Of a stretch of 64,000 nt of DNA, positions 1 to 64,000 are shown piece after piece. A model generated the notes under the pieces. The model was not told the DNA's origin and searched no databases. It saw only the letters and a list, made by a program, of their open reading frames with translations. Source of the stretch: a virus. A program made the position numbers and the translations under genes. The stretch is from positions 32,001 through 96,000 of the IMG/VR virus record IMGVR_UViG_3300043446_004967. One strand, written 5' to 3'. Numbering within the stretch: position 1 is the stretch's first letter; each line of letters starts with the position of its first letter.

Positions 1-664
1 CCTTCTGAAGGCGCTGCCGAAAGTTATCGCAGCACAAGAGAGGGCTATACGGAGGATTATAGAAAGCCACGCCGCCCTTCAGTGTTCCTCGTTTAGCTGG
101 CCGGACGCGCTCCGCCGCCAAGGGTTTACGCAAGACAAGCTTACCGCTCCTCTCGAATATGGCGCGGTCCCTACTCTAGGCCCCTTGGCGCACTTGGCAA
201 AGCGCGTTAAGGGTAACAGGGCCTTACAAGAGGTTCTACAGAACGGGATCGTCTCCGAGGAGGACGAGGCCCAGCTATTTCTGCTGTATAAGGAGGGGGA
301 AGACGGGCGGCAACGCTCCCTAGACGCGGAACTCGCTATGACTCTACACCATCTGTCAGCAATAGTCCGGCAGGAGCTCTCCCCGCATAGTCAGGTCCGG
401 TTGCTGGCGCTGAAAAAGCTCTTGAGCTCGGACAACTCCGAGCTTTGTCAATTGAAAAGAGGGATCGTTGGTATCCGTAACGACTGGTTGCGGCGGATAA
501 GCGCAGGCGTGTTGCGGAAAGCGGAGGCCATCAGCCTTTACGCCGGAATACCCGACGGCATCTGCTGGGGCAGTGGTCCCGTCGCCCAGCTTTACGACAC
601 GAGCCTCCCTTACGTGGATTTCACAGGGTTCACCCTGCCGGGGGATGAACATGAGGGGGACTAA
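1..664 (+). CDS. Hypothetical protein, 5' end outside window
   Basis: The frame of ORF 185..664 is open from position 2. Confidence 0.6.
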   Translation, partial: LLKALPKVIAAQERAIRRIIESHAALQCSSFSWPDALRRQGFTQDKLTAPLEYGAVPTLGPLAHLAKRVKGNRALQEVLQNGIVSEEDEAQLFLLYKEGEDGRQRSLDAELAMTLHHLSAIVRQELSPHSQVRLLALKKLLSSDNSELCQLKRGIVGIRNDWLRRISAGVLRKAEAISLYAGIPDGICWGSGPVAQLYDTSLPYVDFTGFTLPGDEHEGD

Positions 665-1091
665 CTGTCTTGCGCGCATAGAATTTTTGGTAACAACAGG
701 AAAGATTACCGTTCTTGTGCGCGTGTCCAACGAAACTATCAGGCGACGGGCAACTGCCGCGCGTGCCGCTTTTAACGCGCGTAGGCCCCCTAGAGAATAC
801 ACGTCTTGGCGCGCGGCACAGTGGGGCGCACAATGGGATAAAGCGTTGCTCAGGGAATACCCGTTGACAAGGTTCATCCGGCGAACGTACCCTAACGATA
901 CGCTTCATTGGGCAGCGTCTAATGATCCTACTCGCGGCCGGCGGGCCTCCTCCTATTTTTACACAAAAGAAGAATTTATTTGGTGGCGTCATTATGAAAC
1001 TTCTGTGTTACAGCTCGGGGAACCCCGGACCGCTTCAGGTAACGGAACGCCTACGGGAAAATCTTCCGTCGCTGGCGGAACTGGCCGATAA
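651..1091 (+). CDS. Hypothetical basic protein
   Basis: ATG at 651 overlaps the end of the previous gene; no recognisable motif. Confidence 0.4.
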   Translation: MRGTNCLARIEFLVTTGKITVLVRVSNETIRRRATAARAAFNARRPPREYTSWRAAQWGAQWDKALLREYPLTRFIRRTYPNDTLHWAASNDPTRGRRASSYFYTKEEFIWWRHYETSVLQLGEPRTASGNGTPTGKSSVAGGTGR

Positions 1092-1941
1092 GGAAAGTCC
1101 GTATAAAAGCGCCGCACGAGCGGCGTTAAGGGAGGTGATCCCTATCGCCGCCGCCCACAACCACGCGGAAACGCTGTATAACCAGTGGATCGACACGCGG
1201 GAATACGGTCCCGACGACGTGCGACGCGGCGTCGTCCGCGCTATTCGGGAAACAGCCCTCCCGTTAAGCCGTATCTATAGAAAGAAAGCGCGCGCAAAAT
1301 CGCTGGCGGTTCTCCGGAAGTTTACCTTTCTGGAGGACAGGGACGAGTGCGCGGAGGCTGCGGAGGAATTGGGCTACCGCCTTAACAGCTGGCGGGGAGA
1401 TGTAAGCGCCTACGGGGATCTTTTGATAGAAGCTTGGTTTTTATCCCGCCTGTTCGCGCCGGACCTTCGTTCTTACGAACGGGCGACGCTGGAGATGATC
1501 GCGCCCAGATTACCGAATTTTCAGGTACGAGAAGACCTTCGACGGCGTTATGCCAACGCGGATCCCGGCCCAGTCCCTTACGTCGTGTACGACGCGTTGT
1601 TTTCGCAGGCGAGGCTAAAGCTGCCGGAGCTGAAAGACAATGAAGAACTAGCACAATACCTCCTTTATTTGGCTGGGCTCGCCGGGAGCCGCCTGCGGAG
1701 GTGGGATCCTCTTAGGGCGGACGGAAAAGAGGAGTCCGGCGCGGAGGATAATCAAGCCTACAGCTTAAGGGCTACGGTCTGGCTGGAGCTTAACTGCGGA
1801 GTGCGGTATGCTGTACGTCGGCACGCGACAGCGATGGACAAGTTGTACGCACTTCTCAAACTCTGGTGGATGGCAATAGCTCTACGCCGAAGCGCCGCAG
1901 CCGGCGAATACCCCCCCCTCCTCTCTCCGGACTTCCCGTAG
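994..1941 (+). CDS. Hypothetical helical protein
   Basis: Long ORF; likely start MKLLCY at 994. Confidence 0.65.
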   Translation: MKLLCYSSGNPGPLQVTERLRENLPSLAELADKESPYKSAARAALREVIPIAAAHNHAETLYNQWIDTREYGPDDVRRGVVRAIRETALPLSRIYRKKARAKSLAVLRKFTFLEDRDECAEAAEELGYRLNSWRGDVSAYGDLLIEAWFLSRLFAPDLRSYERATLEMIAPRLPNFQVREDLRRRYANADPGPVPYVVYDALFSQARLKLPELKDNEELAQYLLYLAGLAGSRLRRWDPLRADGKEESGAEDNQAYSLRATVWLELNCGVRYAVRRHATAMDKLYALLKLWWMAIALRRSAAAGEYPPLLSPDFP

Positions 1942-2003
1942 GGTAGGACAACCAACCTCAACCGACCGACAAAATTAACAGAACTAGCAACGGAGGCCCC
2001 CTA

Positions 2004-2447
2004 ATGTCCATAGATCATGAAGCCGCCGTGAACACCATGCTTCAAGACGCCCGAGAATTGTTTAAAGACGAGAGATATGACGAAACCCTCGCCGTTTTGG
2101 CCGCGGCTCTTGTGTATGCGGAGAAGCGTCTGCCTACACCAGACACAGTAAGCGCCTACCGGACCCTTATTTACCGCTACTTGGCGGAGGCCGCCTACGC
2201 GCTAGGTAGGGTTAAAGACGCCGTAATCCTGTATAAGATGGCGTTAAACGGGATCGCTAGGTACACCCCCCAACTACGGACTTTTATTGTCACCACGCTT
2301 AGGATGCTCTTAAGTAGTTCCACGGCAGCGGAAGATTGGGATACCGCGGAGGAAGCGCTTGCGAAGCTCCGTCACTTACCGCCGGAGGTTGCCTGCGAGG
2401 GGGCTGACGTGAGCGAGGTAACCCTTCCGGGATCCCGGCTACATTAA
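2004..2447 (+). CDS. TPR-like helical repeat protein
   Basis: GGAGG RBS; 'YRYLAEAAYALGRVKDAVILYKMAL' TPR-like pattern. Confidence 0.6.
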   Translation: MSIDHEAAVNTMLQDARELFKDERYDETLAVLAAALVYAEKRLPTPDTVSAYRTLIYRYLAEAAYALGRVKDAVILYKMALNGIARYTPQLRTFIVTTLRMLLSSSTAAEDWDTAEEALAKLRHLPPEVACEGADVSEVTLPGSRLH

Positions 2448-2544
2448 TGCGGCGGAAGCGAAAACTCCCTTGCTCCCGCCTCGTTTTCTGTGTTACCCTG
2501 TGGTTTGAACTCAGTTCAGGGGTAGTCGCATGACTGCCGGAGGA

Positions 2545-2573
2545 AAGGCCGTCCAATGTGGGCGGCCTTTTTT
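2545..2573 (+). terminator. Intrinsic terminator
   Basis: aaggccgtcc-aatgt-gggcggcctt followed by a T-run. Confidence 0.7.
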
Positions 2574-2587
2574 CTTTTCCTTGTTGC

Positions 2588-2616
2588 TTGACGCACGACA
2601 AGCCTTAGTGTACGGT
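2588..2616 (+). promoter_or_regulatory. Sigma70-like promoter
   Basis: TTGACG-17nt-TACGGT upstream of the 2676 operon. Confidence 0.55.
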
Positions 2617-2675
2617 TAGAGGAGCCGCAGTCTAGGCGGCGTGGAAAAAACAAAAAATCAAGGAATAGAAAGAAA

Positions 2676-3020
2676 ATGTCTAATACGCTCTTTTCAGCGG
2701 ATATTAATTACGACCCGTCTCGGGAAGCGGCGGAGATGGCGCTCCACATGGCGCACCTCGCTTATTTCTCTGACCGTCTTACGGAGGCAAGTCAGCATTT
2801 GATGACGGCGCTGGTCTACAGACTTATGCTATACGGAGGGGCCGCGCAGAAGACGAAAGAGGTTGTCGCGGTTCTCGAAAAATGGTACGAGGAGTACGCG
2901 ACCCCGGGTTCCCAAGTAGCAGAAATGCTGGAGAATGTAAGAAATTATGTAAACAGCGTGCCCGAAAAACCCAAAAAGTTCTATCGCCCCGGCGAGGAGC
3001 AATTATGCAGCGGCTCATAG
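2676..3020 (+). CDS. Hypothetical helical protein
   Basis: ORF with purine-rich RBS. Confidence 0.6.
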   Translation: MSNTLFSADINYDPSREAAEMALHMAHLAYFSDRLTEASQHLMTALVYRLMLYGGAAQKTKEVVAVLEKWYEEYATPGSQVAEMLENVRNYVNSVPEKPKKFYRPGEEQLCSGS

Positions 3021-3211
3021 GCTCTTGGGCTGACTCCTGCCGTGCAATAACGGTGGGGGACATGTTAATTCTTCTGGGCGTACTCGTGGCTACACTGGCA
3101 GCCTTACGCTACGGGATGCGCTGGAGCAAAAATGAGGTTTTCCGTGAGGCGTTACCCTCAATTCTTTTTGTATGGCTCTGCATTGGAGCGTCGTGTGTAG
3201 TGGTGTTCTAG
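3005..3211 (+). CDS. Small membrane protein
   Basis: Two hydrophobic segments. Confidence 0.5.
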   Translation: MQRLIGSWADSCRAITVGDMLILLGVLVATLAALRYGMRWSKNEVFREALPSILFVWLCIGASCVVVF

Positions 3212-3241
3212 TGCAATTGGAAAACATAAGGAGGGAGAAGC

Positions 3242-3685
3242 ATGTTGTTTATTTTTGATCTCGACGGAACATTGGCGGACATACGGCACCGGCGGCATTA
3301 CGTCGAAAGTCCCCCGAAAAGGTGGGCGCAATTCTTTGCAGAATGTACGGAAGACACCCCTAAAAAAGACGTGATCGCCGTGTTGGAGTCGTTGAGACGC
3401 GCGGGAGCTGAAATCCGTATATGGTCCGCGCGCCCCGAAAGCACTGCGGAGGCCACGAAAGCGTGGCTGGCCCGACATATTAAAGGGGGCGACGAACTTC
3501 CTTTACGTCTCCGACAGAAAGGGGACTTCCGCCCTGACGCGGAGATCAAGCAAGAGTGGCTTAGGGAACTTACGCCGGAGGAGCGTGAAAGGCTGCGAGG
3601 GATCTTTGATGACAGAGACATTGTTGTTCAGATGTGGCGCTCGAACGGCGTCACCTGCTTTCAAGTAGATAACTACGAGAACTAG
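3242..3685 (+). CDS. HAD-family phosphatase (PNK 3'-phosphatase-like)
   Basis: FDLDGT motif I, WSAR, FDDR motifs; strong RBS. Confidence 0.85.
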   Translation: MLFIFDLDGTLADIRHRRHYVESPPKRWAQFFAECTEDTPKKDVIAVLESLRRAGAEIRIWSARPESTAEATKAWLARHIKGGDELPLRLRQKGDFRPDAEIKQEWLRELTPEERERLRGIFDDRDIVVQMWRSNGVTCFQVDNYEN

Positions 3686-3698
3686 ATAAGGAGGCCCC

Positions 3699-4511
3699 AT
3701 GCCGGTATATTTAAACGGCACGTTAATTGAAAAGCGGTATTATCCGTGCGGGGAGATCTCAGTGAGACTGGACGACCCCGCCCTTGCCTCACAGGGGAAT
3801 ACCCTGCGGGTCGACTATAAGGACTCTGATGACATCATTCAGATGCTGCTAGTCGCGGACGCAGTACGTAGAGTAGCCCCCGACAGGGCACTCTCTCTTG
3901 TCCTTCCGTACATCCCTTACGGCAGGCAGGATAGAGTCTGCCACCCTGGGGAACCTTTTTCGCTTAAAGTTTTGGCGGATATTATTAACGTCCAGAACTT
4001 TACCGCAGTGTACACGGTAGAACCGCATTCTGTGGCGTCGGCTAACTACATTCACCGCCTTTGCTCAGTAAGCGCGGCGACGTTAATCACCTACGAGGAT
4101 GGGAAAGGCGTGCGCGACCTGATACGGGAGGAAACCCCCGTGCTGCTCTCTCCCGATAAAGGCGGGAGGCAGCGGGTACTTGAGGTGGCGACCGCACTGG
4201 CCCAACACAATATCGTCTGTGCCGCCGCATACGCCGACAAGCGTAGGGAGGACGGGCAGGTAACGTTTACCCACGTGCCGGAAATTTGCGCCGGGAGAAA
4301 TATCTTGGTCATAGACGACATTTGCGACGGCGGGGCAACGTTCCTAAAGTTGGCGGACGCCTTACAAGAGCGCGGAGCGAGGGATCTTTACTTGTATGTG
4401 ACTCACGGATTTTTTACAAAAGGAACCGAGGAGTTACTTAAAAAATACAAAAAGATCTTTTATTACAAAGACTACCAACACATTGCCATATTGGAGCAAA
4501 AAAATGCGTAA
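3699..4511 (+). CDS. PRPS-like protein (likely NARP1 Adps, ADPR-PP synthetase)
   Basis: PYIPYGRQDR, SPDKGG, VIDDICDGGATF, YVTHG motifs; adjacent to NAMPT-like gene. Confidence 0.88.
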   Translation: MPVYLNGTLIEKRYYPCGEISVRLDDPALASQGNTLRVDYKDSDDIIQMLLVADAVRRVAPDRALSLVLPYIPYGRQDRVCHPGEPFSLKVLADIINVQNFTAVYTVEPHSVASANYIHRLCSVSAATLITYEDGKGVRDLIREETPVLLSPDKGGRQRVLEVATALAQHNIVCAAAYADKRREDGQVTFTHVPEICAGRNILVIDDICDGGATFLKLADALQERGARDLYLYVTHGFFTKGTEELLKKYKKIFYYKDYQHIAILEQKNA

Positions 4512-6039
4512 CCCTATGTTTATTACCGACTTTTATAAGATCTCCCACCGAAACATGTACCCGCAAGGTACAGAGGAAGTGTACTCGAACTTGACCCCAA
4601 GGAGCGGTAAGCTCGCTAAGGGCGTTGCAGGCGGTCTGCCGTTCACCGACGGAGTATTTGTCTTCGGGACAGAAAACTTTATACGGGACTACCTTTTAGG
4701 AGAATGGGAGACGGGTTTTTTCCGGCGGCCTTTAGAGGAGGTTTTGGAGGAGTACGTCAGTCTGCTATCTGACACACTCAACGGACCTGTGGAGAGTTCG
4801 CACGTTGCGGAATTGCACGGCCTCGGCTATCTGCCGTTAGAAATTAAAGCGCTCCCCGAGGGCGCGTTCGTGCCGGTACAAGTTCCGATGGTGACGGTAC
4901 GCAACACGTTGCCAAAATTCTACTGGCTGACGAACTACATAGAAACGGCCATGTCCGTTTACTTGTGGAAACCTTCCACAATTGCCACCATCGCCGCAAA
5001 TTACCGCGCGGTTTTGCTCATGTACGGGGAACGCACGACCGCCGACACAAGCTACGTGGACTACCAAGCCCACGATTTTTCATTTCGGGGACTGACGTCT
5101 CTGCGCGACGCGGAGCTGACCGGCGCGGGGCACCTCACAGCGTTTAAGGGGTCTGACTGCGTACCCGCGTTCCAGTTCCTGCACCGGCTCTATGCCGCCC
5201 CCTACGGTGAACTGGGGGGTTCAGTTCCCGCCAGTGAGCACTCCGTTATGTGCGCGGGGGAAGAAGAAGGAGAGTTTGAAACCATCCGCCGGTTGGTTAC
5301 GGAAGTGCATCCGACAGGGACCGTCTCCATTGTCGCGGATACGTGGAATCTGTGGCGTGTGCTTACGGACTATTTGCCGCGTCTGAAAGACGTAATCTTA
5401 GCCAGAGAAGGTAAAGTAGTCATTCGTCCCGACAGCGGAGATCCTGTAAAAATCGTAACGGGAGACCCCGAGGCCGGAGGTGACGGGCCTTACGCGGACG
5501 CGGAGCGTAAAGGAGTGGTACGCGCTCTGTACGATATCTTCGGGGGAACCGTAAACCCGAAAGGCTACAAAGAGCTGGACCCGCATATCGGGGCCATTTA
5601 TGGCGATTCCATCACCGTTTCCCGGGCGCAGGAGATACTGAGCCGTTTAGAAAAAAACGGCTTTGCCGCAAACAATATATATTTTGGGGTCGGGTCGTAC
5701 TCTTACGGGCACATGACCCGAGACACGTTCGGTTTTGCGGTAAAAGCGACCTCCGTTACGATCAACGGAGAGCGGCGTGCCATCCAGAAAGATCCTGTCA
5801 CGGGGGACCGCGAAAAAAAATCCGCTCGGGGTTATCTTGTCGTGGCGTATGACACTCTCGCAGGAAGGTACGTGTTGAGTGACGGCAGACCGTCCCCGGA
5901 AGGCGGGTTTCTGGAGACCATTTTCCTCAACGGGAAGCGCGTCGGGCCCGAGGCCACGTCATCTACGTTCGCCACGATCAGAGCGCGGGTACAGGGTAAG
6001 GCGGCGGAATGGGCAACCCGGTATACGCAGGGGATGTAA
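4504..6039 (+). CDS. NAMPT/NadV-like phosphoribosyltransferase (likely NARP1 Namat)
   Basis: TDFYKISH, HDFSFRG, PASEHSVM, IRPDSGDP, YGDSIT, TRDTFGFAVKAT, KKSARG. Confidence 0.92.
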   Translation: MRNPMFITDFYKISHRNMYPQGTEEVYSNLTPRSGKLAKGVAGGLPFTDGVFVFGTENFIRDYLLGEWETGFFRRPLEEVLEEYVSLLSDTLNGPVESSHVAELHGLGYLPLEIKALPEGAFVPVQVPMVTVRNTLPKFYWLTNYIETAMSVYLWKPSTIATIAANYRAVLLMYGERTTADTSYVDYQAHDFSFRGLTSLRDAELTGAGHLTAFKGSDCVPAFQFLHRLYAAPYGELGGSVPASEHSVMCAGEEEGEFETIRRLVTEVHPTGTVSIVADTWNLWRVLTDYLPRLKDVILAREGKVVIRPDSGDPVKIVTGDPEAGGDGPYADAERKGVVRALYDIFGGTVNPKGYKELDPHIGAIYGDSITVSRAQEILSRLEKNGFAANNIYFGVGSYSYGHMTRDTFGFAVKATSVTINGERRAIQKDPVTGDREKKSARGYLVVAYDTLAGRYVLSDGRPSPEGGFLETIFLNGKRVGPEATSSTFATIRARVQGKAAEWATRYTQGM

Positions 6040-6040
6040 A

Positions 6041-6523
6041 ATGGAATACCTGTATCAAGATATTACTCAAGTTAAGGGACCGTGCGCTATCGCGCACGGC
6101 GTTAACTGCTTAGGGAATATGAACTCCGGCGTAGCACGCGCTCTTTTTGAGCGATGGCCGGAAGTCAAAACGGAATATTTAAAAGTTCACCGGGAAGAAG
6201 GCTGGACGTTGGGGAAAGTACGCCCCGTTAACGTCGGGGACGGGATAACCGTACTCAACTGCGCGACGCAGTTACGCCATAGGCAAGCGGGAGACCCGCC
6301 AAATTACGTGTACGCCGATTGGCGGGCAATCCGTAGCTGTTTAACGGAGGCCGCAAGTTTTTGCAAAAACCAAAGCATTGACACGCTGTATGCCCCGAAG
6401 ATAGGGTGCGGTCTTGGCGGACTCGACTGGCGCAACGTCGAACCCGTTTTTAACCAAGTAGCCGGACGGGCAAAATTGCGTATGGTCGTTTGCCTTACAG
6501 ACACAGGAAGCTCCTCTCGCTAA
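6041..6523 (+). CDS. Macrodomain protein (ADP-ribose binding/hydrolase)
   Basis: IAHGVNCLGNMNSGVA and PKIGCGLGGLDW motifs. Confidence 0.88.
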   Translation: MEYLYQDITQVKGPCAIAHGVNCLGNMNSGVARALFERWPEVKTEYLKVHREEGWTLGKVRPVNVGDGITVLNCATQLRHRQAGDPPNYVYADWRAIRSCLTEAASFCKNQSIDTLYAPKIGCGLGGLDWRNVEPVFNQVAGRAKLRMVVCLTDTGSSSR

Positions 6524-6758
6524 TCTGGCCGCATGGAGGAAAGGGAATGCCCGACGAGATAATCGTAAGCCTGCATTACAAAGATATGGGGGAAAGAGCT
6601 TTTCGGTCTTTTGGACCATAGAGGAAGCCGGCGAACCGAAAGCCGGCGAACCGAAAGCCGCGTGGCCCGGAGACAATAGTGTGGAAATCGCGCTTGACGA
6701 GCGTCACATAAACCGGCTTAGTCAAAAAGCAGATAACCCCGAACAATAGGAAGAAAAA

Positions 6759-7136
6759 ATGTCCGAATCTGCGAATAACGACGCGCTTGTAGTAGCCCTG
6801 AAGGGGTCGCGTACCATGGGTTTTACGCAGGCGTTTGAGTCCGTGACTATCGAAATGCACGAGGAAGGCGCCTTTCGTGTCTGCCTGCCCGTATTTCTGC
6901 TCGCGGATCCCGTCGTTTACGGAAATTTAGAACTTCTTGTGGAGCAGGATTCGGCGCTCTCCGCCGAACTAAGCGAGGCTTTCATAGCAAGAGACGCGAA
7001 TAGGCTTACCGAAGCCCTTCGCCAATGTGCGCTGAGCGGGCCTATGAGAACCTTTCTAGCTTCGGCTATGCAGATCACGAAAAACCACGCTGACCCTTGG
7101 AAAGACACGCGCACTCTTACCCTACAGCCGGTGTAA
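6759..7136 (+). CDS. Hypothetical protein
   Basis: ORF with RBS inside the operon. Confidence 0.55.
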   Translation: MSESANNDALVVALKGSRTMGFTQAFESVTIEMHEEGAFRVCLPVFLLADPVVYGNLELLVEQDSALSAELSEAFIARDANRLTEALRQCALSGPMRTFLASAMQITKNHADPWKDTRTLTLQPV

Positions 7137-7168
7137 GATAAGAGTACCCTATCAGTCTAGGAAACCCC

Positions 7169-7939
7169 ATGAAACTTATCTTAGAGAACATCGGGCCTGT
7201 AAAAAAGGCCGAAATACACCTAAAGGATCTCACGGTCGTGGTGAGCGAAAACCCTTTATGCTCTGCGTTACTGCCTAAGGTCATTGACGCAGTGGCCCGT
7301 ATGGTAGGGCGCACCCCCACGGACTTCTGGGGAGACTCGTTAAAAGAGGTGCTAAAGGGCCTACAAAAAGAATTTTTGTGGGCCACCAAACCGTGGGAAG
7401 ACGGGAGCAGAGAGGGGAGGATAAGGGTTCATAGCGAAGGAAGTCTTGTGCTGGAACTTTCGGTGACTTGTACGACAGTCCTAAACGTAAGGCCGCCGGC
7501 AGAAACAACGGTAGACGACATTCAGGTGGGGGTGCGAGTTGAGGAGGCTATCACACACTCAACGCTTTCTTGTTCTTGTGGTGTCGCACACCCTTACAAC
7601 TTCTTACACTGGGCCAACCACCGTTATCCGGGCAGCCGAATGACGGTCGCAGGCGCTTTAATAGAGAGCGGAGTCCATCCTGTAGACCAACTTGCGCTAG
7701 CTAAGAATGTAGTGGAAACGGCGAGAAACTTTGTATTCGTGTGTGTTACTTCCCACAGCCCCTACATGGTGGAAGCTTTAAAAAGGTATTCCGACCGCGA
7801 AGGAGTGTCCGCTCGTTTCGGGCTGGTGGGGGAAGACGGAATCCTCCGATACGATTGTTTGAGCGACATTTTTGCCGGGTTCGCTCAACCTTTCGATGAA
7901 TTTAGGCGGATGGACGCGGAAGATATGCGTGATGAGTAG
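7169..7939 (+). CDS. Degenerate AAA_15/AAA_21-type ABC ATPase derivative
   Basis: N-term LENIGPVKKAEIHLKDLTVV; C-term ESGVHP and TSHSPYMVEAL; Walker A absent. Confidence 0.7.
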   Translation: MKLILENIGPVKKAEIHLKDLTVVVSENPLCSALLPKVIDAVARMVGRTPTDFWGDSLKEVLKGLQKEFLWATKPWEDGSREGRIRVHSEGSLVLELSVTCTTVLNVRPPAETTVDDIQVGVRVEEAITHSTLSCSCGVAHPYNFLHWANHRYPGSRMTVAGALIESGVHPVDQLALAKNVVETARNFVFVCVTSHSPYMVEALKRYSDREGVSARFGLVGEDGILRYDCLSDIFAGFAQPFDEFRRMDAEDMRDE

Positions 7940-7987
7940 GAGAGGCTCAATACATCAATAACCACTTTACCTCACAGAGTTTTTTAT

Positions 7988-8440
7988 ATGGAAACACAAG
8001 AACGAAGCTATATCACCATTAGTCTGACGTCGAAAGTCTCCGGCGGCAAGAAATTGACGGAGGTGGAAGTCGAGTTCACGACCGTCTTTTACAGCAGACA
8101 CCATGAGTCAGATGACTGGAACAGGGAGTCCCGCGAGAGCTTTACACAGACTATTGACCCTCTCCCTTTTGGCAGAGAGTGGTATCAGATTATTTCCGGC
8201 GCGAAAGAACGAGACACCGAACAAATCATGGACGCCTTACGTAGTTATCTGCATAAAGCGCCGGGAAGGGTAACACATCCGGAGAAGTACATACAGCTGA
8301 CCCAGGTTTGTCGCAGACTAGACTATGACGCTAAGGCTAGCACAGAAAGCCAGTTGCGGCTAGTGTTCTCCGTGCCGCTGACCGCGCAGGAGCAGGAATC
8401 ATGGGATTGCGTCCCAGAAGAAAAAACAGCTAGCGTATAG
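7988..8440 (+). CDS. Hypothetical protein
   Basis: ORF inside the operon. Confidence 0.6.
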   Translation: METQERSYITISLTSKVSGGKKLTEVEVEFTTVFYSRHHESDDWNRESRESFTQTIDPLPFGREWYQIISGAKERDTEQIMDALRSYLHKAPGRVTHPEKYIQLTQVCRRLDYDAKASTESQLRLVFSVPLTAQEQESWDCVPEEKTASV

Positions 8441-8470
8441 CCGTAGTGAGTTTTATGTGAGGGATGTACC

Positions 8471-8830
8471 ATGACTACGCATTGGCTTGAGGCTTACAAA
8501 ACACAAGCGAAGGCTGCCGCCGAACATTATGCGCGCGCAAGTCGCGAGGAAAAAAGAAAGTGCGTTATCGCAGAGATCAAAAAGCTAGCGGAAGGTGAAG
8601 CTAAGAAGCTGTATCCGGGCCGGCGCGTCGCCTGTGCATTTAAAGGAAAAAGCAAATTCTTCCCGTCCGAAGGGCAGTGGATCATCTATCAAGCGGAAGG
8701 TGGGCGGTTCAATATTCATGTTGTCCCGTTGGGGATTGGGCCTGACTATGTAGGCCCTCCCCCGAATCCGTGGGAGGTTTGGGAGGAGGGTGAAATAAAC
8801 AAACTGGAGGAGGTAATATGGACGGAGTAA
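8471..8830 (+). CDS. Hypothetical protein
   Basis: GAGG RBS. Confidence 0.6.
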   Translation: MTTHWLEAYKTQAKAAAEHYARASREEKRKCVIAEIKKLAEGEAKKLYPGRRVACAFKGKSKFFPSEGQWIIYQAEGGRFNIHVVPLGIGPDYVGPPPNPWEVWEEGEINKLEEVIWTE

Positions 8831-8905
8831 TGGGCGCGATGATATGGCGAACCTAAGTTCCACGTCTCCGGTAAGCTCTCAACCTAAAAAGTGTGGATAA
8901 CTCGT

Positions 8906-9370
8906 ATGTCTGTATTTAGACTAAAGGCGACGTTCATTTATTACAAGCCTGTTAGAAGCTTTGATATTGAGGAATATCAGCCGATTATAAAAGATAACCC
9001 CGGAGTTTTTGCTACATGTACCTTTGGTCTAAGGAGGGAATGGCAAAAAATAGCAGATTTTGACGAAAATATAAGGGGGCGGAAGTTTAAGTATAACAAC
9101 ACAGAGTGCATAGCGTTGCGAGCATATTCCCCTTGGTATTGTTGGGGGGGGCGTCATCTGCTTCTTTTTGCGTTTAGCGACCCTAAAGACGGAGCGATAA
9201 AAACAAAAACAAATATTACCAGACCCACCGAAAGAGAGTGCGTTGATTATTTTAATCGGCGACGCGATTTCCTTCTTGGGCAATCTACAGGAATGCTTGA
9301 TTGGCTTGACGCCGATTACGTCAAGAGAATACCCCCGCTTTTAGCAACGCATTCTATAACGTTAGTGTAG
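8906..9370 (+). CDS. Hypothetical protein (lower GC)
   Basis: ORF; start uncertain (8891 or 8906). Confidence 0.55.
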   Translation: MSVFRLKATFIYYKPVRSFDIEEYQPIIKDNPGVFATCTFGLRREWQKIADFDENIRGRKFKYNNTECIALRAYSPWYCWGGRHLLLFAFSDPKDGAIKTKTNITRPTERECVDYFNRRRDFLLGQSTGMLDWLDADYVKRIPPLLATHSITLV

Positions 9371-9389
9371 TCGTAAAAGGAGAGGGCGG

Positions 9390-9480
9390 CGGGGACGGTA
9401 GGATTTGAACCTTCGACGCGGCTGCAACGCCGCGTAACGGTTTAGCAACCCGCCGCCTTAAGCCGCTCGGCCAATTCTCC
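9390..9480 (-). tRNA. tRNA-Ser(GCT), degenerate or chimeric
   Basis: Minus strand: TGGCCGAGCGGCTTAAGGC D-arm, TT-GCT-AA loop, long variable arm, GGTTCAAATCC; 3 acceptor-stem mismatches; no CCA. Confidence 0.7.
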
Positions 9481-9683
9481 CTCTGATAATCCCGCCCTTT
9501 TTTAAGGGGCGGGACCGATCTACCGGATCGAGGGTAATGCTAACAATAGGCGACGACGTCGTCAAGCCTAAAAAACGGGGAGTACGCCATTCCCCCTTAC
9601 AGTGCGCCCTTTCTTCGCGCCTCTAAATAAGGCAAGACTAACCCCCCGTGCCGACGGCTACCGCCGCAACGCTCAGAGCCATG

Positions 9684-10265
9684 TTACTCTCCTTTACTGT
9701 AGATTACGCTTGCCGGCGGATACGGGTAGTCGGCGCTCACGATCTGACGGTCCTTGATGTCCTTAATAATAAAGGCGGGAAAGTCCTCCAGTGTATCGCT
9801 TGGACGGTAGGCGTACCGCAAATACTGTTCCGCCATTTCCTCATGGTTTTGCGCCAGATAAAAAGCGTGCAGCTCCAGCGCCGCCGCCCGAAGGGCGAAC
9901 CACTTGACATCCCTCCTTAGCGCTACGGAAAATCGTTTGCACACTACCATACCGGCTAGACGCGCTTTCGCGGCGTTTTCACAGTCCCGCAAACTTGCGT
10001 ATACATGCGCGTATAGATTATTGGCGCATAATAAAATCTCGGGGTAGTATAACGCCGCTGTTTGGTTGAGGCGTGCGGACATAGCCGCCATCAGCGAAAA
10101 AGCTTTGTTTACGTCAGTCTCCTCCGCCAAGTCCCCGCTTATCATTAAAACGTCTTGGTACGCCTCGTAGCCGGCGTCGCCTGCGGAAAAACGGTCGCGG
10201 CTTAGAACCGCGTGTCGCATTATGTCGCGGGCGAGGCCGGATACCTCTTTTTGATACTCGTACAT
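9684..10265 (-). CDS. Hypothetical helical protein
   Basis: AGGAGA RBS; divergent promoters at ~10320-10380. Confidence 0.65.
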   Translation of the reverse strand: MYEYQKEVSGLARDIMRHAVLSRDRFSAGDAGYEAYQDVLMISGDLAEETDVNKAFSLMAAMSARLNQTAALYYPEILLCANNLYAHVYASLRDCENAAKARLAGMVVCKRFSVALRRDVKWFALRAAALELHAFYLAQNHEEMAEQYLRYAYRPSDTLEDFPAFIIKDIKDRQIVSADYPYPPASVIYSKGE

Positions 10266-10409
10266 GGCTTCTCCTGTTTATGTCGGCAGGGTCGTCTTTT
10301 AATTAACGCTAGCCGCCCCCGACGGCAAAGTCAAGTGTCCCCTCCCGGTTGACAAGAGGGCTGCCGGCAAGGTAATCTGCGGAAGGCCCGTAAAAAAAGA
10401 GAGAAATCA

Positions 10410-10688
10410 ATGATAATAGTGTTCCCGCTGCCGGAGGCTAAGGACAGGCTGCGCGAGCCGGACGCCGAGATTAAAGAAATTACGGCGGACATGAGCGCAA
10501 CCCTAGAAAAACTATCGACTCTTGTGAAACTCGACCGCTGCAAGCATGGCGATTACCTTGTATTCAGTAGGCGAATCCGGCTACTGAGCGAGTTATTAGT
10601 CGAACTGGTAAACGAAATAGGCGTACAGGAACAGCGCATATGTATAATGCAAGAGGTTCCTCGGGACTCCGCCGAGAAGATCTCGTAA
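10410..10688 (+). CDS. Hypothetical protein
   Basis: Follows a TTGACA promoter at ~10349. Confidence 0.55.
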   Translation: MIIVFPLPEAKDRLREPDAEIKEITADMSATLEKLSTLVKLDRCKHGDYLVFSRRIRLLSELLVELVNEIGVQEQRICIMQEVPRDSAEKIS

Positions 10689-10711
10689 CCTTAAAATAAG
10701 GCACATTCATT

Positions 10712-11452
10712 ATGTTTACTCTGTTTACCCCAACCCCGATTGACGCGGCGCCCGCCGAGTATCCGCGACTGTTTGTTGTAGGCCCGGGCTTGGAAAATTT
10801 CCGTCAGTATGAGTCTAACCACCCGGAAATCCAGTGGTTTTACCGGCCGGTTATGCAGGCGCAACACGAAGGAATGCTCCTCGCCATCGGCGCCTGTTTC
10901 GGAGAGTACGGATTGCCCCTCTCTGAGGTTGTCGTGGACGAGGCTACCGAGTACGGACGACATATCGCAGAGAAGCTCCGCGAACAGAATAACTTACGCG
11001 CAAAGAAGACGCGCATTAGTCTTCCGGGTACGCCTTTCAAGTGGGAGCCGCCGAAATACCCGCTCAAAGAGCGAAAACTCTCCTTTTCTGAGCCGACGCC
11101 GTGCTACGTCGATGTGGCGGAACGTAATCACCCCTATTACGCCGAATGGATAAAAGCAGAGATACGCGACTATTCCCTCGGCGGCCTCGCGGAGACGCTG
11201 ACCGTCGCCGTTATTATGGCGGAGGAGGACTTACCGCTGGGAGTGTGGGGAAGGGATCTTGAACGCTTCGTCGAGCGAAACGACGATAAGGTTCTACGGC
11301 TCGCCGCCGCGTGGAAATTCTTTTCCGAAGAAAGGACGCCCTATTACGACGACTATGTTAAAGCGCGGCGCGCCGCTTTTCAGGAACTGTACGACAAGCT
11401 AAAAGAAGCCCTCACGGCGTCTATAAATAAGGAACAAAAGGAGAAGGCGTAA
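10712..11452 (+). CDS. Hypothetical protein
   Basis: Long ORF, TAATG-coupled to the next gene. Confidence 0.65.
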   Translation: MFTLFTPTPIDAAPAEYPRLFVVGPGLENFRQYESNHPEIQWFYRPVMQAQHEGMLLAIGACFGEYGLPLSEVVVDEATEYGRHIAEKLREQNNLRAKKTRISLPGTPFKWEPPKYPLKERKLSFSEPTPCYVDVAERNHPYYAEWIKAEIRDYSLGGLAETLTVAVIMAEEDLPLGVWGRDLERFVERNDDKVLRLAAAWKFFSEERTPYYDDYVKARRAAFQELYDKLKEALTASINKEQKEKA

Positions 11453-12099
11453 TGGAAGACTCATTAAAGGCGGGGTACATTATAGGCGACGTCATCGCGG
11501 TCGCGGCGGACTGGGAACACCCCCGAGATTGGCAAACCAAAAAGATGCTTCCCCTGTGTCGCCAGCGACTAACCCCAGAAGTACGCAAAGAGATTGAGGA
11601 GGAGCAGAAACAGTGGGACGCCGGGCTTGAACTATGGCTTGCGGGGAGACACCCGGATCAATTAAGCGGCGAGTACGGGCATACAAGGCATATCCTATAC
11701 GAGCATATCCATGACACCCGCCCCACTTTTTCCGACTACCTTCCGGATTGGGGAGAGCATGAGCTAACGCACATCGTGTTCTTCTGTCGAGGCACAGATG
11801 TAACCGCAAGTCCACTTTTTTCGTCAGTAGAAAAGGCGGCGCAATGGGCAGTACGGTACTGGCAGGCGCAGCGACGTACAGAAGTCCGGTACGCTGATGA
11901 AAAGGAAGTCAGCTATGCCGATGCGCTGGCGTTTGTCGTTCGCTGCGTCCTGCGACACGAGGGCGCGCGGTTCCTCGAAAAAATAAGCGAAAACATCAAC
12001 GCTTGGCCGGAGTTCGACTGCCGGGAGGGCGAAGTTTGGAGCGCGAGCGAGATGAATCGGCGAATCATCCTTCCGTATTTAGAGTCAAGGAGGAAGTAA
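11452..12099 (+). CDS. Phage protein, 'VAADWEHP' family (paralog 1)
   Basis: Shares motifs with 13366 and 15148 ORFs. Confidence 0.65.
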   Translation: MEDSLKAGYIIGDVIAVAADWEHPRDWQTKKMLPLCRQRLTPEVRKEIEEEQKQWDAGLELWLAGRHPDQLSGEYGHTRHILYEHIHDTRPTFSDYLPDWGEHELTHIVFFCRGTDVTASPLFSSVEKAAQWAVRYWQAQRRTEVRYADEKEVSYADALAFVVRCVLRHEGARFLEKISENINAWPEFDCREGEVWSASEMNRRIILPYLESRRK

Positions 12100-12428
12100 T
12101 GAGAGCCTTATCCGGCGGTAACGCCCTCGTTAGGTTTATAAAATACCTTAAAAACGAGTATTATCTGAAAAAAAGCGTGAAGGAGCTTAGGAGAGTGCTT
12201 GACACTTTCAATCACGCGACAAGGAACTTAGGGGCAGTCGGCGAGGTACGGCGCAACCTCTGTGAAGATAACTTTAAATCTATAGTCCTCTGCCTGAACG
12301 ACCTCCGTGACATGAACGCCTTGTCTATGTTACGGGAACTGACCGAGCCGGAAAAACTGAAAGTACAGAGACTGAATAACACTTTCTGGGAGCTTCTTGC
12401 GGATATACGCAGAAATATGTATCTTTAG
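12099..12428 (+). CDS. Hypothetical protein
   Basis: AGGAGG RBS; TAATG overlap. Confidence 0.6.
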   Translation: MRALSGGNALVRFIKYLKNEYYLKKSVKELRRVLDTFNHATRNLGAVGEVRRNLCEDNFKSIVLCLNDLRDMNALSMLRELTEPEKLKVQRLNNTFWELLADIRRNMYL

Positions 12429-12473
12429 TAGCCCGTCTGTCCGAGGCGGAAAAATAATCGAAAGAGGTAACAA

Positions 12474-13379
12474 ATGCTAATTAAAAACAGGACGGATATC
12501 CCGGTTCCCGAGGAGTTTCTTAGGGGATTTGAGGTGCCGGATGGGCTTTGCGGGCAAGATTTGGCCGAGGAAATAAATAAAAAGGTTGACCTAGACTGGA
12601 GGTTTCTGGACCTGACCGACGCGAATTTGAGCGGCGCGAATTTGAGCGGCGTGGATTTGACCCGCGCGAAACTGATCTACGCGGATTTGACCGACGCGGT
12701 TTTGAGCGGCGCGAATTTGACCGACGCGAAAATGATCTACGCGAAACTGAACGACGCGGATTTGACCCGCGCGGACCTGACCGGCGCGAAACTGATCGAC
12801 GCGGTTTTGACCGACGCGAATTTGACCGACGCGGATTTGACCGGCGCGATACTGATCGACGCGAAAATGACCGGCGCGAAACTGATCGGCGCGGACCTGA
12901 CCGACGCGGTTTTGACCGGCACGGATTTGACCGGCGTGGATTTGAGCGACGCGGATTTGACCGGCGCGGTTTTGACCGGCGCGAACCTGAACCGCGCGAA
13001 CCTGACCGGCGTGGATTTGACCTATGCGGATTTGAGCTACGCGGACCTGATCGGCGTGGATTTGAGCGGCACGGATTTGAGCGGCGCGAAATATCTTGCG
13101 ACCGCAAAACACGATCGGATCATTAAAATCGATTTCCCAAATGCAAATAATTGGGCCGTCGGTGTTTTTGTCTCGTACTGCGGTAAAAAAGATATCTTAG
13201 CAATAGGGTGCAAAAGCTTTTTATTGAGTAAATGGGAGGAAATGGCGGAACATGAAATAGATGAACTCCATGATGATGCGTCAATGTTTTGGAAGAAAAA
13301 CAAAGAAGCAATTTTGGCGGAAGCCAAGAAAGCAATTAATGAATTTAGAGAAAAGGAGACAAAAAATGACCGTCCGTAG
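12474..13379 (+). CDS. Pentapeptide-repeat protein
   Basis: >30 A(D/N)LxX repeats with 15-bp DNA periodicity at 12610-13090. Confidence 0.92.
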   Translation: MLIKNRTDIPVPEEFLRGFEVPDGLCGQDLAEEINKKVDLDWRFLDLTDANLSGANLSGVDLTRAKLIYADLTDAVLSGANLTDAKMIYAKLNDADLTRADLTGAKLIDAVLTDANLTDADLTGAILIDAKMTGAKLIGADLTDAVLTGTDLTGVDLSDADLTGAVLTGANLNRANLTGVDLTYADLSYADLIGVDLSGTDLSGAKYLATAKHDRIIKIDFPNANNWAVGVFVSYCGKKDILAIGCKSFLLSKWEEMAEHEIDELHDDASMFWKKNKEAILAEAKKAINEFREKETKNDRP

Positions 13380-13983
13380 AGTAGCGGCCGATTGGAAACA
13401 TCCGGTGATCCGTAACGGCTCCATGTTCCCGACGTCGGGAATATGGGTAGAACAGACCAACCCGGGTTACCTCCCCTTGCTGCCCAGAAGATGTATGGGG
13501 ACGGAATCCGAGTTCCGCGCCCGGCAAAAAGCGTGGGACGATAATCTAACGCGATGGACGGAGGGAACCCACCCCTTGCAAACGCGAAAAGACGCGCCGA
13601 ACCAACCCGTATACACAAAATACGACGTATACCCACACGTCGTAGGGGAAAGACCTTGCAGGACAAGGTATATGCCCGCGTGGCCCGAGGAAGATCTTAC
13701 CCACCTAATGCTCTACAGCGGCAGATACGACGAACCCCTTACGGGGAACGCCTTCCGCACGATAGAAGAACTGGCGGAAGAGCTCCTACGGATGGCCCGC
13801 GAACGCCCCGCAAAAGGGAGATTCTACGGAGCGTCCGATTACGCCGAAGCGATCAGCATCGTAATCGACGGAATCAAAGACGATCTCCTGCCGGAACCCG
13901 GCGAAAGCGAGGAAACCTTCAAACAAAGGCAACAAGAAACGGTAGAACGGTATAGAAGACCTCAGGAAGCCGTCACCGGCTGA
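13366..13983 (+). CDS. Phage protein, 'VAADWKHP' family (paralog 2)
   Basis: AGGAG RBS; VAADWKHP...YMPAWPEEDLTH. Confidence 0.7.
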   Translation: MTVRRVAADWKHPVIRNGSMFPTSGIWVEQTNPGYLPLLPRRCMGTESEFRARQKAWDDNLTRWTEGTHPLQTRKDAPNQPVYTKYDVYPHVVGERPCRTRYMPAWPEEDLTHLMLYSGRYDEPLTGNAFRTIEELAEELLRMARERPAKGRFYGASDYAEAISIVIDGIKDDLLPEPGESEETFKQRQQETVERYRRPQEAVTG

Positions 13984-14089
13984 ACGGACGGACCCGATTA
14001 GACTTGCGTTACCCGCTCATCGCCGGTAATGTCGCTTTACGGGCGACAACCCGACAAAAAACAAGGGAACTCAGAAAGGAGATATAGAC

Positions 14090-14708
14090 ATGGACACATG
14101 GGAACCCGTGCACACGGATACGACTAAGAGAAAAACCGCAGAAAAATGCCCGGAAAAACAGTTCGACGACGCGCTGATAACGCTCTATGACTGCTTAGCT
14201 CCCCTGCTTAAAGAAGGCGCCACTCGTACCCTGCCTATCCCCGAGTACGAGAGACTCTTCAGAACGTGTGGGCTCGTAGTTGAACTGTTAAAAGCTCGAG
14301 ACCTTTTAGAGTACCGGGACGCCCCGCCGAAACCGGAAGAAGGCACGCGACCGGAAACCGGCGTAATCTTACAGACGACAATCAACCCGGAACATAAGGA
14401 CGCCTCCGTATGGAGACCTATCCCCGAGCTTAGTCCCGTGCAAAAGACCGGAAACCGACGGACAGGATGACGAAACCCTGCTGTTCGTCGAAACCCGGAC
14501 GCTGATCGACGAGATCAGAAACGAAGTCTTCTTCAACCGCGCGTCGGACGAAAAATTGCAGGACTTGTGGACCTCGCTGCAAGAACTCGACGAACTTAAA
14601 GGAACGGATGAAAAAACAGAACGGCTAAAAAAAGAAAAAACCGCCGTAGCGCGTAGACTCACTGAGTATATGGCGGAACGCGGGGTAGAGCGGCCCGGAC
14701 GACAATAA
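14090..14708 (+). pseudogene. Frameshifted gene; distal part paralogous to 15516..15902
   Basis: ORF 14090..14470 overlaps a start-less frame ending at 14708 (LIDEIRNEVFFNRAS...LKKEKTAV). Confidence 0.6.
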
Positions 14709-14730
14709 ATAAAACAAAAGGATAAAGACA

Positions 14731-15120
14731 ATGGGACATGACATTTTTCACGACAGCACCGACTTGATCGTTATCGGCACTACAAACCGAGGAAGAAAGT
14801 TCATTTATGCCGGAGCCAGAGAACTAGAGCCCTATGACGGGGACGAAAAAACCTTTACCCACGAAGAAGTAGAAGCCTTCGGGCTGAGGGAATACGACCT
14901 CTCTTTCTCGGACCTTGGAAAAGACGTAGCCGATCTGATGGAACGGCAGACGGAAAATGAGGACGAGGAGGGGGAAGAGGAAGTAATCGTAACCGTTACA
15001 TTGTACCAGCTTAGACAAGTAAGGAATGAAGAGGAATACGAAGATGACGAAGATGACGAAGATGTGAGGTATAGAGTGTCCAAGATGCTGGTGTATTACA
15101 GCCCGTTCATTGTAGACTAA
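14731..15120 (+). CDS. Highly acidic hypothetical protein
   Basis: RBS; D/E tracts. Confidence 0.65.
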   Translation: MGHDIFHDSTDLIVIGTTNRGRKFIYAGARELEPYDGDEKTFTHEEVEAFGLREYDLSFSDLGKDVADLMERQTENEDEEGEEEVIVTVTLYQLRQVRNEEEYEDDEDDEDVRYRVSKMLVYYSPFIVD

Positions 15121-15147
15121 AAAATCAGACCCCGAGGAGAAGTAAAA

Positions 15148-15489
15148 ATGGCCGATCATTGGGTTCGTGCCGTTCCGTCACCGGAACTCTGGAGACACCC
15201 GGCGGACGACCGAGGAAAGCCGATCCCGATCAGGAGCTTCCCAAGCGCAGACCGGTTCGCTTTGACACATTACGCGGTCTACGAGTCGGCTAGAGATGAA
15301 GGGGAGATCGGGGACGAGGAGATCCCCTGCTCCCCGGTGTTCGGCACCTACCGAGACGCGATCTTCTGGTACTTAAGGGAAATCTACGTCACAAACGATA
15401 AGACAGCCCACGAGCTGTTCGACCGCTACAGGTACTTCGGGGGCTTAGTGACGGGAAGTCCGTCAGACTTCGACGACGACAATAACTAA
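15148..15489 (+). CDS. Phage protein, shortened 'WRHP' family member (paralog 3)
   Basis: VRAVP..WRHP..LTHYAVYE..SPVF. Confidence 0.6.
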   Translation: MADHWVRAVPSPELWRHPADDRGKPIPIRSFPSADRFALTHYAVYESARDEGEIGDEEIPCSPVFGTYRDAIFWYLREIYVTNDKTAHELFDRYRYFGGLVTGSPSDFDDDNN

Positions 15490-15515
15490 CAAACTAATAC
15501 AAAAGGATAACTACG

Positions 15516-15902
15516 ATGGATGATGAACTGTTTATGCAGAAAGTAACGGAGGATAGCCGGTCGCTGTCGCAACTCGGGTTCCCGCTCGAAGGCGCCGTGG
15601 TGTATAGGCAGGGGCGGAGAGCGGAAGCCCTCGAAAAACTGATCGACGAAGTCAAAGACGAGGTGTTCTTTATCCGCGCATCAGGTAAAAAATTACAAGA
15701 ATTTTATACCGCACTGAAAAAGCTCGGCGAGCCGGAAGGGACCGACCCCCGAACGCAACGGCTAAAAGAAGAAAAAACCGCCGTAATCGCCGCGCTAACC
15801 GAGCATATGAGGAAATGCGGGGTGCGGCGGCCGGAAGACGAAGATGCATTCCCCTACAATCCGGAAACTGACCCGGACGATACGGAAAGCTACCTCAGAT
15901 GA
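15516..15902 (+). CDS. Hypothetical protein (paralog of 14463-14708)
   Basis: LIDEVKDEVFFIRAS...LKEEKTAV. Confidence 0.65.
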   Translation: MDDELFMQKVTEDSRSLSQLGFPLEGAVVYRQGRRAEALEKLIDEVKDEVFFIRASGKKLQEFYTALKKLGEPEGTDPRTQRLKEEKTAVIAALTEHMRKCGVRRPEDEDAFPYNPETDPDDTESYLR

Positions 15903-15999
15903 AGGGAAACAGAGTAACCCAATAACTAGCGCAAGTTTAGTGTAGTATTGTCCGGCCGTACTTTACGAGGCGGTCGGACAGATAAAAGGAGGACATAGT

Positions 16000-16359
16000 G
16001 TGACCGACGAGCCAAGACTAATACGCACGTACACTTACGATAAAGTCACGTTTACCTTACACGATACGTCAGGGCTTTTCGTGGAAATCACAGGTAAATC
16101 TAAAGTGGAGGTGTACATCACACATAAGCTCCAATTTCGAAAAGACACGGGAATGTATAGAGTCCTTGACTCCGCTTGGGCCCTGCGGGAACAAGACGAC
16201 GACGGGTTCAGCTCCGAGCACCCTCCCATCCTGCTGTGGAGCTACGTGCCGGGACAGGCAACCGAACCCGTGAAGGAGTTCCTAAAGAGCGGGCTTCGCC
16301 TCACCAGCGCAAATTCCGGAAAACGTTCCAGAACTATGGAATACACGAAGCCATCTTAA
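16000..16359 (+). CDS. Hypothetical protein
   Basis: AGGAGG RBS, GTG start. Confidence 0.65.
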   Translation: MTDEPRLIRTYTYDKVTFTLHDTSGLFVEITGKSKVEVYITHKLQFRKDTGMYRVLDSAWALREQDDDGFSSEHPPILLWSYVPGQATEPVKEFLKSGLRLTSANSGKRSRTMEYTKPS

Positions 16360-16414
16360 GGCTCCCTCCCGGGGGTAAACCCCTAAGAAACCGACAGGGA
16401 CGGTAGTGATACCG

Positions 16415-16618
16415 CTACCGCGCGCTGTCCCCGCAGAAATGGGCGCGCACCGCCGCGTCCTTAGCCTCCAAAAGCTTCCGTAACGCGACCGAACGCTCTT
16501 CGCAATCATGTACGTTGGCCGCGACCCAGTGCGCGACCTCGCAAAATTGAGCAGAAATGCGCTGCGCGGGCGTCTCCAAGTGTTTATAGACGAAAAAACG
16601 AAGGATCTCGGTGGACAT
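16415..16618 (-). CDS. Small helical-hairpin phage protein
   Basis: ILRFFVYKHL...ERSVALRKLLEAKDAAVRA, a motif I recognise from conserved small phage proteins. Confidence 0.7.
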   Translation of the reverse strand: MSTEILRFFVYKHLETPAQRISAQFCEVAHWVAANVHDCEERSVALRKLLEAKDAAVRAHFCGDSAR

Positions 16619-16670
16619 TTTGTAGCCATTTTTAGGTGAAAAATCCCGTGCGGGCGGCCTAATTATAGAC

Positions 16671-16810
16671 CAAAAATCGCCAAAAATCGCCAAAAATCGC
16701 CAAAAATCGCCAAAAATCGCCAAAAATCGCCAAAAATCGCCAAAAATCACCAAAAATCACCAAAAATCGCCAAAAATCGCCAAAAATCACCAAAAATCGC
16801 CAAAAATCGC
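16671..16810. repeat. Tandem array, 14 x CAAAAATCRC
   Basis: Counted directly: 11 units with G, 3 with A. Confidence 0.97.
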
Positions 16811-17012
16811 CAAAAAAAACCCGTTTTCAAAAATTTTACCCAAAATTTTTAGAGGGTTAGCAGCGTAGGGGCCCCTCTCGGCCTTCCCGGTTTTTTGGGA
16901 GGAGGGGAGGGGATAGATTTGTAATTATAAAAACGTATCTGCTACTTGATAGCCATAATTCCATAGATTTAATTGTATTGGGCACAAAAAAAGGCGCCGA
17001 AGCGCCGATTTT

Positions 17013-17426
17013 TTATGATTTTTTCCGGGCGTAGGCCACCCTGCTGGTGAAGCCCGGCGGCAACACCACGGAAACGCGGGCGCCTTCCACGCCTTCCGCG
17101 TACTCCGCAAGGCGTGCCATAGCGTCAAGCACGGCGTTAGCGCTTTTATGCGCGTCGCCGGTATCTGCCGGAGCAAAACCCTTCGCGTCTAACACCGGTG
17201 TTTCTTTTGGTCCTTTGACAAGTTTTAATAAAGGCTTATCGCCTATGACTTCGCCCGGCCGCGCAATGCGAATTGCCGGAGCGAAGCGATTTTGTAACGC
17301 TTCCTTAGCGTTTTGTTTCGCTGTTTCCTTAATCTTTTCTTTTGAATTTGTCACAATGTCAAACACATGTACCGCCATAGCGGCAACTCCGCACGCTAGG
17401 GCGGTGATTATCACTTCGCTTATCAT
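17013..17426 (-). CDS. Hypothetical protein with N-terminal TM segment
   Basis: AAGGT RBS; hydrophobic N-terminus; terminator at ~16985-17010. Confidence 0.6.
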   Translation of the reverse strand: MISEVIITALACGVAAMAVHVFDIVTNSKEKIKETAKQNAKEALQNRFAPAIRIARPGEVIGDKPLLKLVKGPKETPVLDAKGFAPADTGDAHKSANAVLDAMARLAEYAEGVEGARVSVVLPPGFTSRVAYARKKS

Positions 17427-17455
17427 TTTATTTACCTTTTTTTAGTTGTTTGAGA

Positions 17456-17471
17456 TGTTTCACGTGAAACA
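17456..17471. promoter_or_regulatory. parS: parS site (TGTTTCACGTGAAACA)
   Basis: Exact 16-bp consensus inside a perfect 24-bp palindrome at 17452-17475. Confidence 0.75.
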
Positions 17472-17483
17472 TCTCTTTTTTTG

Positions 17484-18080
17484 TTAAACGGTTGCGGGCG
17501 CCCTCTTAGCGGCGGGCGCGCGCGGTCGGATGGGCTTTTTTGCTGCAACCGGCGCGGCCGGCTTAGGCGGTTGATATATTTTTAGTTCGTTTTGTGGGGA
17601 TTGCTCCCACGTTTTTACATCTTCGTTAAGCTCAAATGTTAACGCATGTTGCGTCAACATAAATCGTGCGCCCGGGTTTATCGCTTCGGACGGCGTGGCT
17701 TTTTCCGGCGTAATAAATTTATGATGTATTAAATAATTTAGCACGCCTGCATCTAGGCCGAACGCGCGCTCAACAATTTTACCATTTTTTAGCGTTACTT
17801 TAACTTCTCCGAAGCGCGGAAAGTACGCTTCGCCGAAGGCGTTCCGAAGAACGCTCAGCGCCGCTTGGTTGCGCGGCGTAAGCGTGGCGCCCGCGTGTTC
17901 CGCCGTGGCGTACTTTACCGGCGTTACGGTTCTGTTATTTTTCGAGGCGTGGGGGTTTGGCTTTGAAACTACCCCGGAATCGCCGGCGTAGCACGTCGGT
18001 ATGCACGGAAGGGCGTTCCCGTTCATTTTCGCTACGCAGGCGGCGCGCGTTAAGACTTCGCGCATATTGCTTCTTTTCAT
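17484..18080 (-). CDS. Hypothetical basic protein
   Basis: Directly downstream of a repeated early promoter. Confidence 0.65.
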   Translation of the reverse strand: MKRSNMREVLTRAACVAKMNGNALPCIPTCYAGDSGVVSKPNPHASKNNRTVTPVKYATAEHAGATLTPRNQAALSVLRNAFGEAYFPRFGEVKVTLKNGKIVERAFGLDAGVLNYLIHHKFITPEKATPSEAINPGARFMLTQHALTFELNEDVKTWEQSPQNELKIYQPPKPAAPVAAKKPIRPRAPAAKRAPATV

Positions 18081-18118
18081 TTTCTTAGCTCTTTGGTTTG
18101 TGCTTTTCTGGTAACCCG

Positions 18119-18247
18119 AATATATTCCCCTCTTCGTCTCTTGTCAAGAGACAAAATGCGCTAGCGTGTCGTATTATATTGTATTGTATTGTGTCGCCCG
18201 CGCCCTGCATTTTGTCTCTTGACAAGAGACGCGCCGGCGTGTATTGT
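18119..18247. promoter_or_regulatory. Divergent pair of sigma70 promoters
   Basis: Minus TTGACA-17-TATATT; plus TTGACA-17-TATTGT; 25-bp inverted repeat. Confidence 0.8.
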
Positions 18248-18284
18248 AGGGGAGTCAAACGAAACAAACAAAGGAGAATTTAAA

Positions 18285-18458
18285 ATGATGATAAACCAAG
18301 AGATTATTAACTCACTCGCCGCATGCGTGCAAGAATTGCACGCGGCAGGCGCCCGCGCGGCATATGATAGTATGCTAAAAATATATGAAGAAGCGTGTCG
18401 CCGGTACGCGGCGGGCGAGCCGGCCAGTGCCGACATGCTGGCGATTTTGGAAGCATAA
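18285..18458 (+). CDS. Small helical protein
   Basis: AAGGAG RBS after the plus-strand promoter. Confidence 0.6.
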   Translation: MMINQEIINSLAACVQELHAAGARAAYDSMLKIYEEACRRYAAGEPASADMLAILEA

Positions 18459-18897
18459 AACAAATCTTTTTTGCAAGAAATTGCAGAAAAGGGCTTGACC
18501 ACCGTTCCCGTCTCCGGTATAACTTAGATATCAGAGACGGGAAACGGAGAGAAAAAACAAAAACCGAAAAAAAACAGGCTGACACCCGGGAAGGGCGGGG
18601 GGTAAAATAAAAATACCAAAAAAGGCGGAAGCTCGGGCTTCTCGGACAGGCTCGACGATAATCACAAACTTATGGGAAAATGGGGACGGTCGGCTCGCCC
18701 TTAGTCCGGACCTGCCAAGGGGGTACTCCGCCCGGCGCAGCAGGGGTGGGGGCTACTATACTACTAGCCGAAGCGCCGTCTACTATTTACTATTTACTAT
18801 CTACTACTAGAAAAAGTCCCGTTTACTATCCGAAACCACAATTTACTATACTATTAGGGGAATTAATAAAAGAAAAGGCCCGTTATGGGCCTACTCC

Positions 18898-19434
18898 TTA
18901 ATCCGTTTGCGTTACAATGTCCAGAATCTTTAACACTTGGGCTTGCGTTAATTTCCGCAATTCTAATGCACATCCAGTGTCCGGCGTGCCGGCGTATCCT
19001 TTAATAGTAATCTCCCTATCCTTACCCCCACGGGCGATAAATTCCCTCCCGACGGCCTCTAGGCCATACCGTGAGGCAATATCTGCCGCTATTGTGCGGA
19101 GGTATTCCGCCCTCTTTTGCTCTTCCTCATTTTTCTTTTTGGCGGCAATAAATGCCTCCGTGTATCCGTCTAATAGACGGCGTTTTAACTCCCGGGCAAT
19201 TTGTGCCGAGGGTTTTGTTGAAGATATATTTATACTCTTATTATCTCTTAGTATATGTGAAATCGTAGACTCAAATATTATATGTCGCCCTCTGTCGCAC
19301 GCTTCAACAATCGCGCCCTCCGCGTTCTTTATATAAAAAAGATACGCGCTCTTTGTATTTTTTTCATCTATCTCCCATCCGTCGGGAGACAATCGGTTTA
19401 AGTCTTCACATACTGATCGCAACAAAGCTCTCAT
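18898..19434 (-). CDS. Early phage protein (paralog of 20599..21264)
   Basis: KSINISSTKPSAQIARELKRRLL; own promoter cassette. Confidence 0.7.
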   Translation of the reverse strand: MRALLRSVCEDLNRLSPDGWEIDEKNTKSAYLFYIKNAEGAIVEACDRGRHIIFESTISHILRDNKSINISSTKPSAQIARELKRRLLDGYTEAFIAAKKKNEEEQKRAEYLRTIAADIASRYGLEAVGREFIARGGKDREITIKGYAGTPDTGCALELRKLTQAQVLKILDIVTQTD

Positions 19435-19535
19435 TGTCTTATCCCCTTTTTTTTCTGATACCTCGAATATATTCCCTTTTTCGTCTCTTGTCAAGAGACA
19501 AAAATGGGGAATCTTGCAAAAAATTGCAGGAGTAA
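19432..19535 (-). promoter_or_regulatory. Repeated promoter+RBS cassette
   Basis: ~100 bp near-identical to 20177-20280; core also at ~21295-21330, ~22355-22420, ~22975-23015. Confidence 0.85.
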
Positions 19536-19621
19536 ACTACTACAATAGGCTATAATAGGGCACAAATTACTATACTATCCATACACATGCTAAAAGAAAA
19601 GGCGCGTTAAGCGCCTTTCCC

Positions 19622-20179
19622 TTAATCCCGGAAAATCATCTCGTATCCGGGCGTTGGCTCGTTAGCTTCCTCTACCAAGCTAAACCCGTTATCAAACACG
19701 GCCCGAAACACTGGTTTATAAGCTATTCCCGGGTAATAACTGACGTACCCTGTATGTTCTACCCGAATGACGTGCAGAAAAGTGTTACCTTTTTTGTCAA
19801 AGATTTTATCCCCCACGCGAAAGCGTGGTTGCATCCGCTCAAGTAATAACATACTCCGGGCTAACGCGTGAAATTTTGTCCCTGTTTGTACAATACGTGC
19901 GTCTCGCTCGCTGCATTTAAGTACATGTTGCTGTATCTCGTAAACAGCGCGTTGACACTCTCCCACAGTAGCGGAAGCTACTTTAGCCATTTTCCCTATG
20001 ACAGGCTCGAAGGCGATAGCGATAAACCTATCAACGCGCCACCAAAGGCGCTTTGCTTCTTCGTATTCTTCCGCATGGGTATCTTCCGTGCGAAAAAGAT
20101 GCTCCATCATTAATAATCCTTCCAAAAAAGGAGAAAGTGTCTGAAGCTCTCGTTTTATTTTTTCTCTATTGTTAGTCAT
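19622..20179 (-). CDS. Early phage protein
   Basis: Promoter cassette upstream, terminator hairpin at ~19598-19619. Confidence 0.7.
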   Translation of the reverse strand: MTNNREKIKRELQTLSPFLEGLLMMEHLFRTEDTHAEEYEEAKRLWWRVDRFIAIAFEPVIGKMAKVASATVGECQRAVYEIQQHVLKCSERDARIVQTGTKFHALARSMLLLERMQPRFRVGDKIFDKKGNTFLHVIRVEHTGYVSYYPGIAYKPVFRAVFDNGFSLVEEANEPTPGYEMIFRD

Positions 20180-20598
20180 TGTCTTATCTCCTTTTTCTTT
20201 CGATACCCCGAATATATTCCCTATTTCGTCTCTTGTCAAGGGACAAAATAGGGAATCTTGCAAAAAATTGCAGGAGTAAATTACTACAAAGCACTACACT
20301 ATACCGCCCGCCAACCACGTTAAATTTACTATACTATTCGTCACTTACGTTACTAGCCGACACTATGGCTATGTATAATTTACTATACTATCCTGCCGAT
20401 TACTATACAAAAATCTACTATAAAGTAACTCAATAAACCGCCTACTATTTACTATCTACTATTCCCGTTTACTATTTACTATCTACTATTTGCTAGCTAA
20501 ACCTACTATACTATTAGCCAAGCCGAAAAGAGCCAAGGAAGGCCAAGGAGCGCGTCCCCTAGCCTTCCGCTACCCGTGTAGCCTGTAGCCCCTGCGGG

Positions 20599-21264
20599 CT
20601 ACGCTACGAGCCTAATATTGGCCTTAGCGGCGGCTTCCAACCTGCCCGCTCGTAAAAATTGTAACACTGCCGTCGATTCCTCAACAGTTAAGTCTGTTAG
20701 GGTTAAACTCACCTCCGCAGGGGAATCCTTATCCGCGTTAACCTCAATAGTTGCAGGTACTCCCGGGATAAAAGCCCTGCGTTCCGGGGAAGGCTTGTAC
20801 CGGCAGTCCACCGCATAAGTATGAATCTTTTTCGTATAGCTATTTACGGGGTTCCCCGTTAGCGCGGTAAACTTGGCGTAAGCCTCGTTCACAACTTGCT
20901 CCCGCCGCGCGTTAGCGTCGCAGCTGGCTTTAGCTTGTTTAAACCAAGCTAAATATTCCGGTAATAACCGGCGGGAAATTTCCGACGCTACCGCCTTAGC
21001 GTCGCGATCATACCCCACGTTAATGCTTTTCGTAGGGTTGCCACCCAAATAATCTTTTGGGACACATCCGGATATCCGCCAAGGCTTCCCGAAGCGGTAT
21101 GAAATAAATAGTTCCGCCCCTTCGGGACTAATCAACGTCCCCCGTAAAAGCCAGTCCACAAACGGCGTTTCACCCGGCCTCCAGCCGGACCCCAAAGCGT
21201 TGCAAACATTCTGTAATTTTGTTTTAAACTCGCAAAACGTCTCTGCGTCGAAAGAGTCTTTCAT
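20599..21264 (-). CDS. Early phage protein (paralog of 18898..19434)
   Basis: KSINVGYDRDAKAVASEISRRLL; AAGGAG RBS. Confidence 0.7.
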   Translation of the reverse strand: MKDSFDAETFCEFKTKLQNVCNALGSGWRPGETPFVDWLLRGTLISPEGAELFISYRFGKPWRISGCVPKDYLGGNPTKSINVGYDRDAKAVASEISRRLLPEYLAWFKQAKASCDANARREQVVNEAYAKFTALTGNPVNSYTKKIHTYAVDCRYKPSPERRAFIPGVPATIEVNADKDSPAEVSLTLTDLTVEESTAVLQFLRAGRLEAAAKANIRLVA

Positions 21265-21338
21265 GCCGGTCTCTCCTTTGTTTGTCTGGTAATCCGAATA
21301 TATCCCTTTTAGTGTCTCTTGTCAAGGGACACTTTGCC

Positions 21339-21818
21339 CTATTTATACCAATAATACCCGCAGTCTACGTCCGCGTCCACGACATCAGGTGCTCCCTCCG
21401 CTCCGGCGGCTTTTGCCGTCAATAGCTCATTCGCAAGGCGCACCAATTCAGCGCGGTGACTCGCCGCCTCTGCGTGTGCCCCCCACCATAGACCTAACTT
21501 CTCCAGTTCTGCGGGCAGAACGGCCACGTAAGGGCGGATAAGCTGGAAGAACATCCAACTAAGGGTGCCACGCGCATCGCCTACGGCGCGGCTAAATGCT
21601 ACTTCAAAAGCCCACGAGATTGTCGGCATCCCAAAGCTTTTTACGTAAAAACGGTCTAAGACCCCCTCAAGCAGGGGCAGGCACGCCTTAACCATTTGGG
21701 CTATGCCGTACTCTTTCTTTACGGCAGGCGGTAAGATTCGCATTGCCAATATGCAGTGCGCGTGCAGAATAGCGCAATTCCGCGCCATATCATGGAAATT
21801 GTCCCGAAAATCCGTCAT
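21339..21818 (-). CDS. Hypothetical protein
   Basis: ORF with TGTGACAATACT upstream. Confidence 0.55.
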   Translation of the reverse strand: MTDFRDNFHDMARNCAILHAHCILAMRILPPAVKKEYGIAQMVKACLPLLEGVLDRFYVKSFGMPTISWAFEVAFSRAVGDARGTLSWMFFQLIRPYVAVLPAELEKLGLWWGAHAEAASHRAELVRLANELLTAKAAGAEGAPDVVDADVDCGYYWYK

Positions 21819-21904
21819 AAAATAACTTACCCTTTTATTAGTATTGTCACAAAGGTTCCCCCCGGAAAAATAATTTTCGAGGGAATCAAGTTAGTTTCCC
21901 GCAA

Positions 21905-22357
21905 TTATTTGCAGTAAGCGGGGAGCCGCCCGTTAATCGGGCGATACGCGTGAATTAGTTGATAAAAGAAGTCATCTTCCGCGAGGTCGAAAACCCCCCG
22001 CAGATGAGACGGGGTTTGCGCCGGATAAGGCGCGTCGTTAATTAACCGCGCCGAACGATACGGCCTAACCTTTCTACGCCCCGCCACCGGCACGAGGCCG
22101 ATACGTACAGCTTCGCCGGTGAGGCTGACGCCATACCCGGCCGCCCGAATAACCTCCGCCTCCCTGCGGAAAATTTCCCGCACGATACGCGCGGGCCTTA
22201 GGGCAGGAGAACGCCCCGTTAACTCAAGATAGATACTTCCCCATACGGGGAGGCGAGCCTCCACCGCCGAAAGTCTAAAGGTGCGCTGCCGATTCAAGCA
22301 GCGCAGATATTCCCAATAGGATTTCTCCTTCTTTTCATTATCAGATGATAAAGACAT
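21905..22357 (-). CDS. Early phage protein
   Basis: GGGAG RBS within a promoter cassette. Confidence 0.6.
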   Translation of the reverse strand: MSLSSDNEKKEKSYWEYLRCLNRQRTFRLSAVEARLPVWGSIYLELTGRSPALRPARIVREIFRREAEVIRAAGYGVSLTGEAVRIGLVPVAGRRKVRPYRSARLINDAPYPAQTPSHLRGVFDLAEDDFFYQLIHAYRPINGRLPAYCK

Positions 22358-22543
22358 TTTATCTCCCTTTTTTCTGATAACCCGAATATATTCCCTTTTT
22401 CGTCTCTTGTCAAGAGACAATTAGCCTACCGGAACCAGTAGGCGAGACTACCCTCTTTCTTACGTAAGGTTGTTACAGACGTCCCCCCCCCCGGAAAAAT
22501 AATTTTCGAGGGAATAAGGTGCGCGCTGCAATTATTGCAGAGC

Positions 22544-22939
22544 TTACCCAATATACTCCCACCCCAGCCAAAAATGGGCGCAGTCATCCGCTAGCGGACT
22601 CTCGGAATAATTCAACTTGATTCCGCACGCCTTAAACAGCGCCCGACGTCGGGCGTGCAAGGTGTAGTGTGACTCCGGGTATATGATCACAATGTCATGA
22701 TATGCCGGGGCGCAGTCGTCACGGTGGCACTGCGCCACCTTTGCCGTTAAGTGAAAAATAGTTACAGGGGCCTCCTGTAACGAGTCCGTGAAGTCAAATT
22801 TGACTTCAATCCTAGGGACCAGCGAACCCGCTTGGCCCACGCTGCCGAAAGAGAGCGTGGCCGCACGCCCCCCAAAAACGGGAGTTAGGCGAAGATGCTC
22901 CTCGCCAAAAATAAACCGCCCTGCGTCGATCCCCGGCAT
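22544..22939 (-). CDS. Early phage protein
   Basis: AGGT RBS after a promoter cassette. Confidence 0.55.
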   Translation of the reverse strand: MPGIDAGRFIFGEEHLRLTPVFGGRAATLSFGSVGQAGSLVPRIEVKFDFTDSLQEAPVTIFHLTAKVAQCHRDDCAPAYHDIVIIYPESHYTLHARRRALFKACGIKLNYSESPLADDCAHFWLGWEYIG

Positions 22940-23019
22940 ATTGTACCTACCTGCTAATGTTTGTTTGTCTGGTAACCCGAATCTACCTTTTATCGTGTCT
23001 CCCGTCAAGAGACAAAATA

Positions 23020-24560
23020 AAAAACCCTCAAAAAAAATGCGGGCGAAGAAACGCGAAGGGTATACTCATAGTAAGTCAGTGATAGTTGGACCCCGGAAAA
23101 ATAATTTCCGCCGAAACGGCCGCCCCCGGATAAATAATTTCTACTATACTATCGTACAATACCACGTAATAAAATACCCGCCGACCCGCCGCAAGTTCTT
23201 GCAATATAACCTGCTATAAGACACCTTCGCATCCCGCAATGTAATTTACTATACTACCCCATAATGGGCGACAACCGCCCCTAACCCGATTTACTATCTA
23301 CTATCCGTAAAACCAATTTACTATCTACTATTTGAAAATCCCGTCTACTATTTGGAAATAAAATACCGTCTACTATCACGCAATCCAATTTACTATCTAC
23401 TATTTGGGGCCGCAAATTCTTGCAGAAAATAGGGAAAAAGGGCTGCAATAACTTGCAAAAAATGCTTAGATAAAGGCCCGGCTAAGGTAAGATTGGCCTT
23501 TCTGCAAGAAATTGCAGGCACAAAAAAGGGCAAAAAAAGGGGCAAAACAGAGCTGCAATAACTTGCAAAAAATAGGAAAAGCGGGCAAGATGAGGCTCTG
23601 CAAATTCTTGCAGGACCGCAAAACAAGGCAAAAAGGGCCGCAATTTCTTGCAGAAAAGGGCCGCAATAACTTGCAAAAAATACCCAAAACAGCCCTTTTG
23701 ATGACCTTCTCCCCGATAGGAGAATCCGCTAAACCCCCTTTTGATGACCTCCGCTCCGATAGGCGAAAACGCCCCGGTACCCCCAAAACAGGCGAAAACA
23801 GGCCCAAAAGTGCCAAAACTAGGGCAGATTGAGCGAATCTGCTATGGTTTTGGGTCGGATTTGGGTCGAATTTACCCCCGATTTACCCCGAATATTCCGT
23901 CTAAAGATAACTTCTCTCTTAGTAGGTATCTTGGGTATCTTGGTTGTAGTTGGACCCCGGAAAAATAATTTTCGTTTTGTTGGCCCGGAAAAATTGCCGT
24001 TTATTGCCGTTTATTGCCGTTTATTGCATGTTATTGCAAGAACGCGCAGGGGATCCAAAAGGGATTGAGAAGGTATTGAGGGAGAGGGGTATAGGTAACG
24101 TAGGGTATCTAGGGGAAGTGTGGCCCCGGAAAAATAATTTCGTAAAAGAACCCCGCAATAATATGCAGTAGTAGGTAATAACGTGAAGTACGGGAGGAGG
24201 TAACGGACGGGTATAGGTAGGGGAAGTGTGGCCCCGGAAAAATTAAACGCAAAATATTGCGGATACAAAAAAGCCCCGACACCGATCGACGATACCGAGG
24301 CTTTCAAAATAACGGGAACCCGGCCCCCCTACCTCCCCTTAGGAAACGGAGGAAATTGCAAATCATGCAGACGCGACACTTTCGCGTCAACCCGCCTTAT
24401 CGCCCAAAAAAGCATTAACCAATTTAGAAAATTTAATAAATCGGCGTAATGGGTAAAGAACGCCGCTACGTCTTTTAATAAATCAGCCATGCTTTACAAG
24501 CCCTCAAAGTAAAAATGTAAAATATACACAGTAATGCTAATCAGCATTACCAAAATAACC
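23020..24560. repeat. Non-coding, repeat-rich region
   Basis: Repeats of CCGGAAAAATAATTT, TTTACTATCTACTAT, GCAATAACTTGCAAAAA x3 and TTGCCGTTTA; no credible ORF. Confidence 0.7.
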
Positions 24561-24585
24561 CCTGCCTCCGGAGTCATTAAAAACA

Positions 24586-24870
24586 TTATAACAGCATCCC
24601 CCAAAAAAAGTCAAAGGCCACATGCCTTCGGTACATCGGACCCTTCTTTACCTCCGCCGTACCCTTGAAAAACGTGAGAAGCGGCGCCGCTTTGGTATCC
24701 TCCCCTAAATAAACCCGAGTCTCCGAGGACTCATCCATAATCGCCGCGACCCGTGTAAAATAGGGCACCGCCTCAGACACAAATGAGCCGCGCCTAAACA
24801 CAACGCCCGTATCATGAGCCTGTCCGTTACGGTCGTAGGTGCGCCACAGGTAAGAAATATACTCTCTCAT
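24586..24870 (-). CDS. Hypothetical protein
   Basis: ORF with RBS. Confidence 0.5.
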   Translation of the reverse strand: MREYISYLWRTYDRNGQAHDTGVVFRRGSFVSEAVPYFTRVAAIMDESSETRVYLGEDTKAAPLLTFFKGTAEVKKGPMYRRHVAFDFFWGMLL

Positions 24871-25327
24871 ATACCCGCCTTAGTCCCCAGAAGACGTTAT
24901 CACTAACGCGCCTAATACCAAAAACGGCACAAAAACAATCAAAATCTTTACCGTTTCCATAAAAAGCTACCCCTTCCATAAAATTTTAATAAACACACAT
25001 AGGAAACCTAAGAAAGGCAGCATTCTAACCTCTTTTATTGTTAAAAGATTAATTAAAAGACTAGGCAACCTCAGAGCACGTACCACACTGGCATAGGCCC
25101 TGCCCGTCAAAACGGAACTGGGCGAAACGCCCGCCTCTACACGGGCGCCCGCTGAGGTATACAGCACGGCAGCCTCTTTTTCGTCGGCTAATACCCCAAA
25201 ACTACACCTTTTAGTGTCGCTTGTCGAGGGACAAAACAACGCACCCCTAAAAGAAACTGTGGTCAATCTGCTACGGTTTTTTGCCGCGAGGGGTAGCGGC
25301 CACACACATACCCGCCAAGGTGGCCGC

Positions 25328-25735
25328 TCATTTTCGCGCAATTTCTGAGGACAAGGGGTTAACTGCAACCCCTTGTCGGAGCACTTCGTAGTGAAGATGA
25401 GGCCCCGTGGAATATCCCGTAGACCCTACGTAACCAATTATCGCCCCTCGCGTCACGGACGCCCCCGGCCTAACGCCATCAGCAAAACGGGATAAGTGCG
25501 CGTAACGAGTAGCTAAGCCCGCAGCGTGACGTAGCGTAACCATATTCCCGTAGCCGCCACGCCTTCCCGCAGACTTTACCACGCCGTCCCCCGTCGCATA
25601 TACGGGCGTCCCCAAAGGGGCGGCAAAATCCACGCCCTTATGCATACGAGAGCACTTAGCAATAGGATGACGCCGGCGTCCGAATCGAGAAGTAATCCGG
25701 GCGTGTTTAATAGGCAGCCCCAACGAAGGGCACAC
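25328..25735 (-). CDS. M23 family peptidoglycan endopeptidase domain
   Basis: HKGVDFAAPLGTPV, YAHL, STGPHLHYEV; probably the -1 frame continuation of 25747..26370. Confidence 0.9.
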   Translation of the reverse strand: MCPSLGLPIKHARITSRFGRRRHPIAKCSRMHKGVDFAAPLGTPVYATGDGVVKSAGRRGGYGNMVTLRHAAGLATRYAHLSRFADGVRPGASVTRGAIIGYVGSTGYSTGPHLHYEVLRQGVAVNPLSSEIARK

Positions 25736-25746
25736 GGCGCCCCCGG

Positions 25747-26370
25747 CTACGAGGCAGGCTTTTTTCCGGAAGGCTCTCCCTCTTTAGAAGGAAGGCCGTC
25801 GCCCCCAAAAAACCGATCAAGCAGACCCACGTCTGACTTAGGGGGAAGCTGTTCCCCCTCGTCCCCGGCTGGCGTATCGCCGTTGTACCTTGGGCCCGGC
25901 AAAACTCCGTCGGGGCCTGACCCCGAAGACGGCGCAATGACTTTCGTCTGCCCCTCCCCGTCGTGCTGGTCAACGAAGTCCCCCAAAGAGGACTCCTTCT
26001 CCGGGGCATACGCGACTTCCGCCCGAGCCGTTTGCCCCGAAGCAAGAAAAGACCTGCGAGCCGGGTAATAAGCATACTCGTTACCGCCCTTAACAAAAGC
26101 GACCCTCGCTCCCTTACCGTGAATCTCCGAAGCAAACCCTATTAATGCCCCCGGCCCCCCTTCCAAAATGTGCCGCTGGTAAACGGACTCGCATCCGTCA
26201 ATGATTTTATCCTCAGTGTACGTATAGTCGCATACGTAGCGGGTAGCTCTTTGCGCCTCCGCCAAAGACGCCTCCAACCCTTTCAGCTGCGAGCGGGCGC
26301 TTAGTCTTCCGCTTACCGCTCCAACGACAACCGCAACTACGGCGACCGCCCCAAACAATTTTTTTGTCAT
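25747..26370 (-). CDS. Signal-anchored N-terminal part of the M23 peptidase
   Basis: MTKKLFGAVAVVAVVVG signal; ends at an A_AAA_AAG slippery site. Confidence 0.7.
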   Translation of the reverse strand: MTKKLFGAVAVVAVVVGAVSGRLSARSQLKGLEASLAEAQRATRYVCDYTYTEDKIIDGCESVYQRHILEGGPGALIGFASEIHGKGARVAFVKGGNEYAYYPARRSFLASGQTARAEVAYAPEKESSLGDFVDQHDGEGQTKVIAPSSGSGPDGVLPGPRYNGDTPAGDEGEQLPPKSDVGLLDRFFGGDGLPSKEGEPSGKKPAS

Positions 26371-26416
26371 AATTTTTTAGTCTCCTTATTTTATAAATTG
26401 CCCCCGGACAAGCCGT

Positions 26417-26749
26417 CTAAGGACGCAAAGGAGCAAGCAAAACGCTCGGACGAGATGCCCGCGCGGAGGGGTTCCCCTCATCGTCATCGTCATCGCCATC
26501 TTCATGGCTGTCCCGCTCCGGAGCCGGAAGATACGACACGGGCGCCGCGCGAGGAATAGCCCGAAGATGCGGGCTAAGCGCGTGCTGGAATCCCAGCCCC
26601 AAGGAAAGCAGCGAAACGGCAATTAAGGCCGCCGCCGTTGTAATCCAAACCCCCCCACGCTCAGCGGTCTTCGCCTTGGCCCCGGCGAATAAGGCCGCAA
26701 CACCGGAAATAATAGTAACGCCGAAAGCTAGTAAAATGTAATAGTCCAT
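26417..26749 (-). CDS. Two-TM membrane protein
   Basis: Two hydrophobic helices and an acidic tail. Confidence 0.6.
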   Translation of the reverse strand: MDYYILLAFGVTIISGVAALFAGAKAKTAERGGVWITTAAALIAVSLLSLGLGFQHALSPHLRAIPRAAPVSYLPAPERDSHEDGDDDDDEGNPSARASRPSVLLAPLRP

Positions 26750-26853
26750 ATTATGTAGGCCCCTTCTTCTTTACTGATTTTCATTTTATGGGGGGCCTCA
26801 GAACGACCCCCCTAGGCATAGTACCGCAACGAAATTAAAAATGCACGGAGAAA

Positions 26854-27207
26854 TTACCACTCCTCCTTGGGCGCAGGTTCCTGCGTGCGGACCCATGCTA
26901 GTAGGGAACTGACGGCCCCGAAAAAATGAGCGGCCACAGCGTCCCCTTCGCACTTCTGCTGCATAGACGGTAACAAATCTGCAATAACTTGCGCCGCGCT
27001 TCGCGGGATCGGGCATGTAGGAGAGGTCAACACCTCAACACACTCCGCCCCCACGCCTAACGAAGCGAAAGTATGATAAGTAACGAGTAATTCGTGCAAG
27101 GTACACGCCCCCGCATTGACTACGACGGGTAACGCGTCGTTCTCCTCCTCCAGCCCCGCTAAAGCCACGCGCAGCTGCCCTAGGTTAGTAATCGTGCGCC
27201 CCCTCAT
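26854..27207 (-). CDS. Hypothetical protein
   Basis: Coupled to dut. Confidence 0.55.
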   Translation of the reverse strand: MRGRTITNLGQLRVALAGLEEENDALPVVVNAGACTLHELLVTYHTFASLGVGAECVEVLTSPTCPIPRSAAQVIADLLPSMQQKCEGDAVAAHFFGAVSSLLAWVRTQEPAPKEEW

Positions 27208-27209
27208 AA

Positions 27210-27725
27210 CTAAACGACCCCCTCGTCTTCGTAGCGTAAGCCGGTGTTGCTAAGCGTTAAACTCTTTACCGAGGCGCCTGTCTGCCCGGTGGAACCAAAC
27301 CCCCCCGCACCCCGCTTGGTGTCGCCCAGCTCCTCAGCCCACGCTAAGGCGACCTTTTGCACGCGCGCAATAACCATCTGCGCCACCCGTTGCCCCGGCT
27401 CAATTAAGCACGGCTCGTCAGAAAGGTTAATTAATAAAACGCTAATCTCCCCCCGATAGTCGGAATCTACCGTTCCCGGCGCATTGGCGACAGTTACCCC
27501 GAACTTAAGCGCAAGGCCGGAACGAGGGCGAAGCTGTGCCTCATAGCCTTCCGGCAGTTCCAACGCGATTCCGCACGGAATCAACGCGCGGCGCAACGGT
27601 TGAAGGATCAGCGACTCGGGGATAGCGGCGTGCAGGTCCATACCTGCGCTTCCTTCCGTCGCGTAAGCGGGAAGCAGCGCCCCGCCACGCACGTCTTTAA
27701 CTTTAACCCTGAGCATCAGTACCAT
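27210..27725 (-). CDS. dut: Trimeric dUTPase
   Basis: [35 protein letters not shown]. Confidence 0.95.
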
Positions 27726-28110
27726 CTCCTTGGTTATGCACGCGCATGAGGCTCAAGGTCACGCGTGCTGCGGTAAGTCTTAGTTTAATTACGCCTTCCG
27801 ACGTAACGGATATGCCGTCCGCACGAGGTATGGGATACGTTGCTACACGACCTGTCCGCATTTCCTGTAGACGAAAACTCCTCTTTACCCCCCGATACCT
27901 CCCTAATATGCCGGAAAGTCCGTTATCCGACGGCAGCCCCCAAGGAAGTAGCTCGACCTCCGTAGGGACACAGGGGAACCCGGGCGTACCGCACTTAGAC
28001 GGTACCCTCGGACTAAACGGTTCCGCCTGTAGGGTAAGGCGGCAACGAGGGGCCAACTGCAACCACCTCGTTACCTCCGAGGGGTTTTTTAACGGAACAG
28101 CAGCCCCCAT
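27703..28110 (-). CDS. Hypothetical protein
   Basis: ORF in operon orientation. Confidence 0.45.
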
Positions 28111-28215
28111 AAAAGCGCCCCCAAAATAATAATTATTAGGGCGTAAAAAAGCACCTTAGCCAGTGCCCCTAACGCACAGCTAAGCGCCTCTAAAAATTCC
28201 TGCATACTCCTCCGC

Positions 28216-28434
28216 TTATACCAACGGCGGCTGCAACGTCACGAAGTGTTGCGCCACCTTTAAAATATCTTTTTTAGTTTTGGGGCAGGCGGCCCCGGCC
28301 AGCCGCTGGAACTCGCGTTTTTTGCAAGCCCCGCACACAGGCGCGATCACGGCCCCTATCGCCGCCAACAATTCTTGCAGCGTTACAAGGTCATCCTCAT
28401 ACTGCTCCCACTGAAAAACAGGCTTCGCCGACAC
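28216..28434 (-). CDS. Small hypothetical protein
   Basis: ORF in operon orientation. Confidence 0.4.
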   Translation of the reverse strand: MSAKPVFQWEQYEDDLVTLQELLAAIGAVIAPVCGACKKREFQRLAGAACPKTKKDILKVAQHFVTLQPPLV

Positions 28435-28451
28435 CGCACGCCCCCAAAAAA

Positions 28452-28868
28452 TTAAAGGTTAGCCGGAACGTCTAACAGCTCTGCAAGCGTTTGCAGAACC
28501 TTCTTCTCCTCCTCGTTCGGCTCCTCACCGGCGACAACCCACCCGAAAGCATAAATGTCTTGCGCAATGTCCCCGGTGCCCTTCATCGCCACCACTTGAC
28601 GCCGCAGCTCCAACTGGCCTTGTACATCCCCCACAAGGGACATGGCCTCGTTAAACGCCCCCCTAATCTCCTTCTCTTCAAAATAATTTCCGATTTTTTT
28701 GTGTCTTAGCAGTAACGCCAAGGTTACTTCACGCTCTGCGGGCTCCGCCTTCTTGTCTGCGTAAGCAACTAAGGCACACGCAGCAGCGGCCGCTGACAAC
28801 ACCTTCTGACGCTCAACGCCTTCACCCGTAAACTTAGCGAACGTCTTACCAAAATTAAACAATCCCAT
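28452..28868 (-). CDS. TerB-like protein
   Basis: AACALVAYAD..EPAER ... EEEKKVLQTLAELL pattern. Confidence 0.75.
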   Translation of the reverse strand: MGLFNFGKTFAKFTGEGVERQKVLSAAAAACALVAYADKKAEPAEREVTLALLLRHKKIGNYFEEKEIRGAFNEAMSLVGDVQGQLELRRQVVAMKGTGDIAQDIYAFGWVVAGEEPNEEEKKVLQTLAELLDVPANL

Positions 28869-29267
28869 AGTAAACCCCTTTATAGCTTAAATTTTTTGTT
28901 AGAATTATCCCCCGCCGTAACCTCAGTCGTCCGGACGGCGGAGCTTATCCCACCAGCGAACTATTTTTACCGTACACCAGACTAACAAAACTATGCCGCC
29001 CAGCGCGAGGCCCGCGACAATCTTATTACCAGACACAAATACGTCCATTTTTTCCTCTTTTTATACAAATTCCTTAGACTCTTAGACGGTTCTAGCCCGC
29101 TTACGTGATTAGCGCAAGCGGAATCGCTCAGGGCCGATCGTTCCACAAAAACAACGCCAAAAGTGCAATACCGCAAACTAACACAACGGGGCCGTCCCCC
29201 GCCGCTCTTATCTCGTGAAACAGCGCGCCCGCAAGATGATAGAGGAGAATAAGGCCGCTGACTATAA

Positions 29268-29783
29268 TCATCCCAAGGAGGAAGTACTCGACGGGATCCT
29301 TATTAGTATTATTAACTCCCCTCCCCTCCCCTCCGTCGGAACGGGAAGGGGGTCCGCGTTCGGCCTGCTCCGTTTTTGCGGACCCCGCTCTGCAAAAATA
29401 TCTATAAAACGTTTTCGTACGTCCTCGTTGGAAAGGGAACAACACTCGCGTTCGGCGCGTGTTATTTTGCGTAGGTGCTCCGTAAGGCGGAACTCCGTCT
29501 TGCTGACATGACGAGGATCCAATCCAAGATCTTCCATGACATCTTTAACATTGCTCCCCTCGACAAAGCGGAGCGCCGTCTCCAAGGTGCATTTAACCTC
29601 TCGACAACGCTTTAATAGACTTCCCATACTCATGTCCACGTACCGCTCGTGGCCGAGAGGCCAACGGCACCTCGACACAACGTCGCTATGGAGACGCGCG
29701 ACCTCACGGTCGGCGTGAAGCGTAACTTTGTGGTATTCGGCCACAACCGGAGGAACCCGATCAAACCTGTCCCAGTGCGTCAT
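29268..29783 (-). CDS. Hypothetical protein (paralog of 29799..30176)
   Basis: WPLGHERY and ERE..SLSNE motifs; GGGAGG RBS. Confidence 0.6.
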   Translation of the reverse strand: MTHWDRFDRVPPVVAEYHKVTLHADREVARLHSDVVSRCRWPLGHERYVDMSMGSLLKRCREVKCTLETALRFVEGSNVKDVMEDLGLDPRHVSKTEFRLTEHLRKITRAERECCSLSNEDVRKRFIDIFAERGPQKRSRPNADPLPVPTEGRGGELIILIRIPSSTSSLG

Positions 29784-29798
29784 TAAGGCGCCTCCCTT

Positions 29799-30176
29799 CT
29801 ATTGGAAAATTCTTTTTATTAACTCCCGCGCCCCTTCGTCGGAAAGGGAGGGGAGTTCGCGTTCTGCCTGGGCTACCCGAGATAACCCCCAAGCGGGGCG
29901 TTCCTCCGCTAACTCTATGGTCGAGGAGCCGTAGCAAAAACTAGCCATCGCACCCTCCACGCCGCTCTCTCGCCAGAAATTTGCAGCAGCGACGAAATCT
30001 TCTTTTATCCAGACCAGCCGCTGGGCTATCTTTTCTTTATTCATTTCCCAATATTGTTCGTGGCCCGGCGGCCAGTCATCCATTGAGGAAATATCGCTCA
30101 GGAGATTTTCTATTTCCCCTTCCGCGCTGCGCATAAGTCTGAGAAACTCTTCATAAGTTTCTAAGGGGCTGTTCAT
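29799..30176 (-). CDS. Hypothetical protein (paralog of 29268..29783)
   Basis: WPPGHEQY and ERE..SLSDE motifs. Confidence 0.65.
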   Translation of the reverse strand: MNSPLETYEEFLRLMRSAEGEIENLLSDISSMDDWPPGHEQYWEMNKEKIAQRLVWIKEDFVAAANFWRESGVEGAMASFCYGSSTIELAEERPAWGLSRVAQAERELPSLSDEGARELIKRIFQ

Positions 30177-30195
30177 TTATATCCCCTCTACTTCT

Positions 30196-30336
30196 CTACT
30201 TTAACTCGTTCACTTTTGGCTTTTGTTGTGCCAAAATAACATCTAAGGTGGCATTTAACTTCGTCACGGCAATGAGAAGTTTTAAAACCGCTTCGCATGC
30301 CTCTTTTTCTTTTTTCTTTTTGTCAAATCAAAACAT
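30196..30336 (-). pseudogene. Small gene with TGA at codon 3
   Basis: AAGGAGG RBS, ATG TTT TGA, then 43 open codons. Confidence 0.45.
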
Positions 30337-30355
30337 TAGGAAGCCTCCTTTTTTG

Positions 30356-30718
30356 TTACAAATCGTTTTCTTCTATATCCACTACTTCGTCATAAACCAT
30401 CTCTACCTCTGGATGGCGCTCAAACAAATCGTATAGTTTATCAAAAAACTCATAGTAATCGCCGTTTCCTGCGCATAGTAGATAAGGTTTTCGGTGTAGC
30501 ATTATGATGTACCCCCGCGCATAGAAACTCGACATACTCAATGTTATTTCAACATTAACACGCCGATTGCCTATCATTTCCTCAAAATGTCTGTTGTAGT
30601 CCATAAAGAGAGGTATCATGAGGCGCAAAAGCTTCCCCAAATTCGGATCTTCACTAATAGCGCTCTCAATTTCTTCCTTTTGTTTATATAGGTAGAAATT
30701 TTCTGGGTTCCAGTTCAC
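30356..30718 (-). CDS. Hypothetical protein (AT-rich block)
   Basis: GGAGG RBS, GTG start. Confidence 0.6.
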   Translation of the reverse strand: MNWNPENFYLYKQKEEIESAISEDPNLGKLLRLMIPLFMDYNRHFEEMIGNRRVNVEITLSMSSFYARGYIIMLHRKPYLLCAGNGDYYEFFDKLYDLFERHPEVEMVYDEVVDIEENDL

Positions 30719-31308
30719 TACTTTCCCTCCTCCGCTCTTGACGACGCCACTCGGCTAAGATTTTGCGGTACACCCGTCGGGTTTTTTTCCGTTATTTCCA
30801 AGTCAGAACACGCACTGACTGCTTTAATAAGCTCGGCTATTATATGAAGATTGTCAAACTTATCAAATGAACCCAGTTCATAAGCCCATCCCAAATGGTT
30901 ATGCTGGTACGCTTCTTTTTTTTGCTCCTCTTTATGTGAAAATTTTATGTAGTATCGGTCGTGCGGCCATACAAAATTGTTTTGGTAATTGTTTTTTTTG
31001 CTTCTGGCTTTCGCTTTTTTCCCCCACCTATCCTCCCATCTTTTGTCCCATCGACGCCCGCCCTGTCTCTGAATGCGGACGGTAAATTCGCCTGTTTGGT
31101 AGTCTTCGCCGATTTGGCCAAGGGTGACCCATAACGAGGCAGGCCCCCATTTGCGCCCCCCTTCATCATCCTTGCCTTCTCGCCTTTTTCGGCTGTCTTT
31201 AAACGTTTGTGCCACCAAGTAGGCAAACTTGGCAGCTTCATATAGCCTGCCATGATCCGGAAAGGCGTAAATACCATCTTTTGTGATGGTGCATTTTGCA
31301 ATTGTCAT
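30718..31308 (-). CDS. Hypothetical protein
   Basis: RBS; coupled stop/start. Confidence 0.6.
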   Translation of the reverse strand: MTIAKCTITKDGIYAFPDHGRLYEAAKFAYLVAQTFKDSRKRREGKDDEGGRKWGPASLWVTLGQIGEDYQTGEFTVRIQRQGGRRWDKRWEDRWGKKAKARSKKNNYQNNFVWPHDRYYIKFSHKEEQKKEAYQHNHLGWAYELGSFDKFDNLHIIAELIKAVSACSDLEITEKNPTGVPQNLSRVASSRAEEGK

Positions 31309-31324
31309 TTTTATGCCCCTTCCT

Positions 31325-32176
31325 TTAGATTAATAATAATTTCTGGGTATCGGCCTCTACGTTCCTTTTTGGGAACATTTCTTCCGACGTATTGATGTGA
31401 TATTGAAGCATTCCGTTTTGCTTCGATAAGTTATATGTCGGAGTCTGCGAGTCCCATTCGCAGATCATTAATGTTCTTATTGCATCATTAATACCTATTA
31501 TTAATAAGTAATCCTGCATATTTGTTTCAAATATTTTAAACTGCAATCCCATTTTTTTAATTTCATTAAATACTTCAAATAACGCAATTTTTTTCCTCAC
31601 CCTGTGCGCGAGTATATGGGGAAAGGTTCTCTCTCCGTGACCAGTTTGTGCCTCGTCGCAATAATAATCAACCTCCTCGTAATACTTTTCTTCCGCCAGC
31701 TCAATAAGTGCGGATTTGTATTGATCCTCTTTAATAACATCATTTTTAGAGTATTCGTAAAATACCTCCTTACACTCATCTTCTTGTTGGCTTATTCTTT
31801 CGCCCAAGACTAAAAACGACTCGCTTCTTCCGTAGTCCTTTGCTACATTTTCGTGTGACTTTTTTTCGCTATTGATTATTTTATTCCTCATTATTTCTTT
31901 TTGAATATCTTTATTCCATTCGTAAAAATACTCAAAATGAAGCCCGGCCATTCCCTCATCATACGTCACGTATGTTTTATATCTTTTAGTCTTTCTTGAG
32001 CGAGATTCGTAAGTTATTACGGTTCTCGTATCCAATCTTTTTAAACATATAGTGATTTCATACTTCGTAAAAGGGTAACGTACTTCGGCCTTTATACCGT
32101 TTTTGGTTTTTTCTACTTTTGTTCCTTTTCCTTTTTCTTGGAAAAAGCGCATTAATGTTTTGTCATTAAGTGACAT
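31325..32176 (-). CDS. Hypothetical protein (AT-rich)
   Basis: 283-aa ORF. Confidence 0.65.
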   Translation of the reverse strand: MSLNDKTLMRFFQEKGKGTKVEKTKNGIKAEVRYPFTKYEITICLKRLDTRTVITYESRSRKTKRYKTYVTYDEGMAGLHFEYFYEWNKDIQKEIMRNKIINSEKKSHENVAKDYGRSESFLVLGERISQQEDECKEVFYEYSKNDVIKEDQYKSALIELAEEKYYEEVDYYCDEAQTGHGERTFPHILAHRVRKKIALFEVFNEIKKMGLQFKIFETNMQDYLLIIGINDAIRTLMICEWDSQTPTYNLSKQNGMLQYHINTSEEMFPKRNVEADTQKLLLI

Positions 32177-32211
32177 AAATAACTTTCCCTACTCTCTGTT
32201 ACCAGGTGGAC

Positions 32212-32520
32212 TTAATCCGCTTCTCGCGGCCACATCCCAGAACGTTTAAATTCATTCCATTTTTGGAGCCAACGCAGTTCCACAATGGGACGGGTGACAA
32301 GGTTCAGGCTTTTCCATGCGTCTGAAGCTTTAAGCTTTGCCATAAAGAAATCCGCCTTTTGAGGGCGTATGTATTCATCCCCCGTCATCAATTCGTCCGC
32401 CAGTTTCATGGCGTTTTCGATTTGCATATAATATTTATTATTATTGCAATCATATTGAGCAAAGCGCGGGCGGCCTTTGCTGTCCAAATCGACGGCGGCG
32501 TTGTTGTTGTTATTTTCCAT
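32212..32520 (-). CDS. Poly-Asn N-terminal protein (paralog A)
   Basis: MENNNNNAAVDLDSKGRPR...SLNLVTRPIVEL. Confidence 0.7.
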   Translation of the reverse strand: MENNNNNAAVDLDSKGRPRFAQYDCNNNKYYMQIENAMKLADELMTGDEYIRPQKADFFMAKLKASDAWKSLNLVTRPIVELRWLQKWNEFKRSGMWPREAD

Positions 32521-32582
32521 CTCAATTCTCCACTGATTATTCTTTGTTAATTTTTGTTCGTGTCCGAAATGGCGGCTATTCC

Positions 32583-32843
32583 CTAACAGCAGCTAATCGG
32601 CACACCCGTTCTACGCGCCTCGTCTTCGGTAATTTCAGCGACGTATGGGCAATCGCCGGCTTTTGCGATGCGGACCTCCGATAAGCTAACCGCTGCCTGC
32701 TTGTACGGCCTTTGCTCGGGGTCGTAGGGGTCGCATCGTAAGCACCGTACCCACTCGACCAGCGCGATGCCCTCCTGTTCGTTTACCTCATCCACCCAAA
32801 CATGGGTGGCAACAACGGGGACTCTCCATTTGAGCTGTTCCAT
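32583..32843 (-). CDS. Hypothetical protein
   Basis: RBS. Confidence 0.55.
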   Translation of the reverse strand: MEQLKWRVPVVATHVWVDEVNEQEGIALVEWVRCLRCDPYDPEQRPYKQAAVSLSEVRIAKAGDCPYVAEITEDEARRTGVPISCC

Positions 32844-32910
32844 GCCATTCCCCTATTTAAATTCCCCCGCCATTTTTTAATTAACGGGCGGGGGTTGTAA
32901 GGTTTTTTGA

Positions 32911-33375
32911 CTAGGCAGCGCGCCTGGATTGCCACAGGCGTACCGCCGCTTTTCTGTTAGATATCGAAACCCCGTTTCTTTTTAATACCCGACACCCTTC
33001 AGATATTGCGGTAACTTCGCTTCCATAATAGGCCGCTTCAATCTCGCGCGCCCACTCCTCCAATTTAGCGTTGTACGCAGCGATTAACGCCGGGGCCTCG
33101 GCCTCAGCCTTTTGCTTGGCCCGCGCCTCCGCCTCGGCCTTTTCTTTTCTTTCTTTGTAAAGTTTGGGTACCAAATCCCAGCTTTGGGGGGTTTGGCCCT
33201 CGGTCACACCCTTTATGAACTCTTTAAAACTCCCCTCTTTTCCGTGTTCTATCATGAATGATAAATGAGCAAGGCTCATCTTCATTATCATTTGATTACC
33301 TTTTTCAGACCCCGAAAAAGCTTCCATGTACATGACGGCGAAATGGGCCGTAAGAGCAAAGTCTTGGGTTCCCAT
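32911..33375 (-). CDS. Hypothetical protein
   Basis: Start after the promoter at ~33422-33450. Confidence 0.6.
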   Translation of the reverse strand: MGTQDFALTAHFAVMYMEAFSGSEKGNQMIMKMSLAHLSFMIEHGKEGSFKEFIKGVTEGQTPQSWDLVPKLYKERKEKAEAEARAKQKAEAEAPALIAAYNAKLEEWAREIEAAYYGSEVTAISEGCRVLKRNGVSISNRKAAVRLWQSRRAA

Positions 33376-33403
33376 GATTTTCCCCTTTTTTGCTTCTAAT
33401 TTG

Positions 33404-33571
33404 TTTTTTTCTTCTAAAACCAGCCTACCCTCTTTCTTGTCGCTCGTCAAGAGACAAATTTGGCGAACACATAAAAAAACCGCCCCGTGCCCAGAGCGGT
33501 TCCCTTGTAAAGGTTTCTTATTCCTTCCGGATGAAGCCCAGGATAAGGCCCGGCGCAGCGGAGTCGAACCC
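33404..33571. repeat. 168-bp direct repeat, copy A (Ro60 3' end + terminator + promoter)
   Basis: Near-identical to 35493-35660. Confidence 0.92.
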
Positions 33572-34537
33572 GTGACGCGCAGTACGAGACTTGACGGAAG
33601 TAAATTTTTTGTACCTCACTAAGAATTTAACTAAATTTTTATCTATCTCCTCCTTAGGCGGAAGGTCTATAGGAAGTAGCGCGTCTTTCTCCGCGCTGTG
33701 CCGCATTTCCTTTTTCCTCTCGAAGTCAACACAGACACTTTGGTCCGCCGCCCAAGTCAGGCGGGCGCCCTCACGGGTTTTGCCGCGTCGGCCCAGACGG
33801 CCGATCTTTTGGGCGATTTCCAAACCACCGTCCAGATCGTTCACTGCGAGGATAAGATTCTCGCACGGAAGGTTCACGCCCTGCTGGGCGATGTTGGACG
33901 TAATCAGCGTATTAAGTTTTCCCCTTCTAAATTGCAAAAACTTAGTGAATATGTCGTATTCACTTCGCCGCCGGTCCGCGACGGCAAATTTTTCACCCAT
34001 CTTAGATAAAACGCCCTGCCAGTAATCCACGTCTCGCCATGACGTGCACAAAATTAAGGTCGGCACCTGACCGATCCGCTCGGTCGCCTCAGTCAAGTCG
34101 ATTTGCTCCTTTTGCGCCATCGGCGGGGCCGGCAACTCAACAACTCTATCCTCCTTTGGAATTTCAAACGGAACAGTTGCTGAAAGGCAGGTTACTTTTG
34201 TCTCGCCTTTCCGGCACGCCGCCATCAATGCGCGTAGGTGGACGCGCTGGCCCAAATACTCCCCGTCGACCCAATGCGCCTCGTCGATTATGACGGTTTT
34301 GTATTTTTTTACCGCCGCTAGACTGAGCGCCTGATAGGTGGCAAAAAGATTTCTAGTTCCCTCAATATGAGCCACACCCGTCTTGAGGGCGTCCCCTTCT
34401 CGCCCATAGTCAAGCCACGCCTCCATGGCCAAGAGTCGCGTCGGGGCCAGAAAGGCGAAAGGGGCTTGCGCCTCGCTAATCGCCTTGTAAGTTTTACCAG
34501 ACCCTGTAGGCCCGGTAATCCATGTGATTTTACTCAT
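33518..34537 (-). CDS. Compact SF2 (Suv3-like) helicase
   Basis: GPTGSGKT, APTRLLAME, IIDEAH, SAT, QGVNLP, QKIGRLGR. Confidence 0.85.
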   Translation of the reverse strand: MSKITWITGPTGSGKTYKAISEAQAPFAFLAPTRLLAMEAWLDYGREGDALKTGVAHIEGTRNLFATYQALSLAAVKKYKTVIIDEAHWVDGEYLGQRVHLRALMAACRKGETKVTCLSATVPFEIPKEDRVVELPAPPMAQKEQIDLTEATERIGQVPTLILCTSWRDVDYWQGVLSKMGEKFAVADRRRSEYDIFTKFLQFRRGKLNTLITSNIAQQGVNLPCENLILAVNDLDGGLEIAQKIGRLGRRGKTREGARLTWAADQSVCVDFERKKEMRHSAEKDALLPIDLPPKEEIDKNLVKFLVRYKKFTSVKSRTARHGFDSAAPGLILGFIRKE

Positions 34538-34934
34538 CCTCATCCCCCGCCCTCGTTCGGAAGTCATCCCCGAGCCATTCGACGACTCGGTTAAATTCCA
34601 GCCCCTCCGCCTCCCTAGGCCATTCGACATGATCGGCTCTTCGGAAGAGGTTCCATTTTCGGAGTAAACAAAGCTCCACAATTGGCCTCGTCACTAAATT
34701 GAGCGAGGCCCAGCAAGACGATTTCTTTAGGGTATCAATCAATTCTTGTCCCGATCTAGGGCGAACATGAGGATCGCCGTCCATTATTTCGTCGGCTATA
34801 TTCAATGCTGTATTGATTTGCCTATAATATTCATTATTATCGCAATCATATTTACAAAGGCGCGGGCGGCCTTTGCTGTCCAAATCGACGGCGGCGTTGT
34901 TGTTGTTGTTGTTGTTGTTGTTGTTATTTTCCAT
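34530..34934 (-). CDS. Poly-Asn N-terminal protein (paralog B)
   Basis: Longer AAC tract; same motifs as 32212..32520. Confidence 0.7.
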   Translation of the reverse strand: MENNNNNNNNNNNAAVDLDSKGRPRLCKYDCDNNEYYRQINTALNIADEIMDGDPHVRPRSGQELIDTLKKSSCWASLNLVTRPIVELCLLRKWNLFRRADHVEWPREAEGLEFNRVVEWLGDDFRTRAGDEDE

Positions 34935-34947
34935 TTCGCTTCCCCTT

Positions 34948-35211
34948 TTATGGATTTTTGTCAAATTTGGTGTATTTTTTTGCCGCAGCAGCAAAATCGG
35001 CTGCCTTTTCGGCGTAAAGCGGGTCAAAGTTAGCCGCCTCCGCCATCTTCACCGCCGCTTCCCGGAAGCGGTATTGCGTGAACAAAGCCAGCGCAAAGAG
35101 GGCCTTGGCTTGCGCTGCCCGCTGGACCGCGCGCCGCGCCTCCTCCATTGCCTCCTGCTCTAACTCCAGCATCCCCCCCGCACCTCTCGCGGAACCCTCC
35201 ACAGGCATCAC
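34948..35211 (-). CDS. Small TPR-like protein
   Basis: AKALFALALFTQYRFREAAVKMAEAANFDP. Confidence 0.5.
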   Translation of the reverse strand: MMPVEGSARGAGGMLELEQEAMEEARRAVQRAAQAKALFALALFTQYRFREAAVKMAEAANFDPLYAEKAADFAAAAKKYTKFDKNP

Positions 35212-35223
35212 CTTTCCCCCGCG

Positions 35224-35472
35224 TCAGTTACTTTTTAGTCGTTGATCGTACTCATCAACGAACTTTTGAAAGTATGGCGCGAGTGACCCCGCGTTAGCCA
35301 TACATTGCCGCGCCTTACTCAGATCACCCCGCTGTTCGTGCGTTCGCGCCAGCCAGTATTCGGCAGCGCAGCTCGCGGCCACTGAGCGCTGAAAACATTC
35401 GTCAGCGCTCATCGCCGGCGTAAATGCCAGCTCCGCGTAAGGCCACCTCTTTCTACGGAATAATGAAAACAC
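35224..35472 (-). CDS. Small TPR-like protein
   Basis: AEYWLARTHEQRGDLSKARQCMANA. Confidence 0.5.
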   Translation of the reverse strand: MFSLFRRKRWPYAELAFTPAMSADECFQRSVAASCAAEYWLARTHEQRGDLSKARQCMANAGSLAPYFQKFVDEYDQRLKSN

Positions 35473-35492
35473 TTACCTGTAACCCCTTTTTC

Positions 35493-35660
35493 TTTTTTTC
35501 TTCTAAAACCAGCCTACCCTCTTTCGTGTCGCTCGTCAAGAGACAAATTTGGCGAACACATAAAAAAACCGCCCCGTGCTCAGGGCGGTTCCCTTGTAAA
35601 ACCCCCTTATTCCTTCCGGATGAAGCCCATGATAAGGCCCGGCGCAGCGGAGTCGAACCC
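35493..35660. repeat. 168-bp direct repeat, copy B
   Basis: Near-identical to 33404-33571. Confidence 0.92.
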
Positions 35661-36308
35661 AGATACCCCGAAGGACAACGGGTCTTTCGGGTCCGCTACG
35701 GATCCCCTGTTCGCGGCAGCCGCAAGAACCACCAGCTTGGCCTTCGGGTGGCTCATGCGCAGAAGATCCCGCAAGGTCCACTCGTTGCGATTGTAGTATT
35801 TAAGTGCCTGCCAAACTAACGCCTCGCCGGACTTCTCAGTAAACCAACGGGCGACCGCATCCCGCAAACCGCGACCCCATCCCCGCAACTTGTCCGAAAA
35901 ACTTACAAACATTAGAATGTCGGTGCCCGTGCGGGCGACCGAGGGCAAGGCAGCTAAGGCCAGCCCCTTCGCCTCCGGCGTGGAGCACGACGCGACCAAC
36001 GCTAAGGCAAAGATAACAGTATCCCGCTTCGCCGCCCTGCCGGCCATGCTGATCTCTACGATACGCGCGATAACGCGCACTGCGTCCCGCTCACACAATG
36101 TGAGCAGGATTATCGCGTTCTCTTTAGTCAATGCCTCCGGACGCACGTAATACGTGCCGTTTTGCGATCCCGTTGTTAAAAAACGGTCCAACTGCTCCCA
36201 CGGGTCCACCTCGTAGTAGGCGCCCCCGGCATTATTGGGGACTTGCCCCGGCAGAGGCTTTTTCGTAGAAAGCCCGCTCCCGCGCAAAATATCGCCATAC
36301 TTCGTCAT
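35607..36308 (-). CDS. Ro60/TROVE (Rsr) homolog with a large in-frame internal deletion
   Basis: QVPNNAGGAYY..LDRFLTTGSQNGTYY, ARTGT, GWGRGLR, KY..R.EWTLRDLLRMSHPK joined directly to the C-terminal AKLVV..SVADP.D..GFDSAAP. Confidence 0.9.
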   Translation of the reverse strand: MTKYGDILRGSGLSTKKPLPGQVPNNAGGAYYEVDPWEQLDRFLTTGSQNGTYYVRPEALTKENAIILLTLCERDAVRVIARIVEISMAGRAAKRDTVIFALALVASCSTPEAKGLALAALPSVARTGTDILMFVSFSDKLRGWGRGLRDAVARWFTEKSGEALVWQALKYYNRNEWTLRDLLRMSHPKAKLVVLAAAANRGSVADPKDPLSFGVSGFDSAAPGLIMGFIRKE

Positions 36309-36432
36309 TTTTTACGTCCTCTTTTCTCTTGTGTGCAGGCGTAACCCTGCACTGCCGCACGCTCAGCCGTCAACTACGGGAACCGCGAATAAGGCAAAAT
36401 GAAAAAAACGAGGGGGGTGGAGAAGAAAAGGC

Positions 36433-36533
36433 GCGGGGCACGCTCAGCAGAAAAGCGATTAATAGCAGACGGCAATGCTGCTAATAAAACTGCGACTGTC
36501 ACACAGTGGCTTGCTGCTGGTCTGGTGCCCCGC
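36433..36533 (-). ncRNA. Structured RNA element 4 (long closed hairpin, different class)
   Basis: Terminal stem GCGGGGCAC/GTGCCCCGC with internal hairpins. Confidence 0.5.
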
Positions 36534-36543
36534 ATAAAAGTAA

Positions 36544-36628
36544 CTCTAAACGAATTAGACATGCTTGTCGCACAGGAGCATATGATTACAAGTCATAACC
36601 TATGCGCTACGGCCCAACCCGTTTAGAG
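36544..36628 (-). ncRNA. Y-RNA-like (Yrl-type) element 3
   Basis: Closing stem; GGGCCG...GGUUAU...AUGUC; UAUGA-CUUGUAA-UCAUA hairpin. Confidence 0.7.
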
Positions 36629-36636
36629 ATACGGTA

Positions 36637-36717
36637 TAAACAAACTGGACATTAGTTGCCCACAGGAGGGTATGTATTTCAAGGACATAACCTGCGAGCA
36701 TCGGCCCAGTTTGTTTA
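36637..36717 (-). ncRNA. Y-RNA-like (Yrl-type) element 2
   Basis: 12-bp closing stem; GGGCCGAUG...GGUUAU...AUGUCC. Confidence 0.7.
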
Positions 36718-36719
36718 AG

Positions 36720-36802
36720 TATCGGGCATAAATCACCAGCCGGAGAGGGCGCAAGGCCCCATTTAGTATCTTGAATGATAACCAGCCGGTAGCGGCTCGA
36801 TA
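36720..36802 (-). ncRNA. Y-RNA-like (Yrl-type) element 1
   Basis: Closing stem; GAGCCG...GGUUAUC...AUGCCC. Confidence 0.65.
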
Positions 36803-36808
36803 AAAAGA

Positions 36809-36837
36809 ACTCTATCGCAAAGCCCCGAACGACGCAA
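36809..36837 (-). promoter_or_regulatory. Promoter of the Y-RNA/Ro60 operon
   Basis: TTGCGT-17-TAGAGT immediately upstream of element 1. Confidence 0.6.
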
Positions 36838-37055
36838 GCTTTTTTTGAAAAAAATCAGCCGAACGCCAGTGCAATTTTTACTATACTATAGTCTAATAGG
36901 TATGTATCTAATTGAGGTTACTCTCGCCTAAGCGAGAGTAACCTACGTGGCGTGGCCTTACGGTCGAGAAATATACCACAATTACGGCGCCGCCCGAGGC
37001 GACGCGCTTAAATTCCCATTTACTATCTACTATTTGCCGGAAGGGAGACGGCCCG

Positions 37056-37538
37056 TTAACGGATAAGCCCCGTTCGCACGTATAAATGCAAATCCTCCGG
37101 AAGCTCCTGTACCTCCCGGCTCTCCATAAAATAACGGTAAGCCGCCTTTCCCGCCGCTTCAACCTTCTCTCTCTTATCCCAGGAAAAATCCTCTGGGCTA
37201 TGCCATGAGGACCAGCCAATGGAGACAATGTAAACTGGCCGTGCCTTGCACGTAAACGAAGAAAACTCCGAACTCGCCCCGTTCTCCTTCAAAAATGGCA
37301 GACAGTAACGTTTAGCCTCGTCGCGTAGTAGCAGCGCGGGAGATACAAAAGCGTCAATGTAGTGCCCGTGGCCCGGAAACTCCGTCGTCAAAGACACTAA
37401 AGCCGTCTGAGCCGCGTTATATACGGCTGAGTATGCCTTATTAAAATCGGACTCCCCTTTCTCGGAGAGGAAGCGGCAAGAGAACCTGTCTAACCGTAAT
37501 AATCCGTCGACCTTATCGGAGGAAATGAACACCGGCAT
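37056..37538 (-). CDS. Hypothetical protein
   Basis: ORF with RBS. Confidence 0.55.
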   Translation of the reverse strand: MPVFISSDKVDGLLRLDRFSCRFLSEKGESDFNKAYSAVYNAAQTALVSLTTEFPGHGHYIDAFVSPALLLRDEAKRYCLPFLKENGASSEFSSFTCKARPVYIVSIGWSSWHSPEDFSWDKREKVEAAGKAAYRYFMESREVQELPEDLHLYVRTGLIR

Positions 37539-37568
37539 ATGCCTATTACCCTTTTTTGAAACTAAAAA

Positions 37569-38633
37569 CTAAGTTAAAAACATACGTAGCACATTTAACG
37601 CTACGTAATACGCTAGATTGCAGGGCACTGCGTTACCTATTAATCGAAACGCAGCGGAATTACCGCAGTCTATGGCAAAGTCGTGCGGAAAGGTCTGTAG
37701 GGCCAAGGCTTCGTCCACCGTTAACCTACGCAAGTCCGGAGGAATCTGCGACGCCGCATAGGGCGCCCCGCCCCGCACTAAGTGCGAATGGTAGGAGGAG
37801 ACCCAGTCCTCGGCGTCGGGGTCGGCTAGCCTCCGCCCGTCGATGATCGGTGTCTTGTTGCCACCCAACGACGCGCATAACGTCGGAGCGTAGCCTTCAA
37901 GATTGATAGGGCGGCCGGCCCCGTTAAACAGCATTCCCGCATAAGGAGACCGGCGAATAATCGGGTTGCGCGCGGGCGTAATCACCGCGTTGCACGTCCG
38001 CAAATTATTACCCTCCCCCGCAGGGGCTAAGTGTGCCAACGCCTGCCTGACCGTAGGCCCTTCCTCACGTAAGGGCCAAAAAAGCCCGGAAGATGCATAA
38101 GGGGCACGCAGCCTTCCGCCGCATCCTTCGGCTATATCAGAGCTGACCCCCACTAAAAAACAACGAGCCCTAGTCTGAGGCACGCCAAAATGAGACGCGC
38201 ATAATACGTCCCAATGTACGTAATACCCTAGAGCGTTAAAAGCACGGCTCAGGAGTTCCCGCAACGAACGCCACTTACGTAAGTGGTAGAGCGCCGCGAC
38301 GTTCTCCATGACGAACGCCCTAGGGCGAACGGTGCGTACCGCCGCTACAAACGCCCACACAAGTGCGCTCCTGACGTCCTCCGGGTCCATTTTACCCGCT
38401 ACGGAAAACCCCTGACAAGGAGGCCCCCCAAAAACTAAGTCAACCTCCCTATACGCAGCTAACGCGGGCAAAAATGCACGAACATCGCCGCAAGCGATGT
38501 TCCCTAGTCCGTTCTCCTCGTACACTCGACAGGCAACGGGGTCTACGTCATTAGACCACACAACGCCAACGCCCGCCCGCCTGACCCCTAAGTCCATGCC
38601 TCCTGCACCGGAGAAAAGTGACACCGCGTACAT
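37569..38633 (-). CDS. C5-cytosine DNA methyltransferase (orphan)
   Basis: FSGAGG, GGPPCQ, ENV, QTRAR, GNAV motifs. Confidence 0.95.
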   Translation of the reverse strand: MYAVSLFSGAGGMDLGVRRAGVGVVWSNDVDPVACRVYEENGLGNIACGDVRAFLPALAAYREVDLVFGGPPCQGFSVAGKMDPEDVRSALVWAFVAAVRTVRPRAFVMENVAALYHLRKWRSLRELLSRAFNALGYYVHWDVLCASHFGVPQTRARCFLVGVSSDIAEGCGGRLRAPYASSGLFWPLREEGPTVRQALAHLAPAGEGNNLRTCNAVITPARNPIIRRSPYAGMLFNGAGRPINLEGYAPTLCASLGGNKTPIIDGRRLADPDAEDWVSSYHSHLVRGGAPYAASQIPPDLRRLTVDEALALQTFPHDFAIDCGNSAAFRLIGNAVPCNLAYYVALNVLRMFLT

Positions 38634-38862
38634 ATGACATGGCCCCTTACGCCGCATACTGTAGAAAAGAGAACGCCCTAGTAACCGTCCTCCTCATCGT
38701 CCCTCCTCTCGTGCACACAATCACGGCAGTTACAGCACGGCGAAGGCTCTTTACAAACCCACGCCACCGCCCAAATCACCGCCGCACCCAACGCGCAAAA
38801 TGCAGTAAACATACCTATTCCTTCTCTAAGAATTTAATAACCTAACCCTAGCCCCCAGCGAG

Positions 38863-39141
38863 CTACCCCTCCACCAGACGCCCCGCTAACGTAACCAAGT
38901 CCGTTACCGTCCGACACTCCGTGACGGCGTCGAGGATCCCCTCCCCGTTACCTACATCCACCTCGCTCAGCTCCTCAACCCCTATAGTCGTAAACTCTTG
39001 TAAGAAGGCCCGCCCAAACTCAGCCTGCGCCTCCTCATCGTGGCCCCACAAATCACATAGCGAGTCGTCAGAAGCAATCTCGTCTTCGTCAATATCCAAA
39101 ACCTCGCCCAATAGGGCCATCACTCTGTCTTCTATTTCCAT
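38863..39141 (-). CDS. Acyl-carrier-protein-like acidic protein lacking the Ppant serine
   Basis: ACP-like layout; DLWGHDEE where DLGxDSL is expected. Confidence 0.65.
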   Translation of the reverse strand: MEIEDRVMALLGEVLDIDEDEIASDDSLCDLWGHDEEAQAEFGRAFLQEFTTIGVEELSEVDVGNGEGILDAVTECRTVTDLVTLAGRLVEG

Positions 39142-39161
39142 ACCTTTTTACTTATATAGTG

Positions 39162-40487
39162 TTAATAAAATAATTTTATTGTAGTTTTCTGTAGCCATTC
39201 GGGCCATCGCACGAGTCCCCACGGACACCGTATAGATTCGCCCTGCTTAGCGGCAAGGTGGCGCCAAGCGACCCCATAGTAGGCCCCGCAATAGCGGAAG
39301 TCAAGGTGACACTGATCCGCCCCGGGCGCGAGTTCCCCGGCAAAGCGCGACATCAAAGACTTCCCGTGCGCCGTATGGTTGTCATGTGCATACAAGGGAA
39401 TGCGCTTATACGCACCGGAAGGCAACCGATAATCCTCCGCCGTGAGGATGTAGGCTTTACGGCGTTCGGATACGGGCGGCCCGGCCTCAGGGTTTTCGCC
39501 CATCAGCGCGTCCGCGAAAGCGTTGATCTCGTGATAGCCTATGGACTTCACTAATCCATGCCTGCGCTTGATAGCCGCCTGAACAGACTCGACGTAGCGC
39601 GCGTCATAGGAGAAAGCATTTGACCCCGATCCCCCGAAAAAAATCATGCCGAGAAGATCAAACAGCGCAAGAATATGCGCGGCGTGATCGGGAAGGCCCT
39701 TCTTCGGCTGGGACTTCAACAACCCTTTTAGGCCGTACTGTACCTTAACCGCGTCACCCTCTTTAAACCCCTCTAAAAGGGCTTCCTTGAGGCCCGCATA
39801 CGCCGTGGGGGGCAAAACATCCCGCGCCTGACTAACTTTATACGAAAAGTCTTTCGCCAAAGCAGCATAACCCCGCATCTCTGCGCAGAAAATAGCGTAG
39901 CGCTGCGGCTGATCCCACTTTTTAACGCTTCCGCAAAAAAGAAGAACGCACTCGTATAGTAGACGGTAATCCTCCTCCGGAGACCGCACTTTCCCGGAAA
40001 GCTGAACAAGCGAATCCAGTAAAAAACGTAGTAGAGAAACATCCCTAGTCTCCTCGAATAGGACGTTTATCATGTAACGCACGGGCGAGGCAAACCCCCG
40101 AAAGCGCGTAAGTAAAAGCGCCCAAAAATACGCCGCCGCTACATCGCCTCTCCGTAACTCCTTGTGGAAAGCGCTCGCCACCTCCCAATACAAAGGGTAT
40201 CGCGTGCTCAACGCCTTTAGATAGTCCGCCAGCAGCGGAAGCTGGCCGTGACGCTGCGTAATGTCCCATAGCGCCTGCAATTTATGGCTGCAATAGGGCC
40301 GGAGAACACGCTCCCCCTCCGCGCCATTGCCTATAGGGCTGCCCGCCGCGCACGTACAAGTACCCTCCGCTAAGTTAACGCGGAAAGCCGCGCCTCCTGA
40401 ACGAGAACTGCCTTTGACCGTGCAGACCCCCGTAAATAAAGGATTTATAGGCGTAAATATATCTGACATAATTTTCAGGTTTCCCAC
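39162..40487 (-). CDS. SWIM Zn-finger + MgsA/RarA C-terminal-like protein
   Basis: CTC..CSH; SAFHKELRRGDVAAAYFWA; YAHDNHT. Confidence 0.6.
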   Translation of the reverse strand: MGNLKIMSDIFTPINPLFTGVCTVKGSSRSGGAAFRVNLAEGTCTCAAGSPIGNGAEGERVLRPYCSHKLQALWDITQRHGQLPLLADYLKALSTRYPLYWEVASAFHKELRRGDVAAAYFWALLLTRFRGFASPVRYMINVLFEETRDVSLLRFLLDSLVQLSGKVRSPEEDYRLLYECVLLFCGSVKKWDQPQRYAIFCAEMRGYAALAKDFSYKVSQARDVLPPTAYAGLKEALLEGFKEGDAVKVQYGLKGLLKSQPKKGLPDHAAHILALFDLLGMIFFGGSGSNAFSYDARYVESVQAAIKRRHGLVKSIGYHEINAFADALMGENPEAGPPVSERRKAYILTAEDYRLPSGAYKRIPLYAHDNHTAHGKSLMSRFAGELAPGADQCHLDFRYCGAYYGVAWRHLAAKQGESIRCPWGLVRWPEWLQKTTIKLFY

Positions 40488-41017
40488 TGTATATCCGGCG
40501 TTCCTTCTTTTATCCCGCCCGCATAACGACGAGCTAACTGCCGCTTTAGCTGCACCAAAGCAACCTCAGAGCCCGCGTGAATGAACTTTAGCACGTCCTT
40601 ATGGGCCACGCTATGTATAGCGGTCGCTCCCTGCGCGTACAAGTAATTAAACACCGTCACAACGGCACGTACCTGCCCTGCGGCCCACACACGCGAAACC
40701 CTACCGGAGAAAGTTGTCGTGGTGGTGAACGGTTCAGGGAGAATACCTGCCTCCTCCCACCTAACAACAGTCGCTCGTGACACGCCGAAAACACGAGTCA
40801 GCGCGGCGCCGTCAAGGTATGCCACCTTCATGCCGCCAATACGCATCGTCTTGGCATGGGTGGCAACCCTTTGCTCAGGAATCATCAACGCCGTGCCCGC
40901 ATCCGCCTGAGCCTTCCCGCCACGACGGCGCACACCCGCAGCACCAAGAGTAGGGCGGAACCATGAAGGAAGGCCCCGGATAATGGCGTCTTCCTTCGTA
41001 AACCTCCGTAAATCCAT
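40475..41017 (-). CDS. MerR-like HTH DNA-binding protein
   Basis: VFGVSRATVVRWEEAGILPEP. Confidence 0.7.
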   Translation of the reverse strand: MDLRRFTKEDAIIRGLPSWFRPTLGAAGVRRRGGKAQADAGTALMIPEQRVATHAKTMRIGGMKVAYLDGAALTRVFGVSRATVVRWEEAGILPEPFTTTTTFSGRVSRVWAAGQVRAVVTVFNYLYAQGATAIHSVAHKDVLKFIHAGSEVALVQLKRQLARRYAGGIKEGTPDIQWET

Positions 41018-41097
41018 ATACAGCTCTTTATCATGAAAAAGCGCGCCCCCCTATGAGAGAGGCGCGCCGCGCGTTACCCTTGGCAGCTCTTGCTTGC

Positions 41098-42198
41098 CTA
41101 CAGTTGACGGGACTGCCACCACTCCAGCACAATCCGCTGAAACAGCTTGCTGTCCTCCGTCTCTTGATAAAGCTCCTTCGCCTTGTTAAAAATAGTCTTA
41201 ATCTCCTCCCCCTCGGCCTCGTAAAGAGTGTGAGTAAACCGGAACTTTTTAACCGTGCCTAGTTTACCAACCTTCGCGCCTGTAGGCGTCAGCCCGTCCT
41301 TCGAGTATTCTTCAACCAACGCCTGCTCAAATTGGTCAGTCGTCTTGCCTTCCGCCAGAGCAACCAAGTCCTGATAATTTGACGCTGTCACATACTTGGA
41401 CAGGGCCAAAGCTTTCATAATCCCAAGATAATCCAGCACCTTAACATCGAACCCCGGCACACGCGCGCAAGACATGTACACTTCAATATAATAGAGAACC
41501 TTCCGTTCGCCGTAAGGCTTGCCGCCCCCGTACAGACGAGGATCCTCGCAAAACTCTCTAAAGGATTTGTGTGTCGCTTTCCACAGACCCTTATGGAACG
41601 CATGAGCAAACATGCCGCCCATATAGAATAAGCCTCTGTTCTGGGAAAGAGCAAGGTCGGCGATAGACTCTATAATGGTAGCGCCTTTTGCAAGAAGCGC
41701 CCCAAGCTCGCCCACGATTGGAACGGAACCGCTCGGTAGCACAGCAAGCTCAGTACGAGGGCGACCGCGTTTACGCGGGGCATTAACCTCCGAGGAAGGA
41801 CTATATATGGCAATGTCCGTCACCCCCGCGTTAGGGGCGGACGCCGGCGAAAACTCGCCGTCCAGCAACCCTTGCGACACCGTTTCTCCGCCTGCAAGGT
41901 GTACCTCTTTTTGGTCAGCGGGTATGCACGTATAATACAAGTACGGCGTAGGGGGACTGTCGTTCGTCAGCTCCTCAGTTACTTGCGTAACGTATAACAG
42001 CTGCCCCGGCTCAAAGACCTGCTCCTCGCCCCCTAACGGCTCTTGGTAATCTTCAAAGGTCGCATAACCCCCGACCTGTACGGTAGGGATCAGCTTTTTC
42101 TGCTTCTTAACAGGAGCAGCGGACACCTTATTTTTTTGTAATGTTAAGGTTCCTTTAGGCGAGGCTAAAACGCCTTGCCCCTGCGTAAGCTTCTTCAT
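41098..42198 (-). CDS. Putative DNA-binding protein with AT-hook
   Basis: RKRGRPR; HKSFREFC..GERK helix pattern. Confidence 0.6.
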   Translation of the reverse strand: MKKLTQGQGVLASPKGTLTLQKNKVSAAPVKKQKKLIPTVQVGGYATFEDYQEPLGGEEQVFEPGQLLYVTQVTEELTNDSPPTPYLYYTCIPADQKEVHLAGGETVSQGLLDGEFSPASAPNAGVTDIAIYSPSSEVNAPRKRGRPRTELAVLPSGSVPIVGELGALLAKGATIIESIADLALSQNRGLFYMGGMFAHAFHKGLWKATHKSFREFCEDPRLYGGGKPYGERKVLYYIEVYMSCARVPGFDVKVLDYLGIMKALALSKYVTASNYQDLVALAEGKTTDQFEQALVEEYSKDGLTPTGAKVGKLGTVKKFRFTHTLYEAEGEEIKTIFNKAKELYQETEDSKLFQRIVLEWWQSRQL

Positions 42199-42260
42199 GA
42201 TATTTCCTTAGAAAATGTTATAGGTCTAGTGTATTTTGCGCTATACTATAATCCCTTTTA

Positions 42261-42983
42261 TTAATTGTCAATCCGCCCCGAAGCCCGTAGCCGCGCCGAC
42301 CCGTAGGCAAATAACCTTCGCAAGCCTTCGTTGGGTTCCGGAGGACTCTGCATGTCCGCGCACAGAGCATCCCAGCCCTTCTTTGTTAATGTAATCGAAG
42401 GAGCCGACCCAAGCGCATAGGACGGGTCGTCCCCGTCCTTATACTCCTCACAGGCGGAACACACCTGCGCCACACCCGTGAAGGGAGCGGCGGACGCCAA
42501 ATAGCCCTCCCCCAAACAAGTCAAGCAAAACGCGTCCACAATGTCGTCTTGCTTTGCGCGGCTCGCTGAGTATGAGAACCCCCAGCGGGCAATGGCGGCC
42601 TCCCGCATCTCCTCCTTCGAGGCATTACCCTTGCCGGAGATATAACGTTTCAGCGTGGAAATCCCCGCCGTGTATACGGCACACCCCGCCTCCGCCGCGC
42701 ACACTTTCAGGATACCGACAAGCTCCGCACGAGTGAACGCCTTCCCTGTAAACGAGGAAAAAGCATAGTCCTCAAAAAACACATGCTTCTCGTAATCCGC
42801 GAGCCCCAAAAAGATATCGGAAACCCGCGCAAGAATTAACCGCTGACGCTGCAAATCAGTAGACGCCGCCTTCTTTGGCATCGTCAACGCCGTTACTCGG
42901 ACTCCCGCACCGTCAGACAGTCGGACTGCAACCCCCGTCGATACGAGGGAGACATCTAACCCGATCACTGCTATTTTCTTCAC
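42261..42983 (-). CDS. RuvC-like Holliday junction resolvase
   Basis: IGLDVSLVSTGVA, FEDY, LKRYISGKGNASK, DDIVDA. Confidence 0.85.
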   Translation of the reverse strand: MKKIAVIGLDVSLVSTGVAVRLSDGAGVRVTALTMPKKAASTDLQRQRLILARVSDIFLGLADYEKHVFFEDYAFSSFTGKAFTRAELVGILKVCAAEAGCAVYTAGISTLKRYISGKGNASKEEMREAAIARWGFSYSASRAKQDDIVDAFCLTCLGEGYLASAAPFTGVAQVCSACEEYKDGDDPSYALGSAPSITLTKKGWDALCADMQSPPEPNEGLRRLFAYGSARLRASGRIDN

Positions 42984-42993
42984 GGATAACCCC

Positions 42994-43845
42994 CTACACG
43001 GAGAAACAGGAAACCACCCTGTCGCAATTTTTTGCGCGCGAGCATCCGGAACTCTCACAAATGCGCGGCGGAAGCGTGCCCTCGTTCAAATGGCCTACAC
43101 ACTCCCTAGCCTTTAATATGAACGGTTTAACCCGATCCCACCCCGCCACGTCCCGGACAAATTCTTTGTAGACGCGACCCCGGAAAAGTTTCGCAGGGTC
43201 ACGGTCCACGTAGATGTAACGGAGCTTAGGATGGACGCGGTGCCCTAAAGCGCGTCCTAAATAGTAATACATCGACGCTTGTAGGACGTGGTCTCCTAAC
43301 GGGGAGTCCAGCTCGTCGAACACTAAATCCTTACGGCTGATCGACTTTATCTCGTAAAGATGAAGGTAGCCCCCCCACTTCACCAAAAAGTCAGGATGGC
43401 CCGTTACCCCCCACGATTTTACGTGAAAAGTGGCCTCCTCATAAATAGTGAGAGGCTGGCGACAGGCTGAACACCTGCGGCGGGCCGCGCTTGCGCGTGT
43501 CCCTTGAACCTGCAACTTTCCGCAGGCACACCGCCAAACCCCCCACGCCAAATCCGCACGGGAGCTATGATCCAGCCATACACGCCTCACCTGTTCGTGT
43601 ATGGCGTGACCCATACTGAACAGCAGCTCTTGTGCCGGTGTTACAGTACGTGTTATGTTACGGCACGGGTCCGCGTGCGATATCACAAAGTGCCGGGGGC
43701 AGAACATGCGCGACGGCTCACACTTAATCAGGTCCGAAACGTGGATGCGTATCTCCGGTCCCGCGTAATGCCTGTTAAACGCTGACGTGGACTCGTTCAG
43801 CATTCCCACGAATGCGTCTAAAGGGCTAATGGTACTCCCCGTCAT
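42994..43845 (-). CDS. Cas4-like PD-(D/E)XK exonuclease
   Basis: CPRH, GHAIHE, GHPD..EIKS, QASMY, C-terminal Cys cluster. Confidence 0.75.
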   Translation of the reverse strand: MTGSTISPLDAFVGMLNESTSAFNRHYAGPEIRIHVSDLIKCEPSRMFCPRHFVISHADPCRNITRTVTPAQELLFSMGHAIHEQVRRVWLDHSSRADLAWGVWRCACGKLQVQGTRASAARRRCSACRQPLTIYEEATFHVKSWGVTGHPDFLVKWGGYLHLYEIKSISRKDLVFDELDSPLGDHVLQASMYYYLGRALGHRVHPKLRYIYVDRDPAKLFRGRVYKEFVRDVAGWDRVKPFILKARECVGHLNEGTLPPRICESSGCSRAKNCDRVVSCFSV

Positions 43846-44234
43846 GACGCCCCTCTGTCCCTGCACAGGGATAGTAAATGTTCCAGCCACTTTACCGAGA
43901 TCACCGCAACTTCCCGCCCGCAAGTCTCCCCGTCCTCCATAAACTCCACGATAACCGCCGGAACCTCGTCGCACGCCATCGCCGCGTACTCGATTTTATC
44001 CAGCATGTCTTGCGTAATGGAAAACGATTTCTTCTGCGTGGCCTTGCACTCGATCCGCGCAACACCCGGCACTCGCACGTCGCCCTTTACAAAACCGCTG
44101 CCCGACGCCAACGTCCTGTACCCGCCTAGCCTCTGCGCCGTCCTGCGCTCCTGCTTCGGCGCACGATGATAAGCCGGGGACTGCACTTCGGTCTCTCTTC
44201 GCAGACGACGCATATACGCGCTGTCATTTGTCAT
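43842..44234 (-). CDS. Small PD-(D/E)XK endonuclease/resolvase
   Basis: QE..A..ASGSG..KGDV..IECK. Confidence 0.75.
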   Translation of the reverse strand: MTNDSAYMRRLRRETEVQSPAYHRAPKQERRTAQRLGGYRTLASGSGFVKGDVRVPGVARIECKATQKKSFSITQDMLDKIEYAAMACDEVPAVIVEFMEDGETCGREVAVISVKWLEHLLSLCRDRGAS

Positions 44235-45406
44235 TCCAACCTCCACTTACGCCGGAAATACTGCAAAATCCCGTCCGTATACGCCAGCATAACATCAGGG
44301 TTCTCTTGGAAATACTGCCCTATCTCATCATGCGAGCTGAAACGACGATCAATGCCCGTCAGCGTATGATGAGATCCCGCGCCCGTGTACAATCCTGCTT
44401 GGCGGGCATTAGCCAGAATCGTCTTTGTCTGATCGATGTGCCCTACAGGATACCCCGCCGACTCGTCCCGAATCAACTTAAACCTGCCCGTGCCCATGCG
44501 GCCTCCGGTCTTATCTTTCGTAACCTGCACCCCGTGCTCGTTAAACAAGATAAGACCCGCGTCGTCCCCTTTCTCCGCTCGGTGCTCCTTAGACGTTAAC
44601 GCAAGCTGATGACTTGTCGAATACTCAAGAGCGCGGCCCCCGGGAAGGACGCGGTTATCCCCGAACATGACCCCGATGTTTGTCCTGTACTGGTTAATGT
44701 GCAGCAGCGCCCTACGGCTGCCCTGGTTATACGCCTTAATAAGCGTGGAGTTCATCACCCGCACAAACCGGCCGATAAGTCTCGCCTGCTCCGCCACTAG
44801 GCTGTCGCCCAACCCTTTCTCCAACTCCCGCCCCGGAGTAATAGCGGCCAAAGAGTCAACGATCAGCAAACACGTGCAGTCCTCGCTTAGTAAGGCAACG
44901 GCTAACTCTAGGACAGTTTCGCCGATGTTATGCGAAACTACCATTAACCTCTCAAGGTCTACGCCTAACGTCTCCGCCCACTGGGTATCTAACGTGCCCT
45001 CCACGTCAAGATAAACGACGATCTTATCAGGATTCGCGCGCTGCGCGCCCGCCGCCGCCAATAACGCCAACGTAGACTTGCCGCCGGATTTGTTCCCGTA
45101 AAGCATGGAGACCCTGTTGTACAGGAAGCCTCCGGCCAAACAAAGGTCTACCGCCAGCACGCCGGTTCTAAACCGCTCGGGCCGTACCACCTCGGAGGCG
45201 AACCGCAATACGCTGGCCCCTTCCCGCTTTCGTACATCCGAAATAATCCCCCTGAGCGCGTCATTAGGGACGAACCGCTTACCCTCGCCCGAGGACGGCA
45301 CAACCGGTTCTTGCGTTTTTTTACTATCCGCCGCTACAGCCGAAGAAAAAGGCGGGGGATTCCCGCCTTTCGCTACAGGCGTGCGGACTTTCTTTCCGCC
45401 GGCCAT
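44231..45406 (-). CDS. recA: RecA/UvsX-like recombinase
   Basis: GNKSGGKST, DVEG, VDSLAA, INQYR, PGGRAL. Confidence 0.92.
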   Translation of the reverse strand: MAGGKKVRTPVAKGGNPPPFSSAVAADSKKTQEPVVPSSGEGKRFVPNDALRGIISDVRKREGASVLRFASEVVRPERFRTGVLAVDLCLAGGFLYNRVSMLYGNKSGGKSTLALLAAAGAQRANPDKIVVYLDVEGTLDTQWAETLGVDLERLMVVSHNIGETVLELAVALLSEDCTCLLIVDSLAAITPGRELEKGLGDSLVAEQARLIGRFVRVMNSTLIKAYNQGSRRALLHINQYRTNIGVMFGDNRVLPGGRALEYSTSHQLALTSKEHRAEKGDDAGLILFNEHGVQVTKDKTGGRMGTGRFKLIRDESAGYPVGHIDQTKTILANARQAGLYTGAGSHHTLTGIDRRFSSHDEIGQYFQENPDVMLAYTDGILQYFRRKWRLE

Positions 45407-45424
45407 TTCGCTCTCCAAAAAAAC

Positions 45425-46327
45425 TTATGCGTCCTCGTCGTCTCCCGCCTGCTCCGCCAGAATAGCCGATACCAGCGCCGCTTTACGCTGCTTAGGCGTA
45501 TAGGTTTTGGGGACGTGGACACCCTCCTTAGGCAGACACTTTTTTGCTACCACGGGGAGGTCAAATTCTTCTTGAAGAATCTCGGTAAGCTCCTCCACGG
45601 TCTTCCCCTGAAGTTCTGCCTCAGAATAACCGCCGGCCTCCGCTTCCTCAGCGTCGTCTTCCTCTCCGCCTTCGGCTTCTTCCGAAGGCTGCGCCGCCTC
45701 AAGCCAATCAATGACATCGGCGCGTAATTTCTCCGTGTCCTTATTCTTGAGAGGCTTCCCCCGCTCATCCGTCATCCCAAAAGAGGCCACCAACTCCTCT
45801 AACTCCTCGCGTGAAGCCGCCTCCGCCTGCGCAAGCAGATCCTCCACAGACTCCTCGGCCGGTCCGGCGTCCTCATCCTCCTCGACATCCGTACCTTCCT
45901 CAGCATCATCGTCCTCAGCCGACGTACCTTGGGCGTCGATCGGAAAATCCCCCGCCAACTCCTCCATCAGTTCCTTCAGAGCAGCCACAGAAAGATCTTT
46001 TACCTGCCCGTAAACCTCCGCGACCTCTTGCGGCACGCAAGGCACGGTTATAGAAACCCGCCCGTTAACGTTCCCATAAGGAACGGTAGGCCGCTTTTCC
46101 TCTAAGGAAACCGACACCGTCGCAGGCGTTACGCCCTGCGGAAGCACAGCAACACGCAAAGACTTGCGTTCCGTCTCGGAAACGAGCACCACCCCGTCAG
46201 GGTCTACCACGGTCGATTCTACCTCCACATAAGAGACCGACCCGACTTCCTCTTTCTTGGACAACGGCTCGCTGGTCTTAGGCGATCCCTTGGCAGCCAA
46301 TCCTGCGGGTTTTTTTACAATAGCCAT
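45425..46327 (-). CDS. Acidic multi-domain protein
   Basis: Long D/E tracts and short helical repeats. Confidence 0.65.
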   Translation of the reverse strand: MAIVKKPAGLAAKGSPKTSEPLSKKEEVGSVSYVEVESTVVDPDGVVLVSETERKSLRVAVLPQGVTPATVSVSLEEKRPTVPYGNVNGRVSITVPCVPQEVAEVYGQVKDLSVAALKELMEELAGDFPIDAQGTSAEDDDAEEGTDVEEDEDAGPAEESVEDLLAQAEAASREELEELVASFGMTDERGKPLKNKDTEKLRADVIDWLEAAQPSEEAEGGEEDDAEEAEAGGYSEAELQGKTVEELTEILQEEFDLPVVAKKCLPKEGVHVPKTYTPKQRKAALVSAILAEQAGDDEDA

Positions 46328-46357
46328 GAATAGAATCCTTGTTAAATAGATTAGGGC

Positions 46358-46822
46358 CTAGGCCCCTATTTGAGAGCGGACTTTTGTAAGCGCCGCAAGC
46401 ACTGTTGCTTGCGTAGCGGCGTGGTCAGCCCTGTAATAGGCGAAATACTGTAGGTGCTCCCCTATCACGTCCGCGAGGGCGTGAACTTCTTCCACAAGGT
46501 AGACGGAAAAAGTTCTCCCTTCAACCCTAAAAATAGGAGCCGGCACTAACCCACGGGATAACCACCGCTTAAACGTGGTGAGGTCCACCTCCAAGATATA
46601 GGCCACCCGGGACAGCTTCATCCCCTTACAAACCCTCACGCCGGAAGGCAGCGCAATCGGGTAGTCCACTGCCAGCGTGGCAATGCTGTGCTTATTACGG
46701 TTTCCCGCAAAACGCTCAAACGCCACACGCTTTCTATAGCGACGGCGCATCCGGACCTTAATTAACTCCCGATGCGCCGCATCCGTGGCGTACCGTGAGG
46801 GGCGCTTCCCTTCTTCAGCCAT
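46358..46822 (-). CDS. MerR-like HTH DNA-binding protein
   Basis: VAYILEVDLTTFKRWLSRGLVPAP. Confidence 0.65.
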   Translation of the reverse strand: MAEEGKRPSRYATDAAHRELIKVRMRRRYRKRVAFERFAGNRNKHSIATLAVDYPIALPSGVRVCKGMKLSRVAYILEVDLTTFKRWLSRGLVPAPIFRVEGRTFSVYLVEEVHALADVIGEHLQYFAYYRADHAATQATVLAALTKVRSQIGA

Positions 46823-48299
46823 AGCTCGCGGACACCTCCTTTATCGTAGCTCCGGCCTGTACGAAACATTTCCTCCGGGAAGCCGCCCTACGCAACAGGA
46901 AGGCGTACCTCGCCGCATCCGGCGTGCCTTGCGCCAAAACATCCGTGATACTGTACCACTCCGGAACGGGCTTACCCGGGTAAAACCGGACAATCCGTCC
47001 TATCGCCTGCGTTAAATTCGTGCGCGGCGCCGCCTCCACGCCCATGTCTAGGCGAGGCACATCTACGCCCGTATCAAATATCCCGTAGGTAGCCAGTAAA
47101 ATGCTGCAACACTTTGCCATCTCCTTATATTCAGCTTCTTTAACTTTAATCTTTTTATCCAAAAAGTTACCCTGCTCGTCCCTCTGATAAACCTGCCCGA
47201 CGTACAAACCTACCTCCTCAGAAGGAACCCCCTTTGCTACCAGCAAGTCTTTGAGCAGCTGAAGCTGCTTAACATTGTCAGCGAACACCACAGGATTACG
47301 CTTCCGAAGATAACCGCGCGTGTACACGGTCTCCGCAAGCCACGCGTTTCTGCTCCCCCACAAGGCTAACGCAGGAAGCACCTTACTTTCATGGTATACC
47401 TTAAACGGAGGTCTGCCGGAAACCCGGCAAATATACACAATAGGCTTAAGCACCTCTTGGGAAGACGTGACTTTTGGCGTGCCTAAATGTAGATCACAGA
47501 CCCGCCCCAGAACCCCGGCTTTGTTTGTAGCGGTGTAGCCTACGCGAATCCTTGCAGGAAACAGAGAAAGCACCTTCGACATGAGAGGCGCCGCCACCTT
47601 GTGCACTTCGTCAATAGTGATCTTGCCAAAGTAGGAGTAAAAAGCCTCGGGATACCGCCGCATCACAAGTGATTGCAGCATGGCGACTACGAAATATTTT
47701 CCTTCATAGTCGCACACATCCTGCTGGACGAACCCGACATGCTTTCGGACAAACTCATCTCCGAAGAAAAAAGCCATGCCGTTCTTCTCCTGCCTGCTCC
47801 CCGCCCACTGAAGTTTAAGCGTGTTACGGGGAACAATAATCAGGGTAGGAACCCCGATATTAGCTGAGACAAACAGGTCAGTGACGGTCTTCCCTGACCC
47901 TGTCTTGGCGTTCGCCACGATGTCTATCGGTCCTTTTGGCGCGCAAGCCTTTAACACGGCGTCCATGAAGGCTTTTTGCTGAGAGTCACGCGGGGTTATA
48001 GCCCCGCGAAACTCTCTCAACCCACAAGTATCCCCTCTTGCGGTAAGGTCTTTATACCTCACCGCAGGGAATCGCTCAAGCCCGAACGCACGAGGGACAC
48101 CGAAGTAACCTGAGTAGGTGCTGTCGTCATAACAGCAGACTTCCGTATAGGACACCTTGGCGCCGCCCGGCGAATACACCGGCTCCCTTAGCGTCAGTTC
48201 ACTACGCAACGAGGACAGATCGCCAACTGTTCGCACGGGCAAGTAAAGCATCGATGAAAGAAAAGCCGTTCCCTGCGGCACGGGCGCACTTAATCCCAT
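46815..48299 (-). CDS. SF2 DNA helicase
   Basis: TGSGKT, DEVH, TAT, GVDVP, QAIGRIVR. Confidence 0.9.
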   Translation of the reverse strand: MGLSAPVPQGTAFLSSMLYLPVRTVGDLSSLRSELTLREPVYSPGGAKVSYTEVCCYDDSTYSGYFGVPRAFGLERFPAVRYKDLTARGDTCGLREFRGAITPRDSQQKAFMDAVLKACAPKGPIDIVANAKTGSGKTVTDLFVSANIGVPTLIIVPRNTLKLQWAGSRQEKNGMAFFFGDEFVRKHVGFVQQDVCDYEGKYFVVAMLQSLVMRRYPEAFYSYFGKITIDEVHKVAAPLMSKVLSLFPARIRVGYTATNKAGVLGRVCDLHLGTPKVTSSQEVLKPIVYICRVSGRPPFKVYHESKVLPALALWGSRNAWLAETVYTRGYLRKRNPVVFADNVKQLQLLKDLLVAKGVPSEEVGLYVGQVYQRDEQGNFLDKKIKVKEAEYKEMAKCCSILLATYGIFDTGVDVPRLDMGVEAAPRTNLTQAIGRIVRFYPGKPVPEWYSITDVLAQGTPDAARYAFLLRRAASRRKCFVQAGATIKEVSASYG

Positions 48300-49141
48300 T
48301 CCGGAGCCTCGCCCGACGCACCAGAAAATTCTTCGTCCCCGAACGCCGCACCCGCCGCAAATAACGACCGAAGTTCGTCTTCCGAGGGCGTCTTAAACAC
48401 GGAAAAGTAATCCGTCGGCGTAACGTCTTTATACTTAGATAACTGTGCTTCCGTTAGTCGGTTCACAGTTTCTATTTTTTTCGTCACAGGATTTCTGAGC
48501 TTTACCCCGGGGATCATACTGAACGGAGCTTTCGGCATGTCCTTATGCAAGGTGAACGCCATACCTCTCACAGAAGCCCCGGACTTCCACCCAGTTACCC
48601 GCACAAACGCCTCAAGCTGACTAGGTTTAAGCACCAGCAACTTCTTTGAGTAGGGAACGGTCTCACCCGCCTTCGTGACGTAGGGCGTCAAAACAAGGAC
48701 CGTTAAAAACAATCCATTATACGAACGGGCGTCCGGCAGGGCAAGGCACGCCGGGCAAATCCCATGCTCTTGCCGGCAGCCGACCGTGTGCCCCCATCGC
48801 CCGTCAGGCCCTTTGTACGAATGCTCCCAAAACCGGAAAAAACCCTCCCGGCCTTGATCTAAAATAACCACCTCACGGCTTTCTCCGCGCTTAAAATAGA
48901 GACGGTTATTCTGCGCGCGCTTGGCGGCGTACATCTCGCTCCGCTGCTTGTCTTCCCTGATCGCAACGTCGAGCGCCACGAAACGGCCACTTACGGTGCC
49001 CGCCGAAGGCTTAACCCCCCCTAACTTACGGGTGGAGTTTAACGCAGAGCCCCCAGCCTGACGCGCGGGAAGCTGTCGCGTGGGAAGCTGACGCGCGGGA
49101 GAGCTAACCCCCTGTCCGCCACGTCTTGTTAATTTTGTCAT
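48290..49141 (-). CDS. Putative ssDNA-binding protein (gp32-like)
   Basis: WEH..C..CPAC Zn site, acidic C-tail, replication context. Confidence 0.6.
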   Translation of the reverse strand: MTKLTRRGGQGVSSPARQLPTRQLPARQAGGSALNSTRKLGGVKPSAGTVSGRFVALDVAIREDKQRSEMYAAKRAQNNRLYFKRGESREVVILDQGREGFFRFWEHSYKGPDGRWGHTVGCRQEHGICPACLALPDARSYNGLFLTVLVLTPYVTKAGETVPYSKKLLVLKPSQLEAFVRVTGWKSGASVRGMAFTLHKDMPKAPFSMIPGVKLRNPVTKKIETVNRLTEAQLSKYKDVTPTDYFSVFKTPSEDELRSLFAAGAAFGDEEFSGASGEAPEWD

Positions 49142-49161
49142 CTGAATAATCCTTAATTGTA

Positions 49162-50196
49162 CTACCCGAGATAGCACTTAGCCCGTCCAATCATTTGACG
49201 AATCTGGGAAGCCGTGCACTCTCCGGGATCTTTTAAACAGCGCCGCCCGCTTTCCGGGTAAGACGCTACGTACTGCGGGAAACACCCGTCAAACTCCGCC
49301 AACACCCCTCTAGAACGTTTAGCCCCTCCGGGGGCCTCGGCGCCCCATAAAACCTTATCGCCTGCGGCGTCTCGGTCCACCATCCAAATAACCGACGCCC
49401 CGAACCGCCGAAGTTTGTCCTTCTTGGCTTGCGTCAGCTCCGTCCCTAAAATAGCAAAGACGGAACGATCTGCCGTGATAGCGCCCGACCCCAATACCGC
49501 CGCATAGTCGAACAGGCCCTCCACGATAATAATCGTATGAGGCCGTGCAACCCCACAGCGATTTATCAAATGCTCTCCCAAGAAAACCTTAGCCTTCGGA
49601 AGTCCGGAATAGTCGCGTACTCTAGGGCCGGCCTCCGAGTCTCGCACCGTTCTTCCGGAAAACCCCAGAAAAACTCCGCGATAGTCGTATACGGGAAACA
49701 ACACTCTACCGGAAGTTCCGTCCCACCGTAAGCGCATTCGCAGCGCAGTGCGCCAAGAAATTCCCCGCCGTGTAAGGTAGGGGTGAGTTAAAAGGGGAGG
49801 GTAATCCGCCTCCCCCTGCGCGGCGCCTAACGCCTTTTCATAGGAAAAGCGACCCTCCTTCTCCTTAAACCGCCATGACGGACTCCCGGACAGGACAGCG
49901 GACTCCGCAAGTTCTACGCGCCTGACAGTGTCCGACAAGTCTTCATCCCGTAAATAACCGAGAAGCGATACCGCCTGCGCGAAAGTTCCCTTCTGCCCGC
50001 AGGTAAAACACTTGAAGTATGACGGACCTGACCCGCCTACGCGAATACCGAACGAGGGATGGTTATCCGCCCCGCTGCCATGCGTGGCGAACGCAAACGG
50101 ACAACTGCCCGAAAGCCAACCTTCCGTCACACCGTTCCCGCCGCCAAGGCGAATGCCCAGCTCCTCGCAGAAAGCCCGAGCTTCATGCACCTGCAT
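49162..50196 (-). CDS. DNA primase (Zn finger + TOPRIM)
   Basis: CPF..H..CFTC, YLTRRGI, GFSGR, VEGLFD, DRDAAG. Confidence 0.9.
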   Translation of the reverse strand: MQVHEARAFCEELGIRLGGGNGVTEGWLSGSCPFAFATHGSGADNHPSFGIRVGGSGPSYFKCFTCGQKGTFAQAVSLLGYLRDEDLSDTVRRVELAESAVLSGSPSWRFKEKEGRFSYEKALGAAQGEADYPPLLTHPYLTRRGISWRTALRMRLRWDGTSGRVLFPVYDYRGVFLGFSGRTVRDSEAGPRVRDYSGLPKAKVFLGEHLINRCGVARPHTIIIVEGLFDYAAVLGSGAITADRSVFAILGTELTQAKKDKLRRFGASVIWMVDRDAAGDKVLWGAEAPGGAKRSRGVLAEFDGCFPQYVASYPESGRRCLKDPGECTASQIRQMIGRAKCYLG

Positions 50197-50665
50197 CAGA
50201 AAACAGCGCCTCGCCTTGGACGATCACCCCGCCTTTACGTAGGTCCAACTTATGCGAGTAACAGTTTAGACGGCTACGAATGCTCGCCCAAACGCCGTAA
50301 AAATCTACGAAAAGCGTTGCCAAAGCTCCGCTCAACTCCTCCGCCATCGGACGATCCAGCCAATAGGCGAAATCGGCAGGGCCGTGTAACCCGAACCCAA
50401 CGACGGGGGGCTTAAACCCACCGTCGCTATGGCATAGCTGTCGTATCCCCGCTTCTGTCGCAGCATCAGCACGAAGGGCTAAGACCTCTCGGCCAATGTC
50501 CCATATAGACGCAAAGGAAGAAATAAGGCGGGCAAACACCGCACGCTCATCTTCCGTCAATTCCCCCAACGGAATATCCTCGGCCTCCGAAAACGGGGGC
50601 AACCAAGTATCTAGCCCAGACTCCTCCCCGACTCTACATGGAAAATGTATCACTGTTGCGTTCAT
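50183..50665 (-). CDS. Hypothetical protein
   Basis: GGAGG RBS in operon. Confidence 0.55.
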   Translation of the reverse strand: MNATVIHFPCRVGEESGLDTWLPPFSEAEDIPLGELTEDERAVFARLISSFASIWDIGREVLALRADAATEAGIRQLCHSDGGFKPPVVGFGLHGPADFAYWLDRPMAEELSGALATLFVDFYGVWASIRSRLNCYSHKLDLRKGGVIVQGEALFSDAGA

Positions 50666-50682
50666 TGTGGGCCACCTCCCAA

Positions 50683-51231
50683 CTATTTTGAGGGCAACCG
50701 ACGCACGGGACGCTTAGCGGACGCGCGCGCCTTCTCCCCCCGCAATATGACGGCAGAACTTTTTTTTGCCGAGTCCGCAGGGGCCGTAACGATTTCGTGC
50801 CCGGGCGCATCTATCTCCCACTCCGCCGCGTCCGGGGATGCCTCGGCGGGCGCCCATTTAGGGTCCGTCCCTTTCGTAGGCCGAGAAACCTCTAACACAG
50901 AAACCACGTCTTGCCCCGCCGAACTTCGAGCTGCCTCCTTCCCGACGCTCAGCGCCTCTAAGAACTGCGCCTCAGTTAACCGCCCCTCGCGGAACAACCG
51001 CAACCAGCCGGCAGGGTCTATGACCGACGTAGACCCCGGGATATACCCGTATTTTCGCCCCTTATAACGAATGGTAGTCTCGGGCGGGAACCCGCTCGCC
51101 CGAAGGTAAGCCCCAAACGTGTTTTTTAGTAAAGTCGCCTGTTTGTTTTTTTTACTTTCGGCTTCCTTAGCCGCCGTCTCTAACTCAAGGTACGCTAGCG
51201 CGAGCGTCTTAAACTCCGCAAGGGTAGACAT
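50683..51231 (-). CDS. Hypothetical protein
   Basis: AGGAG RBS in operon. Confidence 0.65.
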   Translation of the reverse strand: MSTLAEFKTLALAYLELETAAKEAESKKNKQATLLKNTFGAYLRASGFPPETTIRYKGRKYGYIPGSTSVIDPAGWLRLFREGRLTEAQFLEALSVGKEAARSSAGQDVVSVLEVSRPTKGTDPKWAPAEASPDAAEWEIDAPGHEIVTAPADSAKKSSAVILRGEKARASAKRPVRRLPSK

Positions 51232-51232
51232 G

Positions 51233-53872
51233 CTAGACTCTCCTTAATAATTTCCTCGGTTTTATGTTTCGGCGTAAAACGTGAACTTTACGTCGTGCAC
51301 GTTCTTTACGTACTTCGACGGGCCCGCAGGTAACGTACCGAATGATGTCGTCCGCCGTCTTAACTGCGGTATCCGCAACTAACGCCTCCCACTTAGGGGA
51401 GAGTTCGTGCATCTCGGAAAGGTTATACCCTATTGAAACATCGGCCTCAATAGGAATCGGGAGCTTGAGGCCAAACCACTCCTCAAGAGGGTTCGTCTCC
51501 ATGTAGTGTTTTATGGTTTTGCACGCCCACATGGCGTCTTCTTGCTTAACCAGCGAAATAATGGCGTCGTGTACGAACCCGCAAACACGCACCTTATCCT
51601 TCGGCACTTCCGCGTTAATGCGCGTCATCGCCATCAAGCCCAAGTCGTTAGCGAAAGACTGTACAGGGGAATTTATAGCCTGGCGTTCCGCCTGCTTACG
51701 CACGCCTTCGTCCTCGCTGAACACCGTAGGCAGGTGTCGTACCCTGCCGTTTAGCGATCTCACGTAGCCGTTCTTCTTGACAAACGCAATAACCTGCTCA
51801 TGCCATCTGGATAAGTTAGCATAGGTTTTAAAGAAAAGAACCCGAACCTGCTCGGCCTCTTTATCCGTAAAATCTACGCCATAGTCGGTCTTAGCATACG
51901 TTTTGAATTTCTTCCACCACATCCCGTAGATGAACCCGAAATTTACCGCCTTAGCCTTCGTGCGGGCGTCTTTCCGCACTTCCGTCGTAAGCTCCTGAAA
52001 CGCCTTAAGGCTAAGGCCCATCAACCGCGCCGCCGTGGCGGAGTGGATGTCCCCTCGCTCTTTGTAAATCTTGAGCATAGTGGGGTCATTCGCCATGATA
52101 GCGACGACTCTAAGCTCAATCTGAGACAGGTCGGACTCAACAAACACATAGCCCGGCGGGGCACGAAAGATCTTGCGGTAAGCCTTCGCTAACGCCCCCC
52201 TCTTCGGGAAGTTCTGCCCGTTTGGGTCGCGCGACGCCGTCCGTCCTGTTGAGGTAGCGTGCAGCAGATAAGTAGGAAACACACGCCCGTCATGGATATA
52301 TTTTGTGAATCCGTTAACATACGTATTCAACAACTTGTCCACTTTGTTGTAGTCCATCAACCGCGCGACAAGCGGATGTTCCGCGAAGTAGGATAAATGA
52401 TCCTTAGCCGAGGTGCTGGCAACGGGAGCCTCTTTTGGGCTGGTTTTTGTAAACACCTTCGGCGAAAGACAAAGACCCGCCGGATGGGAGAACAGCCACG
52501 CACGTATAAGGTCCGCTCGGTTAAACTTGATGCCTACCCCCGTGGACGCGAACTCCTCGCGTATATGCCTCGGCAATAACCGGTTAAGTTCTGCCCTATT
52601 CGCGGCCTGCCTTTCCTCAAGGAACGCTTTAAAATTCGCAAACTCCTCTGGGTCAATACATAGCCCCGGACGCTCCGCGTCGCAGAACATCCGCATAGCG
52701 GGCTGCGTAACTCGACGGTAAGAGTTGTAGGCGCGCGCGTCTTTTCTCAGCATCGGGGAAAGCACATGAAACAAACGTAAACAAGCGTCCACGTCACCGG
52801 CGCCGTAAGGGAGCATCTTCTCCGGGCGGAACAAGTCCATCCTCGACTTTCCTTGATGCTCTGGGTCAGTGTTGTAGGCGTCATTGTACCCGGCCATCTC
52901 CGGCACGTACAACCTGACGCACTCATCCAAACTTTTAGAGATCTGGTTCTCGTCCAAGCCGTGCGTCAACAGGATAGTGTCCCCGTAGTAGTTGGCGACG
53001 TTAATCCCTAGCTTTTCTCGTAAAAAATGGACGTCAAATTTAAAATTATGGCCGATGACCTTGACCTTCGGGTTTTCCAACAACAACTTCAACTGGCGCA
53101 CCACTCGCGCACGCGAGTAAGTCGAGTCAGTAGGGGCTAACGCATAGTCAATCGGTATGGCCACGGCCTCCCCCGGCGTTCGGCAAAGCTGAACCGTAAG
53201 AATCTTGGTGTCCGACGCGTACCACTTTAACCCCGTGGTTTCCGTGTCCACGCACAAAAGCTCCGGAGGGTTTCTTAACCACTCTCGCAAGTCCCAACAC
53301 CACCTGTACCGCTTCCCTGCGCCGGAAGCCCCTTCAGCGGAAAGAGCGTACCCCGCCGTTTTTAGCGCGGCTAACCTCCGCATGTCAGTCTCGTAAGTGT
53401 GCTGTAAGTTCGGCACCCGACGAATGTGCGTCAAGCTCAACGTCGGGAGGATCACGACGCCCTCGCGTTTTTCGTCCGGAACGGGAACCCCGCGCGCGAC
53501 CGTAATCTTAACGGCGCGCCCGAAAACCTGCCGCGCCGCGCACTTTCCGGAGGCCACAATCACGCGCGGGGCCAAGCGAGCGACCTCCGCGTCAAACGCC
53601 TCCTTATACGCCTTCAGATGCTCCGCCGTCTGCTTTTCGCTCTTGTACGCCTCCGGGGTTAAGGGAGGCGCGGCGGCCAAGATCAACGCCGTCTCCCCCG
53701 TGTAACCCATCGCTTTCAGGTCCGTAATAATCTTTTCGGTGTCCTTAGCGTTAACCCCAGGATGCCCCGGGATTAAATGAGAAGGCGCCACCGCAGGTTC
53801 TACAACAAACAATATTTCAGGGCGACGCGCACGGCCCACACGAGGCAGCGCCGCCGCAACCGAATTAGTCAT
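51233..53872 (-). CDS. polA: Family A DNA polymerase with N-terminal UDG-like and 3'-5' exonuclease domains
   Basis: DTETTG, HNFKFD, TGR..S..PNGQN, DLSQIELR, AKAVNFG.IYG, VHDA. Confidence 0.95.
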   Translation of the reverse strand: MTNSVAAALPRVGRARRPEILFVVEPAVAPSHLIPGHPGVNAKDTEKIITDLKAMGYTGETALILAAAPPLTPEAYKSEKQTAEHLKAYKEAFDAEVARLAPRVIVASGKCAARQVFGRAVKITVARGVPVPDEKREGVVILPTLSLTHIRRVPNLQHTYETDMRRLAALKTAGYALSAEGASGAGKRYRWCWDLREWLRNPPELLCVDTETTGLKWYASDTKILTVQLCRTPGEAVAIPIDYALAPTDSTYSRARVVRQLKLLLENPKVKVIGHNFKFDVHFLREKLGINVANYYGDTILLTHGLDENQISKSLDECVRLYVPEMAGYNDAYNTDPEHQGKSRMDLFRPEKMLPYGAGDVDACLRLFHVLSPMLRKDARAYNSYRRVTQPAMRMFCDAERPGLCIDPEEFANFKAFLEERQAANRAELNRLLPRHIREEFASTGVGIKFNRADLIRAWLFSHPAGLCLSPKVFTKTSPKEAPVASTSAKDHLSYFAEHPLVARLMDYNKVDKLLNTYVNGFTKYIHDGRVFPTYLLHATSTGRTASRDPNGQNFPKRGALAKAYRKIFRAPPGYVFVESDLSQIELRVVAIMANDPTMLKIYKERGDIHSATAARLMGLSLKAFQELTTEVRKDARTKAKAVNFGFIYGMWWKKFKTYAKTDYGVDFTDKEAEQVRVLFFKTYANLSRWHEQVIAFVKKNGYVRSLNGRVRHLPTVFSEDEGVRKQAERQAINSPVQSFANDLGLMAMTRINAEVPKDKVRVCGFVHDAIISLVKQEDAMWACKTIKHYMETNPLEEWFGLKLPIPIEADVSIGYNLSEMHELSPKWEALVADTAVKTADDIIRYVTCGPVEVRKERARRKVHVLRRNIKPRKLLRRV

Positions 53873-53883
53873 GGCTTACCTCT

Positions 53884-55194
53884 TTAAAAATCTAAGATGA
53901 TCGGGGCGGTGCCAGCAGCCGCAGGCGCGTCCTGTGTTACGACGGAAAAGTTAGGCACAGGGGTAAAGCTATAGTTGAGCAACCATTGCCCTTGCTCACC
54001 CTCACGTCCTTTTAATAGGCCGAGCCATCGCCGATCCGCTTGATGCGGCGGGTCCGCCGCCGCAAGTCCGAACACCAACGAAGAAACCTGCCCGACAACG
54101 TCGGTCTCCGCAATCTTCTCCAAACCGAGATGAGAGAGAGGGTGCACGTCTTCCGCGTTAGCCCCGGTGCGCGCGGGCTGCCTGACGGCCTGCCGGTTAA
54201 ACTGCACGGTCACGAGTACGGGACGGTTAAAATCCTTAGCGAGCGCCCCCAGCTCCTCAATGACATCGGACACGGTCTCCCTCCTGCCGCTCTGGCCGTG
54301 TCTCTTCTTCTCCGGGGTCAAAAGGTACGCCGCGTCCACGCAAATAACATCAGGGAGGCTGTCCATACAGATCGCCCGGACGGTCTCCACCGACTTCTTG
54401 AAGTTGCCCGCAACGAAATTAAACGGAATCCCGGAAGCCGCCATCGTAACCGCCGAGGCTTTCACGTAATCGAACGCGCCCGTCGATAAACCTCGACGAA
54501 ACATGCGGGGGTTAATGCCCGTGTGCATGGCTTGGACGCGACGGATAACCTGTAAGACCGTCATTTCCATCGACACAAACAACACGCTGCGACCGGCGGA
54601 CCATGCCGAGTAGGCGCTGTGCAATAGAACCCATGATTTCCCTTGTCCGGGACGGCCCACAAACGTAATGAGATCCCCTTGCTGCCATCCGTCAGTCACC
54701 GCGTCGATTGCCGCCCAGCCCGTAGCGACCCCCCGTAACCCCGAAATCCACTGCGTCAGCTCCTGGTCGTCAATGGACGACCGCAGCGCGGACTCCAGCG
54801 TAACGACGCCTCCTTCACCGAGCGATAAAGACCGCTCAACGCGTAGAACCTCGCGCGCTACCTCCACAGCCGCCGAAGCGTCCTGGCCTCTCAGCGCCTC
54901 TGAAAACGCCTGCAAATGAGGAAAAACCCCGAGGTATAACGCGCGCTCCCTTGCGCGCGCTACATAGTACGAAACCGGCTCGGGGACACGGACCAGCTCA
55001 ACCCCCGTTTCCCGCAAAAAAGTGCGCGGAGCAGGAAACGCCCTATGGGTATGTACATATTCGCACAGCCAAACAAAAGCTTCGCGTTCTTCGCCTTGTA
55101 AAAAAAAAGCGGCAGGAACTTCCCTCAGCGCAGACGCGGAGCCCTCTCTGCGTAAGGCGGAAAGAAGCTCTATTCCTTCCGATCTAGGCGGCAC
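53884..55194 (-). CDS. dnaB: DnaB-like replicative helicase
   Basis: GRPGQGKS, SMEM, VDAAYL, QFNR, KGREG. Confidence 0.88.
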   Translation of the reverse strand: MPPRSEGIELLSALRREGSASALREVPAAFFLQGEEREAFVWLCEYVHTHRAFPAPRTFLRETGVELVRVPEPVSYYVARARERALYLGVFPHLQAFSEALRGQDASAAVEVAREVLRVERSLSLGEGGVVTLESALRSSIDDQELTQWISGLRGVATGWAAIDAVTDGWQQGDLITFVGRPGQGKSWVLLHSAYSAWSAGRSVLFVSMEMTVLQVIRRVQAMHTGINPRMFRRGLSTGAFDYVKASAVTMAASGIPFNFVAGNFKKSVETVRAICMDSLPDVICVDAAYLLTPEKKRHGQSGRRETVSDVIEELGALAKDFNRPVLVTVQFNRQAVRQPARTGANAEDVHPLSHLGLEKIAETDVVGQVSSLVFGLAAADPPHQADRRWLGLLKGREGEQGQWLLNYSFTPVPNFSVVTQDAPAAAGTAPIILDF

Positions 55195-55825
55195 ACATAA
55201 CCTCCCGGACTTGCTGGTCTATCTCCGCCCGGAGATCGCCGGGCCACCAGTGCATCCCTTGAACGCCGGAGGACGAACTGAGATACAGCCGGGTGCCTTT
55301 TGCTAATTTTTTATGCAAAAAGTCCGCCACATGGCTTAGCTCCGCCGCCGTATATGGACACTCCGTCGTCCCGTCATAAAAAGACGAAATGAATAAGGCC
55401 CCGCAACGCTCAATCAAGGATATGACTTCCGCATCCACCTCGGAAAGACCGGACTTTGTGACAAGCGTCGTCAACCATCGTAGGGAGATAAAATAGGACG
55501 TTGTCTTACCTCCGAACAATTGGTGTTGCGTGTACAACAACTCCTTCGTTAACGCTTTAAACACGGGCAACCGAACGGCGGCTTCTCCGGAAACAAGAAT
55601 CCCTTTCCCCGCAACGCAATCCTCGCGGAAAGACGTTCCGGAGCCTTCCATATCCGTCAAATACCGGCGGAGCATTAACCCCGTGCGGCCGGTGCTCAAC
55701 AAGCTATGCTCGATAAACGACTGCGGCACGTTACAACCTTTGAGGACCGCCGCGCAGATCTCCTTATGGGAAGGGGCCTCCGGCGGCCCGTTTACGTCGT
55801 TAGCTAAGCGGGGGGTCTCAAACAC
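55184..55825 (-). CDS. DnaC/IstB-like loader, Walker A degenerate
   Basis: Lies between initiator and DnaB; KGILVSG followed by a non-canonical P-loop. Confidence 0.5.
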   Translation of the reverse strand: MFETPRLANDVNGPPEAPSHKEICAAVLKGCNVPQSFIEHSLLSTGRTGLMLRRYLTDMEGSGTSFREDCVAGKGILVSGEAAVRLPVFKALTKELLYTQHQLFGGKTTSYFISLRWLTTLVTKSGLSEVDAEVISLIERCGALFISSFYDGTTECPYTAAELSHVADFLHKKLAKGTRLYLSSSSGVQGMHWWPGDLRAEIDQQVREVMCAA

Positions 55826-57624
55826 TACTCGTTCCCCTCCTCGCCCTTAGCCTCACGAGCCTCACGAGCCTCACGCGCGTCTCTCGCAGCCAAAAAGGCG
55901 GCGAGTCCGCCATGAGCAAGCCCTGCCGGCGGGACGCCGCCACGAGTAGCCGCCGCACCGTCGTAGCTTACGGCAGCGCGAGGCCCATGAGCAGCGAAAC
56001 TCGTGCGCAACGTCTGGAGCATTTGCTGGAGTTCGGTAACGCGTGTTTCCAGTTCGGAAATGCGTTGGTCCTTTTCGGCAAGCTGCGCCTGCGCTTGGGA
56101 CAAGCCCGCCTGTGCCGCCGTTACCTCCGTGCGCAAGCGCACGCTGCCCGAACCCTTCGGCGCGAGCGGGTCAACGCAGCGCTTATACGCAGGTAAAAAT
56201 TTGTTAATATGTTTTACCAAGAACAGCAAGTTCGGAGTTCTCGGACAGTTCGCGGCATACTTTACGCCGACACACTCCTCCAAGATTGTGGCCCAGTTAC
56301 GAATAACCGTGGAGAAGAAATCCGCAGGATCTATGTCCTCAGGAAAAGCTTTTTCTACCAGCCGCGCCATTTGCGCTTTTTCCGCAACGGTCCATAGGTG
56401 GGGCGGAAGCGCAGGAAAAGCCTGTTCCACCGCGTTATCCCACGCGATGCGTGCTGCGCGAGCCGCCGAACCTTTTGTCCGCATAGCGCCCCGCTCAGCT
56501 AACCGATTCGTTACCGCTGTTTTGACGTTTTCAGATATGTTAAATAGTATCTCCTTCTGCTCCGCAGAAGAACGGGCAGGAACAGGTTTTTGCCGTGAGG
56601 GTGAGAGATCCTTTTTCGAGGTGGAATCCCGCGAAGAATTGTTATCTGAGTTATTTTTCATTTCTACAACTTTAAACTTATTAATTTTACGTAACAATCT
56701 ACCCCGGCTACAAGTAGCCGGTTCTAGGCTAGCGCTGTCGCAGGTTGGAATCAACTCCTCCGTTGGGTTTCCTGGAAAAACAGACTGAGAGGTTGAAGGA
56801 CACTTTTGCAGTGGGGTATCGACCTGCCCTTCCTTTTTCGGTCCTCGTTTTTTTCCTTTATCTTCCGTCGAGCCGGTTCCGGCGAGACGGATCGGGAGGA
56901 TAACTTCTTCGTTTAACTTCTTCTTCTTTTTACTTCTTATATTAAAGGTTCTGGCAAGTGTGACATCTCCCCCTATCGCACTTTCGCCGTCACCCCCTAT
57001 CGCAAGCGTGGCACCACCCCCATTGCCACTTGGGGCCGTATTTTCGGAGGTAATCGAGGGGCCAGCGGCTCTCGTTTCGGCGCTCTTTTTCGCTTTCTTT
57101 TTGGGCTTTTTCGGGCAGGTTATCGGAGTAGGCTCTTTTCCTGCGGGGACATACAAGTGGAAATCATCCTGAAACGGGCGAATATCTTCCGGTCTCCACG
57201 CGAAGTTTAACCCCATTAGCTTACGGGATTCCATCAAACTTACATTGTAATCCTCCTCCGGTCTCTCTTTTTTTGGGCAACCTCCAGGATGGCCTACTGT
57301 TATTATACCTTTTTCAGTGAGACTTTTTACCGCGCGTAATACTTGTCTTTTGCTTTTTCCTGTACCTTGAGTGACCATTACACGTTTATTGGTCTCAGGA
57401 TCAGTGACAAATACACCATGTGTTAGTTGGCTAGTGCTTATCCGTTCCTGTGTTTTTTTAAATTGTAATGTTCTTAAAGCAATAAACAGCATCACTTTCA
57501 GTTCGGCTCCGTCGAGATGGGGAGCGAAAAGTTCAAGCGCATCCTTCACAGTAGGGAGCACATCTTGCCTCTTTTGATCAAAGTTCTTAAGTCTTAGATT
57601 GACTTTCAGCGCATTAGCGGCCAT
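55825..57624 (-). CDS. Replication initiator, lambda O-like N-terminal wHTH
   Basis: LDGAELKVMLFIALRT..K..RISTSQL..TGKSKRQVLRAVKSLTEKGII. Confidence 0.75.
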   Translation of the reverse strand: MAANALKVNLRLKNFDQKRQDVLPTVKDALELFAPHLDGAELKVMLFIALRTLQFKKTQERISTSQLTHGVFVTDPETNKRVMVTQGTGKSKRQVLRAVKSLTEKGIITVGHPGGCPKKERPEEDYNVSLMESRKLMGLNFAWRPEDIRPFQDDFHLYVPAGKEPTPITCPKKPKKKAKKSAETRAAGPSITSENTAPSGNGGGATLAIGGDGESAIGGDVTLARTFNIRSKKKKKLNEEVILPIRLAGTGSTEDKGKKRGPKKEGQVDTPLQKCPSTSQSVFPGNPTEELIPTCDSASLEPATCSRGRLLRKINKFKVVEMKNNSDNNSSRDSTSKKDLSPSRQKPVPARSSAEQKEILFNISENVKTAVTNRLAERGAMRTKGSAARAARIAWDNAVEQAFPALPPHLWTVAEKAQMARLVEKAFPEDIDPADFFSTVIRNWATILEECVGVKYAANCPRTPNLLFLVKHINKFLPAYKRCVDPLAPKGSGSVRLRTEVTAAQAGLSQAQAQLAEKDQRISELETRVTELQQMLQTLRTSFAAHGPRAAVSYDGAAATRGGVPPAGLAHGGLAAFLAARDAREAREAREAKGEEGNE

Positions 57625-57837
57625 AATCCTCTCCGGGGAATAAGCTCCATGAAAACCCCACAGAAGCCCATGATAGGGAGCCGCTGAGGGGGGCTAAGCG
57701 GTAAGTCTTAGCCGCCGAGCGGCTTCCTGTCAAGGGTGCCCCCCTCTAGCGCGGAGAAAAAAGAACGTGGTGTTTTCTCCTTTTTGCACCGTCGTTGGTT
57801 ACGTTTCTTTTCTCTCCGCGCGTTGAGTAATCCTGCC

Positions 57838-58748
57838 ATGCCCTCCCCTTTTACATTCATTGACCTGTGCGCCGGCATAGGCGGTATGCGCATTCCTTTT
57901 GGCGCACTTGGCGGGGAATGTGTTTTTTCTTCCGAGATAGACCCGCATTGTCAACGGGTGTATGCGGCGAACTTTGGGGAGTCCCCCTTTGGCGACATTA
58001 CCTCCTTGTCGCCTGACGCCGTGCCGGACCATGACCTTTTATTGGCCGGGTTTCCTTGCCAAGCTTTCAGCGTTATTGGACGGCAGTTAGGGTTTTCCGA
58101 TACGCGCGGGACGCTCTTTTTTAGTATTGCGCAGATTCTCCAAGCCAAACGACCACGCGCCTTTCTGTTAGAGAACGTTAAACAGCTCCGGACACACGAT
58201 GAGGGCCGCACTTTTTTGACGATCCTCCGCACGTTGGAAGGCTTAGGTTACGTGGTGTATCACACCGTGCTCAATTCTCTGGATTTCGGGGTTCCCCAGA
58301 AAAGAGAACGCACCTACATTGTGGGGCTTTTGGGCGGCGGCGCCTTTTCCTTTCCGTCGAAAAAAACGGACTACGATCTGTCGTCCGTGCTGGAACCCGA
58401 GAACGGCGTAGGTTCAAAGTATTTCGCCTCTGAGCATATTCGAGTTAGCCGACGTGAGCGGGTAGGTTTCGTGCCTTCCGGCCCCTCCGTCTGGCATGAG
58501 AATAAGAGCGGAAACGTGTCAGCCCTGCCCTGCCCTATTCTTGCGCGCTGCGGGCGTATGCGTCTTATAATTATCTGTTGGTCAACGGGGAGCGCAGGTT
58601 CACCGAAAGGGAGCTGCTTCGCTTACAGGGGTTCCCCGAGCACTTTGAGGCCCCCGTAAGCTATGGTCATGTACGAAGGCAAACCGGCAATGCCGTTACG
58701 GTGACGGTAATTCAGGCGATTGCCGGCCCTCTGGTCGCCGCTCTTTAG
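57838..58748 (+). pseudogene. C5-cytosine MTase frameshifted at (GCCCT)3
   Basis: Motifs I-VIII in one frame; LQGFP and GNAV in another after 58536. Confidence 0.88.
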
Positions 58749-59299
58749 TAGGAAGGTCGGCGCCGAGTGTTGAACTTTCCTCGTGACCGTAAGGAAAGCT
58801 GTTCGCTTTCCCACGGATAGTAAAGATTAATACCCAGACGTATTGCTTTGTTCGGGTACTCGGGGTCTTCTGCCCCCCACAGTTTTCCCAGTTCCATCAA
58901 ATCCTTGATGGTCGGAATCACTTTGTTAACGTGAGTAAGCATCCCTGGCATATACGGAGGCTCTTCGTCGAAAAGCCCGTTCCGCATCCCATTGATAAAC
59001 ATCTGATAGCCGAAATAGTGGGAAACCCTGCCTTTTGCTAAGGTCTCCATATATATGTAGGTCATGATAGCTATTTCGGCGAACGTAGAGCTATGTGTTA
59101 TGATGGGCCATACGGATTCCAGCGGAATACCATGCTCCGGGTCTATGGGGTCAGGTTCCCTTAAGCTCTCGACGGTGGGGAAGCCGAAGTCTCGATAATC
59201 CGTTTTTGGCGGAGGAGGGGGGGTTTCTTTTTTAGGGTGGGGCAGGTACGCCCTTTGTTGAGGAAAGGCTACAAAAATAACGTTCTCTTTTTCTGTCAT
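58745..59299 (-). CDS. Stand-alone O-like wHTH protein
   Basis: AEIAIMTYIYMETL..QMFING resembles the initiator N-terminus. Confidence 0.55.
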   Translation of the reverse strand: MTEKENVIFVAFPQQRAYLPHPKKETPPPPPKTDYRDFGFPTVESLREPDPIDPEHGIPLESVWPIITHSSTFAEIAIMTYIYMETLAKGRVSHYFGYQMFINGMRNGLFDEEPPYMPGMLTHVNKVIPTIKDLMELGKLWGAEDPEYPNKAIRLGINLYYPWESEQLSLRSRGKFNTRRRPSY

Positions 59300-59428
59300 G
59301 ATTTTATTGTTTCTAGGGTTATACCCCTATGTGTATGGCACGGCTCCTCCTTTCTTGCAAGCGTTCTATCTTTGTCGTACTCTACGGGAGTAGCCGGTCT
59401 TAGCTTTGCCCTCTTTACCGGCTACTTC

Positions 59429-60274
59429 TCAGCTTTTCGCGTTTTGGGGAAAATTAAACCCTGAGCTTCGCCAGATTTCGCTGACCGGGCGGTTTCCGTT
59501 ATAATCTTCCATCACCCTCGGCAAGTCGCTTATCTTGCGCACGATAGCAAAGGGTTTTCCTTCGCTGTACTCCCGTCTAAAGAAGACTACTTCCTCCGGT
59601 TCCGCGTAGAACAAAGAGTCAGGTTGGTATATCGTGGCGATCTTCTGCACCTCTCGGTCCGCCTGCACTTCCGCGTGTAACGTTTCCCTTAGACAAATCT
59701 GATCGGCAGGGTAAACCCCTCGTTCGATGTTCTCCGTCATCTGCAAGGCGCCGCCGCTAGGCAACAGGAACCGCAACGCCGCATACGATTCTTCGTCCGT
59801 GTCTCGCAGGCGTGTCGCTAGAGGTACGTCCTTTTCACTTATGCTTAGGGTTTTCGCGCGTGGTTGCGGGCGCTCCGTAGACGAAACGATCTCCGATAGG
59901 GTCTCCTCCACCACAAAAGTTCCCCCCTCCCACACAATCTTTATGAGATAGATGTGTTTCTTCCGTTGAGGGAGGGCAGGATCATACGGGTCGAGCGTTT
60001 CTAGTATCAGAGAAATATGCGTGCTCCGCGCGCGGCGCGTCTCGCCAAATCCTCTTAAGTTGGCGAAGGACACCATGCCGGCTTCGCCTCCTCGTTCTTT
60101 TACAAGCTCTACCGCAGATCGCCCGGAGGCCAAACTTTGTGCAAACTTGATCGCGTCGAGCAAGGTGGACTTGCCTGTGCCCGTGTCCCCGACTAAGAAG
60201 ATCAGCCTAGGAAGGTGCTGCAATGAGGTATTCGCGTGAAGCCTGTAGTTGTACAGGCCGAGGGAAACTATCAT
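59429..60274 (-). CDS. Degenerate, internally shortened AAA_21-type ABC ATPase
   Basis: GDTGTGKSTLLDA; ENIERGVYP in place of EEPENGLHP; H-loop eroded. Confidence 0.7.
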   Translation of the reverse strand: MIVSLGLYNYRLHANTSLQHLPRLIFLVGDTGTGKSTLLDAIKFAQSLASGRSAVELVKERGGEAGMVSFANLRGFGETRRARSTHISLILETLDPYDPALPQRKKHIYLIKIVWEGGTFVVEETLSEIVSSTERPQPRAKTLSISEKDVPLATRLRDTDEESYAALRFLLPSGGALQMTENIERGVYPADQICLRETLHAEVQADREVQKIATIYQPDSLFYAEPEEVVFFRREYSEGKPFAIVRKISDLPRVMEDYNGNRPVSEIWRSSGFNFPQNAKS

Positions 60275-60741
60275 AACCCGTGCTCTACCTCGTTAACGTA
60301 AATGTTTGCTTCTAAAAAAAGTTCTATAGCTTTCTGTTGGCTGTCCGCCCATGTACTTGCCTTGTCCCTCTGTGGGAATGTGACGTAGCGCATGCCCGAG
60401 GCTATAATGACTCCAGCGCAGCGTACACACGGCGGTTTTGTCACATAAAGCACACGCGGACGATGGTTCGACCGTAGGCAGCTGAGAATGGCGGAGATCT
60501 CCGCATGGATCACGATTTGGTTTTTTACCTCCTTGTCGTGCCACCGGTCGTCATCCGCTATTCCGTTTGGAAACCGGTTTACACCATAAAAAGAGTTTCC
60601 CGTCGCCGTCTGCACCACGGCGCCTACTTTATCTCTGGGGTCATGGCTATGGGACTGCGCATAAGAAAAGGCCCCCCGAAGGGGGCCTTCCACGCTGCGA
60701 AAGTGTTCGCTTCCTTTTTTTATAAAGGTGTATCTCTCCAT
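60271..60741 (-). CDS. dCMP deaminase
   Basis: KVGAV, HAE, PCVRC. Confidence 0.9.
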   Translation of the reverse strand: MERYTFIKKGSEHFRSVEGPLRGAFSYAQSHSHDPRDKVGAVVQTATGNSFYGVNRFPNGIADDDRWHDKEVKNQIVIHAEISAILSCLRSNHRPRVLYVTKPPCVRCAGVIIASGMRYVTFPQRDKASTWADSQQKAIELFLEANIYVNEVEHGL

Positions 60742-60745
60742 TAAT

Positions 60746-61060
60746 TTATCTCCACAGTGATATACCTTGTATTTTTTGCTGTTGGATTACAGTGATTTCT
60801 TTATCTACCGCGTCTTCATAGGACATAAAGTACGCGGTTTTTCCGTTTTCAGTGTAGACACCGTTGGGCCATAGAGCCTTCAGCTTATCGTCCTGAAACT
60901 GGATATAGAATTTTTGTGCCTGTTGACAAAAGAGTATTTCGCTTACTCTTTTGACGTTCCTTGTTCCATGCACCGGCGGTTTAAAGAACCCGTCCTTTAA
61001 GAGGTGCTCGCAATCACCTCCGGGAAGGATACGTAAAACCATTCGTTTCACGACGCGCAT
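60746..61060 (-). CDS. Conserved phage protein downstream of DUF2997
   Basis: VKRVSEI..F..YEDAV.KE pattern; context. Confidence 0.6.
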   Translation of the reverse strand: MRVVKRMVLRILPGGDCEHLLKDGFFKPPVHGTRNVKRVSEILFCQQAQKFYIQFQDDKLKALWPNGVYTENGKTAYFMSYEDAVDKEITVIQQQKIQGISLWR

Positions 61061-61260
61061 CCCGCCTTTACGGTTTCCGTGGAGGTCTGGGTCTGGTACA
61101 TCTCCGGTTTTTCCTGCGCGTCTGTTTGTGCCCCTGAAACATATTTTAGCGCGGCTTCCGTCGCAGCCTTGCAGCCTACCCCTTGGAAGTTTTGTGCGTC
61201 CACTTGGACGTGTTGCCCGTTCGGGCTGACTGTGATTACCAATCTCTTTCCTGCGGTCAT
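61048..61260 (-). CDS. DUF2997-like protein
   Basis: ITVSPNG..V.AQNFQG.GC..AT..KPEMY. Confidence 0.75.
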   Translation of the reverse strand: MTAGKRLVITVSPNGQHVQVDAQNFQGVGCKAATEAALKYVSGAQTDAQEKPEMYQTQTSTETVKAGCAS

Positions 61261-61299
61261 TTTATTTTATTACCTTTTTTTATAAGTTAAGCTTTTTTT

Positions 61300-61375
61300 T
61301 GGTTCTCCGGACAGGATTTGAACCTATGACCCGGGCGTTATGAGCGCCTTGCTCTAACCTCTGAGCTACCGGAGA
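61300..61375 (-). tRNA. tRNA with CAT anticodon (likely Ile2), CCA encoded
   Basis: Full cloverleaf; CT-CAT-AA loop; C4-G69 and C5-G68. Confidence 0.88.
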
Positions 61376-61455
61376 GTATAAAGGCGGGGCCGCCGCTAAT
61401 CACACTGTTGGCCCCGACTCTTGCCCTCGTCGTCAGACCTCGGGCATCCCCGACT

Positions 61456-63474
61456 TTAGCGGGTTTTGTCGCCCGCGTCAACCGGCGCGGGCTTCGGCGT
61501 TTCAGTTTTGCCTAGCCCTGCGGCGATGCGCTCCATCTCTAAAAAAGCATGGTAGGCGACGTTATCGCTAAACGGGGCGGTCAGCTCATCAAGCTCGGCG
61601 CTAAGCCTCGCTTTTTCCTCCTCCGAGGCGTCTTTTCCTTGTTTTAGAATCTCATAATATTGTTGGGCCGCTTCCTTCATCGCTTGGCGGCGTTTGCTCA
61701 TTTGCGGCAGTCCCACACCCATCACGTCTTCGAGGATGTCTTCGATGGGTTTATCCCAGTATTCGCCTCCTGTAGGGTACGGGTAGGCGCAGCCTGTCTC
61801 GATGTGGCGCCCCTCGCAGGTACGATTGTCCTCATGATTGACCTCCTCGTCCCACTTTCTTTTAGCAAGGTCCGACTGCCCGCGCAGTTCATGGGCCGCA
61901 TAGACGGCAGCTTGATGGCTAAGCTGGAGCGCGCGCGCCTCCAGCTCCGTGCGCATCTGATGTCGTTCGGCCTCCGACGCAAATCCTCCGTGGTCTAAGC
62001 GGCGGTAGTATTCCTCCGAAACGTCGGCTAGTTTTTGCCGAAGCGCGCTTACTTTCGGCGTCGGTACACCCATAACTTCTTCCGCGATAGCCTCGATAGA
62101 CTCGTCGGCATACACACCGCCGGAAGGTTGAGGGTAGGCAATGCCTTTTCTACAGGAGTAAGGCACGTCCGGATCGTCGTCCTCGTGCTCCCGCTCCTCA
62201 AAATTTTCCTCGGAAGTGGGTTGCGGTTCTTCTTCTCTCGCGTCAGGAATCCCCGCAGCGTATCTTTTCATTTTGAGGAAGGCTATCTCTCCCGGGTAAT
62301 CTTTGAACGAGGCGCACAGCCTATCCAGCTCCGCTCCGACGGCCATTTTTTCCTCCTCCGAGAGGGGTTTAACCTTTTCCGCAAGTGTTAGGTACTGAAG
62401 CGCGGTTGCCCTTAGCTTCACTTGCCGCGCGCTTACTTGCGGCAGCCCTATCCCCATGAAGTCTTCGACGATATCCTCTATGGAATACGCGGAAGGGTCT
62501 TCTTCGCGTCTTTCCAGTCGCGTCACGTCGATTGCTTGGCCCGCCGTAAGGGATTGCAGGATAAACGGCGAGTGCCCCGTCGCAATAAATTGAACAGCGG
62601 GGAAAGCTTCTTGCAGCGCGCTCACAATGGTGCGCTGCTCTAAAGGGTGCAGCGAGGTCTCTAGGTCTTCGATCAGAACTACGCCCGGCGTAATCTCTAC
62701 AGCTCGTGCGCCCGCGTGGGGGTTTAACCACGCCGCGCGACAAGCTAGGTCTAGCGCTATGGTTAAAACGCTCCTTAACCCTCCCCCTAGCCTGCTAAGA
62801 GGGAACCAGCCCGACGCTTTAAGCTTTACGATAATTTCGGGCGTACCCTCTCGGATCTCCATCACGCGAAGGTCTTCGCACTCCGGCACGCATTGCCTGA
62901 CTGCCGTTAATGCGGCGCCCCATGCCGCCGCTATGTCCGGGTAGGCGGAGCTAGGCATTCCCTGTAGGAGGGAGAGTAAAAGGGCCACGGTGGTCTTCTT
63001 TTTATGGAACGGTAAACAGCCGTCGTATGCCTTAGTATAGGGAGGTACCCCCGGCCTTCCCAGTTTTTTTCGCTTGGGCAAAGTGAACGTACCCGGAGCC
63101 GTCCGATAGGTTCCGTACCATGCAATAACAGGCCGGGTTTCCCGCCTGTCGTCCGTCGGCGCGGCTGCGACTAGCGCAGAGGACGGCGCCAAGGATAAAT
63201 CCCAACGAAGACGTTGTCCCTTTACGTAGACGCGCGCCTTCATAGCCGTGTGGGGGTCCGTCGGCACGGTATAGCGGGTCTCCCCCGCGCATCCGCACAG
63301 GTCGGCAAGCAAATAGGATACGGCGTCGAGGACGGAGGTCTTCCCCGCGCCGTTACCCCCGATCAAGTAGTTAAACTGCGGGTGAAATACGATATCCGCT
63401 AAGGCTAATTGCCTAAACGAACGTAGCGATAACCGCTCTATTCTGAACTGATTTTTTGCGTCAGCCGTGCTCAT
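61456..63474 (-). CDS. PtuA/AAA_21-like ABC ATPase with triplicated C-terminal domain
   Basis: GGNGAGKT; GVVLIEDLETSLHP; GHSP; three 'IE.I.E..MG...P..S.R' repeats. Confidence 0.8.
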   Translation of the reverse strand: MSTADAKNQFRIERLSLRSFRQLALADIVFHPQFNYLIGGNGAGKTSVLDAVSYLLADLCGCAGETRYTVPTDPHTAMKARVYVKGQRLRWDLSLAPSSALVAAAPTDDRRETRPVIAWYGTYRTAPGTFTLPKRKKLGRPGVPPYTKAYDGCLPFHKKKTTVALLLSLLQGMPSSAYPDIAAAWGAALTAVRQCVPECEDLRVMEIREGTPEIIVKLKASGWFPLSRLGGGLRSVLTIALDLACRAAWLNPHAGARAVEITPGVVLIEDLETSLHPLEQRTIVSALQEAFPAVQFIATGHSPFILQSLTAGQAIDVTRLERREEDPSAYSIEDIVEDFMGIGLPQVSARQVKLRATALQYLTLAEKVKPLSEEEKMAVGAELDRLCASFKDYPGEIAFLKMKRYAAGIPDAREEEPQPTSEENFEEREHEDDDPDVPYSCRKGIAYPQPSGGVYADESIEAIAEEVMGVPTPKVSALRQKLADVSEEYYRRLDHGGFASEAERHQMRTELEARALQLSHQAAVYAAHELRGQSDLAKRKWDEEVNHEDNRTCEGRHIETGCAYPYPTGGEYWDKPIEDILEDVMGVGLPQMSKRRQAMKEAAQQYYEILKQGKDASEEEKARLSAELDELTAPFSDNVAYHAFLEMERIAAGLGKTETPKPAPVDAGDKTR

Positions 63475-63513
63475 ACACAGTATTCCTTATTCTGAAAAGG
63501 AGTTTTCTTATAG

Positions 63514-63542
63514 AAAAAGGCCGCTTTAGGGGCGGCCTTTTC
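63514..63542. terminator. Bidirectional intrinsic terminator
   Basis: AAAAAGGCCGC-ttagg-GCGGCCTTTT-type hairpin. Confidence 0.65.
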
Positions 63543-63569
63543 GTTAGTATGTCAGGAAAGACGGGCGGG

Positions 63570-64000
63570 CTAATACCCCGTTTCCGCGTCGATGACAAGT
63601 TGGGTTACACCGTACTCGTCTACGAGACGGTCTAGTACGGTGTAGCCTTTTTCCTGTGCGCCCCGTATCGCGGCTTGCACCGTGTACTCCTGCATCAAGG
63701 GGTCCAACGGAGCCAAGCCTTTTGGGGTGCCTAGCGCCTTCTGGATAATACCGTCCCACGTATCTATGACGGGTACGTAGTAATCCAGCCCGTTTTCGTC
63801 CGTTTCCTTGTCCAGTGCAATGTTATATTTGCACCCCTCGATGTCAATTACATAGGGGCATTGCCTAGACTGACTCGCGTAGTAGGCACGATAAGTGCCG
63901 TTTTCCGTCAACGAGAGGGGGGCAGCCCCTTGGCGTTGGCTCAGCTGGGCAAGCGCTGACCGGAGGTCATTAATGTCAGTAATCTTGACACCGGTTACTT
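63570..64000 (-). CDS. DUF1257-like protein, 5' end outside window
   Basis: Frame open to the window edge (VKITDINDLRSA); LMQEY..A..KGY motif. Confidence 0.65.
   Translation of the reverse strand, partial: VTGVKITDINDLRSALAQLSQRQGAAPLSLTENGTYRAYYASQSRQCPYVIDIEGCKYNIALDKETDENGLDYYVPVIDTWDGIIQKALGTPKGLAPLDPLMQEYTVQAAIRGAQEKGYTVLDRLVDEYGVTQLVIDAETGY

What the first reader, a model, noticed from the sequence alone, without database searches (positions are those of the whole stretch)
36330..36837. Array of minimised Y-RNA-like genes co-transcribed with mini-Ro60
One promoter drives three ~82-nt elements. Their closing stems differ in sequence but all pair, and they share G(G/A)GCCG...GGUUAU...AUG(U/C)C, i.e. 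a bulged Ro-binding-type helix. A fourth 101-nt hairpin follows, and a partial fifth shares GCUGAGCGUGC with it. They lack the T-arm (GUUCGA) of tRNA-like YrlA RNAs, so both RNA and protein appear reduced together. This is the best candidate for an undescribed phage RNP system.
Basis: partly seen in the sequence, partly recalled or inferred. Interest (0 to 1): 0.9.

Follow-up and report, generated by a model that had tools for sequence, protein, structure and literature searches.

The report
Short Y RNAs beside truncated phage Ro60
A 111-kb phage carries three tandem, roughly 85-nt Y-RNA-type genes just upstream of a Ro60 gene that has lost its middle 300 codons; the RNAs are ordinary short Ro-partner RNAs found next to full-length Ro60 in many bacteria and phages, and only the truncated protein is unusual, seen so far in this one genome.

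Summary
On the minus strand, 36540-36803, there are three stem-loops spaced 91-92 nt apart. They share G(G/A)GCCG-N9-GGUUAU...AUG(U/C)C, and both stems keep pairing through compensatory changes.

They are Y-RNA-like (Yrl) genes. A covariance model built only from 32 short RNAs next to bacterial Ro60 genes ranks them as the top three hits in the 64-kb window (30.8, 23.8 and 16.1 bits; the next hit scores 12.5). The 5' motif occurs 215 times on the Ro strand and 6 times on the other strand in 80 bacterial Ro loci, usually as 3-4 tandem copies. About half of those copies lack a T-arm, although the Ro60 beside them is full length.

So the idea that RNA and protein were minimised together is not supported. 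Short Y RNAs without a T-arm are a normal class.

The 233-aa "mini-Ro60" is a real open frame. It is an in-frame deletion of about 303 residues, with the junction at a P(K/Q)A microhomology. Its nearest relatives (74-77% identical; P0179 is about 93-95% identical in the tail) are full length. It keeps the Y-RNA-binding arc, including H187, but loses the ring and the MIDAS site. No second example was found.

The promoter and co-transcription with the protein gene could not be verified. The fourth hairpin is real and looks like a terminator. The "fifth" element is weak.

Verdict: a new member of a known kind, plus a single truncated Ro60 of unknown functional status.

The parts
36719..36803 (-). 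E1, Y-RNA-like element 1. The 5' motif is GAGCCG-N9-GGUUAUC. It has a 10-bp upper stem, a small V hairpin (UAUC/GAUA) and an extra 5-bp hairpin in the loop. Its lower stem is short, with an A-C mismatch. It is the weakest copy.
   Evidence: Fold (z -2.1); pattern match; pair table; independent models R2 10.3 bits and R3 16.1 bits, E 0.57, third-best hit in the window.
36637..36717 (-). E2, Y-RNA-like element 2. It has a 14-bp lower stem ending GGGC/GUCC, a bulged C and GGGCCGAUG. Above that are a 10-bp upper stem, GGUUAUG and a 5-bp V hairpin.
   Evidence: Fold (z -4.6); (14/14 and 10/11 pairs); R3 30.8 bits, E 7e-4, best hit in the window and in the genome; R2 18.8 bits.
36547..36625 (-). E3, Y-RNA-like element 3, with the same architecture as E2 (GGGCCGUAG). 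Its V hairpin has a 5-bp stem and the 7-nt loop CUUGUAA. Extra outer pairs extend it to 36540-36632.
   Evidence: Fold (z -2.9); the single-sequence model of E2 finds it at 51.3 bits; R3 23.8 bits, E 0.017; pair table.
36433..36533 (-). A 101-nt Y-shaped hairpin. It has a 9-bp G+C-rich basal stem and two apical hairpins, and is followed by CUUUUCUUCU. It has no Y-RNA motif. It is most likely a terminator or a 3' protective structure for the array, or an unrelated structured RNA.
   Evidence: Fold (-46 kcal/mol, z -4.35); terminator-like sites at 36443-36431 and 36507-36489; no hit from R1, R2 or R3 or from Rfam.
36309..36432 (-). Leader of the mini-Ro60 gene. It holds a U-rich tract, the 11-nt repeat GCUGAGCGUGC (36357-36367), a 7-bp hairpin (about 36335-36354) and a Shine-Dalgarno sequence AGAGGA 8 nt before the ATG. 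The 'partial fifth element' is not supported as an RNA gene.
   Evidence: Sequence; fold (z -1.3, not significant); repeat D7.
35607..36308 (-). Mini-Ro60 CDS, 233 aa. Residues 1-189 match the N-terminal HEAT arc of Ro60 (X. laevis 13-191, including H187). Residues 190-233 match the last beta-strand and helix (X. laevis 493-533). The junction lies at codons 187-191 (35736-35750).
   Evidence: Pfam TROVE positions 2-175 of 442 plus vWA_Ro60 positions 121-165 of 165; BLASTP against the full-length relatives P0053 and P0179; PDB alignment; AF2 model with pLDDT 87; Foldseek match to 1YVP, rmsd 2.3 A over 183 columns.
35560..35592 (-). Intrinsic terminator after mini-Ro60: a G+C-rich hairpin followed by U7. 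It lies inside a 172-nt cassette (35489-35660) that is duplicated at 33400-33571. The cassette also carries a TTGACG-N17-TAGGCT promoter for the next gene.
   Evidence: Sequence; repeat; promoter pattern.
36915..36944 (-). A perfect 13-bp hairpin upstream of the array. It may be the terminator of the upstream 160-aa ORF. The region between it and E1 (36804-36914) must hold the array's promoter if the array has one of its own.
   Evidence: Inverted repeat I1; fold; no sigma-70-like site.

Best explanation
E1-E3 are three tandem genes for short Y-RNA-like (Yrl) noncoding RNAs.

Architecture. Each RNA has a long stem formed by its 5' and 3' ends. The 5' strand of that stem carries the Ro60 recognition sequence (GGGCCGA/U, compare GGUCCGA and GNCGAA) followed by a bulged C. 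A second 8-10-bp helix follows, then the conserved YUAY motif (GGUUAU), which opens a small 'V' hairpin. The T, acceptor-like and D arms of tRNA-like YrlA are absent.

Inferred mode of action, by analogy with M. smegmatis and phage phiLo. The RNAs are made as one precursor upstream of the Ro gene and trimmed to RNAs of about 80-90 nt. A Ro60-type protein binds their lower stems.

The adjacent gene. It encodes a Ro60 that lost residues about 188-490 through a deletion between two P(K/Q)A-coding microhomologies. It keeps the N-terminal arc that contacts Y RNA. It cannot form the closed ring or the vWA/MIDAS module, so it cannot thread RNA 3' ends.

Most likely scenario. The deletion is evolutionarily recent. 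The RNAs were shaped by selection with a full-length Ro60 and now act either with the host's Rsr or with a crippled, binding-only phage protein.

What is shown: the sequences, the folds, family membership by independent models, and the architecture of the deletion. What is inferred: expression, processing, and which protein binds the RNAs.

The confidence given refers to the identification of the RNAs as Y-like RNAs, not to the function of the protein.
For: - Motif and fold statistics within the window.
- Compensatory changes in both stems among the three copies.
- The same G(G)YCG-N9/10-GGUUAY motif was then found upstream of, and on the same strand as, full-length Ro genes in six phage loci not used to define it. 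Many of those units lack a T-loop.
- In 80 bacterial Ro loci the motif occurs 215 times on the Ro strand against 6 on the other, in 69 loci, most often 3-4 copies per locus. About 55% of units lack a T-loop-like sequence.
- Models built without any window sequence rank E1-E3 as the top three hits in 128 kb searched. R2, from 7 actinophage RNAs, gives E 0.007, 0.0096 and 1.9. R3, from 32 bacterial RNAs with 16 base pairs, 12 of them covarying, gives 30.8, 23.8 and 16.1 bits against 12.5 for the next hit.
- Literature: the GNCGAAN0-1G and YUAY motifs, two or more Y RNAs per species processed from one precursor upstream of rsr, and Y RNAs in 22 phages (PMC4201824); Yrl1 and Yrl2 upstream of phage phiLo Ro60 (PMC12135203).
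- Protein: Pfam, BLASTP against full-length relatives, and the PDB alignment that retains H187 (H187S abolishes Y RNA binding, PMC11277228).
- The mutated phiLo RNA-contact residues fall mostly in the segment that aligns with the retained part. The residue numbering in the solved chains does not match the paper's exactly, so this mapping is approximate.
Against: - No Rfam family (Y_RNA, YrlA, sbRNA) reaches E<=10 on these elements.
- E1 is weak: 16 bits, an A-C mismatch in the Ro-binding helix, and CCGC instead of CCGA.
- The strict GNCGAA motif is missed by one base in E2 and E3, and by more in E1. The same variants (GGCCGAUG, GGCCGUAG, GGCCGCUA) do occur in bacterial Ro loci.
- No close relative of this phage was found, so there is no locus-level covariation.
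- No promoter was identified.
- E-values from the shortened calibration are rough.
Confidence: 0.85

Rival explanations
1. Decaying locus. The Ro60 gene was recently inactivated by a spontaneous microhomology deletion. The 233-aa product is unstable or inert. The three Y RNA genes are still-intact leftovers, or now serve only the host Rsr. In that case there is no 'mini RNP'.
For: - It is a singleton. No other protein among 5.8 billion clusters has the N-plus-C fusion architecture. Other short TROVE proteins on long contigs diverge into unrelated sequence after the N-terminal region, which I read as frameshift products.
- The nearest relatives are full length, and P0179 is about 93-95% identical to the window protein over the C-terminal 40-odd residues.
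- The junction sits in a CCG-(A/C)AG-GCC repeat, which makes the deletion in-frame automatically (sequence).
- The orphan beta-strand KLVVLAAAAN is predicted with pLDDT of about 51.
- Another recombination scar lies nearby: a 172-nt duplication that grafts the Ro tail onto a helicase.
Against: - The ORF is intact, with a good Shine-Dalgarno sequence and its own terminator.
- The retained part shows no excess of substitutions at family-conserved sites compared with its full-length relatives: 10 against 9 of 70 columns. A very recent deletion would give the same result.
- The N-terminal arc is modelled confidently (pLDDT above 90).
Confidence: 0.5
2. Functional half-ring Ro. The truncated protein is a selected, Y-RNA-binding-only module that forms a minimal RNP with E1-E3. 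It might stabilise the RNAs, or sequester or redirect host PNPase or Rsr, without any RNA-threading activity.
For: - It retains residues equivalent to X. laevis Ro60 13-191, including H187 and the K170/R174 region, and the final helix that belongs to the HEAT domain (PMC12135203).
- The N-terminal arc has a confident AF2 model that superposes on 1YVP.
- The ORF, RBS and terminator are intact.
- The three partner RNAs are well preserved.
Against: - Same as above: a singleton, a recent-looking deletion at a microhomology, and a low-confidence tail.
- The RNAs are not specially reduced. The same short class accompanies full-length Ro60 elsewhere.
Confidence: 0.25
3. The elements are not Ro-related RNAs. 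They would instead be generic repeated palindromes such as terminators, REP-like elements or protein-binding sites, or degenerate tRNA genes.
For: - Each is a strong hairpin. E2's 3' strand is U-rich and is flagged by the terminator scan.
- The plus strand of E2 also scores 32 bits with the E2 model, because the hairpin is nearly symmetric.
Against: - The motif, the strand and the position next to a Ro60 gene match 215 units in 69 independent bacterial loci with a 215:6 strand bias.
- Independent covariance models pick exactly these three sites in the window.
- The motif occurs nowhere else in the 111-kb genome.
- ARAGORN and the Rfam tRNA model find nothing here.
Confidence: 0.04

Closest known systems
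Short bacterial and phage Y RNAs without a tRNA-like domain. Published examples are S. Typhimurium YrlB, D. radiodurans Yrn2 and the Thermus phage phiLo RNAs Yrl1 and Yrl2. The units I found next to Ro genes in mycobacteriophage Jessibeth14, Microbacterium phage FuzzBuster, Streptomyces phage Yaboi, Gordonia phage Sixama and 32 bacterial loci are unannotated in the records shown here.
   Same: They sit upstream of, and on the same strand as, the Ro60 gene, in tandem. They share the long terminal stem with G(G)YCG(A/G/U), the second helix of 8-10 bp placed exactly 9-10 nt later, the YUAY/GGUUAY motif and the small apical hairpin. Lengths are 65-90 nt. They are recognised by models built from those RNAs.
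   Different: Here all three copies are of the short class, and no tRNA-like YrlA is found anywhere in the genome. About three quarters of the bacterial loci with the motif (53 of 69) have at least one unit with a T-loop. The lower stems of E2 and E3 are unusually long and A/U-rich (14 bp). The adjacent Ro60 is truncated.
YrlA (Rfam RF02553), the tRNA-like Y RNA
   Same: The Ro-binding stem, the GNCGA-type motif and the YUAY motif at the start of the V loop (PMC4201824).
   Different: The T arm, acceptor-like stem and D arm are missing. The model gives no hit at E<=1 in the genome, whereas it does hit upstream of Ro in phages Cashline and FuzzBuster.
Metazoan Y RNAs and nematode sbRNAs
   Same: The overall plan of lower stem, bulged C, upper stem and loop. 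GGGCCGA compares with GGUCCGA, and UUAU(C/G) at the start of the loop compares with the conserved UUAUC of sbRNAs and vertebrate Y RNAs (PMC4726728). The sbRNA model RF01656 aligned to the outer stem of a phage Y RNA.
   Different: Rfam Y_RNA and sbRNA give no significant hit on the window elements. There is no oligo-U/La tail context. Homology between bacterial and vertebrate Y RNAs is not accepted in the literature.
Ro60 / Rsr (TROVE + vWA), including the phage Ro60 of phiLo and of actinophages
   Same: The N-terminal 189 residues and the C-terminal 44 residues are collinear with Ro60. Identity is 74-77% to full-length metagenomic relatives and 38-41% to X. laevis Ro60 in the structural alignment.
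   Different: About 303 residues are missing: the second half of the HEAT ring and almost all of the vWA domain, including MIDAS. The defining closed ring and central cavity therefore cannot form.

Membership tests
Y RNA-like (Yrl) RNAs associated with Ro60/Rsr | Encoded within about 2 kb of a Ro60 orthologue and on the same strand | tested here: met
   The array ends 238 nt upstream of the mini-Ro60 start, on the same (minus) strand.
Y RNA-like (Yrl) RNAs associated with Ro60/Rsr | A long stem formed by pairing of the 5' and 3' ends, interrupted by a bulge or internal loop, then a second helix | tested here: met
   MFE folds and the pair table. Lower stem: 14/14 pairs in E2 and E3, and 7/8 over the terminal helix in E1 (8/12 in the script's longer window). 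Upper stem: 10/11, 10/11 and 9/11. Changes are compensatory.
Y RNA-like (Yrl) RNAs associated with Ro60/Rsr | Ro-recognition motif on the 5' strand (GGUCCGA in animals; GNCGAAN0-1G in bacteria) | tested here: inconclusive
   E2 reads GGGCCGAUG, E3 GGGCCGUAG and E1 GAGCCGCUA. That is one mismatch to GNCGAA in E2 and E3, and more in E1. The same variants are frequent in 215 units next to bacterial Ro60 genes.
Y RNA-like (Yrl) RNAs associated with Ro60/Rsr | Conserved YUAY at the start of the apical (V) loop | tested here: met
   GGUUAU lies exactly 9 nt after GRGCCG in all three elements. The motif is described in PMC4201824.
Y RNA-like (Yrl) RNAs associated with Ro60/Rsr | Recognised by a covariance model of family members built without the candidate sequences | tested here: met
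   R3, from 32 bacterial RNAs, gives 30.8, 23.8 and 16.1 bits. These are the top three hits in the window; the next scores 12.5. R2, from 7 phage RNAs, also ranks them as the top three.
Y RNA-like (Yrl) RNAs associated with Ro60/Rsr | Physically bound by Ro60/Rsr, and dependent on it for accumulation | not testable with these tools
   This needs RIP, EMSA or Northern blots.
YrlA (RF02553), tRNA-like Y RNA | T-arm (GUUCGA-type loop) and D-arm forming a tRNA-like module | tested here: not met
   No RF02553 hit at E<=10 in the region or at E<=1 in the genome. There is no T-loop-like string in E1-E3, and ARAGORN finds nothing.
Vertebrate Y RNA (RF00019) / sbRNA | A match to the curated models | tested here: not met
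   No hit at E<=10.
Ro60 / TROVE protein | TROVE domain sequence | tested here: met
   PF05731, E 3e-14, but only positions 2-175 of 442. In addition PF25045 positions 121-165 of 165.
Ro60 / TROVE protein | A closed HEAT-repeat ring with a central cavity, capped by a vWA domain with MIDAS | tested here: not met
   Residues equivalent to about 188-490 of P0053 or P0179, and to 192-492 of X. laevis Ro60, are absent. The DxSxS MIDAS region lies in the missing part (alignment).
Ro60 / TROVE protein | Y-RNA-binding surface (H187 and neighbouring basic residues) | tested here: met
   H187 and the K170/R174/R180/R184 equivalents are retained. The functional relevance of H187 comes from PMC11277228. 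Actual binding was not tested.

The most novel reading that the evidence does not exclude
The 233-aa protein is a selected 'half-ring' Ro60 that has kept only the Y-RNA-binding arc. Together with three Y RNAs that carry only the V hairpin, it would form a minimal phage RNP. Such an RNP would act by binding or decoying host factors (Rsr, PNPase, or enzymes that recognise anticodon-loop-like hairpins) rather than by threading RNA through a ring. This would separate Ro60's Y-RNA-binding function from its RNA-surveillance function in nature.
Probability: 0.2. Interest if true: 0.7.

Novelty: new member of a known kind. Interest (0 to 1): 0.38.

Why it matters
Tandem Y RNA genes next to Ro60 are established biology in bacteria and phages, so the array itself adds one more phage example, from a lineage with no close relatives in the collections searched.

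Two things give it some value.

First, the locus pairs intact Y RNAs with a natural Ro60 deletion that keeps the Y-RNA-binding arc and removes the ring. This is a ready-made construct for asking whether that arc alone can fold and bind Y RNA.

Second, following this locus showed that the short class of Y RNA without a T-arm, marked by G(G)YCG-N9/10-GGUUAY, is very widespread and usually tandem: 215 units in 69 of 80 bacterial Ro loci. Rfam detects none of the window's three copies. The apical hairpin of this class is strongly enriched for anticodon-loop-like 7-nt loops. That is a testable lead on what the short Y RNAs recruit.

Tried and rejected
- Rfam at the gathering threshold and at E<=10: no Y-type family matched the elements.
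- Exact-pattern scan of IMG/VR with an E2/E3-derived 22-mer: one hit, inside a high-GC coding region, judged a chance match.
- Searches for close relatives of the phage failed, so the locus could not be compared with kin. I used mini-Ro60, P0053, the upstream 160-aa ORF and the helicase in viral contigs. I also used a Ro alignment in metagenome contigs, which returned only a 1.2-kb fragment at 49% identity.
The contigs of the full-length relatives P0179 (14 kb) and P0173 (90 kb) could therefore not be fetched.
- MAFFT alignments of the elements misplace the 3' strands. I used model-guided alignment instead.
- A single-sequence model of E2 is too specific. It finds E3 well, but E1 and the phage homologues only at 10-16 bits, among generic hairpins.
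- Hairpin 4 as a fourth Y RNA: rejected. It has no motif and no model hit.
- The fifth element as a partial copy: rejected as unsupported.
- A sigma-70 promoter or a phage promoter cassette upstream of the array: none found.
- A test for relaxed constraint on mini-Ro60 was uninformative: 10 against 9 deviations at 70 conserved columns.
Full report
**Where it lies.** The window is bases 32001-96000 of a 110,897-bp IMG/VR virus record with direct terminal repeats. All features discussed are on the minus strand. The order in the direction of transcription is: a 160-aa ORF (37056-37538), a 747-nt non-coding stretch (36309-37055), a 233-aa ORF (35607-36308), an intrinsic terminator, and a promoter cassette.

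**The observation.** Three elements follow one another at 91-92-nt spacing: E1 36719-36803, E2 36637-36717 and E3 36547-36625.
- Each folds into a long stem-loop: -28.3, -30.8 and -26.0 kcal/mol, with z-scores of -2.1, -4.6 and -2.9 against shuffles.
- The whole 592-nt region has z -5.6.
- The shared motif GRGYCG-N9-GGTTAY occurs three times in the window and in the whole genome. All three are in the array, against 0.10 expected.
- A pair-by-pair table gives 10/11, 10/11 and 9/11 pairs for the upper helix. Four positions change on both sides among just three copies (C-G/U-G/G-C, G-U/C-G/C-G, G-C/G-U/A-U, U-G/A-U/A-U).
- The lower helix is fully paired (14/14) in E2 and E3 despite four differing positions.
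- After GGGC/GUCC comes an unpaired C and a G.U pair, which is the geometry of the Ro-binding helix of Y RNAs.
- A small hairpin that starts in UUAU is also kept by compensation: UAUGU/ACAUA, UAUGA/UCAUA and UAUC/GAUA.

The fourth, 101-nt hairpin (36433-36533) is real (-46 kcal/mol, z -4.35) but has none of these motifs. The 'fifth' element rests on a single 11-nt repeat and a fold no better than shuffles (z -1.3). I do not accept it as an element.

**What the RNAs are.** Rfam gives nothing for Y_RNA, YrlA or sbRNA, even at E<=10. So I compared the elements with loci that hold annotated phage Ro-like genes.

In Gordonia phage Cashline and Microbacterium phage FuzzBuster, Rfam YrlA hits lie just upstream of the Ro gene. 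Their outer stems read GGGCCG-N9-GGUUACC ... CAACAUGCCC, the same motifs as in the window. FuzzBuster also has two units of about 65 nt with the motif but no T-arm.

I then searched six phage loci I had not yet looked at. The loosened motif G.YCG-N8-10-G[GA]TTAY turned up upstream of the Ro gene, on its strand, in Jessibeth14 (3 copies), TunaTartare (1), Yaboi (2), Sixama (1) and Big4 (1). Sparky has a G-A-G-C-C-G-N10 variant. Seven of these units are 65-90 nt long and have no T-loop.

In 80 bacterial Ro60 loci from many phyla, the motif occurs 215 times on the Ro strand and 6 times on the other. It is present in 69 loci, most often as 3-4 tandem copies and up to 10. By a crude T-loop test, 45% of units are tRNA-like and 55% are not.

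**Independent models.**
- R2 was built only from the seven actinophage short units. It ranks E3, E2 and E1 as the three best hits in the whole window with filters off: 19.3, 18.8 and 10.3 bits (E 0.007, 0.0096, 1.9).
- R2 then found 32 units at E<0.001 in the bacterial loci, all on the Ro strand and mostly directly upstream of the gene.
- RNAalifold on that alignment gives 16 pairs, 12 of them with compensatory changes. It also shows a lower helix GGGC/G(U/C)CC with the same G.U as in the window.
- R3 was built from those 32 bacterial RNAs. It again ranks E2 (30.8 bits, E 7e-4), E3 (23.8 bits, E 0.017) and E1 (16.1 bits, E 0.57) first. Generic hairpins follow at 12.5 bits or less. Nothing else in the genome matches.

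The E-values are rough because calibration was shortened. The ranking and the global two-helix alignments are the main evidence.

**Published work.** This agrees with the literature.
- Chen et al. 2014 (PMC4201824) describe the GNCGAAN0-1G motif, likened to the GGUCCGA contacted by X. laevis Ro60, and a conserved YUAY that begins the 'V' loop.
- They report at least two Y RNAs per species, one tRNA-like and one a plain hairpin, and processing of M. smegmatis YrlA and YrlB from a single precursor upstream of rsr. They found Y RNAs in 22 phages.
- Thermus phage phiLo has Yrl1 and Yrl2 upstream of its Ro60 (PMC12135203).
- The UUAUC loop motif of sbRNAs and vertebrate Y RNAs (PMC4726728) resembles the GGUUAU(C/G) seen here.

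In the published nomenclature, E1-E3 are therefore Y RNAs that keep the Ro-binding stem, the second helix and the V hairpin, and lack the T, acceptor-like and D arms.

**The protein.** The 233-aa ORF matches Pfam TROVE positions 2-175 of 442 and the last 45 positions of the Ro60 vWA model.
- Its nearest relatives are full length. P0053 and P0173 (537 aa) are 74% identical over residues 4-189 and 78% over 187-232. P0179 (538 aa) is 77% identical over 1-190 and about 93-95% over the C-terminal 40-odd residues.
- The query runs from ...RMSHPKA straight into AKLVVLAA.... In the relatives these two segments are about 300 residues apart (SH(P/A)KA at about 187-190 and NP(R/Q)AKL at about 490).
- At the DNA level the junction reads CCG AAG GCC AAG CTG. 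A deletion between two CCG-(A/C)AG-GCC repeats would produce this, and such a deletion is in-frame by construction.
- Against solved structures the protein aligns to X. laevis Ro60 residues 13-191 and 493-533. It keeps H187, whose H187S mutation abolishes Y RNA binding (PMC11277228). It also keeps the basic KY..R....RDLLR segment.
- The RNA-contact residues mutated in phiLo Ro60 map mostly to that segment. The numbering in the solved chains does not match the paper's exactly, so this mapping is approximate.
- The second half of the HEAT ring and the vWA core with MIDAS are gone.
- AlphaFold models the N-terminal arc with pLDDT above 90. It superposes on 1YVP at 2.3 A over 183 columns. The orphan strand after the junction has pLDDT of about 51.

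No other protein with this fusion architecture was found. Short TROVE proteins on long contigs diverge into unrelated sequence after the N-terminal region in the alignment, which I read as frameshift products. The retained part shows no excess of changes at conserved columns compared with its full-length relatives (10 against 9 of 70). This fits either ongoing constraint or a very recent deletion, so it does not decide the matter.

**Transcription.**
- The consensus scan finds no sigma-70-like promoter on the minus strand between 36800 and 37060.
- The phage's own recurrent cassette, TTGACR-N17-TANNYT, occurs 8 times on the minus strand against 0.47 expected. All copies lie at 18119-35539, downstream of this locus.
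- Hairpin 4 has a 9-bp G+C-rich base followed by CUUUUCUUCU and is flagged as terminator-like. The array and the protein gene may therefore be only partly co-transcribed.
- A strong terminator follows the mini-Ro60 stop. It lies in a 172-nt cassette that is duplicated 2,089 nt downstream. The second copy gives the SF2 helicase ORF (33518-34681) the last 17 residues of Ro60. This is a second recombination scar in the neighbourhood.

**Interpretation.** I am confident (about 0.85) that E1-E3 are genuine Y-RNA-type genes of the short class. I reject the idea that RNA and protein were minimised together, because the same short class sits beside full-length Ro60 in many phages and bacteria.

For the protein, I favour a recent spontaneous deletion whose product is inert or at best binding-only (about 0.5) over a selected half-ring Ro (about 0.2-0.25). 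The reasons are that it is a singleton, the junction is a microhomology, the closest relatives are full length, and the tail is poorly modelled. The Y RNAs may then act with a host Rsr, if the unknown host has one. None of this can be settled without expression and binding data.

**Limits.** I could therefore not inspect the loci of the closest full-length relatives, nor check reads across the deletion junction or RNA expression. No close relative of the phage exists in the collections I could scan.

Noticed in passing
L016-L095 (80 bacterial Ro60 loci); for example L067:4169-5412 with 10 copies, L023:1293-2254 with 6 and L056:1059-2342 with 7: The motif G.YCG-N8-10-G[GA]TTAY marks tandem arrays of Y-like RNAs next to Ro60 genes across many phyla. 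It occurs 215 times on the Ro strand against 6 on the other, in 69 of 80 loci, usually as 3-4 copies. In the few loci where I ran Rfam (the window and three phage loci), its YrlA model scored below its gathering score or did not match, so such arrays may be under-annotated.
   Followed up: partly
110 short units in L001-L095 and in the window; window E3 apical hairpin at about 36580-36596 (-): The small hairpin that follows GGUUAY (the 'V' stem-loop of Chen 2014) is enriched for 7-nt loops with the anticodon-loop signature. Y-U-NNN-R-N appears in 42 of 110 units (shuffles give a mean of 5.6 and a maximum of 12). C-U-NNN-A-[A/C] appears in 24 of 110 (shuffles: mean 0.7, maximum 3). The mirror control gives 4 against 5.1. 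The 'anticodon' triplets vary (GUU, GAU, UGU and others). E3 has CUUGUAA on a 5-bp stem. E2 and E1 have 9-nt and 6-nt loops.
   Followed up: partly
window 33400-33571 and 35489-35660 (-): A 172-nt direct repeat (94% identical) carries the last 17 codons of Ro60, a terminator and a TTGACG-N17-TAGGCT promoter. Through the second copy, the SF2 (DEAD/Suv3-like) helicase ORF 33518-34681 ends in the Ro60 tail GFDSAAPGLILGFIRKE.
   Followed up: partly
window 18119-35539 (-): There are eight copies of a promoter-like cassette TTGACR-N17-TANNYT, all on the minus strand (0.47 expected). None lies upstream of 35540, so the Ro/Y locus and the genes above it use another kind of promoter.
   Followed up: no
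L010:1137-1298 and 1303-1476 (Mycobacterium phage Jessibeth14, genes 231 and 232): Two small 'hypothetical protein' CDS annotated just upstream of the Ro-like gene overlie two of the three Y-like RNA units at L010:1100-1465, namely the tRNA-like unit and Jess3. They are probably not protein-coding.
   Followed up: no
mini-Ro60 residue 130 (window about 35919-35921) and its relatives P0053 and P0179: The clade made up of the window protein and its full-length relatives deviates from other Ro60 proteins at 9-10 of 70 highly conserved columns (the median for other sequences is 2-3). One of these is H130D in the near-invariant RTGTH motif.
   Followed up: no
window 36915-36944 and 36963-37022 (-): A perfect 13-bp hairpin and a G+C-rich hairpin lie between the upstream ORF and the array. 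The region folds with z -3.4. They have no U-tract and no Rfam identity.
   Followed up: no

What the first reader, a model, noticed from the sequence alone, without database searches (positions are those of the whole stretch)
36544..36802. The Y-like RNAs display different anticodon-like loops
At the equivalent position after GGU, element 3 has a 5-bp stem closing CU-UGU-AA (Thr-like) and element 2 has CU-UGA-AA (Ser-like). Both are canonical 7-nt anticodon loop patterns. Element 1 has a looser AUUCAA loop. Hypothesis: Ro-stabilised anticodon decoys that absorb host anticodon nucleases or tRNA-modifying toxins, with a variable loop as the specificity element.
Basis: inference. Interest (0 to 1): 0.8.

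Follow-up and report, generated by a model that had tools for sequence, protein, structure and literature searches.

The report
Phage Y RNAs with anticodon-like loops
Three small RNA genes in front of a phage's damaged Ro60 gene are Y RNAs, and one of them carries a loop built like a tRNA anticodon loop, a design that recurs beside Ro60 genes in many phages and bacteria and that I did not find described in any paper.

Summary
On the minus strand, three adjacent stem-loop RNAs (E1 36806-36722, E2 36721-36634, E3 36632-36540) lie upstream of an internally deleted Ro60 gene.

- **E3:** it has exactly the claimed 5-bp stem and 7-nt loop CUUGUAA.
- **E2:** the heptamer CUUGAAA sits in a 9-nt loop, because the flanking C and U cannot pair.
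- **E1:** it has a 4-bp stem and a 6-nt loop.

A covariance model built from the three elements finds about 470 relatives, all on the Ro60 strand, next to Ro60 genes in phages, metagenomes and bacterial genomes.

In short members, the hairpin after the conserved GGUUAUC box most often has a 7-nt loop. CU...AA is by far the commonest loop type. Its flanking-base frequencies equal those of 478 real anticodon loops from the same loci. Positions 34-35 are the most variable columns in a near-invariant clade.

The decoy mechanism is untested. The loop class also occurs in bacterial chromosomes, stems are often only 3 bp, G36 is absent, and this phage's Ro60 lacks about 300 residues.

This scan has reported Y-RNA arrays on other DNA before. 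None of the eight visible notes mentions this loop pattern, and two reports on this stretch are withheld.

The parts
36722..36806 (-). E1, the first Y RNA of the array (two-hairpin head). It has a lower helix AUCGAGC/GCCCGAU and an upper helix ACCGGCUGG/CCGGCUGGU.
   Evidence: CM R1 58.3 bits and R2 41-43 bits; fold
36767..36780 (-). E1 head hairpin UAUC[AUUCAA]GAUA: 4-bp stem and 6-nt loop. It starts inside the UUAUC box.
36746..36760 (-). E1 second, GC-rich hairpin GGGGC[CUUGC]GCCCU. The two-hairpin layout recurs in L020, L040, L078, L089, L165 and L166.
36634..36721 (-). E2, the second Y RNA. It has GGGCCGA in the lower helix, then an upper helix, then GGUUAUG.
   Evidence: CM R1 99.6 bits and R2 67.4 bits; fold z -6.2
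36671..36689 (-). E2 head hairpin UAUGU[CCUUGAAAU]ACAUA. The heptamer CUUGAAA is flanked by a C-U mismatch.
36540..36632 (-). E3, the third Y RNA.
   Evidence: CM R1 77.2 bits and R2 52.1 bits; fold z -5.4
36581..36597 (-). E3 head hairpin UAUGA[CUUGUAA]UCAUA: a canonical 5-bp stem and 7-nt CU-NNN-AA loop.
   Evidence: The same loop occurs on a different stem in L008.
36809..36837 (-). Putative promoter of the array: TTGCGT, 17 nt, TAGAGT. This would start transcription at or near the first base of E1's lower helix. Inference only.
   Evidence: Read from the sequence. It matches 8 of 12 consensus positions, below the scan's threshold, so one search does not list it.
36432..36533 (-). About 100 nt of further structured RNA between E3 and Ro60, closed by a 9-bp GC-rich stem and followed by a U-rich tract. 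It may be the terminator or 3' element of the array. It is not Y-like.
   Evidence: fold -46 kcal/mol, z -4.2; inverted repeat I8; terminator-like site; no R2 match
35607..36308 (-). Ro60/TROVE gene with an in-frame internal deletion. It retains residues about 1-187 and 490-535 of a 537-aa relative.
   Evidence: Pfam TROVE plus vWA_Ro60 tail; BLASTP against P0001, 74% and 78% identity in two blocks

Best explanation
E1-E3 are three tandem short Y RNAs, the partner RNAs of Ro60. They are transcribed on the minus strand just ahead of the phage's Ro60 gene.

Anatomy. Each element has four parts:
- a lower helix formed by its two ends, carrying the Ro60-docking motif (GGGCCG on the 5' side, AUG(U/C)C(C/U) on the 3' side; UUG(U/C)CC in most relatives);
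- an upper helix;
- the Y-RNA 'UUAUC' box (UUAUG in E2 and E3, with a compensating change on the other strand);
- a small head hairpin that begins inside that box.

Family pattern. In about 19% of short members (39 of 206) this head is a 3-6 bp stem closing a 7-nt loop C-U-N-N-(A/U)-A-A. Its flanking-base frequencies equal those of genuine anticodon loops, and positions 34-35 vary freely. The same hairpin also occurs in some long, tRNA-like YrlA-type members, at the position of Chen's 'V' stem-loop. E3 is a textbook example. E2 is a derivative with a mismatched closing pair. E1 belongs to the 6-nt, two-hairpin variant.

Likely mechanism (inferred). The lower helix docks on Ro60. The head presents an anticodon-stem-loop look-alike to a protein that reads anticodon loops, such as a modification enzyme or an anticodon-loop nuclease. 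It would act as a tether or a competitive ligand, by analogy with YrlA, whose head mimics the other half of tRNA.

What is shown and what is inferred:
- Shown: the anatomy, the family membership, the loop statistics and the covariation of the helices.
- Inferred: Ro60 binding, the U-turn fold, and any protein partner.

My confidence by step is about 0.9 for Y-RNA identity, 0.85 for the loop being a conserved module, 0.4 for true anticodon-loop mimicry in function, and 0.15 for the decoy version.
For: Identity as Y RNAs:
- A model built from the three elements alone (R1) gives 55 matches at E<=1 in the window plus 80 viral Ro60 loci. All 51 matches outside the window lie on the Ro60 strand, mostly directly upstream of Ro60.
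- The second-round model R2 gives 147 matches (three of them the window's own), 155 and 175 in viral, metagenome and bacterial-genome Ro60 loci. All are on the Ro60 strand.
- The two helices are 89.5% paired, against 34-45% when the partner is slid, with 833 cells changed on both sides.
- GGUUAUC occurs in 166 of 270 unique elements. UUAUC is the known loop-start motif of nematode sbRNAs and vertebrate Y RNAs (PMC4450293 and PMC4726728).
- Homologs L042:4239-4311 and L057:2172-2245 reach Rfam's gathering score for the nematode RNA family RF01656, which I take to be sbRNAs (my knowledge). A YrlA match lies at L042:4661-4725.

The loop:
- 7 nt is the commonest loop size next to the box, in 45 of 115 hairpins. 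Composition is C 64%, U 89%, A 78% and A 71% at loop positions 1, 2, 6 and 7, with A at position 3 in 2%.
- 478 real anticodon loops from the same loci give C 64%, U 89%, A 81%, A 71% and A34 3%.
- CU...AA is the top of 256 possible end patterns: 11.0 of 84 cluster-weighted hairpins, against 3.0 for the next.
- This replicates in bacterial genomes (11 of 46) and with loop-blind regex detection (25 of 98, with 111 hits on the Ro60 strand and 0 on the opposite strand).
- CU..AA ends occur only with 7-nt loops: 39, against 0-2 for every other length.
- There are 31 distinct hairpins with many different stems and 15 different triplets.
- In a near-invariant clade of 32 elements (many lying in tRNA arrays), positions 34 and 35 have entropies of 1.99 and 1.76 bits. 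These are the top two of 68 columns, whose median is 0.375. Loci whose Ro60 genes are 92% identical differ at both positions.
- The same hairpin sits right after the box in 19 long YrlA-type elements.

Precedent:
- Phage phiLo Ro60 binds two upstream Y-like RNAs and PNPase (PMC12135203).
- Bas63 Ro60-like gp130 counters a defence system (PMC11482910).
- YrlA has been suggested as a possible competitive inhibitor of an anticodon nuclease (PMC7790460).
Against: - Only about a fifth of short elements have the strict loop. Other head types exist, for example AUUUGGA-type loops.
- Stems are 3 bp in a third of cases, not the 5 bp of tRNA.
- G36 is absent in 31 Y hairpins but makes up 36% of real CU..AA anticodon loops. 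The loop is therefore not a free copy of anticodon loops in general.
- In this window only E3 is canonical.
- Rfam gives no match to E1-E3 even at E<=10.
- The adjacent Ro60 lacks about 300 residues, so the local ribonucleoprotein may not form.
- None of the neighbouring genes that matched a family is tRNA- or RNA-repair-related.
- Hypervariability at positions 34-35 is also what simple lack of constraint would give.
- There are no expression, binding or modification data.
Confidence: 0.5

Rival explanations
1. The heads are Ro60-stabilised anticodon decoys that soak up host anticodon nucleases or tRNA-modifying toxins, and the triplet sets which enzyme is absorbed.
For: - The loop statistics equal those of anticodon loops.
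- The triplet is the variable part, differing between near-identical relatives.
- Arrays carry different triplets, for example UGU and UGA here and UGA and GUC in L088.
- GUN triplets, the colicin E5 target class (my knowledge), are frequent: 9 of 31.
- Hughes et al. raised the possibility that YrlA competitively inhibits an anticodon nuclease (PMC7790460).
- A phage Ro60-like protein counters a defence system (PMC11482910).
Against: - The same heads occur in chromosomal Ro60 loci of Verrucomicrobia, Chloroflexota, Armatimonadota and Alphaproteobacteria, so they are not a phage counter-defence speciality.
- Many stems are 3 bp.
- G36 never occurs.
- This phage's Ro60 is truncated.
- No defence or anti-defence gene was recognised nearby.
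- No cleavage or binding data exist.
Confidence: 0.15
2. The head is a generic U-turn heptaloop. It serves as a structural cap or as the contact for Ro60's usual partner (PNPase or another exoribonuclease). Its likeness to anticodon loops is convergent, because C-U...A-A is simply the stable way to build a 7-nt U-turn loop. The middle bases point to solvent and drift.
For: - Known Y-RNA heads bind PNPase in D. radiodurans and phage phiLo (PMC4201824 and PMC12135203).
- Short 3-bp stems are common, and other head types can substitute.
- The restriction of position 36 to A or U looks like a stacking requirement rather than tRNA copying.
- Free variation at positions 34-35 fits lack of constraint.
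Against: - The match to real anticodon loops holds at four flanking positions and also in the avoidance of A34.
- Particular loops, such as CUGUUAA and CUGCUAA, recur on unrelated stems. This suggests the triplet is not always free.
Confidence: 0.28
3. The loop is a pairing device. The U-turn presents 3-5 bases for loop-loop (kissing) contact with a target RNA, such as a tRNA anticodon or another Y RNA of the array, and so guides Ro60 and its nuclease to it.
For: - The variable triplet sits in a conserved presentation frame.
- E1's loop UUCAA is complementary to UUGAA in E2's loop.
- U-turn loops in antisense RNAs are known to speed pairing (my knowledge).
Against: - The E1-E2 complementarity is only 5 bp, mostly A-U, noticed after the fact, and expected by chance at about 1%.
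- No consistent complementary partner was found for the common triplets among tRNAs of the same loci.
- No target is known.
Confidence: 0.07

Closest known systems
Bacterial and phage Y RNAs of the YrlA/YrlB type (Chen et al. 2013 and 2014, PMC4201824; Rfam RF02553)
   Same: - They are encoded next to Ro60 on the same strand, often several in a row and processed from one precursor.
- The two ends form a long helix carrying a GNCGA-type Ro60 motif.
- They are built modularly, as a docking stem plus a variable head.
[quoted passage not shown]
   Different: - E1-E3 have no T arm, D arm or acceptor-like stem, and give no Rfam YrlA match.
- YrlA explicitly lacks an anticodon loop (bioRxiv 10.1101/312249). 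Here the head is an anticodon-loop look-alike.
- The CU-NNN-AA head is not described in the papers I could read.
Thermus phage phiLo Ro60 with Yrl1 and Yrl2 (PMC12135203)
   Same: A phage Ro60 gene is preceded by tandem Y-like RNAs. Binding to Ro60 and host PNPase was shown experimentally.
   Different: That paper does not describe an anticodon-like loop ('anticodon' does not occur in its text). Ro60 there is full length, while here it is internally deleted. There is no detectable sequence relation to this window's array.
Vertebrate Y RNAs and nematode stem-bulge RNAs (Rfam RF00019 and RF01656)
   Same: They share three motifs in the same order: a GG(G/U)CCGA lower helix, CUUG(U/A)CC on the return strand, and the UUAUC box at the start of the loop domain. 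Two phage homologs reach the RF01656 gathering score.
   Different: E1-E3 themselves do not match these models. UUAUC reads UUAUG in E2 and E3. The eukaryotic loop domains are larger and are not reported to be anticodon-like.
D. radiodurans Yrn1 'anticodon arm' (Chen et al. 2014)
   Same: It is a Y RNA head containing a 5-bp stem that was likened to an anticodon arm. Its 6-nt loop resembles E1's.
   Different: In Yrn1 the arm sits between D-like and T-like arms of a tRNA-like domain. Here it stands alone on the upper helix, and in E3 and many homologs the loop has the full 7 nt with the tRNA-type flanking bases.
tRNA anticodon stem-loop
   Same: E3 has a 5-bp stem and a 7-nt loop with C32, U33, A37 and A38. 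Family-wide frequencies at those positions equal those of real tRNAs, and A34 is avoided.
   Different: There is no tRNA body. Stems are often 3-4 bp. G36 is absent. ARAGORN and the Rfam tRNA model do not call these hairpins.

Membership tests
Y RNA (Ro60 partner RNA) | Encoded close to a Ro60/TROVE gene, usually on the same strand | tested here: met
   The array ends 232 nt upstream of the TROVE ORF 36308-35607 on the same strand. All relatives lie on the Ro60 strand.
Y RNA (Ro60 partner RNA) | The 5' and 3' ends pair into a long helix carrying the conserved Ro60-binding motif (GGUCCGA or GNCGAA type) | tested here: met
   GGGCCGA in E2, GGGCCGU in E3 and GAGCCGC in E1 lie in a covarying lower helix. 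The family is 89.5% paired, against 34-45% in controls. The match to the published GNCGAA motif is exact only up to GNCGA in E2.
Y RNA (Ro60 partner RNA) | Physical binding to Ro60 and dependence on it for stability | not testable with these tools
   This needs pull-down or RIP. The local Ro60 lacks about 300 residues.
Y RNA (Ro60 partner RNA) | Match to a curated Y-RNA covariance model (RF00019, RF01656 or RF02553) | tested here: not met
   There is no match to E1-E3 at E<=10. The link is indirect, through my own models, to homologs that do match RF01656 and RF02553.
YrlA (tRNA-like Y RNA) | T arm with a UUCGA-type loop, D arm, and acceptor-like stem-loop | tested here: not met
   The folds show a single head hairpin (two in E1) with no T or D loop. 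Long relatives do have UUCGA(A/C)U loops.
Anticodon stem-loop mimic | 5-bp stem closing a 7-nt loop | tested here: inconclusive
   E3 meets it. E2 has 5 bp but a 9-nt loop. E1 has 4 bp and 6 nt. In the family, 7 nt is the commonest size, but stems range from 3 to 6 bp.
Anticodon stem-loop mimic | Pyrimidine 32, U33, purine 37 and A38, with a free triplet at 34-36 | tested here: met
   It is met in E3 and in the inner heptamer of E2. Family frequencies equal those of 478 real anticodon loops. The exception is position 36, which is restricted to A or U and is never G.
Anticodon stem-loop mimic | Recognition by enzymes that act on anticodon loops (modification or cleavage) | not testable with these tools
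   This needs modification mapping or enzyme assays.
Anticodon-nuclease decoy / counter-defence RNA | Genomic or functional link to a tRNA-targeting defence or to RNA repair | tested here: not met
   Recognised neighbours are a helicase, a cytosine methylase, a RuvC-like resolvase, an exonuclease and a UvsX-like recombinase. Seven of the sixteen ORFs searched had no match. The loop class also occurs in bacterial chromosomes.

The most novel reading that the evidence does not exclude
A widespread class of short Y RNAs in phages and bacteria carries a true anticodon-stem-loop mimic on a Ro60-docking stem. It is the missing half of the tRNA mimicry already known for YrlA. Its two central bases are diversified to match particular anticodon-loop-reading enzymes. 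Ro60-Y RNA particles would then act as decoys, tethers or tripwires in conflicts that target tRNA anticodon loops.
Probability: 0.2. Interest if true: 0.8.

Novelty: new variant of a known kind. Interest (0 to 1): 0.62.

Why it matters
Y RNAs are modular: one end docks Ro60, and the other end decides what Ro60 is brought to. For bacteria and phages, the only well-defined heads so far are the PNPase-binding module and the YrlA tRNA-elbow mimic, whose partner is unknown.

A second recurring head that copies the anticodon loop, with a variable centre, would link Ro60 directly to the anticodon-loop biology already suspected around it. That includes rsr-rtcB repair operons induced by tRNA halves, and Ro60 genes lying inside tRNA arrays.

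It also gives simple, testable predictions: position-37 or position-34 modification, and cleavage or competition with tRNases. In addition, short phage and bacterial Y RNAs share the UUAUC box and both helix motifs with animal Y RNAs. This bears on whether the two groups are homologous.

Tried and rejected
- **Plus-strand reading.** Rejected. The folds are weaker, and the model matches the plus strand only at E 0.1, against 1e-17 to 1e-23 for E3 and E2 on the minus strand.
- **Rfam.** It finds nothing in the region at the gathering score or at E<=10.
- **BLASTN against phage records.** Searching 35600-37060 gave no match.
- **Ro60 protein in viral contigs.** The window's short Ro60 found no relative. 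An alignment of full-length relatives was needed.
- **Exact-pattern scan of viral contigs.** A motif shared by E2 and E3 gave three matches, all chance hits inside coding or unrelated sequence.
- **The look-up of encoding contigs.** I therefore could not read the contig of the closest Ro60 relative (P0001, 74% identity), and the one metagenome scan did not return it.
- **T-loop reading of the head.** Rejected. Long relatives have UUCGA(A/C)U, but the short heads have C at position 1, A at position 7 and a variable centre.
- **Model bias as the source of the pattern.** Rejected. By my reading of the score tables, most CU-NNN-AA carriers score 36-58 bits against a threshold near 20. A loop-blind regex also reproduces the enrichment.
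- **Triplets matching tRNA genes in the same loci.** No relation was seen.
- **Other copies in the phage.** There are none beyond the three.
- **Annual Review on bacterial Ro60 (PMC10870794).** It is not held, so my literature check is incomplete.

Full report
**What is in the window**

The window is bases 32001-96000 of a 110,897-bp viral contig with direct terminal repeats. Between a 160-aa ORF (37538-37056) and a TROVE/Ro60 ORF (36308-35607), both on the minus strand, lie about 750 bp without a convincing ORF. Read on the minus strand, the stretch 36806-36540 holds three abutting elements: E1 36806-36722, E2 36721-36634 and E3 36632-36540.

Each element folds into a long helix made by its two ends, an internal loop, a second helix and a small apical hairpin.

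| Element | Energy (kcal/mol) | z-score | Plus-strand energy |
|---|---|---|---|
| E3 | -39.1 | -5.4 | -28.2 |
| E2 | -34.6 | -6.2 | -24.6 |
| E1 | -28.0 | -1.3 | -26.8 |

The plus-strand folds are weaker. E2 and E3 are 71% identical over 38 nt, and all three share a 19-nt block ending in GGUUAU.

**Checking the claim**

- **E3:** it has exactly what was described, UAUGA[CUUGUAA]UCAUA at 36597-36581.
- **E2:** it has UAUGU[CCUUGAAAU]ACAUA at 36689-36671. The heptamer CUUGAAA is there, but the bases flanking it are C and U, so the loop as folded has 9 nt.
- **E1:** it has UAUC[AUUCAA]GAUA (4 bp, 6 nt) plus a second GC-rich hairpin.

Only one of the three loops is therefore a canonical 5-bp, 7-nt CU-NNN-AA hairpin. 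Within the window alone this is weak evidence.

**Are they Y RNAs?**

Rfam finds nothing here, even at E<=10, and ARAGORN calls no tRNA here. I built a covariance model from the three elements alone (R1). I searched it against 80 viral loci that encode Ro60 relatives (found with an alignment of full-length homologs).

- R1 gave 55 matches at E<=1. All 51 matches outside the window lie on the Ro60 strand, mostly just upstream of the gene.
- A second model built from those matches (R2) found 147 matches in the viral loci (three of them the window's own), 155 in 80 metagenome loci and 175 in 80 bacterial-genome loci. Every one is on the Ro60 strand, often in tandem arrays of up to six or more.
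- The two helices are 89.5% paired across 123 distinct sequences, against 34-45% with the partner slid. There are 833 cells changed on both sides, against 124-206.

Elements fall into two size classes: a short class (60-97 nt) and a long class (over 97 nt, mostly 105-160 nt). In the long class the first 7-nt loop is a T loop, UUCGA(A/C)U. One nearby element matches Rfam YrlA below threshold.

Conserved motifs are GGGCCGA on the way up, (C/U)UUG(U/C)CC on the way down, and GGUUAUC at the top of the upper helix (166 of 270 unique elements). UUAUC is the motif described at the 5' end of the loop domain of nematode sbRNAs and vertebrate Y RNAs (PMC4450293 and PMC4726728). Two phage homologs reach the gathering score of the nematode RNA family RF01656, which I take to be sbRNAs.

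E1-E3 are therefore short Y RNAs of a very large family found in bacteria and phages. Tandem Y-like RNAs upstream of a phage Ro60 are a known arrangement (phage phiLo, PMC12135203; Chen et al. 2014, PMC4201824). This scan has also reported such arrays on other DNA.

In short elements, the hairpin that starts in or just after GGUUAUC most often has a 7-nt loop (45 of 115). The table compares those 45 loops with 478 real anticodon loops called by ARAGORN in the same loci.

| Loop position | 45 Y-RNA 7-nt loops | 478 real anticodon loops |
|---|---|---|
| 1 (tRNA 32), C | 64% | 64% |
| 2 (tRNA 33), U | 89% | 89% |
| 3 (tRNA 34), A | 2% | 3% |
| 6 (tRNA 37), A | 78% | 81% |
| 7 (tRNA 38), A | 71% | 71% |
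| Loops matching CU...AA | 44% (20 of 45) | 37% |

Several further checks support the pattern:

- **Rank among end patterns.** I counted every hairpin with at least 3 bp and a 7-nt loop near the box, and weighted clusters of related elements as one. CU...AA is the top of the 256 possible end patterns, with 11.0 of 84 against 3.0 for the next.
- **Replication.** The result holds in the bacterial-genome set (11 of 46). It also holds when elements are detected by a regex that looks only at the flanking motifs (111 hits on the Ro60 strand, none on the other; 25 of 98). It is therefore not an artefact of a model seeded with E2 and E3.
- **Length specificity.** Loops that start CU and end AA number 39 at length 7 and 0-2 at every other length from 3 to 11.
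- **Diversity.** There are 31 distinct hairpins with many different stems and 15 triplets. GUU (6), GCU (4), CGA (3) and UGA (3) lead. E3's loop recurs on a different stem in L008, and E2's heptamer recurs in L132, L088 and L199.
- **Homology of the hairpin.** The same hairpin also sits directly after the box in 19 long, YrlA-type elements. This is the place of the 'less-conserved V stem-loop' of Chen et al..

**The variable centre**

One clade of 32 short elements is otherwise almost invariant. Many of its members lie inside long tRNA gene arrays. In it, loop positions 34 and 35 have entropies of 1.99 and 1.76 bits. These are the two highest of 68 columns, whose median is 0.375. Loci whose Ro60 genes are 92% identical in DNA differ at both positions (L139 and L152), or at four loop positions (L152 and L157).

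This fits a specificity element under diversifying pressure. It fits simple lack of constraint equally well. The sample is too small and too interrelated to tell the two apart.

**Where the likeness stops**

- Stems are 3 bp in 11 of 31 hairpins, 4 bp in 8, 5 bp in 10 and 6 bp in 2.
- Position 36 is A or U in 29 of 31 and never G, whereas G36 makes up 36% of real CU..AA anticodon loops.
- Only about 19% of short elements (39 of 206) have the strict loop. Other heads exist, among them a recurrent AUUUGGA-type loop (16 elements) and 6-nt loops like E1's (19 of 115).

The restriction to A36 or U36 would fit the determinants of the two bulky A37 modifications, i6A and t6A. That is my own knowledge, not tested here. 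It could just as well be a stacking requirement.

**Context in this phage**

The Ro60 ORF aligns to a 537-aa relative in two blocks: residues 3-187 at 74% identity and residues 490-535 at 78%. Whether it can still hold Y RNAs is unknown.

The neighbours that matched a family are a DEAD/Suv3-like helicase, a C5 cytosine methylase, a RuvC-like resolvase, an exonuclease and a UvsX-like recombinase. None is an RNA ligase, kinase or known tRNase, and seven of the sixteen ORFs searched matched nothing. The whole phage has only two tRNA genes, Ser-GCU and Met-CAU, and no further Y elements.

E2 and E3 are the only two family members with UUAUG instead of UUAUC. In both, the G pairs with a C where relatives have C paired with G, a compensated change that supports the hairpin stem.

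**Mechanism**

Shown here: the anatomy, the family membership, the covariation of the helices, and the anticodon-loop-like statistics with a variable centre.

Inferred:

- The lower helix docks on Ro60, as in animal and bacterial Y RNAs.
- The head is the effector module.
- A head that copies the anticodon loop engages something that reads anticodon loops.

YrlA copies the T, D and acceptor part of tRNA and 'lacks the anticodon loop' (bioRxiv 10.1101/312249). The short class would supply the complementary half.

A decoy for anticodon nucleases is one version. It has a published relative: Hughes et al. raised the possibility that YrlA competitively inhibits the nuclease that cuts tRNAs after DNA damage (PMC7790460). 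I rate it at about 0.15, for three reasons. The same heads sit in ordinary bacterial chromosomes of many phyla. Stems are often too short for a faithful mimic. Nothing in the searched neighbourhood points to tRNA conflict.

A generic U-turn cap, or a PNPase contact with an unconstrained centre, is the main rival (0.28). A loop-loop pairing device is a minor one.

**Limits**

- The key Annual Review on bacterial Ro60 is not held.
- I found no paper describing anticodon-like loops in short Y RNAs, but that search covers open-access text only.

Noticed in passing
window 36432-36533 (-): About 100 nt of strongly structured RNA lies between E3 and the Ro60 start codon (-46 kcal/mol, z -4.2). It is closed by a 9-bp GC-rich stem and followed by a U-rich tract. 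It is not Y-like by my models. It may be a terminator or a fourth small RNA.
   Followed up: partly
window 36800-36814 and 36534-36548: A 15-nt repeat (87% identical; on the minus strand TAGAGTT.(C/T)TTTTAT) sits just before E1 and again at the 3' end of E3. The first copy supplies the TAGAGT of a possible TTGCGT-17-TAGAGT promoter (36837-36809). The second copy could be a second promoter or a processing signal.
   Followed up: no
window 36771-36776 (E1 loop) and 36676-36684 (E2 loop), minus strand: E1's loop UUCAA is complementary to UUGAA in E2's loop, so the neighbouring Y RNAs could form a 5-bp kissing contact. This is weak, was noticed after the fact, and would arise by chance about 1% of the time.
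   Followed up: no
L042:4239-4311, L057:2172-2245 and the family at large: Short phage and bacterial Y RNAs share all three animal-type motifs in order: the GG(G/U)CCGA helix, the UUAUC box and the CUUG(U/A)CC return strand. Two of them pass Rfam's gathering score for the nematode RNA family RF01656. A 2015 review calls bacterial Y RNAs not homologous to vertebrate ones (PMC4726728).
   Followed up: partly
31 CU-NNN-AA hairpins in loci L006-L223: Position 36 of the anticodon-like loops is A or U in 29 of 31 hairpins and never G, whereas 36% of real CU..AA anticodon loops from the same loci have G36. A never occurs at position 34.
   Followed up: partly
e.g. L055:2357-2443, L084:2339-2425, L160:2209-2293, L137:1-63: A second recurrent head type occurs in short Y RNAs: loops containing UUUGG or UUGGA (16 elements). 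Their UUGG could pair with the conserved CCAA of the 3' internal loop.
   Followed up: no
L098, L140, L143, L154, L127, L092: In this clade, Ro60 and its Y-RNA arrays lie inside long tRNA gene arrays (up to 12 tRNAs in 6.5 kb). These include unusual anticodons: Ile-UAU, Phe-AAA, and a UUA 'stop' tRNA call.
   Followed up: no
window 35607-36308 (-): The Ro60 deletion joins residue about 187-189 (HPK) to about 490-492 (P(R/K)AK) of the full-length relative. The short shared peptide at the junction suggests deletion between microhomologies.
   Followed up: partly
window 36915-36944: A perfect 13-bp hairpin with a 4-nt loop lies downstream of the 160-aa ORF and upstream of the array. It has no U tract. 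It may be a terminator or a protein-binding site.
   Followed up: no

What the first reader, a model, noticed from the sequence alone, without database searches (positions are those of the whole stretch)
61456..63474. PtuA-like ATPase with swapped Walker B and a triplicated C-terminal module (decoy candidate 3)
It resembles Septu/retron-type ATPases that pair with an HNH nuclease, but IDE reads IED, LSDG reads LGGG, and no HNH gene is adjacent. The C-terminal module (IE.I.E..MG...P..S.R...A..Y) occurs three times. Amplifying a probable partner-binding module on a crippled ATPase is what a multivalent effector sponge would look like.
Basis: partly seen in the sequence, partly recalled or inferred. 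Interest (0 to 1): 0.8.

Follow-up and report, generated by a model that had tools for sequence, protein, structure and literature searches.

The report
Orphan phage PtuA with tripled tail
A complete 111-kb phage genome carries a lone copy of the bacterial Septu defence ATPase PtuA whose catalytic motifs are altered and whose nuclease-docking tail is present three times, so it is a strong but untested candidate for a phage protein that disarms Septu by mimicking one of its own parts.

Summary
Window 61456-63474 (-) encodes a 672-aa protein whose first ~410 residues are a complete PtuA (PADLOC PDLC00278 E 1e-86; model aligns to E. coli Septu PtuA 8eea_D, Z 32). Two more copies of the C-terminal module follow on disordered acidic linkers.

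In solved PtuAB complexes this module is the element that docks the PtuB nuclease.

- In 78 cellular relatives, all have Walker B LIDE..LHL and one module. All or nearly all read LSDG. 76 have PtuB immediately downstream.
- The phage clade (7 sequences) reads LGGG and LIEDLE(T/V)(S/C)LHP. This replaces residues whose mutation abolishes defence in Retron-Eco7.
- The genome ends in an exact 127-bp repeat, so it is complete. It has no PtuB, HNH or reverse transcriptase.
- A search of 1.84 billion representative proteins found multi-module tails only in this phage clade.
- The last module matches cellular tails as well as they match each other (56% identity, 33/36 conserved positions). The ATPase domain has drifted to 32%.

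Best reading (about 0.5): a PtuA-derived anti-Septu protein that captures PtuB or poisons PtuA-PtuB assembly. Single-module relatives exist, and modules 1 and 2 are divergent. The scan's first readers noted this same stretch twice on this genome, not on other DNA.

The parts
61456..63474 (-). Whole gene: 672-aa orphan PtuA-like protein (P0001)
   Evidence: ORF and translation; PADLOC PtuA PDLC00278 E 1.1e-86; full-length homolog P0002 at 68% identity.
62515..63474 (-). ABC/SMC-head type ATPase domain (aa 1-320)
   Evidence: Pfam AAA_21, AAA_15 and SMC_N. AF2 pLDDT is mostly above 90. VIA-align Z 32 to PtuA chains, against 17.6 or less for SMC/Rad50 heads.
63334..63360 (-). Walker A GGNGAGKTS (aa 39-47), intact
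   Evidence: G39, N41, G44 and K45 are identical to columns that are 100% conserved in cellular relatives.
62779..62790 (-). Signature motif reading LGGG instead of LSDG (aa 229-232)
   Evidence: S230G and D231G occur in all 7 phage-clade sequences. Cellular relatives have S in 100% and D in 96%.
62644..62682 (-). Walker B / D-loop reading VVLIEDLETSLHP (aa 265-277)
   Evidence: D269E, E270D, D272E, L273T/V and H274S/C are fixed in the phage clade, at columns 99-100% conserved in cellular relatives. The equivalents of E396 and H400 are essential in Retron-Eco7 PtuA (PMC12673091).
62245..62484 (-). Module R1 (aa 331-410): C-terminal extension in the canonical position
   Evidence: Model residues 10-410 align to the whole of 8eea_D, residues 1-460. 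pLDDT is 86-89. It keeps 25/36 conserved tail positions.
62101..62244 (-). Acidic disordered linker 1 (aa 411-458)
   Evidence: pLDDT below 50 over residues 415-458. It has 16 D+E in 48 residues.
61837..62100 (-). Module R2 (aa 459-546): most divergent copy
   Evidence: 40% identity to R3, E 8e-21. It keeps 16/36 conserved positions. It nests inside the phage R3 clade with support 1.0.
61750..61836 (-). Linker 2 (aa 547-575)
   Evidence: pLDDT below 50 over residues 546-592.
61510..61749 (-). Module R3 (aa 576-655): near-canonical cellular-type tail
   Evidence: 33/36 conserved positions. Median identity to 78 cellular tails is 56%, against 32% for the ATPase domain. It is 81% identical between P0001 and P0079.
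63484..63488 (-). Shine-Dalgarno-like AAGGA, 9 nt before the ATG
   Evidence: Read directly from the sequence.
63511..63540 (-). Hairpin plus T-run (terminator-like) after the upstream gene
   Evidence: Read directly from the sequence. The consensus scan did not list it.

Best explanation
The gene encodes a phage-made derivative of the Septu scaffold ATPase PtuA that interferes with the host's Septu (PtuA-PtuB) defence.

In cells, a PtuA dimer holds one PtuB HNH nuclease by sandwiching its helical C-terminal domain between two PtuA C-terminal extensions. The phage protein keeps a PtuA body whose ATP site can probably still bind nucleotide. That body has lost the Walker B, D-loop and signature residues needed for hydrolysis and for the ATP-dependent switch. 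It displays three such extensions on flexible acidic linkers.

I infer that these extensions capture host PtuB, or slot into host PtuA-PtuB assemblies as a poison subunit. The nuclease would then be held in complexes that cannot be activated or released.

Shown here:
- homology and fold;
- motif changes fixed across the clade;
- orphan status in a complete genome;
- tripling found only in this clade;
- cellular-level conservation of the last module.

Inferred, not shown: binding to PtuB or PtuA, loss of ATPase activity, and any effect on defence.
For: 1. The repeated module is the PtuB-docking element. PMC12819146 section 9 and PMC12673091 describe a pair of PtuA C-terminal extensions sandwiching the PtuB C-terminal domain in a nine-helix bundle, and the extension is critical for toxicity. 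Model residues 10-410 (ATPase plus R1) align to whole Septu PtuA 8eea_D, Z 32.1. The start of R3 aligns to 8ee4 residues 380-410.

2. Cellular relatives are true Septu systems. 76 of 78 have PtuB (PDLC00315, Pfam HNH) immediately downstream.

3. The phage genome is complete, with an exact 127-bp terminal repeat. It has no PtuB, HNH or reverse transcriptase.

4. Columns invariant in cellular relatives are changed in all 7 phage-clade sequences: S230G, D231G, D269E, E270D, D272E, H274S/C. E396A, E396Q and H400A at the equivalent Retron-Eco7 positions abolish defence.

5. Conservation is asymmetric. For phage versus cell, the ATPase domain is 32% identical and R3 is 56%. For cell versus cell, the figures are 48% and 57%. 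No cell-cell pair with a tail identity of 52-62% has an ATPase identity below 38.5%. R3 keeps 33/36 conserved positions.

6. Multi-module tails were found only in this phage clade among 1.84 billion representatives.

7. Viral contigs that carry Septu as a system (L002, L003, L005) keep canonical motifs and PtuB.

8. There is a precedent for an inhibitor derived from a defence subunit: AcrIB4, a Cas8b/Cas11 homolog predicted to act by subunit poisoning.
Against: - There is no binding, expression or phenotype evidence.
- The host is unknown, so it is unknown whether it carries this Septu subtype.
- The ATPase domain is strongly conserved within the phage clade (82% between P0001 and P0079), with Walker A and the H-loop intact. 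That is more than a passive scaffold would seem to need.
- Stand-alone E. coli Septu PtuAB is reported to lack ATPase activity despite canonical motifs. Motif loss is therefore a weaker argument than it looks.
- R1 and R2 evolve about three times faster than R3, at about the same rate as the linkers (55-61% identity).
- A close relative, P0002, has a 44-aa deletion at the R2/R3 junction, and single-module forms exist. Multivalency may therefore not be under strong selection.
- The high conservation of R3 could reflect folding or self-association needs of the module rather than PtuB contact.
Confidence: 0.5

Rival explanations
1. A phage-owned ATPase with a job unrelated to blocking Septu. Examples are a superinfection-exclusion or defence sensor with a new, non-HNH partner, or a DNA-metabolism factor in the replication module. 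The extra tails would serve self-assembly or recruit phage proteins.
For: - The ATPase domain is well conserved in the clade, with Walker A and the H-loop intact.
- The gene lies among replication and nucleotide-metabolism genes: DnaB-like helicase, dCMP deaminase, C5 methylase.
- Another viral contig (L004) carries an orphan PtuA ATPase domain with canonical motifs, no tail and no PtuB. Orphan phage PtuA-like ATPases are therefore not all tail-bearing.
Against: - No nuclease or other recognisable effector is adjacent.
- Residues needed for PtuA function in defence are replaced.
- This reading does not explain why R3 stays pinned to the cellular tail consensus while the rest drifts.
Confidence: 0.25
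2. A self-satisfied PtuA. The three tails of one chain, or six of a dimer, pack together into the helical bundle that normally needs PtuB. They would stabilise a PtuB-independent assembly, and the extra modules would mimic the PtuB C-terminal domain rather than bind it.
For: - The native bundle has nine helices, three from each of three elements.
- Each module here is predicted as a short helix plus three helices, joined by long flexible linkers that would allow back-folding.
Against: - The extra modules are homologous to the PtuA tail, not to the PtuB C-terminal domain. The PtuB HMM finds nothing in the genome.
- Single-module clade members would lack this arrangement.
- No coordinates or contact map were available to test packing.
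Confidence: 0.12
3. A decaying remnant of a captured Septu operon that lost PtuB, with no current function.
For: - The gene is orphan and has altered catalytic motifs.
- R1 and R2 evolve fast, and there are indels in the tail region among relatives.
Against: - Seven sequences in four 90%-identity clusters (those of P0001/P0003, P0002, P0004 and P0005) keep full open frames.
- All seven carry the same substitutions.
- The ATPase domain is 82% and R3 81% identical between P0001 and P0079.
- Duplicated modules are retained without gaps between P0001 and P0079.
Confidence: 0.08

Closest known systems
Septu PtuA (E. coli PtuA/PtuAB, PDB 8ee4, 8eea, 8sux; PADLOC PDLC00278 and PDLC00267 subfamily)
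   Same: - Same fold and domain order: ABC/SMC-head ATPase followed by a three-helix C-terminal extension. Z 32.1 to 8eea_D over model residues 10-410; HMM E 1e-86.
- Walker A and the H-loop are retained.
- The last tail module is 56% identical to cellular tails.
   Different: - It is encoded by a phage and has no PtuB anywhere in the genome.
- Walker B reads ED instead of DE, the signature reads LGGG instead of LSDG, and the D-loop His is replaced.
- It has three tails instead of one.
- Several ATPase-domain segments are shortened relative to cellular relatives.
Retron type I-A (Ec78/Eco7, Ec83) PtuA
   Same: It has the same ATPase fold, Z 30-33. The PtuB-docking principle through the C-terminal domain is the same.
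   Different: - The genome has no reverse transcriptase.
- The match to the retron ATPase_I-A profile is weaker, E 5e-35.
- In the aligned ranges the retron chains start at about residue 37-62, so the roughly 50-60-residue N-terminal extension of retron PtuA has no counterpart here. The coiled-coil flap of retron PtuA was not examined.
AcrIB4 (phage anti-CRISPR homologous to the Cas8b C-terminus/Cas11; predicted subunit poisoning)
   Same: The concept is the same: a phage protein derived from a subunit of the defence complex is proposed to compete for that subunit's place.
   Different: It targets a different defence system and has a different fold. AcrIB4 is a small single-domain protein, whereas this is a full-size ATPase with a multiplied docking module. 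For both, the mechanism is predicted rather than solved.
Known anti-Septu measures: phage tRNA-Tyr supply and SegB-driven tRNA amplification; the proteins Anhur and Svarog
   Same: They would have the same target system.
   Different: These act by replacing the cleaved tRNA, or by unknown mechanisms. No direct contact with PtuA or PtuB has been reported for Anhur or Svarog. None is described as a PtuA homolog.

Membership tests
PtuA protein family (Septu ATPase) | Significant match to PtuA profiles | tested here: met
   PDLC00278 E 1.1e-86; PDLC00267 E 1.8e-85.
PtuA protein family (Septu ATPase) | PtuA three-dimensional fold, including the C-terminal extension | tested here: met
   AF2 model (pLDDT 75 overall, above 90 in the ATPase domain) aligns to 8eea_D residues 1-460 with Z 32.1, rmsd 4.6 over 375 residues.
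PtuA protein family (Septu ATPase) | Walker A GxxGxGK[ST] | tested here: met
   GGNGAGKTS at aa 39-47.
PtuA protein family (Septu ATPase) | Walker B hhhhDE followed by the D-loop and His (LIDExDLHLHP) | tested here: not met
   The protein reads LIEDLETSLHP. D and E are 100% conserved in 78 cellular relatives.
PtuA protein family (Septu ATPase) | Signature motif LSDG | tested here: not met
   The protein reads LGGG.
Septu defence system (PtuA + PtuB operon) | HNH nuclease PtuB encoded next to PtuA | tested here: not met
   The complete genome has no PDLC00315 match, no PF01844 match, no tblastn hit and no PtuB-HMM hit. By contrast, 76/78 cellular loci have PtuB directly downstream.
Septu defence system (PtuA + PtuB operon) | Protects the carrier against phage | not testable with these tools
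   Needs a plaque assay.
Retron type I-A effector module | Adjacent reverse transcriptase and ncRNA | tested here: not met
   The genome has no RVT_1 match at E<=1. The ncRNA was not searched.
Phage anti-defence proteins acting as decoys or poison subunits | Physical binding to a component of the defence system | not tested
No experiment was possible.
Phage anti-defence proteins acting as decoys or poison subunits | Phage-encoded homolog of a defence subunit that lacks the system's effector and its activity-critical residues | tested here: met

The most novel reading that the evidence does not exclude
The protein is a multivalent PtuB sponge built from the defence system's own scaffold. Each of the three tails, alone or in pairs, traps a host PtuB nuclease. 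The fast-evolving R1 and R2 may broaden the range of PtuB variants covered. The rewired ATP site disables the release switch, so captured nuclease is never freed. This would be the first anti-Septu protein with a direct mechanism, and the first case of a phage amplifying an effector-docking module of a defence scaffold.
Probability: 0.3. Interest if true: 0.85.

Novelty: new variant of a known kind. Interest (0 to 1): 0.68.

Why it matters
Septu and the related retron I-A effectors are widespread. The known phage escapes are indirect (extra tRNA) or mechanistically unexplained (Anhur, Svarog).

A PtuA-derived inhibitor would show that phages can turn a defence scaffold against its own nuclease. 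It would give a ready tool to switch Septu and PtuAB-retron effectors off. It would also offer a simple search rule for more anti-defence genes: an orphan phage homolog of a defence subunit, with the binding module conserved and the catalytic motifs rewired.

The claim is directly testable with standard co-expression, pull-down and plaque assays.

Tried and rejected
The contigs encoding the clade members P0002, P0079, P0004, P0081 and P0005 could not be fetched, so their synteny is unknown.
The planned co-fold of tail residues 320-672 (A3) with PtuB (A4) was not run.
There are no environment or expression data.

**Searches for close relatives that found nothing useful**
- IMG/VR with P0001, P0004 and the neighbouring AAA+ gene gave nothing.
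- JGI metagenome scans with A2 and P0004 gave nothing.
- GenBank phages gave no match by DNA and only distant ATPase-domain matches by protein, covering at most 49% of the query.

**Stand-alone tail-only mini-proteins**
- Proteins such as P0086, P0103 and P0143 looked like possible mini-decoys.
- Most, including those three, are single-member clusters. One is a hypothetical protein of Endozoicomonas.
- No viral loci were found for them. I treat them as probable gene fragments.

**Origin of the single-module forms**
- I considered that they derive from a multi-module ancestor by deletion. P0004 keeps a vestige resembling the start of R1.
- The match lies in acidic low-complexity sequence, so the direction of change is left open.

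**Module tree**
- The placement of R1 is unresolved because of a long branch (support 0.42).
- Only the nesting of R2 inside the phage R3 clade is supported.

**Truncated public gene call**
- The IMG call P0003 starts at V284. I rejected it as an artefact, because the upstream 283 residues are homologous to the PtuA ATPase domain.
Full report
**What is there**

Window 61456-63474 (-) is one open frame of 672 codons. An AAGGA ribosome-binding site lies 9 nt before the ATG. A hairpin-plus-T-run terminator belonging to the upstream gene lies before that.

The window is bases 32001-96000 of a 110,897-bp IMG/VR virus record. The ends of that record repeat exactly over 127 bp. This is the signature of a circular, complete assembly.

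The protein matches PtuA profiles of the Septu defence system very strongly (PDLC00278 E 1.1e-86, four matched stretches). Its best sequence match among solved structures is E. coli Septu PtuA (8ee4, E 8e-25).

An AlphaFold2 model built on a 62-sequence alignment has mean pLDDT 75. The ATPase domain is above 90, R1 is 86-89, R2 is 70-82 and R3 is 65-81. The two linkers, 415-458 and 546-592, are below 50.

Residues 10-410 of the model align to the entire PtuA chain of the PtuAB complex: 8eea_D residues 1-460, Z 32.1, rmsd 4.6 Å over 375 residues. PtuA chains score Z 21-33. The next family, SMC/Rad50 heads, scores 17.6 or less. So the ATPase domain plus R1 is a complete PtuA. R2 and R3 are extra modules strung behind it on acidic, disordered linkers.

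**The repeats**

| Pair | Identity | Length | E-value |
|---|---|---|---|
| R1 vs R3 | 47% | 88 aa | 6e-25 |
| R2 vs R3 | 40% | 87 aa | 8e-21 |
| R1 vs R2 | 35% | 54 aa | 4e-7 |

Each module is a short helix carrying the IEDI.E..MG motif followed by three helices; in R2 the last two are predicted as one long helix. No other gene in the genome carries this module.

**What the module does in known systems**

[quoted passage not shown] The two extensions of a PtuA dimer sandwich one PtuB in a nine-helix bundle. The extension is critical for toxicity (PMC12819146 section 9; PMC12673091). The tripled module is therefore the nuclease-docking element.

**Comparison with cellular relatives**

A scan of one genome per species returned 80 bacterial and archaeal loci. 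PtuA ORFs were extracted from 78 of them.
- All 78 are about 400-480 aa.
- All have Walker B LIDE(I/L/V)(D/E)(L/H)H(L/I), and none has more than one module by the motif count.
- All or nearly all read LSDG (S in 100%, D in 96%).
- 76 of 78 have a PtuB gene (PDLC00315 E about 1e-78; Pfam HNH) starting at or within a few bases of the PtuA stop.

The phage genome differs on the partner gene.
- It has no PtuB by PADLOC profile, Pfam HNH, tblastn or a purpose-built PtuB HMM (best E 0.67).
- It has no reverse transcriptase.

Viral contigs that carry Septu as a system (L002, L003, L005) keep both genes and the canonical motifs.

**The phage clade**

Database searches found only a handful of close relatives, all from metagenomes.
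- P0079 (676 aa) has three full modules.
- P0002 (632 aa) has three modules, with a 44-aa deletion at the R2/R3 junction.
- P0004, P0081, P0083 and P0005 (472-481 aa) have one module behind a long acidic linker.

All seven share the same departures from columns that are 96-100% conserved in cellular relatives:
- S230G and D231G in the signature;
- D269E and E270D in Walker B;
- D272E, L273T/V and H274S/C in the D-loop region;
- a variable residue at W279.

Walker A and the H-loop are untouched.

In Retron-Eco7 PtuA, the Walker B glutamate E396 hydrogen-bonds H400 of the neighbouring protomer. E396A, E396Q and H400A abolish defence, and D395A dissociates the complex. By alignment, the phage clade has changed exactly these positions.

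**Asymmetric conservation**

| Comparison | ATPase domain | Tail module |
|---|---|---|
| Phage vs 78 cellular relatives (median) | 32% | 56% (R3) |
| Cell vs cell (median) | 48% | 57% |

- Among 1,485 cell-cell pairs whose tails are 52-62% identical, none has an ATPase identity below 38.5%.
- Among the 31 cell-cell pairs with an ATPase identity of 26-34%, the tail never exceeds 47%.
- R3 keeps 33 of 36 highly conserved tail positions, R1 keeps 25 and R2 keeps 16.

Between the two three-module proteins (P0001 and P0079), the ATPase domain is 82% identical and R3 is 81%. R1 is 61%, R2 is 55% and the linkers are about 61%. There are no gaps inside the modules.

In a module tree, R2 nests inside the phage R3/single-module clade (support 1.0). 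The R1 and R2 pairs from the two proteins each cluster together, so the tripling predates their split. R1 and R2 sit on branches about three times as long as that of R3. The placement of R1 is unresolved.

**Uniqueness**

A full HMMER search of 1.84 billion representative proteins with the tail (aa 320-672) gave 360 hits at E<=0.001.
- Only the window's own gene call and the P0002 and P0005 clusters score below 1e-30.
- Apart from the window's own gene call and P0002, nearly all of the 150 listed hits match with a single stretch, aligned to R3, mostly at or near their C-terminus. Two are exceptions: P0128 is a 409-aa protein listed with two stretches but with a single tail, and one fragment carries the module internally.
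- No cellular multi-module protein was seen among them.

**Interpretation**

That test came out negative.

The pattern has four parts:
- the gene is orphan in a complete phage genome;
- the effector-docking module is pinned to the cellular consensus and multiplied;
- activity-critical ATP-site residues are rewired but then conserved;
- flexible linkers join the modules.

This is what a PtuA-derived inhibitor of host Septu would look like. It could trap PtuB: a dimer would offer six tails where a host dimer offers two. It could instead enter host assemblies as a poison subunit.

The published Septu model has PtuAB or PtuB released when ATP falls. A rewired ATP site could plausibly disable that release, but this is my inference.

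A conceptual precedent exists in AcrIB4, a Cas8b/Cas11 homolog predicted to poison Cascade. The known anti-Septu measures are tRNA supply and the proteins Anhur and Svarog, whose mechanisms are unknown. I found no report of a PtuA-like inhibitor.

**Cautions**

- The host is unknown.
- The strong conservation of the ATPase domain, with an intact P-loop, suggests an active role for it.
- Stand-alone Septu PtuAB is reported to lack ATPase activity even with canonical motifs.
- Single-module clade members and the P0002 deletion show that three modules are not obligatory.
- R1 and R2 may be under weak constraint.

I therefore give the anti-Septu reading about 0.5. The rivals are a phage-autonomous ATPase function (0.25), a self-packing PtuB-independent assembly (0.12) and a functionless remnant (0.08).

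**Verdict**

The protein is a new variant of a known kind: a PtuA-family protein that fails the catalytic-motif and partner tests for a working Septu system. If the reading is right, it is a new type of anti-defence protein. First-reader notes of this scan flagged the same stretch twice on this genome (e1-5990272) and a genome-wide 'disarmed host proteins' theme (e1-5990266). No look-alike on other DNA was on record.

Noticed in passing
window 61300-61375 (-): A tRNA-Met(CAT) gene lies 80 nt downstream of the PtuA-like gene. Position 1-72 is paired and the anticodon stem lacks the three G-C pairs of an initiator tRNA, so it is elongator-type or possibly tRNA-Ile2. Known escapes from Septu and retron PtuAB work by supplying tRNA (tRNA-Tyr), so the adjacency may or may not be meaningful. 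The only other tRNA in the genome is tRNA-Ser(GCT) at 9391-9481.
   Followed up: partly
window 61456-62625 (-): The public IMG gene call for this gene (P0003, 389 aa) starts at V284 and so hides the ATPase domain. The P0004 cluster likewise contains 272-aa truncated calls (P0080, P0082). Annotation-based screens would miss the PtuA identity.
   Followed up: partly
L004:7995-9077 (+), IMGVR_UViG_3300013233_000195 (100,623 bp): This is a different orphan: a 360-aa PtuA ATPase domain (PDLC00278 E 3e-116) with canonical LIDEIDLHL. The 17-kb locus has no C-terminal extension and no PtuB, and the gene sits among small unknown genes. It may be a second way for phages to carry a lone PtuA part.
   Followed up: partly
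window 61048-61260 (-) and 63570-64000 (-); genome 96729-98654 (-): The PtuA-like gene and the tRNA sit between a gene with a weak DUF1257-like match (E 0.0037, below the Pfam cut-off) and a DUF2997 gene. Both lie downstream of a 641-aa classical AAA+ ATPase (phrog_8638). From memory, not tested here, DUF1257 and DUF2997 genes are usually adjacent, which would make the PtuA-like gene plus tRNA an insertion.
   Followed up: no
window 59429-60274 (-): A 281-aa ABC-type ATPase lies three genes downstream. Only its N-terminal Walker A region matches the ATPase profiles (AAA_23, AAA_29; PADLOC HEC-01A, PtuA and GajA N-termini).
   Followed up: no
window 57736-58659 (+): A C5 cytosine methylase of 307 aa. 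Its Pfam match covers only profile positions 1-165 of 324, so the C-terminal half of the enzyme may be missing or very divergent.
   Followed up: no
genome G000:C1 1-127 and 110771-110897; also 661 and 110288: The genome ends in an exact 127-bp terminal repeat, a typical assembler overlap of a circular contig. The first 25 bases also recur at genome positions 661 and 110288, so a repeated element lies near the junction.
   Followed up: no
proteins P0086, P0103, P0143 (metagenome and Endozoicomonas records): Small proteins of 120-135 aa consist of an unrelated N-terminus plus one PtuA-type C-terminal module. All are single-member clusters, so they are probably fragments. If real, they would be tail-only mini-proteins.
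   Followed up: partly
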